Below are positions 1 to 64,000 of a stretch of DNA of 64,000 nt, piece by piece. The stretch comes from Raillietiella orientalis. Lineage: Eukaryota. The stretch spans positions 434,001 to 498,000 of the forward strand of contig JAYWIR010000056.1 of assembly GCA_036172245.1 (NCBI GenBank). Reading direction: 5' to 3'. The notes under the pieces were generated by a model. It was not told the DNA's origin, searched no databases, and saw nothing but the letters and a program-made list of their open reading frames with translations. Numbering within the stretch: position 1 is the stretch's first letter; each line of letters opens with the position of its first letter. The translations under genes and the position numbers were made by a program.

Positions 1-327
1 TTTCAATTTGGTACCTGCATCACACCATGAAATCAGTTTCGAGTGGGATTCTCAGGGTCAGTATGGAAAGAAAGGAAAAGTGTGGCATTTCTATTTAGAG
101 TTTTCTTTGAGAAGGAACCAGCTACCGAGAGGCTGAGCCCACTGCGAGCGAACCACCTTTGCCAGGTTTTCCTGGATGCTCGTGATAAGCAGAACTCTTA
201 GGAGCACTTGCTTGCTTTCAGATTACCCAAGCCTGGCAACGATGGTCGCTGGATATGGGGCGAATGACGCTCGGTTTAGGTGCCTGAAGGCTTTCCCGGA
301 ATACACCAGCGACTGACTCTCTCTTAC

Positions 328-808
328 ATGACTTCAGCGTTCGTGTGCAATCCGTAAACCAGCGGTGAATCCATGTCCGGGAGAGATTCGATGTACTTGA
401 AGTATTCCTCCAGGGAGTGGCATTGCGGGATGGTGTAATCCTGATAGAAGGCGAAGTCCGGAGAGAACAGGTTCTCGCTGAACCAGGACTGGGCAAAGAT
501 TTTAACCACTCGATGGTCGAAGTCATCTGTGATTTTGCCTCCGTAGTAGATTTCCCCGATCATGTAGCACAAAGTGATCCAAGATACTCCCTGATGAAAA
601 TGGGGAAAAAAATCAAACCAAAGAAAGAAAGAAAGAAAGAAACGAATTCGGAGAGCTGCCAACAGAGGGATGAAAGCAAAAATTCACTCACCTTTTTGAT
701 CTCGAGATCGTCGAAGTGATTTTGCAAGAATTGCACAGTGGCAATGAAGTCCGCTTGGTCGAAATCGTAGGGAACATTCCAGCCGAGGGATCCGTATCGC
801 CTTCGTTC
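328..808 (-). CDS. DNAH5: Dynein HC exons 692-808 and 328-590 (AAA6 lid / start of C-terminal domain)
   Basis: [46 protein letters not shown]...[12 protein letters not shown] boundaries. Confidence 0.92.
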
Positions 809-3800
809 CTAAGGAGACACCACCACCATTAGCTGAAGGAATCGCCATTCAAGATAACTTTTTTCCCAAGAAAAGTGTCTAGGCTATCCAGATAATTTAT
901 CTTTCTGTTCTTCGAGTTCTTCCCAGATCAGCGCCTGCTCTCTCAGCATCCGCGAACAGCTTCACGAACTGAGCCGACTTTTTGTTCCGTACGGATATCC
1001 ACTCCAAAGTTCTGTAGCGACTCCTGCAGTCCGGTGACCGAATCATCTCTTGAAAGATCTTCACCTTGTCAATCCGCGAATTCCGATAACGTCCAGTTGG
1101 ACAAAACGGGTTTGCTTCTGAATTTAAGACTTTTCCGCCTGCTTAGCTGGTCATTCGTGTCTCTCTGGCATCTCTAAGCATCTCTGGCTGCAAACATCTT
1201 CACACGTAGTTTAGTCGAGATCACTTTGGAGGCAAAGTGATCGCCCGCATGGACCTGTCGAATTTCGAATCTCTCTGTCCCTTCCGTTCTCTTCATCTTC
1301 CCGGCTAGGTGCGTTTTCTTGATCGCGCTTTTTGCAAGTATTAAAAGATCTTCCCAAACTTAGGACTTCTTGGAAAAGAACTAGTTTGTCTCGGAGGTCT
1401 TTTGGAGAGATGGGATGGGGTGTAGCGTTATTCCGCGCGCGCATCAGTGCAGAGTCCATCCTGATGGACTGAGAACCGAGTGTTTGCATCTTTGAGTGCC
1501 ACATGGCAAGCCATTTTGCTGCTCGGAAGCCTTAACTGAGAACATACCAGGAATGTCACGTGGAGGAACGCAACTGTGAACAGCAGCGGCTGCCACTGAG
1601 GTAAGTTGCTGTATTCCAAGTGGTCCTGATTGATGGAAGAGTAGACCCTTCTCAGCCCTGACCGGAGCCCTTGGGGCGGTTCATTTGTGAACTTGATTGC
1701 CATCTGGAAAGCAGCCGATCTTCATCCACCTCTGGTTTCCCTCCTGCATGTGCTCGCAAGAGTGTCGACGAAAGAGGAATTACCTGCAGAAGGTTGATGG
1801 GGAATTCTGGGTGGACATCTGTCGTGATCCACAGTCTGAAAGATTCGCAGGGGTGTTTCGTCTCTGCCATCATCTCAATCACATCGTTACAGAAAGAGAG
1901 AGACAGGTGACAGTTGTAGAGCAGGAGCCAACCACCGCTTTTCAACTTCTCACTCATCAGCTTCCTGGCGTACACTTCTTGCCCTTGTCCCATAGAAACT
2001 GAATGCAGATCTGGAAAGCTGTGTGATGACTCTTTCTCCCTCGTGAACTCACCAATGGCCATTTTCTTGGACAAAGATTCTATCTGCATGGACGGGTCTG
2101 CTCCCGCTGCTAGGAAGCAGATGATGGGAGTATGCGGAGTGGACTCCTCCCAAATAGCTTCGAAATCCAGAACCAAATCTTTGGCGAATTCGCAGCCGAG
2201 GGACTCTGAAAGTCGTCAAGCGTGAGTCGAATCTCTCAACTGGATCGGAGAACTTCTTGCAGGTTGTTCAACTTCCCCCAAAATCATCTGCAAGAGCTTT
2301 TACGGGTCTATGGAGATTCGTGGTTCAAGCAAGAGGGTGATGCAAGGATCCCCGACTCAGAGTTTTTTGGAACCGTGGTACAAGAGCAGACGAAGCGCCG
2401 ATTTCTGACACACGGAAGGACAGAAAAGAATGTCTCAATGGCTAAAGAACCTAGAGGCGCACAAGACCAGGCTACAAGGAGAATAAAGCTCGGTAAACAG
2501 TTGATTAGAAGGGGAAAAAAAGGAGAACAATTCCCTAAGGCATCCATAGAAAAAATTGTAAAGACAGATGTGACCTCGAGGAAGAAGAGAAGAACACAGT
2601 GTTGCATGGGTAGAAATCGGAAAGTACAAACCCCTTGAAAGTTTACCACCGGATTTCTTTGGAAACTCTTGAACCTTATGACAGACCATTAGCGAATCAA
2701 CTACAGTTTGAAGATAGATCGGCTGTGAAAGAAACCTGACAGAAAGGCCACAAGTAAAAAGAGACACAGAAATGATCCTTTGGCGACCCGTATTGGCGGC
2801 TGCGTGGCTATGGTTTCCGCGCTTGGTATCAAACGCTGCAAGTCCGAATCCCCACGTGGAGAATCGATGCCGAGAATGGGGGGTGCGTCGTGGGTTTCGA
2901 GTCCCCTCCGCAGAATGACACTAGTTGGCCTACAGGCTTCGGGTATGGCACTAGTGGAAGCCGGAAACCCCCGGATGCTCCCATTGACTGGCCAGGATTG
3001 AAAGTTGACCTCGGGTCCCTCCAGGACATCAAGGAGCCTGTTCCCTTCAGAATTGTACAGATGGAGCCATCCTTCTCTTTCGGGGGGGGGGGGGGGAACC
3101 CTCAATCTCGTACCATGGGGCTGGTCGATATCCCTCTCGGTGGTTGCCTCCCTGCAGTGTAAGAAGCGCACTGCTCTCTTCGGGGAGTGACCTTTCATGA
3201 AAATTTGAACGCATCCCTTTGGGTTTCTCTTCAGAGGAGTAAACAAGGAGTGGATCCTTTTCGGGAGATCCCTGCAGAGCGAATAAGAAGAGGTTCCCTT
3301 TGGGGTTCCTTTCAGAGACAACCTGGGGGAGGGTTCCCTTCCGGGTTCCCTCCCAAGAGTAAGAGAGGAACGGACTTCTCCCTCCGGGGTTTCCTGTAAT
3401 CATAGGGTGGTCTCCCTAACTCTTGAAGAGTTGCGAGCACCCTCGGGTGGCGTCAACAGCGTTAAAGGGCTTCGTGAGCCTTCTTAAGAATGCGAACTGT
3501 TCCTCAGCACTCCCTGAGAGCCAAAAAAGATAAATCCGAAAAAAAAAGAGGGAAAAGCTGGAAGAAACGGTCCTTTGCAGAGCACAGTTTTCCGAACGCC
3601 ACTCGAGATAATGTGGTTGGGAACGAAAGATGCGACTTTATCTTGAGTGAGATTCTGTTTCGGTTTGAGTACACCAAAGTACGTCCGGCGGTTTTCTCCC
3701 CACTGCCTTGCCATCGTCTCGTTTTGATTTTTCGTGCACTGAAACCTCCGGGTCCTTTATCTTTCGGGCGCTTGAGCAAACAGCATCCTTGTGCAACCTG

Positions 3801-6800
3801 GCGATCTGAGCTTTGGAGAGCTGAAACGTTTCTGTTGCGAGCTGCGGTCAATCATTTCAAAGACCCGCTCTTCGGCTCTTTCAGCGTCTAAACCGAGAGA
3901 ACCACGCTGAAAGAGAGGTCGGCCTTGTCTTCAAGGGAGGGCGAATCGCAAGTCCAGACTGAATCGTGTTGTCCGAGCAGCCCAGAGAGTGGCGCGTCAA
4001 TCAACATTTGTTTCCCGTGCAGCTTTCTTCCAGTTCCTTCCTTGTCCTGCATTCGCATCAACATCAACACTGATGTGAAATGCAGAGCGCCTTCGCGTGG
4101 AAGGTGGCTCACCATTCATCTCGCGCGTTTCCTGAAAGACGCACCAGGTCCCTACCAAGATGGGCTCTGAGAACGCTGGAAGCGCGGTTGCCCTACTGCA
4201 GCAGTTCTTTCACGTGCTCATTTGAACGCAGGACTCACCGATCACAAAGTGCCAAGCCTGCGTGAGTGTTCTGTCTGGACACCAAGAGCGAACCAGGAGG
4301 AGCTTCCGGAAAGAATCCAGACTGTGGCCAAAATTCGGAGGCTCTTCCTCTTCGGGTGTCTTGGAATTGAACCACTGCTTCCATGGTTTCTCCTGCTCGG
4401 AAATCTACGAAGAGATCGGTTTAAAGCTGTCTCCGTACTTCCAAGGTGTAGGGGGATCGTGCCCGCGTCGTCACGGGCGCTGTTGCTGTTTCTCGTAGTA
4501 CGAGAGATTGCAAGAGTTTCACCTTGAGCAGTATCCCGGAAAATTTCGGCAGCTGGTTTAGCTGAACCAGATTCAACCAGGTGATGTCCAGCACCCACTT
4601 GAATGGTTTCGGAGGGCACGCGTTCAGGTCCAGTGAAGCCCCACCTAGTTGAAGGTCGAGGGAGTGGCTTAAGTTTCGAACCAGATCGCGCTCCAATTCG
4701 CCTCACCCTTGGTGAACGTCATGAACTCTTCGTACGATACTCTTCCGTCGTGCAGTTGTATTTTGATTGCCAGCAGCAAGGTGAAGAGGAATTTGTGCTT
4801 TTCATAATATCCTCTGAGAGAGTATTTCCAAACCGACAGCGTCAGATACTCGATGATGTTCGAAACCCTTTCTTTCGTGCTGTATCCAGGCAACGCCCTA
4901 AAAGAGAAAGATCGTTTCAGTGCAGAGAGCGTTGGAGCTCAGAGTTCACGCCGTATACATTCGCAGCAAGCAACAGCTCTGCGCCATGATCTTTTCAGGC
5001 CGTGTGGAATTTAGGAAAGGACCACGTGAAAACGCTCGCGAAGTTTCGCGGCGAAGACTAGAGCTCTGCAAAGCGTTCGTTCCGTATAAAGCTCTGTAAA
5101 AGAGGGGGGGAAGAAGTGTCGTGTACGGTGAAGAAAGAGAAGTACTGTTCTTTCGTTTGTATTCTTGTGTCAGCATAAATGTAGTTCCCAGTGTTCCCAC
5201 ATATCACCTGTGAGTCTTACACAGTGCAATTGCAAAACACTGGCATTCGTGATCGGTGGTTTGGAAACTAGAGTTGCTGCATTCATTTTAATTAAAACCA
5301 TGTGTGAGGCAGGAAAATCGGTGAGTTTGGTCGGTGACTCTCCTACCAGCTTACCTTTCCTCCGAAACTGTTTCATTTTTACCCGACAGAGATCTCTTTC
5401 TGAAACTGCTACCACGCAGCTCTTCAGTGAGCACCACGTGTTTCCCAAATTTCGTACCAGCTGTGATTCGGTTGCTGTCTTCTGGTTCAAGTGTGTTGCA
5501 GATAAAGAAGAGCCCACTGTCTCAGTTTTATCCCGGAATCCAGAACTATTCTCAAAATCTTTTCGTAGCAGCATCCTGTCAGAGCGTTGGGACCCCTTGA
5601 TTTTGCCCTCCCGAATCAAGGTCCTTGATTCACCTTAAAGCCTTCGTGGTGGAGATCCGAATTCTCCACATTTTTTTCCTGTCTTCCCGTTCCTCCTCCG
5701 ACGTCAAGAGTGGTTCTTCGTGTTTGCTCGGTGCCGAAGAACCGTTCGCCTCCTCAGGAGGGGGCTCGCAAAGCACTTTGACGCTGTCCACGTCACCCAA
5801 GCGTGCGTGTGACCATTCAAGTTAAAAGATAACTCCAGAGGGACCACCTTATGAATCCAGGAAGGGTTCCGAAGAAAGGAGTCCGTTCCTCTCACGCTTC
5901 CGGAGGGCACCCTCGTTGTCTCCAAAGGAAACCCCGAAGTTAACCTCTTATTCTCTCCAGAGGGATCCTCTGAAGGAGTTCAGTCATCATTTCTTCTTCG
6001 GAGAGAATCCGGAAAAATATATTCAGCTCCCTCCCTCCTCCGGAGAGTAGCGCGGAGGGACGCTTCCCAGTTTTCCCTGAAGGGCGCTCCTCGAAGGGAG
6101 CAGAGCGCTGTTGTGACACTCCAGAGAGGCAATTCCCCGAGGGGGACATCGACCAGCTCCATGGAACACGATGGAGGGTCCCCCCCGAGGAAAGGGGATG
6201 GCTCCATTTTAACAACCAGAAGAGAACCCCTATATGGGAATCGACTCCGTGGTTCTTGAAAGGATCTCTGCAGTCAACGGGGGCATCCGTGGGTTCCGGA
6301 TTCCAACAGTGACTCACCCAAATATGCCAACCAGCGTCGTCCTGGGGGGGAATCGAAACCCACGACGCATCCCTTGTTGTCGGCGTTGATCTTCCACGTA
6401 GGGATTCAAACCCGCGACGTTTGGTACCACGCGCGAAGACCGCAGCCACACGGCCAACTCGGGGAAAATAGGGGCCTTCTGATAGCAGCAACTAAACACC
6501 CCATAGATCGTTCTAGAGATTCAAGGAGATCCATTGCTGCTTATCAAGGATTCATACGATACTCAATTGCTGAAGTACCTCCGTTTTTTCTTCTTTTTTT
6601 TTATGTGCAGTTTGCGTCCTGCCGTTTGACTGCCGTGCTCCCCTCTCCAAAAATTACCAGTACATCCATCACGAGTAAAAGAGATTTGTTAAAGATGCTA
6701 GGAAGAGACCTCTCTTCCGAATCTGAGGTGCTCGAGTACATCTGCAAACAAACAGGGAACGGAACCTACATTTCTGCTTGTTCGGTTGTCTGAGCAACGT

Positions 6801-9800
6801 GACCTGAGATTCTAGCAGCTCGAGTCGTTCCTGATGAAACAGGAAACGAAAATGAACATCACGGGAGAGAAAAGATTCTCCGGCACCGACACGTTGGGTG
6901 AGAAAAAGATAAGTAGAGGGAGCCAACTTTTCTGCAAGGCACAAGATTTCAAGTTTGCGCCCCTCGTTGTCAGACGCTTCTCTGTTCGAATTGCTAATGC
7001 AGCACTTCTGTCCGGAGGCATGCGAGAAGATATATGATGAAGGTGCCTGTCCCCGCAGAAATCCTTCTGCTGAACTAGTGCCAGCTTTTTGTGTTAACTT
7101 CACTCCAAATGCGACTAGCAAGCTCCGCAGGCAACCACTTTAGGAGCTTCTGCTCACTGATTCTCAGCACGCACCGCGCTACCGGCAACCCACGTAGTCA
7201 CTGTTTCTCTTTCAGTCTACATCGTTCCCTTTTTGAATTATACGTCTTGAGGTGGTTGATGGCTCTCTCGGGCTGCTGATATCTCTGAATCAAGTCGTAA
7301 CAACAACTCAGATGGCACCCTCGAGATGCAGACTTCGGGCCATTCGTGTCTGTCATGCCATCTGAGAAGATGACTGAACCGAGCAATGACGTATCCAGCA
7401 CACGAACACCAGGTCTCCAAACATCCGGGTGAGTGCAAGTGCGCTAAGCGTCCGAAGATGGTGAAAACCCGAAATAGCAACCGAAGGAGTTTGGTAGTAG
7501 CATGCGGCTACTCTGGGGTATGCCTCACTCTCCGAAGCAGGAGAGCACGGCGTTCCTCAATCGAGAAGGACCCATGTCGAGGTGATCCATGTCTTGCGTT
7601 AATAGGCAACACCTATTCTGCATCTACTGCTCCATGCACGTTGCCTGCCGAGATCTACTGACCGGACGAAGGCGCACTCAAGAAGGGATGGCGGTCGAAA
7701 GTGTGGGAGGCGCTGGGCATGGGAAGAGAGATTCCTTGTCTCTGCCGGTAAAACTCGAGCCTCATCGCCAAGAGGGGTTGTCCAAACGGTCGTGCCTTAT
7801 CGCCAAGAGGCACCCGTCAAGAGAAGTAGGAAGGGAAGACGAGGGGAAGAGGGAAGAGGGACTGGTGACCTCGAACAACCCAGTTCCGGGAGATGGCTAG
7901 AGCGGACCTGATGCTCATGTCCGACGTTGCCCAACCATGTGAGAACCGGCAACAGCATGCCAAAGAAGCACATCAACGGAAGGAATCAAACGTAGGCAAC
8001 TACCCCTTCCATTCGCCGTCAGAGGAGTCTCTGAGAGCCCCAGTGACGGAACGCCGAGATCCGAAGCGCGACGAGGTGCTCAAAGGACTTGGGGGTCCCT
8101 CTCGTGCAGACGGAAAACGAGAAGAAGAGGATGGAATTTTTGCTCCAATACCCAGCCAGCATAGCAGGGACACGTACTGGGTCACCGGTCACTGGCCACA
8201 GCAAACTGTCAGCAAGTCTCCGGTTGAATAACAAGATGATGGCAACTATGGGAAATTCTCCTAACATCTATTGGCAAAAAACAAACAAACACAAAACACA
8301 AAAAAAAATGGAGATGGACTTCACCATCAACATTCATCAGCCCACACGCTTGTTCTCCCCATTTCATTTTACGCCTTTTTTTAAAATTGCACGCATTTAA
8401 AAAAAAAAAAAAAAACCTACAAAATGCAGGATTTTTAGAAGAATAGTACCTTATATTAGCGTATTATTCAGAAGTATTCTGAAATGTAGGGACCCAACAG
8501 CACAATATCTTCGATGTACGCACATCGGACATTCTCGAGTCCGCAAATGACCATACGAGTTCCAAAAAGGAAAGATAAGAAAAAAGTCTTTGGTAGTTTT
8601 CAAGGAGCACGGCATACACTTAAAAAAATGAGGCCATTTTTGCTCTCGCCAGTCGCATCGAACAAACATTTTTCCAGATCCGATTCCGCCCGAGTCCCGT
8701 GGAACGCGGTGCAGGGAAGGTCGAGTTCTATGGATCTAAGGGAGAGGTGATGCTAACCACTTGCCCAAGCGAACGAAGGCCCTGTCATCCGTCTATGACT
8801 CCACCAGAAAACCATCGGAAAGTCTGCAGATCGCTCTTATCACGGTCACGTAACGATTCGGTCAAAACGCGCACCACGTGATTTTTTGTTTCGACATGCG
8901 CAGGGTGACGTCCTTCGATCCCTGCGTTCTCCGTCGGGAATTTCCCGTGTGTACGTTCGCGAAACAGAAGCGCTCCTTTTGCAAAAGGAGCGAAGTAAGA
9001 AAAGGAACTTTCGGATGGAAGCAGCCTAGCCCTGAGGGCTGGAAGAGATTCTTTCCTGTGGCGGAGGCAAATGACTGGTTGCATCCACAGCCCAGTCAGC
9101 ACCCCGAGCAGCAGATTCTCCAGCAGCTACTCACCTGTTCATTGAAGTTTGGAACAATGTGAGAAACTGCTTAAGGGAAGTCTGGTACATGCAGTTAATG
9201 TGGCTCATCTCGACAATGAGGAAGTACAGGATGCTTCCTCGGGTCGCGACCGGTCGGAATTCTTCCCTGACCACGTTGATCTTCGCCTCGGTCTCAGCAG
9301 ATATCTCCAGCTTCTGGCTCACTTCCGCTGCAGTCATCTTGGTGGACTGCAAGACGTCGATGAGATCCTCGTCCTCGACGAGCGACACCTGCACATCACA
9401 CCACGCCCTTCAACGAGTTTCTCGAAAAGGAAGTCAGCCAAACCTGCACGCTTGTTAGCCGAAATAGAAGGTTGCTCTCCAGCTCCTTGATCTTCTTCTT
9501 GTTCCGTATGATATCTTCTATCAGCTGAACCCTGTGGGATTCCAGATCACTCTTCTCGTGAAGAATCACTCGCGCTGCCCACAAGACAAGGAAAAGCTCA
9601 TCAGTTCGGAAAGACTGGTTAGAGGAAAACAAAAACAGAGAATTGCAATCCTCCCAACTGCAACCCCGCGGCTACCCGTAGGAGGACCCATCAAAATCAG
9701 TTTTTCCCTGGAGAAATCTCCGGCACTTTCTAGAAGGTGAAAGTTCCATAGGAAAGGGTGAACGCTCGAAAAAGAGTGCGCCTCAAAAGTGGAAGATGGT

Positions 9801-12800
9801 AGTTGACACGAAGAGCAAACCATGCTTGTGGACCGTCTGGTTCCTAAGTGCAAAAGTGTAGCAGGCTCAGAGGAAGTTCAGAATTCTTGCCTCCCTCAAA
9901 AGATCTCTGCCCGAAATCTTTCCCTTTCTGTTTCCCGACGAAACTGAGTGCAACGCAAGCACCAGAGGTGGAAGACTGAATCTCACGCTGTTCCCGGCTT
10001 TCTGCCACTCGAAGCAATGGCCTTGACACTTTCAAGGCCATTGCTTCGCGTATGCTCAGTGAAATTACGCCATCAAAGAACCAGTCTCGCCGTCTTTGGG
10101 GTGTCAGGGGGTTTCCATGGTAGACAGGTGCACATTCGAAGAGATACACTTAGGAACCAGATCTATTCGGAAAGACTTCCTGCTCTTGCAGCATCATAAG
10201 AAAGAATCGCCTGAAGTGAGAAGCAGAGTGCTCTGTAGAAGAACAGCGCCATCCACCCTACATCTCGACGTCCCTTCTCATTTCTAAGGTCTCACCGAGA
10301 ACTTGATCTTCCAAGCCTTTCATCGTGACCGTGAAATCAATGATGGACAGCTTCGCACTGATTTCTGGAGTGTACGCCGGGTTCGAAAGCTTCGTGATCA
10401 GGTAGAGGGTAAATCCAGGCATCAGGTCAAACTCTTTGTCCCCAACCAAGACCTGAAACGACAGAAGAAAGTGAGAATGGATGCGGTCTTCCAGATGAAG
10501 CCCTTCAAGAGGAGGCAAAAAGCCTCACTCTGCCCCAGAGTTTTCAGTTCCAGTAACGACCCGGGAGGATCTCAGAGATCCTGGATAAGTCGGTCGTGCG
10601 AGAAGAAATCCATCGCACAGCTACCGAAGAAGGAGACGCTGCTCATGCCACCCCAGGGCAATTGGGCTATAGATTCTAAGAGGAAGCGGCCGAGGCAACG
10701 GAGAATTTTCAAAAGGATCAAGATCCGGGAGGAGTCTACTCCCGTCTGGAACGTGGGCAGGTCCGAGCAGGAGTTGTGGCGAGGAACGGTGCTAACGAAA
10801 GGTCTTCCTTAGAAGAAGCTTCCTCTCTTCCTTAGAAGGCTTCTCGCTGGTCGTCTCGAACGAAGGGGATATGGAAAGAAGGGCAGTCTTCTGGAAACTT
10901 CCGACTTCTTTCGCGCATTCAGATGCAAGTGTAGGTTTCTCGAGAGAAGAGCTGCTCGGGGGCACGCGTGCCAGATAGCCTTTCCTACTGTTAAGGGAGG
11001 AGATCACCGTTCCAATAAGAGCAACTTTCTTCGTATTGATCCACTAGTGCGGAGGGTATTCATGGAGACGTATGCCTGTGACCAGGATGACCGCAAACTT
11101 CGGACGCTGTCCGGATGCAATCAACCAACTTGCCCTGGATAGGGCTCTGAAGGCGACACCCTTTTCAGAGGACCAGCTGCTCCTTCAACACAGGTGATCA
11201 CTGAAGAACCACGACACCGAGCCGCAGTGGGCAGTTCCTCGAAAGACAGACCCCAATTCTTTTTCCTGCGGCCAACATCTCCTCTGCAAAGTCATTTATA
11301 ATGGAAACTGGGCCGCTCCTAGGCAGGAGAGTTCTCAGAATGGTCCCAGGCTGAGATGCACCGCCTCTTCGAAAATCTACATGGGAGAATGGCAGCAACT
11401 CTTGAGATGGGACGAAGTCGAGGGATCGCCTTTGCAGGAGAAACACGGCCTATGCAGAGCCGCTCACGCGGGGCCGCCGGCCTGTGCGCGTTTGCGCCAG
11501 CGCAGCAGGATACGCTCAGTAGGAAGATGAGTGAACCCACGGGTTTTCCTTCCCACTTACGCCTCGACCTTTGCGGTAGGTAGCCAGACATCTGGAAGGA
11601 TGACCCTGCTCTTCGCCGCACGGGAGCTACCCGAAGTCCAAGTGCAGGCAGCACCTCTTCGGCTGTAGAGAGTGGTCGTCAAGTGTTCTTACGTAGCCAC
11701 TGGGTCCACAGTTATCCTGCAGTCCCTAACTCCCAGACAGTGCCTTCTTCCACCCCGTGGAAAGTCTAAGCCAAAAAGGAAGCTGCGCAGGCTGTCCGTT
11801 CTGGAGCCATGCGATGAGGAGCAGGCCATCTTGCTTTCTAACTGTTTTCTGAGTGCATCGCTAGATCGCAGCAGCTTCCTCGCATCATCTTGCGCGCGGC
11901 GCGGAGTCTCTCTTCTCATCCAGAGGGTGTCGAGCGTGGTCCCTTGACCTCAGGAGCTCTCCTTGACGCATTCCTTCGTGTAGCTCGTCGGGGTGCCTTG
12001 AGGGACGATCGTCGTGACCGTAACCGGGAGCTGACGCGAAAGAAAGATATAGTGCACCCCCCCTTCCTGCGGGAACATCCCCAGCATCCTCGGAACGGAA
12101 TTGCACGAAGGAAGTCCTTTAAAAGGAAGCCAGGAGAACATTGCGCTTCCAGAGGCAGAATCGGAATCGGAGTGCTTCCGCTGCGAGGGTGCTTGGTTCT
12201 TTCTTGCGTAATGCCCCTTCTCCTTGGGAGTTCAATCACAAGGAAAGGCCTCTCGGCCAGCGAGGTCATGACCTCCACGGCGGCAGGTGTCGCGCCGGAG
12301 AGAAACGCGGCGGAGGGGTAGCAGTGATGTGCTGGAGGCTCCCTCTGCGAAAGTCCACGGTGATCGACACCAGCAATGACACTATCACAATGACGGCGAT
12401 GAGGGAGGAGGGAGGAGGAGCAGATTCATCTGCTTTTGACCTTAGGTCGTTCCCTTTCTCTCTGCAGTCCCAGATCTCTCCCACTCACCCCAAACTGCTC
12501 TGCCGACGCCTCTCCCTGCCCCCACGCCGGTAAGGGCAAGCACCCCTCCCTCGGATCCTTAACACACGTGGGTGGAGGAGAAACTCCCAGCTCAACCATC
12601 CTTCGTTTCGGAAGCTCGCCGCTGTCGAGCCATCGTCAGGCGCCAGCGAACAGGGAGGAGGCTCGCATGCACCCTTTCCTCGCTATCTCCCCCCCAGCAG
12701 GTTCACTCTTGTGTCATGCCTCCTCCTATTCCCTAACTACTGAAACGACTGCGGCGGCGACATAGAGCCGCTGCCGCCAGCGCTCACCTTCATGATGGTA

Positions 12801-15800
12801 CCCGACAGGATGAAGTTCTTCTGCAGGAGGTTCTCCAGGATGGGGTCGATTTCTTCGCCGACATCCTCTATCAGCAGAGGTCTGCCGAGCAGCAGGCAGT
12901 CCTCGAGGTGCGTGCGGAAGTGCTTGTGGTACAAAGACGTGACCTGCAGGTCGTTTCCGGCTTCCCGGTTCCTGATCCACTGCCCTCCCTGTCCTTGTGG
13001 GTCGATGAGTAGCGGGTAGTTGATAAACAATGTGCAGATGAGGCCGTTCTGGATGGAGAGTTCGTCGCTGGGCAGCCCCTGCAGCATCCACTCGGAGACC
13101 TGGAGCAGCGGGAAGCAGCAGGCCCTTCTCCAGCCCGTGCGGGCCTCTTTACCACCACGTTGTCCACCAGCCACGACGTGATATCGAGGTTCTGCGTACA
13201 GGGAAGGCACTTCTGCGCGACGATGTCCCTCCATCGTCCCAACAGGAGGTCTCGGTAGTCCTGGTTGAATGGCCCGCTGTACGACAGGAACGCCGCCGCC
13301 AATAGAGCGTCGCCGACGAGTCTGTGGGCGCACCCCAGCGTTCTCACTGCCCTGCCACAGAGACGACCATCCTTACCGTGTCAGTCTCTCTCTGCACGAC
13401 CGCCCCTGACGAATCCACCGCGCTTTCTCGTCCTGCAGACCACCGATGAGCTTCTCGGCCGAGGACGCCTTCCGCGCGCATAGGGCAGCCGCCTCCTCCA
13501 GGACCACCTTCTCTCCGACGGCGGCCTCGTACTGGTGGCGTACCAGCTCCACCTCCGCCTCCTTGTCGCTGAGCTCCTTCTGCGTTCTCTCCAGCTCCCG
13601 GGTTGCTGCCGCAAGCCTCCCTTCCTGGAGGGCCAGGTTGCTCTGGGAAGAGGGAAGGGGAGCTGCCGACTCGGAACGACCGGGGGAAACTGACCTTCAG
13701 AGGACGAACTTCCTTGTTAACGCCGAAGAAGAAGGCCATGGCGCGCGTCCAGGACAGCAGCCCTGCGACGTCCCCACACACCCGGGAGGCGGTGTCCATG
13801 TTGTAGTCCTCCATTCGAAAGTATGGCTCCAGCAGTTCCACCATTTCGTCGCTGATGATGTCCTTCGGGAACGTCTGCAGTTGCTGCAGGAAGGTAGCGC
13901 TCGCCATCATCTGCGGGAAGACGAGGTGACTGAACCAGACGAGGGCAGGCGCTCCCGCGGCATGATCCGGGGTCAGTTTGCACTGGGGCTGGTTGGAGGG
14001 AAGCAGGGCTACTGCAGCGGCAGCATCCCCGGTCTTCCAAGCAGCGATGCTTTTCTCATTGGTACCGGGACCCCCGAGTGGCATCGTTGGGTCCCTTGTA
14101 GGTCAGGCCACCTGGGCCTCTCGGGGCTGACCTTCGGCTTGTGCGGCTCCCCCGCGACCCGAAGCGTTGTTCGCCCTCCCTCAGCTGTGACCTCCACTGG
14201 CATTCTGTCCTGAGTTTCGCGGCCTCCACTCTCCTAGACGTTCGTCTCCATCGCGATGCGTCCCGGTGGCGGGAAAGATTGGCGTGAGGCGGTTGCCATG
14301 AAAATGTTGCACCTTGGGATGTTAGTCCAAAAGGTTTCAGTCTCCTGCTTGAAGGCAAGAGTCGCCAGTTGAGTTTAGCCTTTGTACCTCGTTTCGGGTT
14401 CTTCTGTTTTCGCTTCTTTCCTTCCAGATTTTTCTTTTTCGCATTTTTGGTTCACAAGGAGTGCTGAAGAACCGTTCGCCTCCTGAGGGGGTGGAGCTCT
14501 TGAAGCACCTTCCACCAAACTCGAGGGTGCACGTGACTCTTCCAGTTAAAGGGGGTAACTTTGAAGGGACTACCCTAGAAATCCAGGAAGCCCTGGGGAT
14601 TCCTCTCTTACTCCTGGAAGGGAAGCCGGAAGGGAATCCTAGTTCTGGTTGTCTCTGAAAGGAACCTCTTCCTCATTCTTTCCAGAGGAATCCCCCGGTT
14701 TGTGGGAACCACTCATTCCTTCTCCGAAGTGAACCCGGAAATGATCCGCTCCTGGAATTTTCTTCTCCGGAGGGAACTCGCAAGGGAATCCCTTCAGAGG
14801 AGTAAACAAGGGTTCCTTCTCTGAAGAGAGCCCCAAAAGATCGTTTCCAAATTTTCTCTGAAGGGTCGCTCCCGAAGGGAGCAGCACTCTTCTTCATACT
14901 CTGAAGAGATGCCAATCCACCAGTTCCATGGTACGAGATGGACGGTCCCCCCAAGCGGGAGACTGCACCATTTTCTCAGCCGGAGGGGAGCTCTGAAGAG
15001 GACCAACTCCTTGATTCCTGGTAGGACTCCGGAGGGTCAACTCTTAATCCCGGGTAGTCAACGGGGGCATCTAGTTTCCCATCATTGCCGCACACTAAGT
15101 CAATAAGATCAGCGCCATCCTGCGGGGAAACTCAAAACCTCCGACGCACCCATTTCTCGGCGTCTATCCTTTCCCAAGTGGAATTCGAGCCCACAACTCT
15201 TGGTACCACGCTCAGGAACCTCAGCCACACGGCCTCCGCCGCATGCCACAGCCATGTGCATGACTTCCTCTAGAAAAGAGCTTCTGCGACGCCGGCCGTG
15301 GGCAAGCGCCCAAAGCCATTCGTTCCTCCTCGATGCTTTGCCCAGTTCTCTGGTTGAGAGTGTTTTCGAGAAGAAGGAAGGATGAAGAGCAGCGAAGATG
15401 GAAGCAAAGTCTGCATCCGCGGATTGCGACAGACACACGTAGCACGGGGCAACCCGCGCATTGGAAAAGCCTGCCACCTCCCGAAGCAAAAAGGGCCGAA
15501 GGCATCTCCAAGCGGCTGCGGTTCATCCGCTGTCTCACGAACTGACTCCACTGCTCATAACGCGTCGGGGTGGTTGACCTCGTGAAACTTGTCTTTAGCA
15601 CCACAGCCTCTCTTCTTCGAGCCCACGGCTTGTGGCGCTTGATGGAGGAGGCTTCAGAAAGAGATCCTCAGAATCCGGTGCAGTACGCATCCAGCGATCG
15701 TTGTAAGATGACTCCAAGCCTGCTTGTCTGCAGTCCCAGTCGAGTGTGCATCCACCAGCTCTGGAATTCGCGCGTCACTTCCAGATCAATCCTCGAGAGG

Positions 15801-18800
15801 CAGCTGAATTCGTTCGCCGGACTACCATCGTCGGTCAGACGCTGTCCTCCCTCAAAGCCACCCATCTTTTCGCAGAAGAATGCATGACTGCGCCCATCTT
15901 TGTAATGATCATCGCCCACGAGTGCACTTCTCTTGTCCGTCAGCTGGATGCCATCTGGTGCGTCCCTTTTTGTCTTAAACGGTAGCTGCCCGTGGTTCGA
16001 GACGAAAAAGGGGGGATGCAAACCATAGCTGAGGCTGACCCTTTTACGAGATCCTTGGTGCTGTTTCACGGACCCCAAGGGCTCCCTCGTTGGCCGAGAG
16101 GTTAAAGAGACGGTGGACTCCCTACTAACGCGCTGCCTTTTTTACCGAAGTGGCCTCTGCTCCAGCAACAAACGCGACGGACTTGCCCTCGAGGGAGTCC
16201 ACGAGAAATGGCAGGGCCCGTCGAGGCTTCACCGTCAAGTGGACCACTCGCGCGCATCGCATCAGCGCGAGTGGTCCACTTGCCAGCGAGGAAGAATCTG
16301 TTTTTCTGCATCTCCGGAAACGCTGACAGGAGCGTGCACTCACAATGCAGTTGGTGATTTGTCTGAAGAGCTTTTTCTTTGATGCGCACGCTGGGAATTG
16401 CGAAGGAAGGGGACGGGGATGGAAGGGGATAGGTCCTGTCTCCAGACAGCCTGTTTGGAAAGTGCCCTAGCGGCAGCACGAATTCTCTGAAGTGTGCCGG
16501 AAGCCAAACCTTGAGCGATTCGTTCCATGAAGGCTTGATGCATGATATCCCTTCCTCCGCAACCACTGGGTTCAACTTCCGCTGGAACAGGATGAGCACA
16601 CAGTCCATGATCCTCATTATGAGGTGAGGAGGACGACCGAGCTTGCGCACGGTGGCTTAAAGAGACCGTGGGTCTGAAGCAACGTGAGCGTGCAGCGCTA
16701 CCTATGTGAGTTGGTTTGATCGTGTTGAGCGCTGCTTCCGCTTCCTCTATGGCAGGCCTGGCTGCTTCCAGCTTCATCTGTGCCAAGGCTTTGTCTCTCT
16801 CGATCTGAGCGACAATCTCCTCAGCGATCTCCTTGGATCTTTCGATTTGCTTTCTGATGATCTCTTCTTCGTTCACCCTGTTGGTGACTTCGAGAAGCAC
16901 CTGGAATGGAAAGGAAAGGGGTGCTTTGAGCGCTCTTGAATTCGGCCGACGGTGAACCAACTAAAAGGTGGCGCGACCGCCAAAGACACCTTTAGCGACG
17001 AGAATAGGTGGCTCACCCTGCTGGCTTTCTCCGTGACGAGAGTAATTTCTCTCTCCATTATGGAGAGTTCCTTCTTCAGCTGCACGGCAGATGTGGCGGC
17101 TTCCTCCAGCTTTGCCAACCCGGAGTCCATGCGCCTCGTAGTCTCTTCGATCTCCTTCTTCTTGTCGGCGTAGGTGTTCTTGTATACCACGATGAAAGAC
17201 ATGTAGGATTTAGGGGTGACGAATGTGGTCCGGCGAAACCTGAGCGGAGAACTGGGAACGCAGAATTCCACTTTCCCCACCTCTTGAAATACTCTTCGCA
17301 GACTTCCGACACTCCGGTCTGCACGTTGCTGAGTGCTACTTCCAGATTGGCCTTGGTTTCAGGGGTGCAGAGGATGTCCAGCTTCTCCAGAAAGTGCCGT
17401 GAAATCTGGTAGAGAGCCTCTTCCGGCCAGTTGTAGAACCAGTCGATGGTGCAGCCTGATGTCAGCCCCGGGAACTTCAAAGTCCGGTTCCTGAACTTTT
17501 CTCCCATCTGCGAAGAAGAAGGAAATGTCATTCCTCCCTCTTTCGAAAGACAGCATCACTGCTCGCTCTCTGCGCAGTGGTGCCAGGTGCCAGATGTTCT
17601 GCTGCTCAGCGATGCAAACCGCTTTGCTTTGCAACAGCTTGGAGGTAAAGTGACCTTTGAGAGGGATTGTCTACACGAACCGCGGGTGGTTTCGTAGTAA
17701 AGCAAGGACATGCTCCAGCAGTTGCTCAGAAACTGTTTCCAGGTAACTGCTGGAAAAATTTACATAAAAAAATGCAAGGGGAGGATGCTTCGCCACAGCC
17801 TCCTCCGTTTCCTCAATCCTTTCTCACTTCGCCGCCCTCATTGCTAGCGAGATGGCACGCAGCAGGTGTTCATGAGAGGGAATATTCCTCGCCGGTGTGA
17901 GGGCTCCTTCAAGCGGGCTCCACGGGAGCCGGAGGGGCTGGAGGGCGGCTGTCACGGCTGTGTAACCACGTAGACTTCCGTTCGCAACCGGGGACTTTCA
18001 ATTTTATGGCAGCTTCCTTGCTCGAGTCTACTGGTTAATGGGTTGCCGGCGGCTCGACCATGTAGGTCTGTGCTCAGCTGCGTGGAAGGTGTCACAGCCG
18101 ATGCTCCCAGAAGATTCTCCTATTGTGGTCTCGCGAGAACTTCTTCATCCCGGCTGGCTATGGCAAAGCCTGAGCTTCCAGTGGACTCTACTTCTGAAGT
18201 AGAGCACCATTTTGCTCCTGATGTGCTACTCCCGTCGCTGAGACATCTTCCATCCCCTTAGCACTTCACCGGATCCCACCATCCCGGGGATTCTGCGACG
18301 ATGCTCTGATGGACGCTGGTACTCTGTCGGCGAAGAGGGAAGTGGGCAGTCTTTCGACTTGCCTCCTCAAGTGCTTCAACAGAAGATTTTTACTGAAGGC
18401 CGCGTCCACTGCTATCGATGCCGATCAAAATCCCGAACGATCATAATAAATGAATATGTATGTTCATTACATGTATTCATATATATATAATATCGCTTCT
18501 CAGCCTTTTGGCTAAGACCACAGTATATAATTTTAACAATATATATGTACAATTAATGCATACAATATATAAAGTTACGAATCAATTATTTTATCAATAC
18601 ATGTATTATAAAATTATATGTTGTATAATATAATTAATATATAACGTACAATCTTCATAATATATATTGATACACATTATAGAGAAAATAAATGCATATG
18701 CTTATTATGTATATTAATGTATACATTTGTACATAGAATGATGTACAAATTTATTTAAACATACATGTTTATAAATACTTATTTCCATATATGCTATTCA

Positions 18801-21800
18801 TAAAATTAATATGCACATTGAAGATAATTAAAAATAAATATATATGCTTATTTTTTATGTTAATACATGTTTACATATAATGAATATTGAATTATCAAAA
18901 ATGAAAAGTAATGAAGGCACTTAAAGATGGCGGAAAACAACGAAAAGGCAAACGAATCGAAAAAACAAAAAGGAAATTTCGTGTGACATTCCCTACCATT
19001 CTTGATGACATTCAAGAAATGCAAATTTGTCAGTTAATGATGAATCTCATATTCGGCATTTTGATCGTTTGACAAATATACGTTTTGTAATTCGATATTT
19101 AAATATTCCATCGATATATATGTATTTGTATATAAATATGCAGCAATACATACAATAAACGCATATATCTATTTTATATGATCTTTAATACATATTAATT
19201 ATATACTGATACACATTATCAATCACATTCACCGTATTTATGTCAATACATATTAATAAATATGAACGTTGAGATAAGTCTGTATACTAATTTCTATACG
19301 AAGGTATGTATTAATAATGCATGCAATCAGTATATATATTTATTTTTTATAATCTTTAGAATATATAATAGTCTATGTTTGAGTGTACATATTAATATAT
19401 GTAATGAACACATATATTTTGTGAGGTCTTTCAGGATTTCGATCGTTTGGGATTTCGGCGTTCGGAATGGGAAACCAAACCTTTTTTTATTGGAGCGCTT
19501 TCGCGCTACCTTGGAGCACCAGATCCTGTCTCCGTTCGGAAGCTGTTTCGGGCGAGATCAGAGATCATTTGGGTGGACCTCTCAGTCCAGGATGCCACTT
19601 CGCCGATGTATTCCCGTGGCAGCCTCCTCGTCGCCGATGCAGTGGATGGTGATTTTTCCTACAGAGCCTGGGGCTCGAAGCCTTCTCATGGTCTTGCCGA
19701 AGTCTTGATGGAGTAGAGAGGACAGCCGTTTGTTTCAGAGGAGACAGACGTACTAATGATCTTCCCCCCATTTCTTCAGTTTTCGATTCGATCTCCCTAG
19801 TTGCTTTGGAAATTTTAAACTTGAATTCGATTGAATTCAGAGAAATTGGGAGCAATCCATTCGTGCGCCTCTGGTAACACATGATGTGCTGTTTCGCCCT
19901 CGTGGACTCCAGAGGAGAACGGAAGTGGTCGAACTCCGTGCTATCCTCTCTCTCCGGAGGAGGGAGGACGGCTTGGGACGAGGCGACGAACGTCTCAGGA
20001 AACTTGAGGTGCTCCCGTTTCAGGAACAGGGAACGAGGAGGCGGGAGTCTAAGGCGATAGGAAAATTGCTCCAGCCCAGGAAAGAAAAATCCGGAATCTT
20101 CCTGTTTTCACGGGGCTTTCAGGATGTGCAAAATTCAACATCTGAGGTTTAGGAGGAACGAAAATCCGCTTTCAGTTGCTCCTGACACTCCCGAAGGTAG
20201 CGTTCCAGGGACATCAGAAGAACTGAGAGCTACGCGCACGAGAACGGAAGGATCGTTTCCGGATGCCGGTCAGGGGAGGACTACCCGAAGGAATCCTGCT
20301 TCCGAGAGCTCGTCTCCTGGAAGATGCACGAGTCCAGGTTCCAGTCTGTTTCGGGGCACGCCCAGGGTTCCCACTTGCGGAAATTCTCCCTTCCACTTGG
20401 TAACAAGTGGATAGAAAGAGAATCAAAAGACCCCTAGGGAAGCAGCTGGAAGCAGCTTGCCAGGGGTCATTTTGCCTATGAGAACACCGTCCACCATACT
20501 ACGAAAGCGTCCTGAAAACGTGCAGGCTTGCCGGCCTATTCTCGTTCCTGGCAGCCACGCGACGATGAGCCAACCCAGGTTTCTTGTTCGGACTGTGGGA
20601 ACGTATTGGGGGCTCCGTCCAGGAAGGTGGACCATGCAATCTGTGAAGGAGATGAGTTTGTACCTCAGAAGTTAACGATTCAAGGGAACACGCTGTGCTC
20701 TTTGTGCCGGGAAGGAGTGAAGTGCATCGTTCCCAACGCTTCCCATCGCCTGTGGCCAACTTGGAGGGCGCATTAAGATGCATTTTACCGGAGAGAAACA
20801 CAGGACAATGTGCAGGTTCTGCCTCGTTCTGTATATGAAGAAGTCCATCACGCTTTCTGGAGTCTGAGGACGTTTCGGGTGCTCTCTTTTCATCACAGGC
20901 ATCAATTCAGAGATGATTTCCGCTTGTTCGTCGCGAGTGAACAAGTTGAAGAACACTCCTATGGGTTGCCATTATAGCTGTTCCCGCAGGTCTGCGGTGT
21001 TTACGTTACCGGATGACAGAACGTTGTTCAGATACTCCAGGAAGCCTTCCTCTTTGATATCATTGTCCGTGAAGATGAAGGTAGTCCCTTTTCCTTGGAC
21101 ACCGCACGTCCTGTACAGAACCTTCAGGTCCTCCAAGAAATTCGCGGTGTTGTACGATCTAAAAGTTCCCACCCGTTACCTGGGTTTCGTGATCTACATG
21201 TCTACCTGGTCAGAGTGATTTGGAAGGTTTTGTATCCTGCTATAAAACTGGAAAGTTTGGTCAACGATTTCTTTCCCGATCCTCCTACTCCAATCAGGAG
21301 GGCGTTGCCACCGGGATTGCGGATGATTCTGGACACCTGTTTTTTTTTTTTTTTTTCAATTACAAAGATCAAGTCATCATCATCACCACCACCACCAACA
21401 ACAACAACACAAATCGGTGAACTAACGTAGGTGATACAAGAGCGACTATGGGATAAGTACAAAGAGTGTGCACATCCTGTTCCCTTTCCCAGGTACCCCA
21501 TTCGTTAAGCAAGAACCTAGCACACGATCTCTCGCTCATCGGAAAGCAGCTCAGTGCGATGAATGAAAAGTAGTGGTGGCAATTAAAAATGGCAGGAAAC
21601 AACGAAAAGACAAACGAATCGAAAAAACAAGAAGGAAATTTCGTTTTTCATTTTCCTACCATTCTTGATGACATTCAAGAAATGCAGATTTGTCAGTTAA
21701 TGATGAATCCCATTTTCGGCATTTTTGACACTTTGTAATTCGATACTTGTGTATACATTTCGTATGCATTTTTGTTATATGTGAATGAGCGTACATAACA

Positions 21801-24800
21801 AACGTATGTATTTATTTTTCATGATGTTTGAGGATGCCGAACCAAACCCTCTGTGAAGCATCGGAGAGGGAAGCCACGTGGAGGAGCGGGGATAAGGTGC
21901 GCAGCTTATTCCGTGTGTTGCTCACCGGAAGATTCTCCCGACAGCGGGCAGTTCCCGGTCGTGCCAGGACTGGCCTCATAAACGGGAATCAAGTGGGTGA
22001 GCGCATGCAGGAGAGGAAGGACAGGCTGCTCTCGGTCCGAGAGGTAAAGCGAGGCGTTTGGAGCGCGAGGGAGCGCGCGCATCCCATGGCAGGAGCGCAC
22101 GAACTCGGGCGACCCCGTTCCAGCATCCTCGGGACGGACTCGGGGAGGATGTGCCCGGACGCACTCAGAATGGCTCTCCCCCCCCTGACCTTCACGATGT
22201 GAAGCATCGCGTCTTCGAAGAAGACGATGTCCATCGGCGATCCGCGGATGATGTCGTTGTACTGGCCGAGGAACATTTTCAGTCTGTCGTCGAGGACCTC
22301 GAAGGAGGGGAACGGCTCGTATATCTTCGGCATCTCGACGTCGACGTCCTCCAGCTCCTCCCCCGTGGGCTCCGGGGCGTCCCTGGCAGCGGCATCCCAG
22401 TTGCGGGCGGGGCACCGGCCTCGGGCTTCCCTCCCACCTCATGAAGTCCACGAAGTAGGTCTCCTCCTCGATGTACTCCCTGTAGTGCGGGCCCAACTCG
22501 ATGCCCACGGCGTCCAGCGCCAGGTTGCGGAAGCAGTCCACGTCCGCCTTGCTGATGAACCTGCACGTCACGCTCAGAGGAGGCATCTCGTCGCTCCCGC
22601 CGCCTACCGGTCACTAATTACGCGGCTGCACTCGTGCTTCCACAGCTTCATGAGGATCTCCTCGCTGTCCACCACCGACGGGACGGAGCTGATCATCCCC
22701 TGCCAGATCCTGCTGAGGTCCCTCAGGTTGAAGACGTAGTGGAACTTCGCCGGGGTAGGCAGCATCAGGTTCTGCGAAGAGAGAGGGGTTGGCGAGTTTC
22801 CTCCCTCCCCCATGCAGCGCGGCGCCCGTGGGGTTGCGCAGAAACGGGTGCCTTCAGAGGCGCCCGCGCCTCGCGGCGGCGCCGGATGCTCTCCACGGGG
22901 TGCCTGGACCTCCCCCTCCTCCTCCTTCGAGTCCACAAACTTTCCCTCTGCTCAAGCGCTTGGGAAGGCAGCAATGTGCCTCTCCAACCTCCCTGGGCGA
23001 AGAGCCCTTCCAGGACGGGCTGGTGCTCCGGAGGCGTTTCCGGGTTCCCGAGAGCCACTCTCACCTTGATGCTGCTCCAGACGTTCCTGGTCAGTGCCAC
23101 CAGCTTCAGTGCCAGTGCCTGAACGCTATCACTGAAGCCGCGCTTGGCACAGAAGTGACCCCTGGCCAGCACAGAGAATATCCGGTCCACGGAGGCTTGT
23201 GATGGGAGGGTGCAGTTGAAGATGCAGAAGTGGCGCTTGAGTCTGGAGGGGATGTCGTTGTGCCCTCCTCCTGGAAGCAGAAAGGTGGTGGAGCCGCCGT
23301 CGCTTCCGGGAGGAAGGGGGGACGAGCGCCGGATCTCCTTCCGCCCCCGCCTACGAAAGGCACCCAAAGAACCTGGACCTTCCACCCTGCCAGATCTAGG
23401 ACCCACTCCAACCCGGTGGGACCGACTCCCTAAGCGCCAAGGGCCCGTCACCTCCTCAAAGGCCTCGGGCTCGGAAGTGACCTTCCCCAGGGCACTCGCC
23501 TCACCAGGGTGAGTCATGGCGGCCATGAACTGCACGTCGGTGATGGTCACGAACTCGCCCGGCTTCTCCAGGCTGTAGAAGCCATCCATCTCCATCGTCT
23601 GCCGCAGGATCTCGTTGGTCACCTGATCCCCGTACTCGTTGATGTGGGGCATGCCGACATCGTCGATAAAGATGGCCATCCTCTTGCCGGCCGGCGGGCC
23701 GTAGGTGTTCCCCGTCCGCTTGTCCACAAAACTTTCAATGGTGCGCTGTGAGGGAGAGGAGAGAAAGGTAACCAGGGAGGGAGGAAGGGGTCGAAGCGAA
23801 CCTGGAAATACAGGGGCGTCGACGCTGAGGAGAAGTTGAAGTGCCGGTACACGTGCGTCTCAGAGCTGAGCGTCTTCAGGTAAGCCAGCGTCATCACCGT
23901 CTTGGCCGATCCTTGCTCTCCGATCAGCAGCACAGCCTGGCAATGGGTGGGGAGCGGTCAGCTCTCGGCCACGCGCAGAGATGGCCGTGTGGTTGTGGTC
24001 TCCGTGCGCGAATCCAAGCGAAACCTCACGTGGAGGATCGACGACGAGAATGGATTCCGAGTCCCCCACCCGCCGGACGATGCTCGTTGGCCTGCAGGAT
24101 TCGGGCGCGGCACTGGGGGAATGTGGAAACCAGATGCCCCCGTTGACTGGTCGGGATTGAAAGTTGACCCTCTAGGGTCTTCCCAAGAATCAAGGAGTTA
24201 TCCGGGATTTCCCTCCAATTGTGAAAATGGGGTCATCTCCCCTTCGAGGCAGACCGTTCATCGCATACCGTGGATCTGGATGATACCCCACTCGGAGGGT
24301 TGGCCAGAATGTCCAAGAAGCTCGCTGCCCCCTTCGGGAGCCCCCTTTAGAAAAATTGGTAAACCTCCCTTTTGGGTTCTCTTCGGAGGAGGAAACAAGA
24401 AACGGTTCCTTTGAGGGTTCCCTCCGAAGAAGAAATTCCAGGAGCGGATAATTTCCGGGCTTCCCTTGGAGAATAAATGAGGAGTGACTTCCCCTGAGGA
24501 GGGTTCCTCCGGAGATGATACGAAAGAGGTTCTCTTGGTTTTTCCCTTGGAAGACAACCAGGGAGAGTTCCCTTCCTCCAAAGCGTAAGAGGAACGGACT
24601 CCTCCTTCCCCCGGAGCCTTCCTGGATTCATAGGGTGTTCCTCTCACGTGGTGACCCCTATACACGAAGAGTTACACGCACGCTCGAGTGGCGTGGAGAG
24701 TGTTAAAGAGCTCTATGAGCTCCCCCTACGGAGACGAACGGTTTTTTAGCACTTAGAGGCAGAAGGGAAGAGGAGGGTAAGGGAAAGAAGAGCTGGCGAA

Positions 24801-27800
24801 CGTTTCCGAACGGAGAGGGCAGAGGAAGCCAACGAAATCGAGAAGGATAGATACCTTGTGCTGCTTCGCAACGAGATCAATGAGGAAGTTGGTCCTCACG
24901 TTGTCCACGTTGGGAACCAAGATGGAATGGAAGTCGAGGGGAGAGACGTCCACTTGGAGGGATGACTGAACCCGGGAGTCCCAGTGTTCCCAGCCTCCTG
25001 AAGATCTCCGTGATATAAATATCCGCATTCCGGGTTCTTCCTGCTCACCTTCCCCGTCCACGAAGTAGTCGAAGATGCTGCTAGAGGACTCTGGAGGGAG
25101 GCTCAGGTGGGCGTACCTCTCCCGCATGTGCTCCTGCATCTTCTGCCTGTCCCCTGTCTCTAGGAGTGCCCCGACGCTCCACATGACCACGAAGCAATAG
25201 ATGCGCTCCATGTGGCAAGTGGGTAGCTCAAGGGAAGCATCGGCATGGTCGCTCTGACCCAGTGCTGGGAGGAGGCTGTCCAGCAGCTTGATGGCCTGCA
25301 AGGAAACCGTCCGGAGGTCTCTCCTGGAGTACTGATCCCATCCTTCGCAATTGTGCGCCCGGTCCTAGAGGACAGAGGACCGGAGAGGTCACATCTTGGA
25401 CCAGGGATTGCCCCTGGTCGCAAGAGGTGACCCGTCCAGCCCAAAGGCCCAGGGAAATTGAAGACTGAACTCGAGCTTCCTTTTCCGGAGTGCAATTCTC
25501 CTGGTTAGTGGTTGACCATGAGATCACTGGAGGGGAAAAGCAGCCAGAAGATGCCCGCTGTCGTCAAGGAGCGTCGTGGTGACAGAGACAACTCGGAAGC
25601 GATTCGTGTTTATTTCTGTCTCTCTGCGCGCGCGCGAGAGAGATGAGCCTGTGCGAGGTGCCCATCGTGGGCTAGCATAGTCCTCTACCTCTTTTTTCTT
25701 TCCCGCGCGTGTACGTCGTCGGCTCTTCCTAGAGGACACAGCTGACCTCAGGGTCCGCTTCCGTCTGAATCTCGGAAGCTGCAGCCCTCCACTGCTCCCT
25801 GAATGGAACCCGGAGTCTGCCAAGAGGTTACGGTCGTTTCCGGCGAAGCTGCTCCACGTACGTACTGGACTGGATGGCCAACAAAGTGATCCTTGCAGCA
25901 TCCATTCGCCCCATCTCGGGCTGCCATCTCACGATCCGGCAGCGCCAGCAAACGCAAGATCGCGACCCGAAGAACTCTTTCGCCCTCAACCGTCTCCGGG
26001 CAGAAGCGCGGAGAGAGTGCATGCGCCGATACCCTCGCCTCGGCTCGGCTTCGGAGCGGTATGACATCATCACGCCTCCCAGGTGGTCCGGACCGCGTCC
26101 TTCACACCCGCGCCAAGCGTCGCCGCCGACAGCTGCTTCCTCGCTCTTCTCTGCTTTGCTCCTGCTAGCACCAGCGGGAACCCGGACTCAGGAAGGAGGA
26201 GAACGGTCTGCGACCGACGGGCGTGTCTCCACGCGGGCCGGGCGAACTCGGAACGGCGGAGGCAAAGGACGCCTCCAGCTGCCTGCGGTCCTTCGTTTTC
26301 GTCCAGCCCTCCACCTCCCTAGGATCTCGGCAACACCCGCTCGCTGGATCCCTTGATGACGCTTTTGCGCCGGGATGGGGCTGCGCATCGGGCTTTGAAG
26401 ATTTCCCTTGCCACGTTGGGCTCTGTCATCCCCCTGCGCGAGTGCGTTTGGTGACCAAAGGGAGTTCCCTGTACGGTGTTCCCTTTGGCCACCAAACGCC
26501 GACCAAAGTAGAGGTAGCTTCGCACTCGGACACTCCTCTCCTCCCTCGCCCGGCCTTCAAACCGTTGGCAGGGAGCTTGGGAGATCTCACCACGGCAGAA
26601 TACCATGCAAGCAATGATTTCTTTTTCTTTCATCCACGCAGGATAAGTATTCCGTGATCTTCGGATCTTGTACATCCTTTTCTGTACTGTCCTTTCTTGG
26701 CTTGGTCGCGTAGACTCGCATAAGCGTTGCCGGGAGGAAGGCCTGCTTGACCGAGAATTGCTGATAAGAGACCGCAAAGAGTTTGCTGACCGAGCGGTAT
26801 GAACGGTCGTGGGACCTTCCGCAGCCAAGAACGAGGCGCGAGGAGGCGTGGGCACTCCGTTCGGAAGAAGCTCGCTTGGCCTCTTCCGGCTACCACCAGT
26901 TGCCTCAACCCCTGCGTTTCCTCTTCCGCCTGCTCCCCCGACTGGAGGATGCAGCTGCTTCCAGGCACACGACCATGAGTTCTCCCCCGAGGCTTCGAGC
27001 GCTAGGTTCCATCTTCATGCTGGCTGACCAAGGTTTAGCTCTCCGGACATATCCCTAGATCTCTTCTCACGGATTCCTTGAAGTTTTCATCTGTGCTCAG
27101 TCCACAGCACCGTTTTGCATTCCTGGCAGTGACTTTTAGTCAGAAGGAAAGATGACCTCTCTCGTGCTAAAACCTATCTCAAGGAAATCTCTTCTTCTGT
27201 CTCAGAGTCACTAATGGCGCTGAACTTTGAGAGGATGGGGCGAGTTATTTTCTCACCGGTTCTTCCATCATCTTGACTTTGTTATGAATCATTCATGAAT
27301 GGGAACAGAAAACAATGGAAGTGTCCATTGACATGGGTCAAAACAGTCGATGAGAAGGATGGAGGTTTGGAATGTGCTTTTACCCACCATGGAATTTTTT
27401 CAAGAAATGTGTTTTTTTAATAGCTTTTCACTCTTGAATCAGGACAACATCTTCATTTTGCAGGTGCAATCCTGGATCCAAATGTTCGATGGGACATGAA
27501 GTCTGTAATGATGATTTCTCAGCGATTTTTGGGAGAATACGATTCCGGCGCTCCAGACACGATGGATCAACTGTTATTGTTTGTAATTCTCGATCTCTCA
27601 TTTTCCTGGGAACGCGTGCCACACGCGAGAAAGGCAAGACTTGTCAAAGACGGACTTCAGATACGCTTAGCTGGCTTCTTTCTCTTTTTCAAAGGGTGGA
27701 TACTTGCTTGACACTCGACAGTCGTAATTCGTCCCCGAGGCCTGGGGGAACCTTGGTACCGGAAAGGAACTGGTTCGTCCCCCCACGCTGCGAGTTCGAA

Positions 27801-30800
27801 TCGAAATTCCTGCACGCCGTGCGCCGACAAGCCGATGCGCACCCCCTGTGGGTGCCTTCCAACGAAACCAACTCACCTGAGAAATCATATTGAATTCCAA
27901 GACCTTCATCTTGTACTGAAGATTCTGGTTGCACCACTTATAAAGCTGGTGGAAGCTCGAGTGGAATAGTGGTCTCAGGACCTCCGATTCGCTTGGACGT
28001 CTGGTAAGAAGCCAGGCTTGCAGGATGACGGTCCAGCTCAGCAGTGAGGAACTCATATAAACCTACAACATTGGAGACAGTGCAGACGGAAAGTGATCAA
28101 GCGGAATCCTGGATGCTCCCCTTCCCGCAAGACGCTCCAAATATTCCAGAAAGCGAAAATTCTGGTTGGTAGACTAATCCCGCTTGTCTTTTCGAACCAG
28201 GCATGCGTTTGCCTTCAAGCTACTTCGGTGGGCCAAGCGAACGTGGTGGAGAACGTTTTTCTGGTGGAGCGGAACTCGCGGCAGGAGTGCACAGAAAATT
28301 CGAGTGAGCACAGTGGACGAAGAGCCAACCGCGCTCCGTGGTTTGGGAAGTCGGTGAATGTTTCGAGTTCGATTTCGAAGGTGACCTTTCGAGGGTACTC
28401 TCTCATTGGGAAAAATAGCAATGGGAGCGTCGAGTCCGCATACGTTCGTATTTTTACTTGCTTCCCTGAGGAAACTGTGAGTTCAGCGGGATCTTCTGGG
28501 GGCACTCTAAGGATCGCGCGATGAGCGATTTATCTGCGTTCGGAAGGAGCTGATCGTTCCGGTAGATTTCTCTTTCGTTGCCCGCAACGCGCTTATCGAT
28601 GTCATTTCGGACGAACGGACGATGTGCTTTTGAGTGCATCACCCAGGCAACTGATTCGCGGAGCGATGGAACCGGTCGAATGGAAGGTCAAGGTCTCTTT
28701 ATCCCTGAGCTTACTCGATCCACTACCATGGGGGAAGCGAACCCGATGATTTCTCCTTTCGCATAGCTGGGTACGAACGCCCAATTTCAAGTGAGGGCCA
28801 CCTGGGTTCTGCCAGAAAGCATCCACCATCTGATCCCATTCAATTCCCCGTAAATCCCGAGACGGGTTGCTTGAGACTAAGAGGAGATTTTGCGGTTCAT
28901 AGCAGCCCTGGCTCCCCAGTACGAACGCCTGAGGACTCGCGTTCGTTCTTCATGGTAACAGCACAGTTTTCTTCCTCCGTGCAAGTAGTCGTACTTCCTC
29001 CGAAGACAAGGGGCATGCTTTCGTGCTTTCCCATCGAATGGGGCCTGGGCTGAATGCACGTGTCAGGGGCGGGGAGTTTTAACACTTCACTGTTTCCTTT
29101 GGAGCATTGTGTGCGTGCGTGCATGCGTTTTTCTTTTAGAAATGTGATTTTCGTTCTTTGCTGGGATTCGAAGAAGAGGAAAGTCATGTACTTCACGGGA
29201 GATGTTGAACTCATCTACTCGTTTGTGTCCTTCGTGACGTTCTACGCTTCCTTTTTGGTGGTGCTGCTTACAAGACGGAAGCATCGGAGAATCACCTTCT
29301 GCATCGCTACGGTTCTCGTCGCGAACGGATTCGCCATCTCCTTCGGCATCCTGTCACCTTCCTGGCAGAGTGGGACCGTGACTGTGTACACCAGATTAAG
29401 CGACCAGGACAAAATCATGGACAAAGTTCAAGTCGGGGTGCACTTCGGGCTGGAGAGCATGAAAATCTCTTTGGCGAATAGAGAAGGCTCGCTGCTTCTC
29501 AATGCATCCCGGAATCTCGATCTCAGCGAGAAGCTGGATTACGCGGCATGTCTGTCAAGCGCGTACCAGAATATTCTGCCAGTCAAGGGACTGCCTGATG
29601 CTATAATGACCGTCGTCTCCCATCTGAATGTGTATTCCAAATGGAAGTACGTCTCACTGGGTCCTTCCGGAATAGAATGGATGAAGCAGTATTACCAAGC
29701 TGGTTACATAGCCAAGTCGATGTTAGTGTACGCTGGCTTTGTGTGGATCTTCACGTTTTATTTTTTCATCATGATTCCGGGATACGCATATCATGGATTG
29801 GGATGCACATCCATTTTCACATTGGCCTCTCCTCTTGCATTCTATGCTCCCCTTTCAGAGTACCCCTTCGTGGTTCACGTGGAAGGCAAGTTCCTCATGG
29901 TCTCTTTCGATTTGGCCTTCTGGGTACTGGTCGTGAGTGGCCTGGTGTCCTTGACAACCACATGTGCTCTGTTCGTTTACCAGGATGTCTTGAAGAATAA
30001 ACTCATCACTGCCTTGGACTTGGATTACGACACCTCTCTTTTCACTTTGTACGCAGAAAGTGATTCACTAGAAAGGTATGAACTTTATCAATGGAAACGT
30101 CGTTTCTTGAGAATCCTATCTCATCAGCGAGAGAGGAAGACTCTCTCCTATCTTCCTCCTGGTCTTTTGAGCGACCTTGGTCAGTGTTTTTCCTATGCGA
30201 AGTTAAGAGATCCCATCACCTCGAGCCTGAACTACGTTTGCAGCCCCTCTGCAAAACCTAGTTCACGTTCGTTGACTCGCATCTGCTCCAAAAACATGAC
30301 GATCGTTCTATCCAGAGTATAGAATGTGCTCCTGGCCTCTTCCCGCTACCAACAGTTGCCTCAATCCCCTCGTTCCCTCTTCCGCCTGCTCCCCCGACTG
30401 GAGGATGCAGCTGTTTTCAGGCATACGACCATGAGGTCTCCCCCGAGGCTTCGAGCGCGAGGTTCCATCTTCATGCTAAGCAGATGATTTCATCCTCTTA
30501 GCATCGATGTTCCTCCTGCAATTACTGTCAAGACGAGCATATTGTTAGAGGTTGAGGATGACTCCTTAAAGCAATGCAGATTACCCTCTAGCACTTCTGT
30601 CTGAGCTGCTGGCTGCTGAGATCGAGCCTGCAGGTGTAATGAGAACTATCCAGAAGCCAGCATCACAAAATAAGATCAGCTAATCCTCGATAGGTTCGGT
30701 GATGCTGACTGGTAGGCATGGCTGCGGACCAGGGACATCACGACATTCGAAAGCTCCTACCGTTATCGTACTGCACGGCAGGAGCTTTTGAATCCCTCGG

Positions 30801-33800
30801 AACGTGAAATTCGATGTCTTCAATCAACGGATGCATTCGTTTAGAGGGAAGACTCTCCCGCGCTACTGCCGCTTTAAAGTTTTCCATCATTATTAATGAT
30901 ACATGTTCAAAACATCAGAGGGTACGATCGGGACCGTGTATGCACTTGCATTGAAGTTCTGTCACGAGAATGAATTTCTGTGTTTGCTCTTCTTTATTTT
31001 GATTTGCGATCTTCAACTTGTAGGAATCAAGCGGACTCTATGGTAGCACAACCAGTCCTTATGTCGCCTGCCCCCACAAACGAGAACGACCCCTGCCCTA
31101 TTTACATTTCGATGATGTTCGTCGCTGATGATTTCAAAACGGCAAAAAGCAGGAAGAAATAGCCCAGCAAATCGAGGTCGTTGAAAACGTAAGAGGTTGC
31201 CATTGCCGGCTGGTCAATTAAAAAGGGAAAGAATGCTCTTCGCTCCAGAAGAATCTGGACAGTCTTTCTCGTGCGAGTGATGCGCGTTTCGACCAAAAAG
31301 AGACACGCCCGAGAGGTTTCTGGAAATGCGCGTCGGCAGAACACAGACCGACCCTTCCCATGTCAGCTTTGGTCTCCTTTCGCGCGGAGGTGGTGCGGCC
31401 GCGCCTGCGCGCATGGGTGCGGTCCGCTTCAGCATCGACCAGAACACGGGCATCCCAGCAAACATCAAGGGCTTCCTTGCTGGAACAAGTGCTTGAACGA
31501 ATGCCCTCTTAGCGAACGGCAGTCTAAAATCAAGCAGAGGAAAATACACCATTGTGGTCAGTATGGCACATCCCTAAGGCGTGGCAATTTCAGTGCCGAG
31601 TTTCGTGAAACGAGGCGAGTGAAACCGAACGCGGGAGGGGGATAGAGCGATTTCCTGGTTCTTGGGATCATCGCGAGGGTTTGCTTAGAAGGAACGGAGA
31701 ATCGAGGGATCTGTCCCAGTTCAAGGTCAATCTTTCTCGTGTGTGGAATCTCATCCCAGCGTGCTCCCAGGACGCCATTTTGAACGAGAAAACGCGAAAC
31801 TTTCGAGATCCATCGATCTGCCGTCGGGGGCCGATGCCACTGAGCTCGTGTTTTGGGACGCGCGGGTGGCGTCCTCGCATGTCCTTCGTCTGTGTGCGTG
31901 CGTCGGTGTTCTTCAGCCAGGCATCTCTAGAGTTGCCCGAAAGGCAAACTTGGGCGCTTTTCTGGACTTTGTCCCTGTTTGGCGTTGCAGCAAGGTGTGT
32001 GAACCTCTCGAGCCAAATTCCTCGAATATCCGGCGGCTATTTTTTGGAAGTTGTCCGGACTTGCTGCGTGCGCGCAAACCAGCACGGACGGCCAAAGTTT
32101 CCAGCATCCCTCGTCCGAGGAAGCCCAAGGAAGTGGCTGCGTCGTTTGGAGCTCTCCATCCGTGCGATGGGAGCGCCGATGTCGACTGTGAGGATCGGAA
32201 CCTCCGAACCGTTCGTCGCGGAGCGCGAGCACACGAGGCGCTGCCGCAGAAGACGCTTCTTGGATGGGCTGGTGTGGCTCGGCCTTGGTTCCCTCGGTCC
32301 ACAAGGTCGCAGGTTCGAACCTCGGCAGCGATGTACCTGACGAGCAACGAGATACCTCTGAATATCTGCTGTGCACCAGATCTTCAGCAGCAAAAATGGG
32401 AATCTGGACAAATCGAAGAAACGGAGGGTGGGTTGCGGAAATGTTCTCTTCCGCATCTCTCCACATAATCCCAAATATCTTGAACAGGATGGTCAAGCAG
32501 ACGCAAATCTGCAAGCTTTGGTTTGAAGACGCCGATTATCTGGGATTCGAATAATCGGCGTCCTCGGATCCGGCATCTTTAGACCCATTGAACTTTATCC
32601 CATTCGAAGGACGATTCGGCATCTTTGAACGAAAGACCTTTCCATTCGGAGGATCGCAGGCAGCGACCTCTAAAGTAAACGCGGAGTGCTTGACAACCCA
32701 GAAGGAAAGGAGCAAAGCCTTCCGAAGAGCACTAGTTCTTTTCCATGGTAAGAAGATCGAGAACTACTTTAAGAATAACTGCGAGGATATCAGGCAACCG
32801 CTTCGGAACACGGAGATGCTGAGATCGCTCAACAAAGATGCTCAGTTACTCAGTAGCGGAAAGCCAAGAAAGAGGTGCCAGAGGTGTTCCCCTGTTGATC
32901 GAAAATGAACTACTGAGAAGAGTGTAAGGGAGATGCAACTGGATGTTAGAATGGAGACAGCACTGTTCAATGAGGCCAGAAGGGAACTTAAACATCTAAC
33001 ATCTCCACCTCTGCTGATGTGGCTGAAGCAAAAATGTGGTCCAGAGATCTGAGAGAGAGTGTCCCGGTCTTCGAGGATCTTGTGCCTTTAGAGTCATCAT
33101 CACGACTGCCTCCGAACTCAGGCCCTAAGGGTCTTCTGAGGGTCTTCCAGGAAGCCTGGAAATCAAAGAACTGCTTCATGTAGCTTGAGATTCTGGAACG
33201 ACAGCTCTCTCAGAAGGACCATTCCTTCTATTGGTGGCGGCTGGACGAAATGGAGGCGCCAATGCCGCCATTGCTTTGTGCACGGTTATGGATACATGGG
33301 AACTTCCGCTAGGCCATCTCGAAGGACGAAAGCTTGCAGCCTCAAAGGACAACGAGGAAGTGCAATGGGTTTCCCTCCTTCCGAAAGATCTGGGCAGTCT
33401 TTTCACCGCCCGAGAATCCTGACGCTCTCCCGGTCTTTTTTGCGTTCCCCTTGGTTATGACACACGGAGAACCTCCTCATCAGAAATTGGCCGTTTGGCC
33501 TCTGGCATTCAGAAAGCGCGAAACATCTGCGGGGTCCCTGCATCTATTAACACGAAAGCGACAATTGTGTTTTACTGTTCGCTACATGTTGTGCCTCCAG
33601 ATGCAGATTTTCCGGATTTGTGAGGTTTCTAGCATCGCATCAGAGGGCGGATTCCTTTTCTTTGCTTTGCTTTCCTCGTACAGAAGCGGAAGGACAGCGC
33701 TATTTCTTTATCGAGCCTTCATTCTGAATGAAATCTTCTAGAGCTTTCGAGACAGCCGGGCAATCATCTCTTGGAGCCTCAGGTGGATCAGAAAGAACCA

Positions 33801-36800
33801 TGGCACGCCTGTGAACTCCCATCCCTGATCCAGGTGACGCGGAGATGAAATTTTCGACTCGGATACCACGGACGGCATCAATGGTTGTGATTGATGTAGG
33901 AGCGACGACGGCGCTTTCGTTTCTTCCTTTACCGTGGCCACGCTGCCGTTGAAAGAGTGCAAAGGGAAGGGTGGCGCAGAGCCAGAAATGGTGAAGGGCG
34001 GACCTACGTGACATCAGCAGGAGGCAGGCAAGAGACGCGAACGTCAGAACCGCGGACGAGCTCATGTTGCAACAGCCCCGATTACCATTCCGTTGCGAGA
34101 CACCGTGGCAGGAGATGCGTTGTCAATGTTCTCCGGTTCGAAGATGATCTTGCAGTTTGGCGACATGGGGATGCGATCCCCGTTCGCCAAGGTCAGCGTC
34201 TTGTTGTCGTCAAGGACCGAGTTGAGGTTTTCTATCCAGACAGCATCCACGGGTCCATCCAGTACCAGCCACATGTGCTCGTCTATGAAGAAGAGGCTCG
34301 CTAATCTGCTCATTGGCACTCTCGTACCTGCCTTTCTTGGTTTTCAGAGTCCTGCGCCAAAGGGAAGAAAAGATCCCATCCGTCCAGTCGTTGGTAGCTA
34401 TATCGATCCTGCCAAACATCTGCGACACCGTGATGGCCTTGGGGTTCATCCTCACTTCCCTGTAGATTTTCAGGTTGCTGTTGCGAGCTGGTTCTTTCAG
34501 GGTTCCCCTCCCGTCCACAAATCCGCGACCCAAAGAACTCCGTCTCGGCGGATCCCACTGTGGTGGGCGGCTCTACTTGGTGCAACACCCCGCTCGGTAC
34601 ACAAGTCGTCGATCTCCCTCCCTTTCCCCCCGTCCTCCAGACGGGATGCTCGACGCGATCCGGATTCCGGAAACGAGGGTTTCCGCTGGCAGAGTCGCTC
34701 AGCGTGGACGCTCTGGGCGCTGTCCGGCGGCACGAGGTTTCCGCTTGCCGGGGTTTGGTGGCAGCAGCGGTTCTCCAGGGACGGAGCGGCACGTCTAACA
34801 TGCCCTACCCAACACCGGAGGTTCTTTTGGAGTCTTTTTTTGGAGACAGAGAACGTAGTAGCTGGCAACTCCAACGAGTCAGAACCTCGGCAATGCTGGA
34901 CTCTCCTCCGAAGAAACGGTGGAGAGCAGAGACCTCGCCTTCACAGGAAGAGCGAGGCATAGCAAAAGCGTCAACCATCCGCTGGTGCAGGAACCCTACT
35001 AAATAGTGGACTCCCTATTTTTTTCCCTACAACCGTGCGTGAACGCAGATGCGGTTTGGAAACCTAGCTCAAGACGTCACTCCTTGAAATCCTCTCAGAA
35101 GACCCGATCGCTGGCCATTCCGGGTCGTGACCTCCGCCGGAACGCTCCTGCGCTGCACGAATGCAGCAGCATTTGCTATGACATTATCAACGACCGTTTT
35201 CTTACGTGGGTGGAAGTCCTTTACGTGCAGGTCTCTGGCGGGTTTTAACCTCGTGACGCAGTCCGCGCGGAACGGGTGCGTTGCCATGCAGCCGTCGGCG
35301 CAGTTCGGATCGAGCGACAGCACCATCCTGGTCCAGGAAAATTAGCACTTGATGAGAGGACGTGCGCGATCTCTTTCGCATCCTCACGGAACACCGTCAT
35401 CCTCTCCGCAAGAGAAAGCGCCATTTTGTGATACACTGGCAACAGAGACGTATGTATCGGAATTGAAATAGGAGCCAGCTCTGGCGGACATTTTGTTCTG
35501 CATGCTCTTCTGCAGTCAGCGTGAAGTAGGAGCAGAGAACTTGCCGAAATCCTCCTGGCCGAAGCTTTCCTCCCATTTGGCATGGACTCTGGCAACAGTC
35601 ATTAGGGAGGCTGGTGACTTCTGAGCTTCCTTTCCCGTCTTGTAAGAAAGCAATCAGGATGCTGGGGAGCACATTCTTCTCACAACGGGCCAGTAGAAGA
35701 TGCCTAGCTCCTTGTCATCTGTACATTGTGAGGGGAGATGCACGAGTTGGTTGCCACCTGTGCAGCTGGTTTCAGCTGCCAGACACAGGTACACCCAGAG
35801 GCCAGGCACACCAGCAGCACCAGCACTCATCATGCTGCCCCTTTGCAGAAGCCCATCTATGCAGCTGAAGGGTTTTGAGTGCCAGTCCGGTCCGATCGAG
35901 GCTGCGTTCTGCTTGCCCTTCCTTTGTCAGGGATGTCAGTGCTCTTTTTCTACTACATTCATTGAGGGTTTGTGACGACCGCTGGCGGATGATTGATTCT
36001 CCACACCCACGCACACAGGCCGCCTCGCGAGGTGGGCTAACGAATCCATTCGAAGGGCTCCCCCAAAGCTTGATGGAAGGTTTGATCCTGCCATTATTCA
36101 AGGCAGCAGCTTGCCCAGACTTGACACTGGCAGCTGCCTTCTCGGGAACACCACCGCAAGAATTCGAGTCCTCTATAGGCAGGTCATGACTGACCCAAAT
36201 TTTCTCAGAATTGCCGTCCAAAGTTTCGATCGGAACCTTCATCATGGGACTAAGAATCATCTTACAGCAAGAAGTCATGGGGAGCACTGAAATCGATAGG
36301 GAACCGAGATAGGGACAAATCTTCGGGAACCACGCTGGAAGTTCTTCCCTTTCTCGGGATGAGTTGGTCTCCAAGTGACCGACATTATTTTGATGATTTG
36401 AAAATTTTGGAGAGGAGGAACAACGCCATCCTGGTAAATTTTGCTCTTGCACTGCCGCCAAGATCACATGCTCTTGGCGCTCTTCCCTGAAATGACGTCG
36501 GATGCCTCGAAACAGACAGAAGAGAACTTTGATCTTCTTTCCTGAAGGTTTCTGAGGGCTTTCCCGCGGACATGCAACTGTTAGCGCCGCTGTCCCTCTT
36601 TTCGGACCCAAAGTCCGATTTCGCCCCGTACCCCACTGCTTTGAGGGTGCTCTGGAATTAGCCAGAACCTTCGCGGGCGGTGGAAGCGCTGCAGTTTTGC
36701 TAAGGAGGGCCGTTCGAGATGGAGTTCTGAAAACTCCTTAGGAGTGTTCGCAGAACGCAAAGCAGGTGGTGGTGACTCGCTGCTGTGAGCGAAGTTCGGT

Positions 36801-39800
36801 TCAAAATCTCAAGCGATCGGAATCCCCAGCGATCACTAAAAATGAGTGTATGGGTTTACTATGCATATCGGGAATTAATACGCAAATTTATTTTAACACA
36901 TGTATTTATTAATGTTTATTGGCATGCAGATTATTAATATATAATTATTAATACGTATCAATACACTATTCATATATGTATTAAGGATTATAAAAATAAA
37001 TATATGTGCTTATAATTCGATATTTATTCATTTCATTTAATATATATTTATTATATGTACAAAATGTAAAATAAGCACGTATGTTTATTTTTCATATGAT
37101 ACTTTGATGGATGGGATTTCGGCATCTGCGTGTGTGCTCTGTTTTCGAAACGCGCCACGTGGCTCCATCCCGTGTTCCGTGTGCCTTCCGGTGAGCACGT
37201 GGAATACGATGCCAGAAATCTTCCTATGCCGAAGAGAAATGGCACCTGGCAACGCTTGCGCATGGAAACGGAAGCGGGCATCCCGGAGGGTGCCCTTCCA
37301 CCCACTTCCGAGCTCTTCGCCGCAGAACACGCCCGGCAGCGCCGTTGGACACGGCGAAGACACGCTTACCTGTGCACAAATCCGCACTGAGTTAAGGCTT
37401 TGGCCAAGATCTGTATACACGTCGTTTTCCCGGAACCGCTTGGACCAAGGACCATCATTCCGTGTCTGACCAGCTGGGTCTCGTAAAGCTTGAAGTGCGA
37501 TGGCCCGGGAAAGACAGACCAATCAATGAGAGACGAATGAAAAGAGGGGCACATTTCGAGAATGTTCAGCAGGAGATGCAAGAGCCTCTCTCTGCAGGCA
37601 CCGCGTCCGGGCAAGATGACTGAAAGGCTCGGAAAGCCTCCAAGCCGCGCAGCGCTTCGCACATTTCCTGCCGAGGACCAAGAAATAAGAAGAGGGAGGC
37701 AATCGGAAGTCATCTTGGCGTGCACGGCAACGTGCATCTCTTTACCTGGATGAGCTTGAAACTGAAAGATGGGTTGAACACCAATCCCGATTGCTTAAGC
37801 TGCTCAGAGATGGCTTCCTCTAGCTCAGGGAAGCTCGATTTTTCCAAAGAGGTCGAAGGAAAGAGGTCACTTATCAAGGACATGAACAAAGGTTCGTCCT
37901 CATCTGCGGGGAAGATGAGCGATTTCTCCAGCCGTTACTTCAACTCATTCGCGACGAAGCGACCCTGACCTACTAATTTGGATAGGTTCATGTCCCGAAG
38001 GACTCTCATCACGATGGTGGTTTCAGAGTCCTTAGGTGCCATCCGCTTCGCTGTCCCGAGGGTTCTGAGTACCGACAAGATGTTTCTTAAACCGAAGTCG
38101 TAATGGATCTTCGCTCGAATCATTCGGTATCTGGGAAAAGAAGGGGTCATCTCACTTGTTTCGTTAGCTGCTCCTCGCAGAGTTTGTAGAGAGTGAAGAA
38201 CTTCCGGGCCAGGGTGATGTTCTCCAGGAACCCGCAGCTGGCCAGCTTCACGCGAATGATGATCTGTCGGTCTGGAACCATCATGGCAACCGGACGAAAC
38301 TGGATCTTCAAATTTTCGGGAAGCTCGTGCCGCATCGCGTATCCCGGGTTCTGCAGCACAGGACCCATCCGGTCAAATTCCCTCCTCCCCCTTCGCGCAT
38401 CTCGTGGTTACCATGGTGAGGAATATTCCGAATTCAGGATTCATAGATATGACCTCTCCGTCGGTGAAAACGAACTGCTTGCGTCTTTCTTTCTTGCAGC
38501 AGTGGATCACTGCGATCTGCTGAGCAGCGACGGATAGCACCGGGAGCTCAATGCGGTTGAACTCGTCAAAGCATCCCCAAGACCCAGACTGGGATAACCC
38601 TTTTGTTGTTTGATCATTGAAAACGGGTCAGAATGGACGTGCGTCTCTCGCTGTATACCTTTGAAAATGCGACCTAGACCTCTGTAATCCATCTGATCTG
38701 AACAGTTGAAGACCACTACGTATTTTCCCAATGTTTTTCCAAAATCCTTGACCGTTTCTGTTTTTCCCGTACCTGCGGGGCCAGTGGGATTCCCTCCCAT
38801 ACTCATATTCAACGCTTGAGCTAAAGTTATGAAACACCTGCGGAAGGTGACCTGTGGAGCGAGCAGCAGTCGAACTCACTTGTCTGTCAGAGGGGTGATG
38901 ACAAGCCTCTCCGTGCATCCAAGGAATTCGTTCTGATAGGTGAAGGTGACATCCGTTAGGCACACGAGCATCTTGTCCAAATCATCCTTGAAATTAAAGC
39001 GGCACTGCTTCAGCCACTCGAAGTCGCTGATGCAGTTCACATTCATCCGACACTGCCATCTAGAGATGAAGAACGGTGTGGGAGCATCGCTTTCCTACCA
39101 AGTTGTCGAAGATGTCTCTCTGGTGCACCTGAATGGTGACAAGCGTTTCGAATCGAGTTCTTTCGATGGTGCTGAGGTCTCTGGCAGTCTGCCCTATGAG
39201 TATGTTCAGAATATTCAGGAACTTCAGGTTTGTTTCTTGCATGATTTTCCGATCCGTCCTCGTCTGGAATAAGGCGAATTCGGCGTCTTTTGTCCACAGC
39301 ATCTGGATCCCCAGCACTCCAATCTGAAAGTATTGGTAAGGTGCTTCCGCAGAGGCAAACAGTCCCGGCCCTTCACCAGATTCGAGATTTTGCAAATTTC
39401 GAGTTTGGTGCAGGTATGCAAGGTCACCAACCGTGTCAGGTGAATGAGGGCCTGGGAATGAGGTCAAACGAGATCTCCAGTCACACTCCATTCACTCAGC
39501 AGAGGCATCCGATTCTGCGTGCGAGGGAGGTAACAACGAATGCACTCATTTCCTGCGAATCTGCCTCTGATGCGACCAACTATTGCACTTTACTTCCCGC
39601 AGCAGCTCTCTGTTCGAATTCGCCTCAAGGCAGTTGATCCACTTGTTTCCTTGTCCTGGAATCAGACTTTCCACCTGGAATCAGACTTGTTCACTCAAGT
39701 CCGATTCCAGGTGAACAGTGTAAATACCAGCGTTGGTGGCTCTCAAGAATTTCCAGATTTGACTTCTGCAAACGCCAGAAATCATCCTCGACAGAGAGAA

Positions 39801-42800
39801 AACAGTCCGTTTCTTTTTTTTCTGGTTCTCCAAGTACTCAAAGAACCGTTCGTCTGATGGCCCACGAAGCTCTTCCACGCTGTTCCCTACACCCGAGGGC
39901 GCGTGTAACTCTTCAATTCATAGGAAGCACCCCAGGAGGAGACCACCCTATGAGTCCGGGAAAGGCTCCAGATCGTCCTGGAGTGACCAGGTGTCGACCA
40001 GTGCCTCACACGAAGCCTACAGGTCAACAGGCGCCCTTCTGGGGGTGGGAAGGAGAAAATCAAAACCCGCGACGCACCCTCTGTTCACATGGTGATTCGA
40101 ACCGGAAACGCTTGGCACCACGCTCGCGCCACACGACTGCCAACGCAGGCATCTGGCTACGAGGAGATCAGAAAGAGCGAAGCAATTCTCTATTTCGGAA
40201 ACCATCAGCGAGAGCACTGAGGTGTGCGCATTACAGATTTTAGTGACCCCAAACTGTTCCTCCAGCGCCTCATGGAGAGGCAATCGAACTCTAACGATGT
40301 GACTTAGAGGACGTCAGAGAACGAAGAAGCGTCGACGAATCGACATGCTGCTTTCAGAACTACGAAGTTTTCAGCGATCACTCGGACCGTCCAACGTCTC
40401 GATGACCGACGCTTAAAATGGAAGATGCCAAGCGAAACCTCTCCACCCGAGGAACGCCTCCTCTTCCCCCTCTTCTAGAGAAGGAGCAAGCGAGAAGCAG
40501 AAAACCGATTCGGCCTAGCTTGTTCGTCTCATCTCGGCGCCTACCGGTAGTGGGCACGGAATGCCAAACCTCTTTGATGATGCCGAGGGAGGAGACGTGA
40601 GCACAAACAGGTAAGCCACACGACTCGCGTTGTTAGCAAGTTCGCTGCAGAGGACGTGGTAAAAAGTGAAGCGTTTGACATCCGGATGTCTTATAAACCA
40701 ACATCATCCTTGGAAACCGCACCGTATCTTCCCGCGAAAAGGGTTCCAGATTTCCGCAAGAAAGGAATCATCATAGGAAGAGTGTGGAGGATGGAAAAAT
40801 AAAACCCAAAACGGGTTCACCCTTCCCAATCGAAGTTCAATGCTCACTGACCCGGGTCAAGAAGCAAAACGAAAAGACCGCTGCGAATTCTTACCTGGGT
40901 GGGGACACAGTTCAGAAAGCTCAGTATGTTTAGTCCCGCTTCTTGGATCCGGAAGTATACAGATCGAATGAGGGAGTGGATGGATGAATGGGATACTTGG
41001 AGAAGCTGCATCAACCAGTATTCGACGCTTCCTTCAGCTCTCACAGGTTTCTCCAGCTAGGATGGAAACAGGTCATCTCGAGTTCGCGGGTAGATTAGTA
41101 AGGGCACGTGGACTCGTCAAGGATACGGATTCGTCCACCTTCCGCAGGCCGGCACAAGACTGGCCCTCAAGAAAAGGAAACGCTGAACTACGCGGAAGTT
41201 CATAAAATTCTTAATCGACTGCTTCCCTTCAATTCCTGGGTGGAATAGCTTCGAGGGAAAATCAGAGGAATACTCAGAGATGCCAAGAGAGAAGGAAGGG
41301 GAGACGACACCTCAGTTGCATCACTTCAATCTTGGGATGTGTTTCTTGGGAAGCAGAATTCACGTTAAAACAGGATCTCTATCACTTCTATTCATAGGAG
41401 GATCTCGACTTTTTACATCTACAAAGCTGGTAGGGTTCCTTGTCTCAAGATTTCCACGACAAATCGTTGGCAGTCTTCTCAAGAAGTCAAAGAACACCTA
41501 GTTGGAGCTCTTTCGACCACTTAGCTGGTGTTGCTTCGACCACCTGCCTCGCGCCATTCATCACTCACAACTGTTTCAAAAGCTTTGGAAATAGGTGCAG
41601 GAATGCAGAGGAGAGATTTTCTACACTGTCTCTGAGTTCCTCGACGTTCCCAGGTCCGCGTTGTCGGCGAAGGGCTGGTGCACGGAGGACGTTGAAGGTT
41701 GCAGGCAGGTTGGTGCGCCGAAGGCTTCGTTTCACGGGCTCGCGTCGCCGCAGCTCGGACCGGCCCGCATCCCCGTGTCCTGCGCTGAGGTCCTTTGCCG
41801 CAGCTCGGGCCCGCTCGCATCCCCGTGTCCTGTGCTGAGGTCCTTTGCCGCAGCTCGGGCCCGCTCGCATCCCCGTGTCCTGCACTGAGGTTCTTCGCCA
41901 CCGCGAGGAGTCTGCTCGCGTTTGGTGAGGACAAAAGTGTCTTCAGGTGTCCCGCCTACATCGTGGTCCGCTCGTGGTTCGAAGTTATCCTATCCTATGC
42001 GTCCATTATGAGTTCCGCGAATTACACGGTGGATGGTTGATTTTTACTTCGATCTGATTCAGCAATCCTCTTCCAAGGAAGAAAAGATCTTGCTGAATCT
42101 TCTTTCGGAAAGTGCATCCTCCGGAAACATCCTTGTTTCAAAAAGTCATCAGGATACGGAAAAATCTCCAGGGAACGGACTGCTCATTCGGATTCGATCG
42201 TGAATCTCGTCACGTCAACTGGAGGTGTCTGAAGATGGATGTGGGACCAGTCCTTTCGAAGCTGCGTGCACTGGAGCTAAGGGTGCCAGCATTCCTCGAA
42301 GCCTCTCGTGATGAGTCGCCCCATCGCGAACAGCAGTCAGGTACAGATGAGAGCTGGTGTCCATGGCCACCACGAACTTTTCGATTTTGCAGACTCCCAG
42401 CCTACCCAACATTCACCGCAGCTCCTTGGCTTCGGGAGACTTTGGCCCTCCCGGGCTTAGTTCGAAAGCCCGGGCCCCTGAATCCAAAAAATCAAAATCC
42501 CGAATGAATCAGAATCGGGAGAAATCTTAGAGATTCCGAAAGATCACAAAAAATAAATATATTATAAATATATAGTACTCTTATATTGAAAATACATAAA
42601 TTGATATATATTATAAGGATTATAAAAACAATGTACATGCATATTAGGCATACTTCTATATAGATTAATATACAAATTCATTTTAATATACATATTCATT
42701 AATACAGATATCATTAATGGTAATATCATTTTAACATATATATTTATTAAAATTTATAAACATATATGTCAATATGAATAATGATATGTATTATCATGTA

Positions 42801-45800
42801 TTATTAATCTATATAAAAGATTTAATAAACGCATACATATGTTTATTGTATATCTTTATTTGCCCCCCGTTTTTTAAATTGTTTTCATCATTTTCTATTT
42901 CTTATAATTCTATGTTCATATATTCATTTAATATATATTTACGAAATGTATAACTATAAACAATAAGCGCATATAAGTATTTTATATAATCTTTATGAAG
43001 TATATTTATCTATCCATCTATATATTTATGTATTCATAGATATATACGTAAGCATATATAATGGACATATCCGTTTATTTTTCATGATCTTTCGGATTTC
43101 GGGATTATGGTCGACCCCAAGCTCTTTAAAGTTCCCCGGACTTAAGGACTAAGGAACCAGGATTCGTTTCCCGGAGTTCTGGTTCCTCTCTCAGAATGTA
43201 CGGAGTCGCTGATCTCGGGTTCGACCCTGTTACACCTCATCTGATGTTTGAGCTCGGGAGTTGTTTGCCTCAAGCTGCCACTATTGACTCTTCGCAGGTC
43301 AGCGTGGGAGCGCCTTTCTCTTGAAATGCTCCTGACGTCGCCACAAGGAATTTTCCTCTCGCGCCGAAGTCGCCTCGTTCTTCCCTTATCCTGGAAGGAC
43401 TCGTTGGGACATGAGTAAGAGGTTGGAGCCACGGGCAAAAGCAGAGAGGAAACTCGGTTGTCAACTTGGCCGCGTTCGGATGCTGCGTCCACCTCCGTCC
43501 CCAAACTTCGGAACCTTCGCGCAAGCGGATCCACCTTCACCACCGGCTGCCCGCTCAAACCTTTCGCTCGATCCACTTTCCACTTTGACGGAGATTTCCA
43601 CTCAGGACGTTTCCTGAGGGATTCGTGGACTTTGCGGAAGATCCGTGGTCGAGTCGAGTGACCACGCGTTTGGTTTGAGAACTCCGAGTTGCAAGGGCAA
43701 GCAGACGCCCTTGGGTCCATCGTGTCTTCTCGGCGAGCCCTCGAGCGTCCGCAGTTCGAATGCCGTGGGCAAAATGCCGTTGACCCACCATCCGCGACAT
43801 TCAACCGGTTTCGTAAAAGTCAGCTAAGAGTCTTACGAGCTTTCTTCGAGGGAGGGGATGGACGTACTCCGCAACCTCCGTTTCGGAAACGCAGTAACAT
43901 GTCTTTGGGGCAAGATTGGGCATTGAAAAAGGCGTTCACTTACCATAACACATTCCTCTTCCGAGCTGACCAAGCCGATGATGCGGTCGTAATCTTGGTC
44001 GTGGAAGATAATCTTCTTGGTGTTATCAAAGATCGACAGGAGATGTGTCTGGATGGTGTGCGAGTCCGTGGTCTGCCCGAGAATTTCCAACAGAGCCGGG
44101 TCTGACACGAAGAAGAACCTTGGGAACAGGGTTCTTTTCTTTTCCAGGTACCTGGAAGAAACCTCAAGTGTCCTCTGGAATGACCTTCTGTCTCACTAAC
44201 CCAGAAAGGGATTTCTGGCACATTTCCAGCTCTCCTTGCAAGTATGGGAGCAGCTGCTTCAGCATGTCGTCTCCCACACAGCACTGGATGACGTTGGGAA
44301 TTTCGTGAGCTCTTGCAAGGATCTTTTGCCAGCAGCGGTCGATGTTGTAAAACCTGCGGCACGCAAAGAGACCATGATTTTCGCGATCGAGTCGTCTTGG
44401 CGACCGTGATCGAGGCCAGAGGCTTGGGCGTTTTCCAAATGAGGAGACCTTCATCCTCTGAGTGCCTCAAGACGTCAAAGATTGTGAAACGCATCGCACG
44501 ACATGGTGGAGCCAGTTTCGAGCTCTGAGCGGAGTCTCTGCCAGGGGCCGCAGCACTCAGGGACTCGGGACTCAAGATCATGCGAAGGGCCGCTTGCTCG
44601 AGGGGGAACCCACCCCTGCGAACCGGCCGGATCTCCTCCCTCACCCCAGGAAGAACGCGACCCGCTCTTCGGCTGTCGGTTCCCCGAATTTTCGATTTCG
44701 TCTTCCTGAACGAGGGGTCTGAGGAGCACCGCTCCTCGGCACGCAGCAGCGCGCGAACCGTGCCCGGCAGGACGAGGGTGGTCGGGAACGCGCGCACCCG
44801 CTAAGATCGCAGCGGATGGGAAGGAGGAGGATGCTGTTCGCGGACCTTCCCGCGCACGCGGCGGCAGCTCCCCGCCCATCTTTCAGCTTATCTCGAAGAG
44901 GGGGGAAAAAAATGCCGGGAGCAAAGGAGGACCGGCGAGTCGGGAGCAACGGTGTTCAGGGAGGAGGAGTTCTTAGCAGCTTCCAGGCGGGCGAGCGGTC
45001 AAGTTCAGAGTGAAGTTCGTTTCGGAGGAGGTCGTCGATGCGGGGTAGCGGTTAGAGGTCAGACGGAATCGGCGACTCTCCGTGGGGCTCGTGGGACTGC
45101 CACAGTCCTTCAACCACAGCGAGCACGCGGTGACCGCTAAAAGACCACGCGCCCATCGGGATCCCGAAAAGCCATAAATATATACGTGCGCATTACATAT
45201 ATTAATATAATTAATAATATGTTCATTACGTATATTCATATATGGATTAATGCATGCGTTAATATATGGATTAACATAAATTATAAAGACCATTAAAAAG
45301 AAATGTGTACGTTTATTATGTAAATGAATATATATATATATTCATGCACATATTATATATGTTAATGCATGTTACTTATTTTATCAGTTATATGTGTACT
45401 AATAAATATTAATCAATGCTTATGTTAAAACAAATTTGCGTAGATTCGTGTACAGGTGTGAAGGTAAATTTATAAAGATCATTAAAAGGAAATGAATACG
45501 TTTATTATATATGTTAATGTATATATTTATACATAATACGTAAATGTACGTTATTCGTTATATCATTAATATGTGTGTTAATAAATATTAACCGGTATTT
45601 ATGTTAAAAGAAATTTTTATAGATACATTACACACAAAGAATTATTTTAACATAGATAATATTTATTAAGGTGCATATTATTGATATAATGAATAACATG
45701 CATCGATACATTATTAATTTAGATATTAAAGATTATAAAAAATAAATACGTATGCTTATTATATGTATTAATATATAATTTGTATATTTAGCGATTTATT

Positions 45801-48800
45801 TTAGCATGCATATTCGAAAATATGTATTAACTGTATATTATTGATATGATTAACAATTGTGTTAACATATATTAACGATTACAAAAACATAAATGCATAT
45901 TCAAATACTTATCTATTTATATATGTAATAAACATATATTGAATGAATATATGTCGGGTTATAAAAAACATATTGACAGCTAAAAATAGTGGAAAAACGA
46001 AAAAATCGGGCAAACGAAAAAGGCAAAGAAGGAATTGCGTATTTCATTTTCCTATCGTTCCCTTCATGCAACGAGTGGGACTCTCTCTCCGAATGATGAA
46101 TTCCACTTTTTTCGGGATTTCGACCCTCCGAGATTTCGAGACGAACTCCCTGACGGACCGACCTGCAGAACGGGGGCCGTGGACCATCCACGCTCGCCGT
46201 GTGGCTCCCGAGGACCGATGAGGATGGCTGCGAATCCCTTCAGGCGCCTCCTCAGCACGCGCCCGGGGGAATCGAAGTGGGACAGAGTGGTTGGGTGGAG
46301 AGAGCAGCCGCGGTGGCTCTGGCCATTGAGACCGGGCCAACGTGCTAGAGGGAAAAGGGCTTGGGCGGACTCGGAGTTTCCTTTTGGGTTTGAGAAAGAC
46401 CGGAGGGAAGCAGCTGGATTCGCGCGCGCACGCGGTGCACGTCCGTCACGTGGACATCGGCCGGCTAGAGTGGCCGCTCGTTTGGGACGAATCTTCAGGA
46501 ACCGATGGCATGGTGAACAAAACAGCCACGATTTTCTCCGCTTACGTGGGATGGCATGCCGTTTCCATGGGACGGGAGGCCTCCCATTAGCACGCTTGGA
46601 CGGCTTCGGGAAATTTCGAAGAAATGGGTAATGAGACGGAAAGTGAGGCCACGAGCGGAAACCGAGGGAAGTCACTCTGCTTCTTGATGACTGCAAGGCA
46701 CACCCTGATTCCGGGCACTTGGCCAAAACGTGCATTGACATCTCTGCCTTCCAGCACTGCAGACTCGGTGCAGGCAACGGATATAGTGATCAAGAAAAAT
46801 TTGGCGGCACTATGCACCTCAGGGAATCGGTGGACCACCTCTTGGAAGAGGTTGATCCGCTACATAAAATATCCAGGGAAGCTAGTGCACGGGTTCATCT
46901 CTTCCAGACAGGAAACTTCGTCGCCAGCAGTTGAAGAAAAAGGGGCAGCAAGACGATTCGGCACTATTTTGCACTCTGTGATTTCAAGCGTGGATGCTTC
47001 GAGATGACGGAAGCAGGCCGAAGGCGAGCAGGAAGCCATTTTGAAACTGCGGCAAGTGCAAAGAAAGGAAACTAGAAAGAACTAGAAGGAACCGATGATC
47101 GTACTGAATAGCGGGACGGAAACAAGGGCTGAAGGACGCTAATGACATTCTCCCGAAAACGAGGCATTGGAAGACGAAGAAAGTGATGAAAGTGGCCCTC
47201 CCGATCTTGAGCGAGGGACTACTCAGTGTGCAAGCAGCTTTGTGGTTGGACCACAGCGCACATTTCATGCAGGAAGGCAATGAAGGCCTCTGTACTAGAT
47301 GATGGACCGGAACGAAGAGGGCGATCAAAGCAAACCAAAATCGAGCACAGATGTCTGGAGCCGTCTTTGCTTACTTATGACCAGTTAAGAGAACACGGCA
47401 AGGTACACTGGAGAAATTTCTCCCCCAGTGACCATCGGAAACTCGTACTCTTGTGATAAGCTCGAGCAAGTTTGCTGTGCACATTGAAACGTCAGATATT
47501 TTTCTCTAAACTTTTGTGCAGTTTGTTCGAGTACTGTTAGGCAGAAGGACTTCGAGGACGTCTGGCATATTCTGGAACTGGGGGTAGCAGTAGCTGTTCT
47601 TCGGGTGATGCTAATGATTGGACGATTAAAGTCCCATTTCGGAACTAAGAGTCCCATGAGCTTTTCCCTAGGGAAGGAACCTACTTCACAAACTCCGTGT
47701 CACCTCAAGAGCACAGCAGCAAGGCAAGATTGGACGACAGAACATTGCAAAACGTGTGTTCACTTGACGTCGATACTGACAGTGAGGAAGAAGGAAAGCG
47801 ATTCAGCACGAAAGGCACTTAAATAGGGAATATTTTGCCATAATTTGTTCCCATGTTGCATCTGAATGCATCATTTATCGAAAGATTGGTTTGCCTCTTT
47901 TACATCTTTTTGTGCCTAACCACGCTGGACTAGGGCAGACGCGAAGAGTCGCCAAATCCCAGTACCCACTACCCACACGTGTACATGTCGAACACGGACA
48001 TGTTGTTGCGATTCGGTCATTTCGATAGCCGGTGGGGGAAAAAATAACAACTACCTTTTGGCTTCTTTAGGAAGCTGGTTGGCGATGTCTCCCCCGACAA
48101 ACACTGCCTCGAGGTAGACCCAGAGATTCTGAACGAATAGCCATTTCTCCAGCATGTCATTCGTGTTGGACAAATCCCCGATCCACTTCTGGATCTTGCT
48201 CCGAAACGGAGCGTTGTACCTGGGAACGAACCACAGAGCCTCCTGACCACCTTGCTGTCGTTCCACCAAAACCTGTTGGATAGCAGAGAGCTCAGAATCA
48301 TCAGGTTGTCTTCCACCAAGCTGATGATGTCGGCAGTGCTGTCGCCCCTCAGAAGGAGTTCACCTCTGTTCTTGAACTGGACGAACGTAAACTCGCTGGT
48401 GCTCCACTCGTTGGTGATCTGCTTCAGCTTCCCTTCGATGTCTTTCTCTTTCACCGCTGATATGCAAACGTCCTAAACATTCGTGAAAAAAACGCTCCTG
48501 AAACGACCAGGCGTTCTTCCCGTGTTTCCGTGCTCATCGATCACCTCGAAGGGATCGCAAAGGAAGAGTGCGGTGCGACCCGCATAGCCTGCATGCTTTT
48601 TCCCTGGACACAAACCACGGGCAGGGAGTGCCAAGGAAATAAGTCCAGGAAATAAGCAGAGGAGGAGTTCTCGAGTGCGACCGCAAGGATGGGATGAAGG
48701 CACCACCTGGTTTCCAGGAGCTTTCTCTCGTGGTGGGTTGCTCGGGGGCGAAAACGCCCTTCATTTGTGCCTGAGGCGCAAACGAGCGCCTTCATGGAAA

Positions 48801-51800
48801 AAGGCAAAGTTCCCTGTGTCGGAATTCCCTGACTTGTCCTAAACTCTTCTGAGGAGGCGCAGCAGCTTCGCGGGAGCTCCTCGCCATAAGTGCATTTAAT
48901 GGTTGATTGATTCTTCATTATTTAATGAAATAATATCTTTAAGAAAGATCAAAAATATCTTTTGTCGGGGGCCTGCTCGATACATTTTAAAAATATGTCT
49001 GGATTTACAAATACCGTAAATGCTTAGGATATTAACCAATATATAATATTCATCATATAGTAAGAAAAATGCAATCATCTAAATCAGTAAGATCGAAGGA
49101 AGAAGACGAAACAATTTAGTTATTTATTCCTAGAAGCCGTAGGGAACAAAATTTTCAATTTCCTGTTGATTAGGATTTCTAGGGAAGGGATTAATGAGTG
49201 GAATGATATTGATGATGGCGGTAAATCGGCTGGGATATTTTTGCTCGTAAAACATGGCTCTGTGCCTTTAAGGCAGGGTCATGCTTTCAGAGGGATTACA
49301 GAGTCGACGTTGACTCGTGCCGAGCATGGGCACAAGGATGCAGTCATCTTATGTCTTATGAAAATATTCTGGAGACTGATCCAGCTAATGGTTAATAGTT
49401 AGCGTTTTCATTTTAGGATCAGTAAAAGAACTGCAAGTGCTGTTTTCGTCGGCAAGCAAAATTTCATCTGACAGCAAAAGGTTCTCATCCTCAACACTGA
49501 GCATGCAAAGTACGGCTATCCGGAACGATTTGATGTGTAGTGGAAAGGAGAATACGGGAGTTAAGTCAAGTAAGTTCGGGACTTCGAAAAGTTCGACTGT
49601 GAATAGGAGGAAAGCGATGATCTCGGTCAAGCGCCTGCTGTCTACCTGTTGGTTTCTTCGGGATCCTCAAGGAAGCAACATACTGAGGATAAACCCACAA
49701 GGAGCAACATAAAAACCTTCTTTGAGGTCATTCGATCTTAGTCAACCAGAGATGGCAGGAACCCGCGACGGAAATGAAAGGAATGTCCCTGAACAATTCA
49801 GAGCTTCATCCAAGGTGATGCTCTCACGACATGGAGCAGCGTTCCGTTACTTCTGGGGAACTGTTGAAAAGCGTGTGATGCCGTGTGCGCTTTTTCAATT
49901 TCCGGTGTGCCCTTGTAGAAAATCTCCTTCCTTCAAGAAGTCGGAAAGGTTCTTTCGTGGTACATTTATGTGCATGGATAGAAATGTGCCCGAACGAGGA
50001 TTCATGTGACGCGGCCAGCCAGCGCTTGGTCTCGGTTCGGCCCGAAATCCCTCCAGGCACACTTACTTCCACGTCTTCTTTGTGATCCAGAAGAGGCGCT
50101 TCCATGATGTGCTTCAGGGAGAATGCCTCGCTCTCTACATCCAGCTTGTAATTAATTATCTCTGAAATCTTCTGCCAGTGACGAGACTTCATGGCCTTGT
50201 TGGACATCAGCTCAAGGAGAGGCGACAAATCGCTAAAATCATCGATTGCCTTCTTCAGCGTTATGAACGCCGGCCACTCTTTGAGGCGTTTCGGTAACTT
50301 CCTTGCCCTGAAATGTGAAAGTTCTTTGATCAGTCTCCAGCGATTCACATTGGCCCCCTATGGACGACCCGTTTTAAGTAGCATGGAGTTCAAGAAGTCT
50401 TCAGGCGTTCGCAAACATTCGAGTTTTTCAAGGGATCCTCATGAACGAAGACGAAGAGAGCGAAGAGAGCAAGACCCAAGAGAAAAAGAACTCACCTGTT
50501 TTGAAACTCAATCAGCTCATTATTTATGTTCTCTATGCTTATTTCGTTCCACAGAATACTGAAATAGCTGTTGATTCGATCGATGACATCATTGTAGAGG
50601 CGGTAAAGTTTTTGCATGAGATTCAGCTCCTTCTGTATCTGCTGGAGCTTGGGGTAATGAGAAATCTTCATCCCAAAAAGTTCTTCCCCTCTAGCGTATG
50701 TCATGTATTTTCTCCATAAAGAATCAAAGTCATTCTAAAGATCAGGACGGGATCATTTTTCAAAGTACAGCAGTTCCTACTTGGAATATGACCAATCTCC
50801 TGGAAGCTTCTTTCGGATCGAGACCTGGGGTCATCGGACCGTTCTCTTTGTAATCATTGTAAAAGTTGTTGCACTGCTCTTTAAACACAATGATGTCTTC
50901 CTTCAGTTTTTTCTGAATGTTGCAGAATGAGTCTGACGAACAGTCAGTTTTCCACCGTATCTACCTGGAAGCTGTTCTGGATGGTGGTGAGCAAGATTTG
51001 CAAGTCCGTTGTTAGCACTTGAAGCTTTTGCCAAGTGTATCTCAGATTGTCCACTCTGTCGATTTCCTCTCTAGACAAGGGAATGTGGAGTTTGGAGATG
51101 AAAGTGAAAGCTTCCTGAAATTCAGAACGAGTGAAGTTCACCATCCAGTTGAGTTATGCAGACCGAACCACGAGATTCCTACTATTCCATTAAGAGGAGA
51201 ACACTGAATTTGCTGACATTAGTAACGTTGGGTGAAAAAAGAAAAAAAAGCATGGCGATTTTACTCCGGGTCGTACAAGGGATGATGGAAATCCTTCGCT
51301 TTCAGCTTTTTTTGGGGGGAGGACGGGGTCGCTGAGTACTTCAAGAACCAGTGTCCCACGCAGCTCTTTGGGACTGTTCCCTACCCCATCCGAGGGCACT
51401 TGTGTTAATTCTTCAAGATACCGGGAGGGGACCTCCTTTCAAGCCTGGGGAAGCATCCCCGAAGGGAACTTCCCAACCCTGGTTGTCTCCGACGGGAACC
51501 CGGAAGAGAATCCTCCCCTTCTTTACTCTCTCCGGAAGGACCCCCGAAGGGGTCTGCTCCATGTTTTCTTCTCCTCAGGGACGATTCCGAAATTCAGAAG
51601 GGCTCTCCCCAAAGAAAGCGACACGCTTCTCTGGAACTCTAGAGATGTGGGGACACACCTACTCTACGGAAGGTCCCCCCCAAAGGGGAGTCCGCTTCTA
51701 TGCACAACTGGGGGGGAACTCCCACTCCTTGATTCCTGGAAGGAACCCGGAGGTCGACTGCTCGATGCATTCGCATGATAGTAGCGGAATGAACTACGGT

Positions 51801-54800
51801 GAACCGGAAGCTGAACGGAAATCACGCGCGCAATTATAATTATTAGTCATTGCCTATTACTCATTCCCTCACGTTGTAGTGATTCGTGATGCATCTGGTC
51901 GAAAGGAAAGTCTGTTGATTCGCGAGGGAAAGGGATGCCATATCTCACGACTGATGCACGGATGTGTGTGACGTGCATCCTCGATTCCGCAGATGACCAA
52001 ATAGCTCCATCTGCAAGTGATTCCTGCAGCCGGAATCTGAACAAATTCCCATTAGATTGCACTCTTTGAACGGTTGCGCCCAGGAGGGATTCGAGGGACT
52101 TTCCTCCTCGTGAAATTCGCTTGCGTCCTTCTTGGTGCAAGGACGGGACTTCGAAGAGTTGTGATGGGACGAGGCAGTGTTATGGACAGCCACCGATCCT
52201 CTGGATACAGGTTCCGGATGACAAACGGAACTCTTGAAAACATGTGATGCAAGAAGCATCGATTGGCAGGATAGCTGAGGGTTTGTTTAGACAAGGATCA
52301 GGTATTTTGGAGACTACTGTGCTGCTACCAATAAGACTAAGAATACTAAGAACGCTGAAGTGACTACTGCTTCGAGGGAAGAATGATCGAAAGGCTATAT
52401 CAAGGCTTGGCCAGCTGCGCGCGAGAGCAATGAGGGAAGCATAATTTCACTCCAGATCGAATTAGTCATGAAAGGGGTCGGGTCATGTCACATTCTGTTA
52501 TCCACAGCGCTGCCGATGAAAGTATCTTTGGAAAAGGCTCGAATCCGTTATTCCAAAGATGCAGATTAAGAACGCTTATGGATCTTGGCACGGGCATCAG
52601 GATCTCCTTTCTTAACTGAAGAGCTATTTAGATCACGTGTAAGAAAAGCATTTGAAGCAAGAATTCCGCTGGTCCCCCAGGCCTAATCGCAAGGAAATGA
52701 GTAACCGTAGGTCGAATCAAGGAAACTCGCGCTCGCATTTCTTTTCCACATCACCCAATAGAAGCGAAATTTCCTCAGCAGCCACTGGAATGCTCCGAGA
52801 GCCTGAAAACGATGATGAAGATGTGATTTGAATTCACTGATTCAAGTTCCTGTGCTCTTTATGCTGCGTAGAGACTGCTCGCATTTCGTGGAGCACATCG
52901 CGTTTACACAAGCTTAGAAATTACCTGTCTGCCGAATTCAAGAGACGTGATGGATAGCGTGGAAGCAGAAGGCTGACGACAGAGTGGACGGATGGACCAA
53001 GATTTCAACCGGATTAGAATTTCAGTGCGAGACTTTGACAGGCTCCACAAACGAACGGCCGTTCGAATATCCCGCTGCTGAAGCATTGAATTTTACAGAC
53101 AACCCGATGGTTGCAAAAGCAAATCACAAGTCGCCTGGAAAGTAAGACGAGTTGGGATTTCTCCGAGATGAGAAGCAGAGAAGGTCTGATGTTCACAAAA
53201 CGAGTAACTCGTGAAACGGAAGTAAGAAGACGCGACAGAGACAGCGTGCTTCCTGGTGACACACAGGCAGAAGGACAGACAAACTGACCGAGTGCGTTCT
53301 TATTGGAAAATAAGTTGATCAAAAAGGGTTGATATATGGAACGGAAGTAAAGGAAACATCGGTTTCTGGAGGTTTCTCAAGAAATCACGCCACGCAAGAA
53401 ATATAAAAAATTCAAGATGGGATATCTCTTCCGTCGGAAGGAACAAGAAACTTCTACGGGTTGAACATCCTCAGAAAATGAGTGGTGAAGTACAGATTGT
53501 ACACCTCGCGTTTTTGCTCTCAAAGCAGTGGGCACCACTTCTGGAAATCTGAAAGCTTAGCGGATGCTCCTTGCATGTTCCGCAGAAACCGGAATTTTGC
53601 GTTTTATCAGGCAGCTTGCCGAAGGGAATCGAGAAGGAACTTCGAAAAAGCAGCACCATCACATGCAATACTTGAATTTGTCCACAGATGTGTTCGGCTC
53701 TCCCCGGCACTGGATGCAACTCTAATGATTTTTTCATCAATTTGGTGAGCAATGTATGACCTCCGGCGAACATCCGTTTGAAATAGACCCAAGGGTTGCG
53801 AAAAGATCAAGGCTAGAGTTCAGGAGCTTAGATTCAGGACTCTTCAAAGGAAAGAGATCAAGAGGAATTATTTTGAAGCTCAACTTCGTGGGAATGTGAA
53901 CTGTAATGCCGAAATGTTAAGAGTGGCTAGGAAATACAGAAACGATTTTCGTTTTTTGTTTTTTTAAGCCTTTTATGCACTCTCCCTTAGTTTTCCCCTA
54001 AAGGCATGTTTTCGGAGACTGCTTGCAGTTTGAGGGGGTATAGCCGAGTCTATGCTCTTAATGAGCTTCTATGAACTGCAATGAAAAGAAAAACTCCAGC
54101 TGTTATCAGAGAGAAGGTGACCTCCTTGGATCCTTTGCCTTTTGCCAAGAAAACACTACGAAACTGCAATCTAGTTTTTGGATTCAGAGTTGCGATAGAA
54201 GATGTTAAAGCAACAGAATAAATAAGTTATGAATAAGAGAGCTTCAGTACGAAGAAGTGTTACCAAGAACGTCGAACAGGAACTTTTGATAAATCTGGTA
54301 GAAAAAGATAGAGAGCGGCTATCGCTAGAGAGAAATATCGAGTTATAATGAGAATCTTGGAAACAGAGCGACAAAACATGGGTGCATTACTTGGAGGAAG
54401 ATTAGATAATGCACCCCAAAGCATCAAAATGGCAAAGTTCATCAAGAGCTCGAGACGGAAAAATGAAAGCCTTCCGGGTCGAATGACCACCATCCTGTAT
54501 ACTCTGTTGACCGACCGATGTCGCGCTCTTAAATGTATATTTGCATTCCCCTTGTGAAGGGGGAAGAGGATCCAAAAGGTTTGTAAGGAGAGAGGCAGGT
54601 CGCTGTGAATGCCAAACGAATCAGATGGCGCTTGAAGCAAGGTGGCGCAGTTGGGCGCAGGCAGATTTTAGATGGCGACAGCGTGCCTCAAAACAGATAT
54701 GCTGCGCTCCCTCGTATACTTGCCGACCCCCACGAACTCAGGAGCCATAATAGCCCATCGCATGCGTTTTTAAATGACCATGATGTGTGAGATGAATTCC

Positions 54801-57800
54801 AGCTGAAAAACATTGAGCACAGGATCTCGAAGACCCGAAGGTCGCAAATGGTACCAGTAGAGATGCTTCATTAAATGAAATGTCAGAGTCAGAGTGAAAT
54901 CTCATCACAAGCTCTGGATAACCACTTGCACCCAGATTGTCTTCCCACATCAAAAAAAAACAACAGAATGAAAGATGTAGTCAACCTGAGTGAGATCTTT
55001 GGAAAGTGCTCCACGAGCAGAATCAACGAGATTTTGAGAAGCATATCAGCAGCAATGAATCACCAGTGCTGGAAAGGTCGGCAAGCTAGGACTGCCTTCC
55101 ACGAGGTTGGCAGGGGCGAATGAGACTCATAGATTTATAGATAGCGGGATCTGTTACAAAGGATCGACTCTTAAGATAAAATTAAAGGTCCGCCGGATGA
55201 GAACGGAAGGGAAGCATATCAGGATGGTGATGACTGTGTACAGCCAGCATCAGTGGGGGAAACTCAGATATGAGGAAGTTTCACAAATAACACGCTGTTG
55301 GTTCTTCAAGTGGCACGAGAGACAGGTACGGCAGATTCCGTTCAAGAAGTGCTGAATCTAAGAGATTACCTCCACCGGCTCGATGGCCAGATCGATGTCA
55401 ATCTCCTTGCTACGAACTTCCCTCACGGCTTGGATACCGTGCCTGACGTCATCCAACTCCTCGATGGGGCGACTCAGTTTTAGGCGCAAGTCCTCCATCT
55501 GAGCGTACAGTTTGTCCATCTGGCGAGTGTACTGCGTTTTACAAGCTTGCCCGTAGGATATCACCCACTGACGTGCTTCCGCCACGAGTGCCAACTTCAG
55601 CTGCTCTGGAAAAGCAAGACAAGCAACGTCACTCTAATCCTTCCCGATAAAACGTGTGATGATGGAAAGTGCCCCAAAGAACTAAAAGTGGGTCTCGTTA
55701 GCGGCCGTTGGCTGCGGTCTCCGCGCTTGGCATCAAGAGTTGCGGGTTCGAATCCCTCCCGGGAAAGGACTGAAGCCAAGAACGCGCGCCGAGTCGTGGG
55801 TTTTTCGGGTCTCCCACAATCCCACCCGCAAGGCGACGCTGGTTGACCCACGGGTTTCGAGTGCGGCACTGGTTGACACCCGGTCACGTCGGGGAGTGTG
55901 GCACTAGTGGAAACTGGGAAATCGGATGCCCTCGTTGACTGGCTGGGATTGGAAGTCAACCTTCCGGGGTCCTTCCAGGAATCAAGGAGCCGGTTCCTTT
56001 CGAGGTTGCCCTGCGGTTGTGAGAATGGTGCCGTACCATGGGGTTGCGTCTCCAGAATGGCTAACTATAACAGGCCCCCACGACGAGTCTGTCCTATCTT
56101 AGTCCAGTACGCTGCAGCCTCCTCGAGTACCAGTGGGGTGCATGGTGCTTTCTCGAGATGATAAAAGTAGGTTGGCAGCCCTAAAGGGGGAACGGGACAA
56201 TCCTGGGCTGATTCTGGTGATCACTGATGTTCGTGAAAGAGAAGTGTTCTCACGGATGGTGTTGATCGAAATGCTGAACACCAAAAAATCTTGGAAGATC
56301 TTAAAAAATAAACGTGTGTGTTTATTACATGCATTAATATACATATTAATATACAAATTCATATTCAGATGCATATTTATTATTATCTGTCGACATAAAT
56401 ATAAATAATAACATGTTATTAATATATATTAAATATTATCAAAATAAATATATATTTATTATATATGTGTACGTAATGAAATGTATTGAATGAATATGTT
56501 AATATGGAATTATAGAAAATGAAAAAAATTGTGATGGCAGTTAAGAACAGTGGGAAAAACAAAATATAAATATATATCGTTAATTGTATGGTTATTATTA
56601 AATATTAATAAATAGGTATGTTAAAACAAGTCTGCATATTAAACTATATATAAATGTATATCACGAGGCTCATTTCAAAAGCAATGGCCGATCGGATAGA
56701 AAGAAAGAAAGAATAAGAGAAACAAAAATATGTATTGGTGGTTCGAAGCACGTACACCCCCATGTCATCTTTCTACGTAGTCACCATTTTTTCCCCCCAA
56801 GCACTTTTGACACCGTGGAAAAAGCTTTTTTAGACCGTCTGCATGAAATTCCGCCGCCTGCGAGTTCAGCCACTCAGCAGCACTGCAGTTTTCAACTCCT
56901 CACTCTCCCCCTCGAATCGCTGAGCCACTTCTGGAGGTGCAGGAAGACGTGGTAGTCACCGGGGGCGAGGTCAGGACTGATCAAAAAGTTCCCATTTGAA
57001 TTTCCGAACTGTTCCACAGTAGGCTGGCGAAGTGGTGGTCGTTCCGGTCTCCATAAAGTCCACCAAAAGCACACACCCTTTTGGCCCCACGCACTGCTGT
57101 ACGCACATTCCAGACAATTCGGAAATTCAGATGGGAACTTTCTGACCACTCAGTCCTGACCTCGAACCTTCGAACTTCGAACCACCAATACATTTTTTTT
57201 TGTTTCTCTTATTCTTTCTTTCTTTCTATCCGATCGGCCATTACTTTTGAAATGAGCCTCGTAAGACATACGATTAGCATATATATTCCTTTTTTTTACA
57301 ATCTTTATAATATTTATTAGTCGGTATGTAAATATATAGAATAAACATGTGTATTCATATTTTATGATCTTTCGGGATTTTGATCATGTGGATTTTGAAG
57401 CCAACTCCTCCGGGAAGATTGAAACCTTCGGGAGTGCGGGGGGGAAGGGGCTTTTTAACGGCACCGCCACAGAATGGTGTTTTTCTGGCTGCTGGAGCAG
57501 GTCGAGTTCTGCATGGGGCGTAGCAAGGGGCGTGGCAGGCTGCGACTCGCGACTCAAGAGGACTCGGAAGGAGACCTTCTTCAGCGGATCTGCCATCTCC
57601 AGTATGCGCTCCGTGGAGAAAGCGAGCCTGATGAAGAGGTCAAGCCATCCAGCGCCCATCAACTTCAAACAGGAAGCGGTCAAGTGCGGTGTGACCTCGA
57701 CCTGATACGGGGATTCAGCAGGCTCGAACGTTCCTGCCGAACTCCCCTCCTGTGATCACGCCTTCGAGACAGGCATCGGGTTTCCGGTGCGCTGCCCGCC

Positions 57801-60800
57801 GTACGAGGGGCAGGAAGAAGTCCTGCGGTGGCCGACCATTGACCGCAGCGGGACATCTTCCAGCTGAAGATGTTCCGCCTGAACCTCCGGAAGTGATCCG
57901 AGCCTGAACTAAACCTGAAGTGGATCGATCCCTTTCCGACTCGCTTCGTGACGTAAGCGTACTACCCGGCCTCTTACGCTACGGGAGTCAGAGCCTTCTC
58001 CCTCCCTTTTCAGAACCAGGATACGGGCAGGGGAACTTTCAGCCACCGGCAGGTTGCAAAGATCTCACGGCATGTTCCGCCGACTCCCGCTCGATATTCA
58101 GGAGCTGCAGATCACGCTGGAGAGCAGCCGAGCGCGATCCCGCCGCGCGCAAGCGCCCTTGCCGGTGCTTACCTGTACCGACCACGATCGGGCCGATGGT
58201 GTACGAAGACGGCTCGTTGTTGATCTCCTCCTCGAGATTCCGGTAGTGGTGCGTGAGACTTTCGAAATCCCCCAGGATAGGGGAGTCCTTCGAGAAGTCC
58301 TTGATGCGCGACTTTCTGTCGCCTTCCCACAGGGCACGGTAGCGGAACCAGTCACTGAACAGACTGCGAAAATCCTAGAGCCAAGAGGAGATCTCCGGAG
58401 CTCGCAGACTCCCGGCGTCGCCACTCACCGTTTCGGCGGACTGCAGGCAGTTGCACAGCGAGAAAATGACTCGGTGGATTTCCCTGTTCTCGTTGATGAG
58501 GCTGTAGAAATTGTGGGGCTGGATGAGCAGGCTGTATTTCGTCGGAGGGGATGCTTCCCTCAGGCGCCATTTTTTCGGAGTGTATTCTTCGAAGTAGGAT
58601 GCCTCCTTCCCCTGGGGGAACAGGAGAAAAGAGGAACGATGGGCCAACATGTGTATTCAAGAGCATGACAGGAAGGTTTCGACGAGACGTTCGCGGGAAC
58701 ATTGCGGACAAGCACGCGGACGAACCGAGCTGTTGCATGGCAACCCTGAAGCCAAAGAGGGGAAGTTCCGAAGCCACCATCACCATCCCAAAAATCCTTC
58801 CCTCAGAGGACGAACGCTTAGGTGACCTTAGGCACTGCAGCTAGAGGCAACAAGGATGGTCCTTCTGGAGGAAGGCTACCAGTCTTCTCTTCTTTCGCCA
58901 GAGGAGGGGTCTTTGCTGCTGATTCGAGCGATCAGCGACCTGCTATTCGCCCTCCCTCGATTCAAGGAAGCCCAGGAAGTGCCAAAGTTGGGCAACCAGA
59001 ATTCGAGAGGGAGAAGCAGCCGGAGTTTTCAAAAGAAAAAAAAACCTTTCGACAACACGAGAGGGAGACGCACGTCTCGAAGCGGTGCCGGAACATGTGT
59101 GCGTCCGGAAGGAATCCCCATGGAACGACTGAGTCCCCCGTCGGAGGCAGCACCTGTTGCCGACTGCTCCTCTGCTCTCTGAGTCTCCGTGGAGCTCAGA
59201 GAGCAGATGGTTGTCTCTGGAGAGGGCGCTGGCGCCTGCTTTCTCGAGGCTGGTGCCCTCCCGCCACCCTACCAGAAGCGGATTCTGAAAAGCACGCTAG
59301 TGAGAAGCGGCGGAGGCCATGCCTGTCGGTAGAGGCAAATCGAGCCAGGCAACGCGGAGATTTAATTTGTCACGTCAGGAGATCTCAGCAATCGTGACAA
59401 GATCACGGCATTCTTGGACATATAGGATTTTTTTTTTTTGGCTTCACTTCTTTGGTACCCAGCCATCCTGGGAGTCACGACCATCGCTGGAAATCCGCGT
59501 TGGTGCGTTCAAGAATGTCCCGAAGGAACGAGTGTCCGAAACCGAGACGAAGTAAAAGCCCTTGGAAGCAGAAGAAGACCAGGACGAAGGCGCCGTCGCT
59601 TGCCCTGCTCCTTCTTACAGGATTTCCTCCCTCTCTCGTGAGAATCGGTGTGAAATTGGATCGGGCTTCAGGGTGCAGGATGTCCAGGATGCTCTGCATC
59701 TGGATCGGGAGAAAGGGTGTACAACGGATGGACACTGCTCCACGAGGTTTCCCTATCTACCCCCTCCCCCTCCCTGCGCGGATGGGAAAAAGCCAGCGGG
59801 AAAACCCGGTTCGGAGCCAAGCATCCAGGCCAGCTTCTCCCTTCTTCTCGATACGGGTGTGAGGGGCCGACTCACGTGTTCCGATCTGTAACTGAGCCAC
59901 TGGGACACGGCCTTCGTGGTCGACACGATCAGCATAGCAGCCTTTGCCAGGACGTCTTGTATCTCGTCGAAACTGGGCTTCACTTTTATGTCGGGAATAA
60001 GAAGTCTGGCTTCCAGGAAGATGACTGGGGTCTGCTCCGCTGGTTTCTCTTTGTCGGCTGAGAACAGGGTTTGTGGCTGGATGGGGAAGTGTGGGATCAC
60101 CTGCTTGCGTTCCGTTCGTGACGCGTTTTCGAATCACCTCCAGAGTGTGCTTAATGATCTTCAGCAGCGCGTCCAAAACCAGATTGTTGTAAGAGTTCTT
60201 CAGCTTCCCGATGGCGATGTGCAGCTCCTCCTTCCCAAGGAACACTCGCTTCGCTACGCTTTTCAGCGACAAGGCTGCCCCGTTACCTTCATCGTCTTCA
60301 ACTTCTGAATCCTCGTTTGAGAAGACGTAAGAAAGGAAGGACACTTTACGCCTGGTGAGCCCTTCCGTGCAACCCTCTTGGACTCGAGGGTCCTGCAGCT
60401 TTTCCTAGCCGCTCCTCTGACTTGGCCAGGGGGACTTTGTTCGGAATACTGACGTTCACTCCGACTCGCTCCTCCTTCTGTAGTCGCCGGCTCATCGAAG
60501 CTGAAGTCTTCCTCTTCAAGAGGATTATAAAGGAGGATTATCTTGATGATCTCATCGACAGCTTGTTCCATCAGCTGAGAAGATGTGGTGGAAGCTACAA
60601 GAGGCATTTAGCACAGAGGTTACCTTATTCTTCATCTGCATCTCAAGAGAGCCGTAGTAGCAGGCTTTCCGTATTCTGGAGAGAAACTCTGCAAGAGTCC
60701 AGCGCTCTTGGACAGGGAAGTCGTACAGTACCACCGTTTCCATACTTGCCAGAGTGCCGTCGACCCGGTGCTTCCGTATTTCCAAAACTCTGGAACGCCT

Positions 60801-63800
60801 CTTCGTTCCCATCTCGGATGCGAAGGTAGCCGGTCCCCTCCCTCCTCACCTCTGCATCAGTGTCTCGATGCTGTGCATGTAGTCGCATGTCCGCTCGAAA
60901 AAGCTCGTCACCAAGGAGCTGCACCACGTGAGCTTTATCTGTCCTTCTTTGAGCATGTCGTCAAGGATGCTGAAGTGAGGTTCGAACAAAGCAGCGAAGT
61001 TCTCGGGGATGCAGCCATACAGCCTCCTGCGCTCGAGGAGCAGCCACTGAAACAGAAGGCTGCCTTGAGGGAACGAGTCGGGATGGAGCAGCAAGTGCGT
61101 CTGCTGAGTGGTGCTGGCTCCAGCGACTGAATCCGAAAACTACACAGTCAACCTCGCTCGCCGTCCGTTGGAGAGGCTGCGCTGACGAGTGACAGAGGGG
61201 ATACACCAGGAAGGAGGGAGGCGACCACCCACTGGGATGTTTTTTTCTCTTTACTACCCTAGTGCCGGCAAGGTCAAAGGGAGACACTGTCACCTGAAGG
61301 CGTGAATCAGTCGCAAGATGCGCGCCCTCATTCTGAGGTGCTGCTTTCAGATTTCACTCGCTCGTGAGGCTGTTTGTGGAGGTGACCGGCATTGACCAGC
61401 AGGGCGAGGTGCCGGTTTTGCTCCTTGCAACCGGAGGAAGCTTCAGAAAAGGCTCTGCTTGCGACTCGAGGATGGGCAGATGCAGTCAGGCAGACCGGGA
61501 GAGATGGAATCCCTCGCGCGATGCGCGTACCCAGGAAGCGCACCAGTTTTCCGTGGGATGTTCCTGCGAAGTCAAGGGACCCCGAACGATCAAGAAGACG
61601 TTGCTCTGAGGGGGGTCATCATGGGAAACCACGGACTTCAGCAGGACTTCGGGGGGGGTGAGATAGGGCGTTCCCGAGGCGACCGCCCGACGGGCGAACC
61701 CGTTTCCAAAAGCTCGCTCCGAGAGCGCGCGTGCCGCCATCCAGGAAGCAGGAGAAAGGAGGCGCGGCTGCTTCCACGAACGCGCTCGGAGCGCTCCGGC
61801 GAGGGGAAGAGCGTGGGAAGGATAGAGGAAGGGGATAGGTCTGAAAAACTGCTGCATGTCTCCAGGGACGATTCTTCGAAGACTCTTATCTCCCACCAGG
61901 GGCTCGGAGTTCTCGGTCATTCCTATTGGCCCCGAGCTACTGATGCTGGAGGAACTCCCATAGGCGTTCTTCCCGGCAGCGGTGAAGGAAAATCGCTCGC
62001 GACGTCTTCTGGAAGGAGAGAGTTCTGTCCCTCTCCCCATGATTTTCCCGGAAACCGCGGGGAGGTCGGCAGGTATTGAGATACTAGCTTTCCTGCTCGA
62101 AGTCGTTCTGCAAGGGAGAGGCATAAGTGGTCCGGTGGAGACGAGGCCGGGGCACCCGTCTCCACTGTCAACTTCAGGATGCAGCGTCTTTGAGAGGGGG
62201 GAGCAGAAGGGCGGTCCTTAGCCTCTCTGGTGCCTGGAGACTCTCTCAGCAGCTGCTTCGCTCCGGCGCTCTCCTCCCTGGGCTGCGGCGTTTTCGAGTC
62301 TTCCAGAAAATCTCGTCTCCCGACCCATATCCCGAGTTTTTCTCCGAGCAGGAATTTCCGCCCTTTGGGGATCTCTCTCGAAGGGTCCTTTCTCGCCCCC
62401 TTCCTTCCCGGTCCGGAAACCCCCTTCCTGGGCCGTCTCTCCCCCTGGCTATCTCTGCGTCACGCGGAGCCTCCTAGGTTTTACCCCCGCGGAGCCAGCG
62501 GTCGCGGAGAGGAGGAGCTGCGGAGACCCCCGCTCTGGAAGCCGCGCGCGACTCGGAGCGTTGTGGGTTCGAACCCCTCCCGAGAAAGATCGACGCCGAG
62601 AATGAAGGGTGCGTGGTGGGTTTCAAGTCCCTTCCCCCTCCGCAGGATGTTGCTGGCTGGCTTATTGGTTCCGGGTGCTGCACTGGTGGAAACCGGATGC
62701 ATCCCGGATGTTGACTGGCCGGGATCGGAAGTGGACCTTTCGGGTCCTTCCAGGAATCCCTTTTGACAGGTTCCTTTGGGAGTTGTCCTCCGGTTGTGAG
62801 AATGGAGCCGTCCCCTTCCCCGGTGGGAACCCTCCATTGCGTACCATGGGACTGGTTGATACCCGTTCGGGGGTTAGCCTCTCCAGAATCTCTAAAGGGC
62901 TCTGCCTCTTTCAGAGAGCGCCCTTCAAAGGAAATGGGAAGCGTCCCTCCGGTGTTCCCTTCGGAGGTGGAGGAAACCAGGAGCGGATCCTTTCCGGATT
63001 CTTTTCGAAGAAACGAGGAGCAACCCTCCCAAACCAAAGTCTCCCTCCAGGGACAACCAGGGCGAACATTTCTTTCAAGATTCCCTGTAAGGAGCGGAAT
63101 CCTCTCTTCCTTATTCTCGAGCTGGAAGGACGAGAGGTGCGCCAGCGGGCGTAGCGCGCGAGAGAGGTCGCGCGCGTGCAGGACTGCGCTCCGAGGACGT
63201 ACCTCCATCCTGTCCCTCTTGGAGACGATCTCGTCCTTCATGGACAAGAGCAGACTAATGAAAGGGGGTAAGGCATGCCCCATCTTTCGCAGGACTCCTG
63301 CGTCCCTCATGAGGGTGCCGATGCCCTGGTCGAAGTTGACGGTGAGCTCTGACGTCACCGGGTGCCTCACAACGAGGGGACAGCCCAGGCTCATCCGGAC
63401 GCTTCCCGGCTGGAAGGGAAGCGGGGAGGGGCAGCTCGAGTGTCCACTGCCATGGGGAGGATCCTCACGTTCTGACCGCTCCAGCGGCTGCACACCTCCG
63501 CCTCGGACCTCAGCAGCTGGGACGCTAGCTTGTCCCTCTTCTCTTTCAGTCTGGTCACGGTCTGGATCCCGCAGGCATCGAGGAGCTGTTCTCCCGGCAG
63601 CTCTCGGAGGCATGAGCCGACGCGGCGGGACAGGTGGTGGACCCACATGACCTTCCCTAAGGGCAGGAAGCATGGGTGTTGCGGAGGCTTCCCCCTTCCC
63701 TGTAGTGCCCCACGCGGCACCTACGCGCGACGAGAGGGACGAGGCGGTACGCTGGCGGCCGGTCGCGGCTCTCCGCGAAGCAGGCGGCCGCGTGGTCCAA

Positions 63801-63905
63801 CATCTCCTCCCGCCTGCGGAGCACCCGTTCGGCCTTGTCGTCGACCTCCAGCCGGGGAACCAGCCTCCGCCGCACTTCCAGGAAGCGGCTCACGATCCGA
63901 CCGGC
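328..63905 (-). CDS. DNAH5: Axonemal outer-arm dynein heavy chain, DNAH5/DNAH8-like; ~62 exons, partial at both ends
   Basis: Exons join in frame at GT-AG boundaries (one GC-AG) and give the dynein domain order. P-loops: GPAGTGKT (AAA1), GPSGSGKT (AAA2), GEQGSAKT (AAA3), GVGGSGK (AAA4). Also [26 protein letters not shown] and [24 protein letters not shown], typical of the DNAH5/8 subfamily. The symbol marks the subfamily; DNAH5 vs DNAH8 cannot be resolved. Confidence 0.95.
1548..2205 (-). CDS. DNAH5: Dynein HC exons 2053-2205, 1784-2010, 1548-1703 (AAA6)
   Basis: [25 protein letters not shown]...[11 protein letters not shown]...[22 protein letters not shown]. Confidence 0.93.
2793..3484 (+). 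mobile_element. tRNA-headed SINE-like family A, near full-length copy
   Basis: Head GCGTGGCTATGGTTTCCGCGCTTGGTATC..AGTCCGAATCCC; shared blocks GTTGACTGG.C.GGATTGAAAGTTGACC, CCAGGAATCAAGGAG and GTACCATGG recur in the other copies. Confidence 0.8.
4239..4897 (-). CDS. DNAH5: Dynein HC exons 4707-4897, 4523-4644, 4239-4404 (AAA5 lid/buttress region)
   Basis: [52 protein letters not shown]; splice phases are consistent. Confidence 0.92.
5200..5480 (-). mobile_element. Decayed L2-like ORF2 C-terminal remnant
   Basis: VRNLG and [16 protein letters not shown] resemble L2 VRNLGV / NAAARLV..HITPVL..LHWL. Confidence 0.35.
5733..6459 (-). mobile_element. SINE-like family A, full-length copy
   Basis: Reverse complement starts GGCCGTGTGGCTGCGGTC..GGGTTTGAATCCC and ends GGCGAACGGTTCTTC. 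Confidence 0.8.
9135..10452 (-). CDS. DNAH5: Dynein HC exons 10296-10452, 9444-9574, 9135-9388 (AAA5, buttress)
   Basis: [51 protein letters not shown]. Confidence 0.93.
10950..11430 (-). mobile_element. Decayed non-LTR retrotransposon (L1/Tx1-like) RT remnant
   Basis: Collinear degenerate motifs SLDF...FSHVD, VSIIND...KRIG...NCPL, SG.INTKK and KGYL; many stops and frameshifts. Confidence 0.4.
12788..13910 (-). CDS. DNAH5: Dynein HC exons 13695-13910, 13377-13642, 13153-13321, 12788-13099 (MTBD, stalk CC2, AAA5)
   Basis: [59 protein letters not shown]. Confidence 0.93.
14461..15237 (-). mobile_element. SINE-like family A, full-length copy
   Basis: Same head (GGCCGTGTGGCTGAGG..TGGTACCAAGAGTTGTGGGCTCGAATTCC) and same 3' end (GGCGAACGGTTCTTCAGCAC). 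Confidence 0.8.
16510..17507 (-). CDS. DNAH5: Dynein HC exons 17281-17507, 17017-17239, 16702-16900, 16510-16655 (AAA4 lid, stalk CC1, MTBD)
   Basis: [29 protein letters not shown]; coiled coil ending [37 protein letters not shown]. Confidence 0.93.
18423..19458. mobile_element. AT-rich foldback/MITE-like family B copy
   Basis: Inverted ends CAAAATCCCGAACGATC ... GATCGTTTGGGATTTCG; AT-rich arms with opposed repeat units; ~150-bp core (18917-19070) nearly identical to 21578-21730. Confidence 0.7.
18492..18523 (+). pseudogene. U2: U2 snRNA 5' fragment (3'-truncated retropseudogene)
   Basis: ATCGCTTCTCAGCCTTTTGGCTAAGACCACAG is ~29/32 identical to the U2 5' end (ATCGCTTCTCGGCCTTTTGGCTAAGATCAAAG, from memory) and starts at U2 nt 1; flanked by TATATAAT at 18484-18491 and 18524-18531. 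Confidence 0.8.
20789..21336 (-). CDS. DNAH5: Dynein HC exons 21206-21336, 21010-21158, 20789-20958 (AAA4)
   Basis: [39 protein letters not shown]. Confidence 0.93.
21340..21409. repeat. T17 run plus compound (ATC)n(ACC)n(AAC)n microsatellite
   Basis: Read directly from the sequence. Confidence 0.85.
21575..21850. mobile_element. Family B partial copy (core plus short right arm)
   Basis: Core ..CCTACCATTCTTGATGACATTCAAGAAATGCA.ATTTGTCAGTTAATGATGAATC shared with 18917-19070. Confidence 0.7.
22190..23936 (-). CDS. DNAH5: Dynein HC exons 23802-23936, 23505-23745, 23065-23270, 22608-22771, 22438-22560, 22190-22382 (AAA3 and lid)
   Basis: [54 protein letters not shown]. Confidence 0.93.
23981..24752 (+). 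mobile_element. SINE-like family A, full-length copy
   Basis: GGCCGTGTGGTTGTGGTCTCCG head; GTTGACTGGTCGGGATTGAAAGTTGACC; ends GACGAACGGTTTTTTAGCAC. Confidence 0.8.
24855..25295 (-). CDS. DNAH5: Dynein HC exons 25049-25295, 24855-24997 (AAA2 lid)
   Basis: [16 protein letters not shown]...[16 protein letters not shown]. Confidence 0.9.
26877..27021 (+). repeat. 145-bp direct repeat, copy 1
   Basis: About 11 mismatches and no indels versus 30333-30477 (hand alignment). Confidence 0.92.
27877..28062 (-). CDS. DNAH5: Dynein HC exon (AAA2 lid)
   Basis: [18 protein letters not shown] continues ..VSRNGM of the exon at 34086-34282; TAG acceptor and GTGAGT donor. Confidence 0.9.
29186..30322 (+). 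CDS. DUOXA: Dual oxidase maturation factor (DUOXA / moladietz-NIP)-like multi-pass membrane protein; uninterrupted ORF nested antisense in a dynein intron
   Basis: Frame open 29054-30322; likely start ATG at 29186 (378 aa). Motifs match the arthropod DUOXA family as I recall it: TGDV...F.TFY.SFLV; W before the large loop; VG.HFGL; KGLP..I.TV; W..QY..AGY.A..ML; V(H)VEG..L...F...FW.LV..G; LD.DYDT. About 5 hydrophobic segments. An upstream acceptor (TTTTTCTTTTAG, 29139) could add a 5' exon. Confidence 0.85.
   Translation: MYFTGDVELIYSFVSFVTFYASFLVVLLTRRKHRRITFCIATVLVANGFAISFGILSPSWQSGTVTVYTRLSDQDKIMDKVQVGVHFGLESMKISLANREGSLLLNASRNLDLSEKLDYAACLSSAYQNILPVKGLPDAIMTVVSHLNVYSKWKYVSLGPSGIEWMKQYYQAGYIAKSMLVYAGFVWIFTFYFFIMIPGYAYHGLGCTSIFTLASPLAFYAPLSEYPFVVHVEGKFLMVSFDLAFWVLVVSGLVSLTTTCALFVYQDVLKNKLITALDLDYDTSLFTLYAESDSLERYELYQWKRRFLRILSHQRERKTLSYLPPGLLSDLGQCFSYAKLRDPITSSLNYVCSPSAKPSSRSLTRICSKNMTIVLSRV
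30333..30477 (+). repeat. 145-bp direct repeat, copy 2 (starts 10 bp after the DUOXA-like stop)
   Basis: Matches 26877-27021 at ~92%. Confidence 0.92.
32265..32415 (+). mobile_element. Second, unrelated tRNA-derived SINE remnant
   Basis: GGTGTGGCTCGG..AAGGTCGCAGGTTCGAACCTCGG (A/B boxes); downstream CAGCAGCAAAAATGGGAATCTGG resembles a conserved SINE central domain. Confidence 0.4.
34086..34459 (-). CDS. DNAH5: Dynein HC exons 34332-34459, 34086-34282 (AAA2)
   Basis: [73 protein letters not shown]. Confidence 0.94.
35950..36640 (-). mobile_element. Possible decayed L1/Tx1-like RT remnant
   Basis: G..SDF..KR....SCMS, KIKVL and CPYLG...I in the expected order; weak. Confidence 0.28.
36820..37122. 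mobile_element. Family B short copy
   Basis: AATCCCCAGCGATCACTAAAAATG ... TTTATTTTTCATATGAT..GGGATTTCGG flanking an AT-rich interior. Confidence 0.55.
37370..39323 (-). CDS. DNAH5: Dynein HC exons 39099-39323, 38880-39052, 38659-38837, 38412-38599, 38156-38350, 37970-38108, 37746-37903, 37370-37488 (end of linker, AAA1, AAA2 P-loop)
   Basis: [86 protein letters not shown]. Confidence 0.95.
39833..40146 (-). mobile_element. SINE-like family A, internally deleted copy
   Basis: Both head (GTGTGGCGCG..TGGTGCCAAGCG..GGTTCGAATC) and tail (GACGAACGGTTCTT) are present but the copy is only ~310 bp. Confidence 0.7.
40895..41056 (-). CDS. DNAH5: Dynein HC exon (linker, DHC_N2)
   Basis: [15 protein letters not shown]; canonical splice sites. 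Confidence 0.9.
41747..41896. repeat. GC-rich minisatellite, 3 x 50 bp
   Basis: Unit GCCGCAGCTCGGGCCCGCTCGCATCCCCGTGTCCTGYRCTGAGGTCCTTT at 41747, 41797 and 41847, head-to-tail. Confidence 0.95.
42490..43112. mobile_element. Family B copy
   Basis: ATCAAAATCCCGAA/TCCGAAAGATCACAAAAAATAAA ... TTTATTTTTCATGATCTTTCGGATTTCGGGAT inverted ends. Confidence 0.7.
43944..44353 (-). CDS. DNAH5: Dynein HC exons 44201-44353, 43944-44151 (linker)
   Basis: [36 protein letters not shown]. Confidence 0.93.
45160..46135. mobile_element. Family B copy with degenerate internal tandem units
   Basis: ATCCCGAAAA ... TTTTTCGGGATTTCG; ~190-bp degenerate units starting at 45281 and 45469; diverged core at 45975-46110. 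Confidence 0.65.
46750..47660 (-). mobile_element. Decayed LINE RT remnant (CR1/L2/Jockey-like)
   Basis: [14 protein letters not shown]...SKSF..TVLEQ...LSQEYEF resembles the RT N-terminal PK..NYRPIS...K..E...L...Q.GF. Confidence 0.45.
48055..48472 (-). CDS. DNAH5: Dynein HC exons 48273-48472, 48055-48219 (linker)
   Basis: [55 protein letters not shown]. Confidence 0.93.
50067..51114 (-). CDS. DNAH5: Dynein HC exons 50965-51114, 50781-50912, 50496-50734, 50067-50307 (tail/DHC_N2)
   Basis: [69 protein letters not shown]. Confidence 0.92.
51335..51760 (-). mobile_element. SINE-like family A, 5'-truncated copy
   Basis: Begins at the GGTTCCTTCCAGGAATCAAGGAG block and runs to the family 3' end. 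Confidence 0.65.
52450..53330 (-). mobile_element. Decayed L2/CR1-like 3' remnant
   Basis: NIRP.L....LVLLSR....CN, AVRL...SKS and LWN motifs in the expected order; very degenerate. Confidence 0.3.
55370..55605 (-). CDS. DNAH5: Dynein HC exon (tail)
   Basis: [33 protein letters not shown]. Confidence 0.9.
55698..56043 (+). mobile_element. SINE-like family A, 3'-truncated copy with the best-preserved Pol III boxes
   Basis: A-box-like TGGCTGCGGTC; perfect B-box GGTTCGAATCCC; shared internal blocks. Confidence 0.8.
56285..57400. mobile_element. Family B copy interrupted by a mariner element
   Basis: ATCTTGGAAGATCTTAAAAAATAAA ... TTTTATGATCTTTCGGGATTTTGATC. Confidence 0.65.
56664..57261 (-). 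mobile_element. Mariner (Tc1/mariner) non-autonomous deletion derivative with ~85-bp inverted repeats
   Basis: IRs 56664-56748 and 57175-57261 (CGAGGCTCATTTCAAAAG.AATGGCCGATCGG...); TA on the right flank and CA on the left; frameshifted transposase C-terminus [19 protein letters not shown] ... [22 protein letters not shown] ... NGDYVE. Confidence 0.9.
58173..58611 (-). CDS. DNAH5: Dynein HC exons 58429-58611, 58173-58374 (tail)
   Basis: [31 protein letters not shown]; phase matches the exon at 55370-55605. Confidence 0.82.
59619..61046 (-). CDS. DNAH5: Dynein HC exons 60850-61046, 60624-60789, ~60422-60574, 60101-~60311, 59876-60057, probable 59619-59699 (tail, after DHC_N1)
   Basis: [57 protein letters not shown]. 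Boundaries at 60311-60422 are ambiguous. Confidence 0.75.
62550..63120 (+). mobile_element. SINE-like family A, partial copy
   Basis: GGGTTCGAACCCC B-box; GTTGACTGGCCGGGATCGGAAGTGGACC; GTACCATGGGACTGG. Confidence 0.75.
63203..63905 (-). CDS. DNAH5: Dynein HC exons 63725-63905, 63469-63656, 63203-63409 (DHC_N1)
   Basis: [20 protein letters not shown] (cf. PP.AGKI.W.R.L..RI); LVVRHP.T.ELTVNFD; in-phase GT-AG introns of 59 and 68 nt. Confidence 0.78.
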
Positions 63906-64000
63906 CTGCAGAAAGACGCGGTCCTCAGGAGATTAGGGGAGGATGGCAGCGTCCCTCCTCCCCACCTGGAGCGAATCCCACGCGTCCGCGAACGTCCTCT

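Follow-up and report, generated by a model that had tools for sequence, protein, structure and literature searches.

The open reading frame at 29054-30322 on the plus strand encodes a member of the DUOXA family, and it lies wholly within one intron of an axonemal dynein heavy chain gene, making it a nested intronic gene on the strand opposite to its host. The reading that we favour, with modest confidence, is that the segment 29186-30322 is a functional DUOXA gene with a single coding exon in an ordinary antisense nested position, in other words the regular DUOXA of this lineage, with an inherited intronless state and inherited divergence. DUOXA proteins are obligatory partners of dual oxidase, whose extracellular H2O2 helps to cross-link cuticle and matrix and takes part in gut immunity and the signalling of wounds, and we take the Pfam family DuoxA (PF10204) to include vertebrate DUOXA1 and DUOXA2, Drosophila moladietz (NIP) and C. 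elegans DOXA-1. Throughout, the window means the whole 64-kb stretch of DNA that was analysed.

Family membership is carried by profile searches. The protein scores 121 bits on Pfam DuoxA, for which the cut-off is 23.3, in a single stretch spanning positions 7-279 of the 279 in the profile and residues 45-325 of the frame (29186-30028, plus strand). This is the HMMER check that the preliminary description had called for, and by covering nearly the whole profile it upholds the proposed assignment to the DUOXA/moladietz family, as do a profile-to-structure match, the predicted fold and the ESM Atlas. Indeed, a family HMM from which the window protein's own row had been left out still matches it at E 4.6e-54, a profile of 88 relatives matches the solved structures of human DUOXA1 (1.9e-84) and mouse DUOXA1 (1.9e-81), and the top ESM Atlas clusters for the protein are DuoxA throughout, with scores of 0.94-0.95. 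The closest identity among 1.84 billion representative proteins is at most 30%; a word-indexed homology search with the window protein returned nothing at E 0.001, a second one with the copepod-type alignment A5 returned only one member of the query alignment, and single-sequence phmmer of the solved structures gave nothing at E 0.01, whereas the profile search did match them. Even so distant a sequence keeps 22 of 38 family-consensus residues. No other Pfam domain was found in 16 open reading frames in and around the intron or in 70 further ones, and an Rfam search gave no family at gathering score.

The frame itself comprises 422 sense codons and a TAG stop, is open from stop to stop and has its ATG immediately 3' of a TGA, so that the 1269-bp stop-free stretch first reported is as described. 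It was also said to be the longest open reading frame in the window, which is true of frames counted from ATG to stop (the runner-up, at 62474-63673 on the minus strand, has 399 aa) and untrue of frames counted from stop to stop, among which one at 62477-63889 on the minus strand reaches 471 codons. Under a geometric model with the window's own stop frequency, 0.007 open reading frames of 422 codons are expected per window, and under the base composition of the intron the probability of the DUOXA-like frame is about 3e-9. To have 422 codons open at 30% identity or less, against that expectation, argues for selection, and the earlier proposal that the frame is kept open by selection is thereby supported. 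GC content by codon position (0.465/0.37/0.62) resembles that of the host exons (0.54/0.415/0.69), with the remaining intron being flat. Correlation of RSCU with the host exons was rejected as coding evidence, at 0.46 in frame against 0.38-0.42 in the remaining intron and 0.475 in one antisense frame.

AlphaFold2 predicts five membrane helices in the DuoxA domain, the second and third being separated by four strands that form a claudin-like domain. In this model (pLDDT 78.7, pTM 0.74) the helices occupy model residues 6-29, 34-56, 164-196, 198-220 and 243-269, the strands 61-69, 79-87, 91-98 and 112-118, followed by short helices at 119-148, and a hairpin lies between helices 4 and 5. The best Foldseek match is human DUOXA1 chain 7d3e_B (E 5.6e-14, TM 0.77) and the top three, which include 6wxu_B, are all DUOXA1 chains with TM 0.75-0.79, in a fold match that is not fully independent because the model was built from a DUOXA alignment. 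As described in PMC7794343, DUOXA1 has five transmembrane helices and, between TM2 and TM3, a claudin-like domain in which four strands are combined with two helices, an architecture that the window protein, on the predicted model, appears to share. Claudins and TARP gamma subunits give a weaker match to the last four helices and the extracellular sheet, with E values from 2e-4 to 1e-2, TM 0.2-0.6 and 6-13% identity, and the claudin fold has no fifth helix. A resemblance to the claudin fold is also reported for DUOXA1 itself in PMC7794343, and membership of the claudins was rejected for the window protein on its low TM, its low identity and the absence of a Pfam claudin match. This leaves a protein with the family's profile and, in prediction, the family's shape.

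In mammals, the N-terminal peptide of DUOXA affects how much H2O2 is released relative to superoxide. Within the long frame, the coding sequence most likely begins at Met45 (29186-30322, plus strand; 378 aa), the alternative starts on the same strand being Met24 at 29123 and Met1 at 29054. The Pfam and family-HMM alignments both start at residues 45-46, the base at -3 is G for Met45 and T for the other two, and lysines and arginines number six in residues 24-44 and none in residues 45-52. Only eight or nine residues (MYFTGDVE) would then precede TM1, and a short acidic N-terminus of this sort would fit the extracellular N-terminus described for DUOXA1 in PMC7794343, which is a further, inferred pointer to Met45. 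A start at Met24 would supply a peptide beginning MRFSFRN, faintly like the WF.AFR of the family, which the family HMM leaves unaligned. In human DUOXA1, according to PMC7794343, the aromatic residues F8, F10 and Y11 of the extracellular N-terminal peptide insert into DUOX.

The host intron (28063-34085, minus strand; 6023 nt, GT..AG, phase 0) belongs to an axonemal dynein heavy chain gene of the outer-arm, DNAH5-like type. The exon upstream of it, at 34086-34283 on the minus strand, covers the AAA2 region and aligns to residues 2330-2395 of human DNAH5 (130.6 bits), and the exon downstream, at 27877-28062 on the same strand, aligns to residues 2396-2457 (55.6 bits), the two alignments meeting at the contiguous residues 2395 and 2396. 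Read along the minus strand, the upstream exon ends in AAC GGA ATG at 34086 and is followed by GT at 34085-34084, while AG stands at 28064-28063 and the next exon opens with GTT TAT ATG at 28062. The preliminary description had placed this intron exactly, and the junction together with the DNAH5 alignment bears out its claim of antisense nesting. A nested position within an intron is a common genome architecture, and the layout here, with a whole gene in one intron on the other strand, is that of nested antisense genes in animal genomes, with nothing unusual detected. Elsewhere in the window Pfam finds the dynein family only, on the minus strand, in 20 of 150 open reading frames, and 61 other plus-strand frames have no Pfam match. 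No DUOX domain was found within the 64 kb; mammalian DUOXA genes are described in PMC11721785 as lying head-to-head with DUOX, whereas the window gene does not sit beside one.

At several points the protein departs from its family. Compared with canonical DUOXAs it keeps W104, G132-L133, G179-L180-P181, W209, A216-G217, P242 and G296, yet it shares only 21-23% identity with the solved chains of DUOXA1, has T.R for PG.R, has an N-terminal peptide that is very short or unlike the family, and is without the N109-type sequon. The three motif changes reported at the outset are present, namely an altered 11-residue stretch for HIGL..VN.TL at residue 130, SEKLDY for NERF.W at 158 and an altered 13-residue stretch for GLP.PILTVAEYF at 179, although the register of the second is ambiguous and alignment A2 pairs NASRNL, not SEKLDY, with NERF.W. 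The reported loss of a conserved N-glycosylation sequon is confirmed, with K137-I138-S139 (29462-29470, plus strand) standing in the alignment for the N-I-T at human DUOXA1 N109, a register obtained through the human protein profile match. Asparagine is the consensus there, standing in 95% of the canonical rows and in 10 of the 11 of copepod type; the site is conserved but not defining, as one copepod-type row has R and P0046 reads FRVTF in alignment A1. The glycan on human N109 is described in PMC7794343 as contacting DUOX1. The sole N-x-S/T sequon remaining in the extracellular domain, N150-A151-S152 (29501-29509, plus strand), aligns with the LNET region of vertebrate DUOXAs. A lineage-specific loop insertion of 13 residues (29633-29671, plus strand), following a 13-residue helix segment and amounting to about nine extra residues in alignments A1 and A2, overlaps a stretch with pLDDT below 50 (model residues 150-159, protein residues 194-203). 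The cytosolic tail, in the same two alignments, carries a 15-residue motif and WKRRFLRIL (30014-30118, plus strand), whose counterparts in copepod-type DUOXAs are ELDYDTPW, DS..RR and VRRFRESL.

It is with these copepod-type DUOXAs that the window protein is best placed. They comprise Tigriopus kingsejongensis Tk03304 (P0019), Lepeophtheirus salmonis LOC121125033 (P0073) and the environmental sequences P0008, P0009, P0033, P0046, P0063, P0065 and P0077, are sister to the window protein, and are grouped with the ostracod Darwinula stevensoni (P0026 cluster). The window protein joins this clade with SH-aLRT 93.8, or 87 if the ostracod is added, and an AU test rejects placement with the canonical arthropods (tick and insect) at p 0.0014; the AU group was chosen after the tree had been seen, all support values stay below 95, and the tree program itself cautions that long branches are being joined. 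The window branch is very long indeed, at 2.0 changes per site, so that long-branch attraction of a paralog that evolves fast could account for the affinity. Only the DUOXA tree hints that the source organism is crustacean-like. Derived states common to both the copepod type and the window protein are the loss of R in GR.YR.AGY and the replacement of PG.R by T.R, whose T is present in 10 of the 11 copepod-type rows, and they are alike, too, in the LD(Y/F)DT and RRF..L motifs of the tail and in low Pfam scores. Differences remain: the window protein is only 19-23% identical to the copepod type, and three features that most members of the latter retain, namely the N-(V/I)-T sequon, the asparagine of NE.F and GLPNP, have changed in the window protein. 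The changes specific to it at sites where most copepod-type members keep the family residue are N137K, N158S, G253S and G286D. A literature search found nothing on a dual oxidase maturation factor in copepods.

In one rival account, already put forward in the preliminary description, the gene is an old retroposed copy of a multi-exon DUOXA mRNA, kept by selection, fast-evolving and engaged in a new role, possibly in flagellated cells, and we regard it as rather unlikely; the co-expression with the dynein and the tie between reactive oxygen species and flagella that go with it are speculation. Consistent with it are a single coding exon inside an intron-rich host gene, the unique changes at conserved sites together with loss of the site equivalent to N109, whose glycan contacts DUOX in the account of PMC7794343, an N-terminal peptide short or unlike the family's WF.AFR..GGP..Y, and the DuoxMF paralog clades described for bilaterians in PMC11721785. 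The divergence is, moreover, gene-specific. The host dynein is not unusually divergent, its AAA2 exon matching human DNAH5 at nearly every residue over 68 aligned residues and another exon being 45-51% identical to other phyla, which share 48-62% among themselves (in a search of proteins of up to 2000 aa with a dynein exon, spiders were best at 50-51%, with barnacle (56%) and lobster (53%) matching over shorter stretches); such a contrast is also expected of a relaxed or neofunctionalised copy. Against this stand the Pfam scores, which run at 119-121 bits for the window protein, 84-154 for the copepod-type clade, 84-158 for copepod and ostracod DUOXAs together and 335-385 for canonical arthropods and a vertebrate-like sequence; since the window value falls inside the copepod-type range, divergence alone is no sign of neofunctionalisation, and that part of the proposal does not hold. 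The rejection of a canonical arthropod placement tells against retroposition as well, and the locus has neither a poly(A) remnant (no A-run in 30323-31300) nor a flanking direct repeat that could be a target-site duplication, the repeat families of the intron (14-27 nt, 65-93% identity) not lying around the gene. The claim of a retroposed paralog is accordingly not supported, although an old insertion would have lost both marks, making their absence weak evidence. The coding region does lack introns, as was claimed: the whole DuoxA profile aligns in one stretch of one frame, and no second DuoxA-like piece was found among 2260 open-reading-frame pieces of the window. An intronless state across the clade had been named as something that would count against retroposition, and this holds in part, in that the gene groups with the copepod type and both copepod-type genomic loci retrieved, L001 and L002 (the two confirmed from 91 pattern matches in a metagenome scan with alignment A4), carry the whole protein in one open reading frame. 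On that evidence the intronless state was probably inherited rather than the mark of a recent retrocopy. The DUOXA gene of L002 does not lie within a dynein gene, its neighbours being a mitochondrial carrier, a kinase and a CNNM gene; the last is a single open reading frame of 960 aa, and since the genome of L002 is apparently intron-poor, its single-exon DUOXA says less for an intron-rich genome. The two DUOXA isoforms of Lepeophtheirus salmonis, of 319 and 311 aa, suggest an intron in that gene. A literature search on intronless DUOXA, judged by title and abstract, gave nothing relevant among the papers listed, and neither this search nor the one on copepods turned up the present pair of host and guest. 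We consider it very unlikely that a canonical DUOXA is also present in the genome and that the nested copy is an old retrogene which, having lost most of the N-terminal peptide as well as the N109 glycan, pairs differently with DUOX or with another partner and is transcribed in flagellated or ciliated cells; if that were true, it would tie local production of reactive oxygen species to axonemal cells.

A possibility that we hold open while leaning against it concerns the gene model alone and would leave the identity of the gene unchanged. Here a non-coding first exon would be spliced to 29139, the tail would be spliced from 30076 to an exon further downstream, or both, and the 422-codon frame would over-read both ends. 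Upstream of Met45 there is a good pyrimidine tract with AG (gcgtttttcttttag, 29125-29139, plus strand), a candidate 5' UTR intron acceptor that would be read as coding RFSFR if Met24 were used, and a donor-like GAAAG/GTATGA lies in frame at codon 341 (30071-30081, plus strand). After residue 341 GC content no longer shows periodicity by codon position (0.41/0.48/0.48), and model residues 331-378 have pLDDT below 50. Homology nonetheless continues into the tail: WKRRFLRIL, beyond residue 341, aligns with the copepod-type VRRFRESL, the sharing of tail motifs argues that the frame is still coding past the donor-like site, phmmer alignments to three library proteins extend to query residues 366-368, and the rest of the window yields no DuoxA-like exon. 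Most improbable, in our estimation, is a relic that is not expressed or is decaying, with a frame still open by accident. Several family-conserved residues have been replaced, and no AATAAA occurs on the plus strand from the stop to 36995, the first canonical poly(A) signal past the stop being an ATTAAA at 31217-31222 on that strand, 895 nt downstream. A frame of this length would not, however, be expected at such divergence without selection, and the model keeps, at high confidence, the strand pattern and each of the five hydrophobic helices. A coding-type GC3 bias is kept as well.

We return, then, to a functional DUOXA that belongs with the fast-evolving copepod-type DUOXAs, themselves seen as single-exon, and whose strong divergence and lack of introns are most likely features of its lineage. 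Its product would be a membrane protein of five helices, claudin-like in its extracellular domain, that by homology may bind the organism's dual oxidase in the ER, let it reach the plasma membrane and stay with it as an auxiliary subunit. With an N-glycan site lost and an N-terminal peptide that is short or altered, the interface with DUOX probably differs in detail from that of the human complex. The gene belongs to a known family, is nested in an ordinary way and is not clearly of a novel kind; nesting in a dynein intron would matter only if expression coupled the two genes. What the locus does add is a very divergent single-exon DUOXA, grouped with the poorly described copepod type, which should be useful for annotation, given how distant its nearest cluster representatives are, and for asking which features of DUOXA the maturation of DUOX truly needs.

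The open frame at 29054-30322 (+) is a real, single-exon and highly divergent gene of the DUOXA family, lying antisense in an intron of a DNAH5-like dynein gene, and in this descriptive part the preliminary description was accurate; judged from its sequence, the gene is probably functional. Its 422 sense codons run uninterrupted from an ATG right behind a TGA to a closing TAG, while the stop-codon frequency of the window (0.031 per codon, six frames) leads us to expect 0.007 frames of this length per 64 kb, and the chance for a single such frame at intron base composition is about 3e-9. It had been called the longest ORF in the window, which holds for ATG-to-stop frames, where the runner-up has 399 aa (62474-63673, minus strand), but not for stop-to-stop frames, where 62477-63889 (-) exceeds it with 471 codons at 62% G+C; this frame holds a weak DHC_N1 match and has no match at E 0.001 among solved structures. 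In the stretches of 62-63% G+C at 22001-24000 and 62001-64000, long open frames overlap in several frames (for example, 311 codons at 62715-63647 (+) and 364 codons at 22768-23859 (-)), and their dynein domain matches are confined to short parts. The open frames at 35775-36737 (-; 321 codons) and 34012-34962 (+; 316 codons) lack a Pfam match; both probably stay open by chance, in G+C-rich intron or exon flanks.

Membership of the DUOXA family is secure. Against Pfam DuoxA (PF10204), residues 45-325, counted from Met1 at 29054, matched profile positions 7-279 of 279 in a single stretch, at 121 bits (E 6e-35) against a cut-off of 23.3 bits. When 1.84 billion representative proteins were searched in full with HMMER, 88 matched at E<=1e-3, 19 at <=1e-10 and none at <=1e-30, the best at 30% identity; the named ones come from ticks, aphids, wasps and nematodes and are dual oxidase maturation factors. 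As a single query against the PDB the ORF found no match at E 0.01; a profile of the ORF and its 88 matches found human DUOXA1 at 1.9e-84 and mouse DUOXA1 at 1.9e-81, and the nearest ESM Atlas clusters are DuoxA clusters (scores 0.94-0.95). The AlphaFold2 model built on the same alignment (pLDDT 78.7, pTM 0.74) shows five long helices. Four strands and short helices lie between the second and third of these, a hairpin lies between the fourth and fifth, and the model also has a C-terminal helix. This predicted fold agrees with the DUOXA1 architecture described in PMC7794343, in which five transmembrane helices are combined with a claudin-like domain built from four strands and two helices. Foldseek returned 7d3e_B, 6wxu_B and 6wxr_B as its top three (E 6e-14 to 7e-12, target TM 0.75-0.79), with claudins and TARPs next after the DUOXA chains, which is corroboration rather than independent proof, because the model depends on the DUOXA alignment.

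The host gene encodes an axonemal dynein heavy chain of the outer-arm type. Pfam families were matched by 20 of the 150 longest minus-strand frames, all 20 being dynein heavy chain families, and these follow the order of the protein, with DHC_N1 near 63 kb at one end and AAA_lid_11 near 0.4 kb (-) at the other, so that one dynein gene spans the whole window. In a search of solved structures, human DNAH5 was the best match for three of four exon-bearing frames, followed by a DNAH8-like chain and the Chlamydomonas outer-arm gamma chain. On the minus strand, the upstream exon reads AAC GGA ATG up to 34086 and then GT, the downstream exon begins GTT TAT ATG after an AG at 28064-28063, and the two align gap-free to human DNAH5 2330-2395 and 2396-2457. 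The gap-free junction and the GT/AG sites place the intron exactly at 28063-34085, just as it had been drawn from the sequence: 6023 nt, phase 0, with the DUOXA ORF contained on the opposite strand. Elsewhere in the host, the AAA6-region exon (1655-2215, minus strand) has an in-frame extra 14 residues (the [14 protein letters not shown] region) relative to human DNAH5, which would be an insertion specific to the lineage or else a very short intron that went unrecognised, and one dynein intron carries, at 41747-41899, 3.1 tandem copies of a G+C-rich 50-nt unit (92% matches). A+T-rich islands lie at 18001-20000 (G+C 0.38, compared with about 0.5 for the window as a whole) and at about 36.9-37.1, 42.5-43.1, 45.3-45.9 and 56.3-56.6 kb; AWTAAA hexamers cluster there (73 matches in the window, 46 expected from shuffles), and the islands are probably A+T-rich intronic repeats.

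Within the ORF, family homology begins at residues 45-46 in both Pfam and the family HMM, and the -3 position is G for Met45 (29186) and T for Met1 and Met24. Lysines and arginines number six in residues 24-44, none in 45-52 and five in the post-helix-1 loop LTRRKHRRI, a distribution that bears on topology through the positive-inside rule for membrane proteins. The N-terminus of DUOXA1 is extracellular (PMC7794343). Together these two considerations make Met45 the likelier start; the protein would then have 378 aa and a very short peptide at its N-terminus. The alternative at Met24 opens MRFSFRN..., placed under the family WF.AFR by MAFFT and left unaligned by the family HMM; the same bases hold a pyrimidine tract and AG (29125-29139, plus strand), a candidate 5' UTR intron acceptor. 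Codon-position G+C periodicity ends at codon 341, where a donor-like GAAAG/GTATGA (+) is found, and we read the tail as coding because its motifs align with copepod-type proteins. The first canonical poly(A) signal past the stop is ATTAAA at 31217 (+).

These copepod-type proteins (Tigriopus kingsejongensis, Lepeophtheirus salmonis and environmental sequences) form a fast-evolving DUOXA clade. All 21 proteins scanned match PF10204, with 335-385 bits for tick, aphid, wasp, vertebrate-like and similar sequences, 243 for a nematode, 158 for an ostracod cluster, 148 for a springtail, 84-154 for ten copepod-type sequences and 119-121 for the window protein. Across 39 consensus columns with at least 80% agreement among canonical rows, the window protein keeps 22 of 38 residues, full-length copepod-type rows 21-29 of 36-38 and canonical rows 31-37 of 38-39. 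Two derived states unite the window protein with the copepod type: a T that replaces the G of PG(I/V)R, seen in 10 of 11 copepod-type rows, and loss of the arginine of GR.YR.AGY. The tail motifs LD(Y/F)DT, DS..R and RRF..L are shared as well. In a quick IQ-TREE analysis (LG+C20+F+G4) of 44 of the 88 matches, picked in advance for near-full coverage with fragments left out, the window protein falls in a group with the copepod-type clade and the ostracod (SH-aLRT 87), on a terminal branch of 2.04 that drew a long-branch warning. With the ostracod row removed, it joins the ten copepod-type rows at SH-aLRT 93.8. A forced grouping with nine tick/insect rows, a set named once the tree was known, lowers the log-likelihood by 23.5 units (AU p 0.0014). 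The copepod-type placement is thus consistent, if not firmly established.

How the gene came to be intronless is a separate matter; the preliminary description had proposed an old retroposed, possibly neofunctionalised paralog with a possible sperm/cilium role in ROS control. Conservation of the host dynein is high: over 68 aligned residues, its AAA2 exon agrees with human DNAH5 at almost every position (host exons stand about as far from human as from spider, mollusc and rotifer sequences). The DUOXA divergence is therefore gene-specific, which fits a fast-evolving ortholog of the copepod type as well as a relaxed paralog. Vertebrate DUOXA genes are multi-exon. A copepod-type alignment run against metagenome contigs gave two confirmed loci from 91 pattern matches, L001 (P0009, 503 aa) and L002 (P0077, 392 aa, DuoxA 121 bits), each relative lying in one ORF, so that two of two with readable DNA are single-exon. 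Three points qualify this count: the differing lengths of two Lepeophtheirus isoforms suggest an intron there; the L002 genome appears intron-poor, because a CNNM-type metal transporter beside the DUOXA relative is one 960-codon frame (4025-6904, plus strand); and the L002 relative, unlike the gene studied here, lies outside any dynein gene. A protein kinase near it is split over two frames, and P0009 lies in very G+C-rich sequence (L001 3393-5012) with both strands open over 441-484 codons. There is no A-rich tract behind the stop codon of the window gene; the sole direct repeats in the host intron (14-27 nt, 65-93% identity) do not flank it; and no transposon or other domain turned up in 16 frames within or near the intron. 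Such absences are weak evidence against a retrocopy, because an old insertion would have lost these marks. The window has no second DuoxA-like piece (next best E 3.4 among 2260 frames). Both the retro-paralog reading, with its neofunctionalisation, and the sperm-ROS interpretation are unproven, and the intronless, equally divergent copepod-type relatives weaken them.

The 64-kb window contains no DUOX domain. A survey of 121 DuoxMF sequences (PMC11721785) reports that Bilateria have two old clades: genes of one sit head-to-head with Duox, and those of the other lie far from it. A DUOXA apart from DUOX, as here, is not unusual. By homology (PMC7794343 and PMC11721785), the product would bind dual oxidase, permit its ER exit and stay as an auxiliary subunit in the H2O2-producing complex. 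In human DUOXA1, the N109 glycan is reported to contact both subunits extensively, and the N-terminal peptide to insert its residues F8, F10 and Y11 into DUOX1 (PMC7794343). In the register of the profile alignment to human DUOXA1, N109 is the N of the family N-I-T motif, which in the window protein is K-I-S; its extracellular domain keeps one sequon, N150-A-S, aligned to the vertebrate LNET region. The protein also has a lineage-specific loop of 13 residues ([13 protein letters not shown]), modelled at low confidence. The DUOX interface is therefore probably altered, which may reflect either that it evolved together with a diverged DUOX or that the protein took on a new role.
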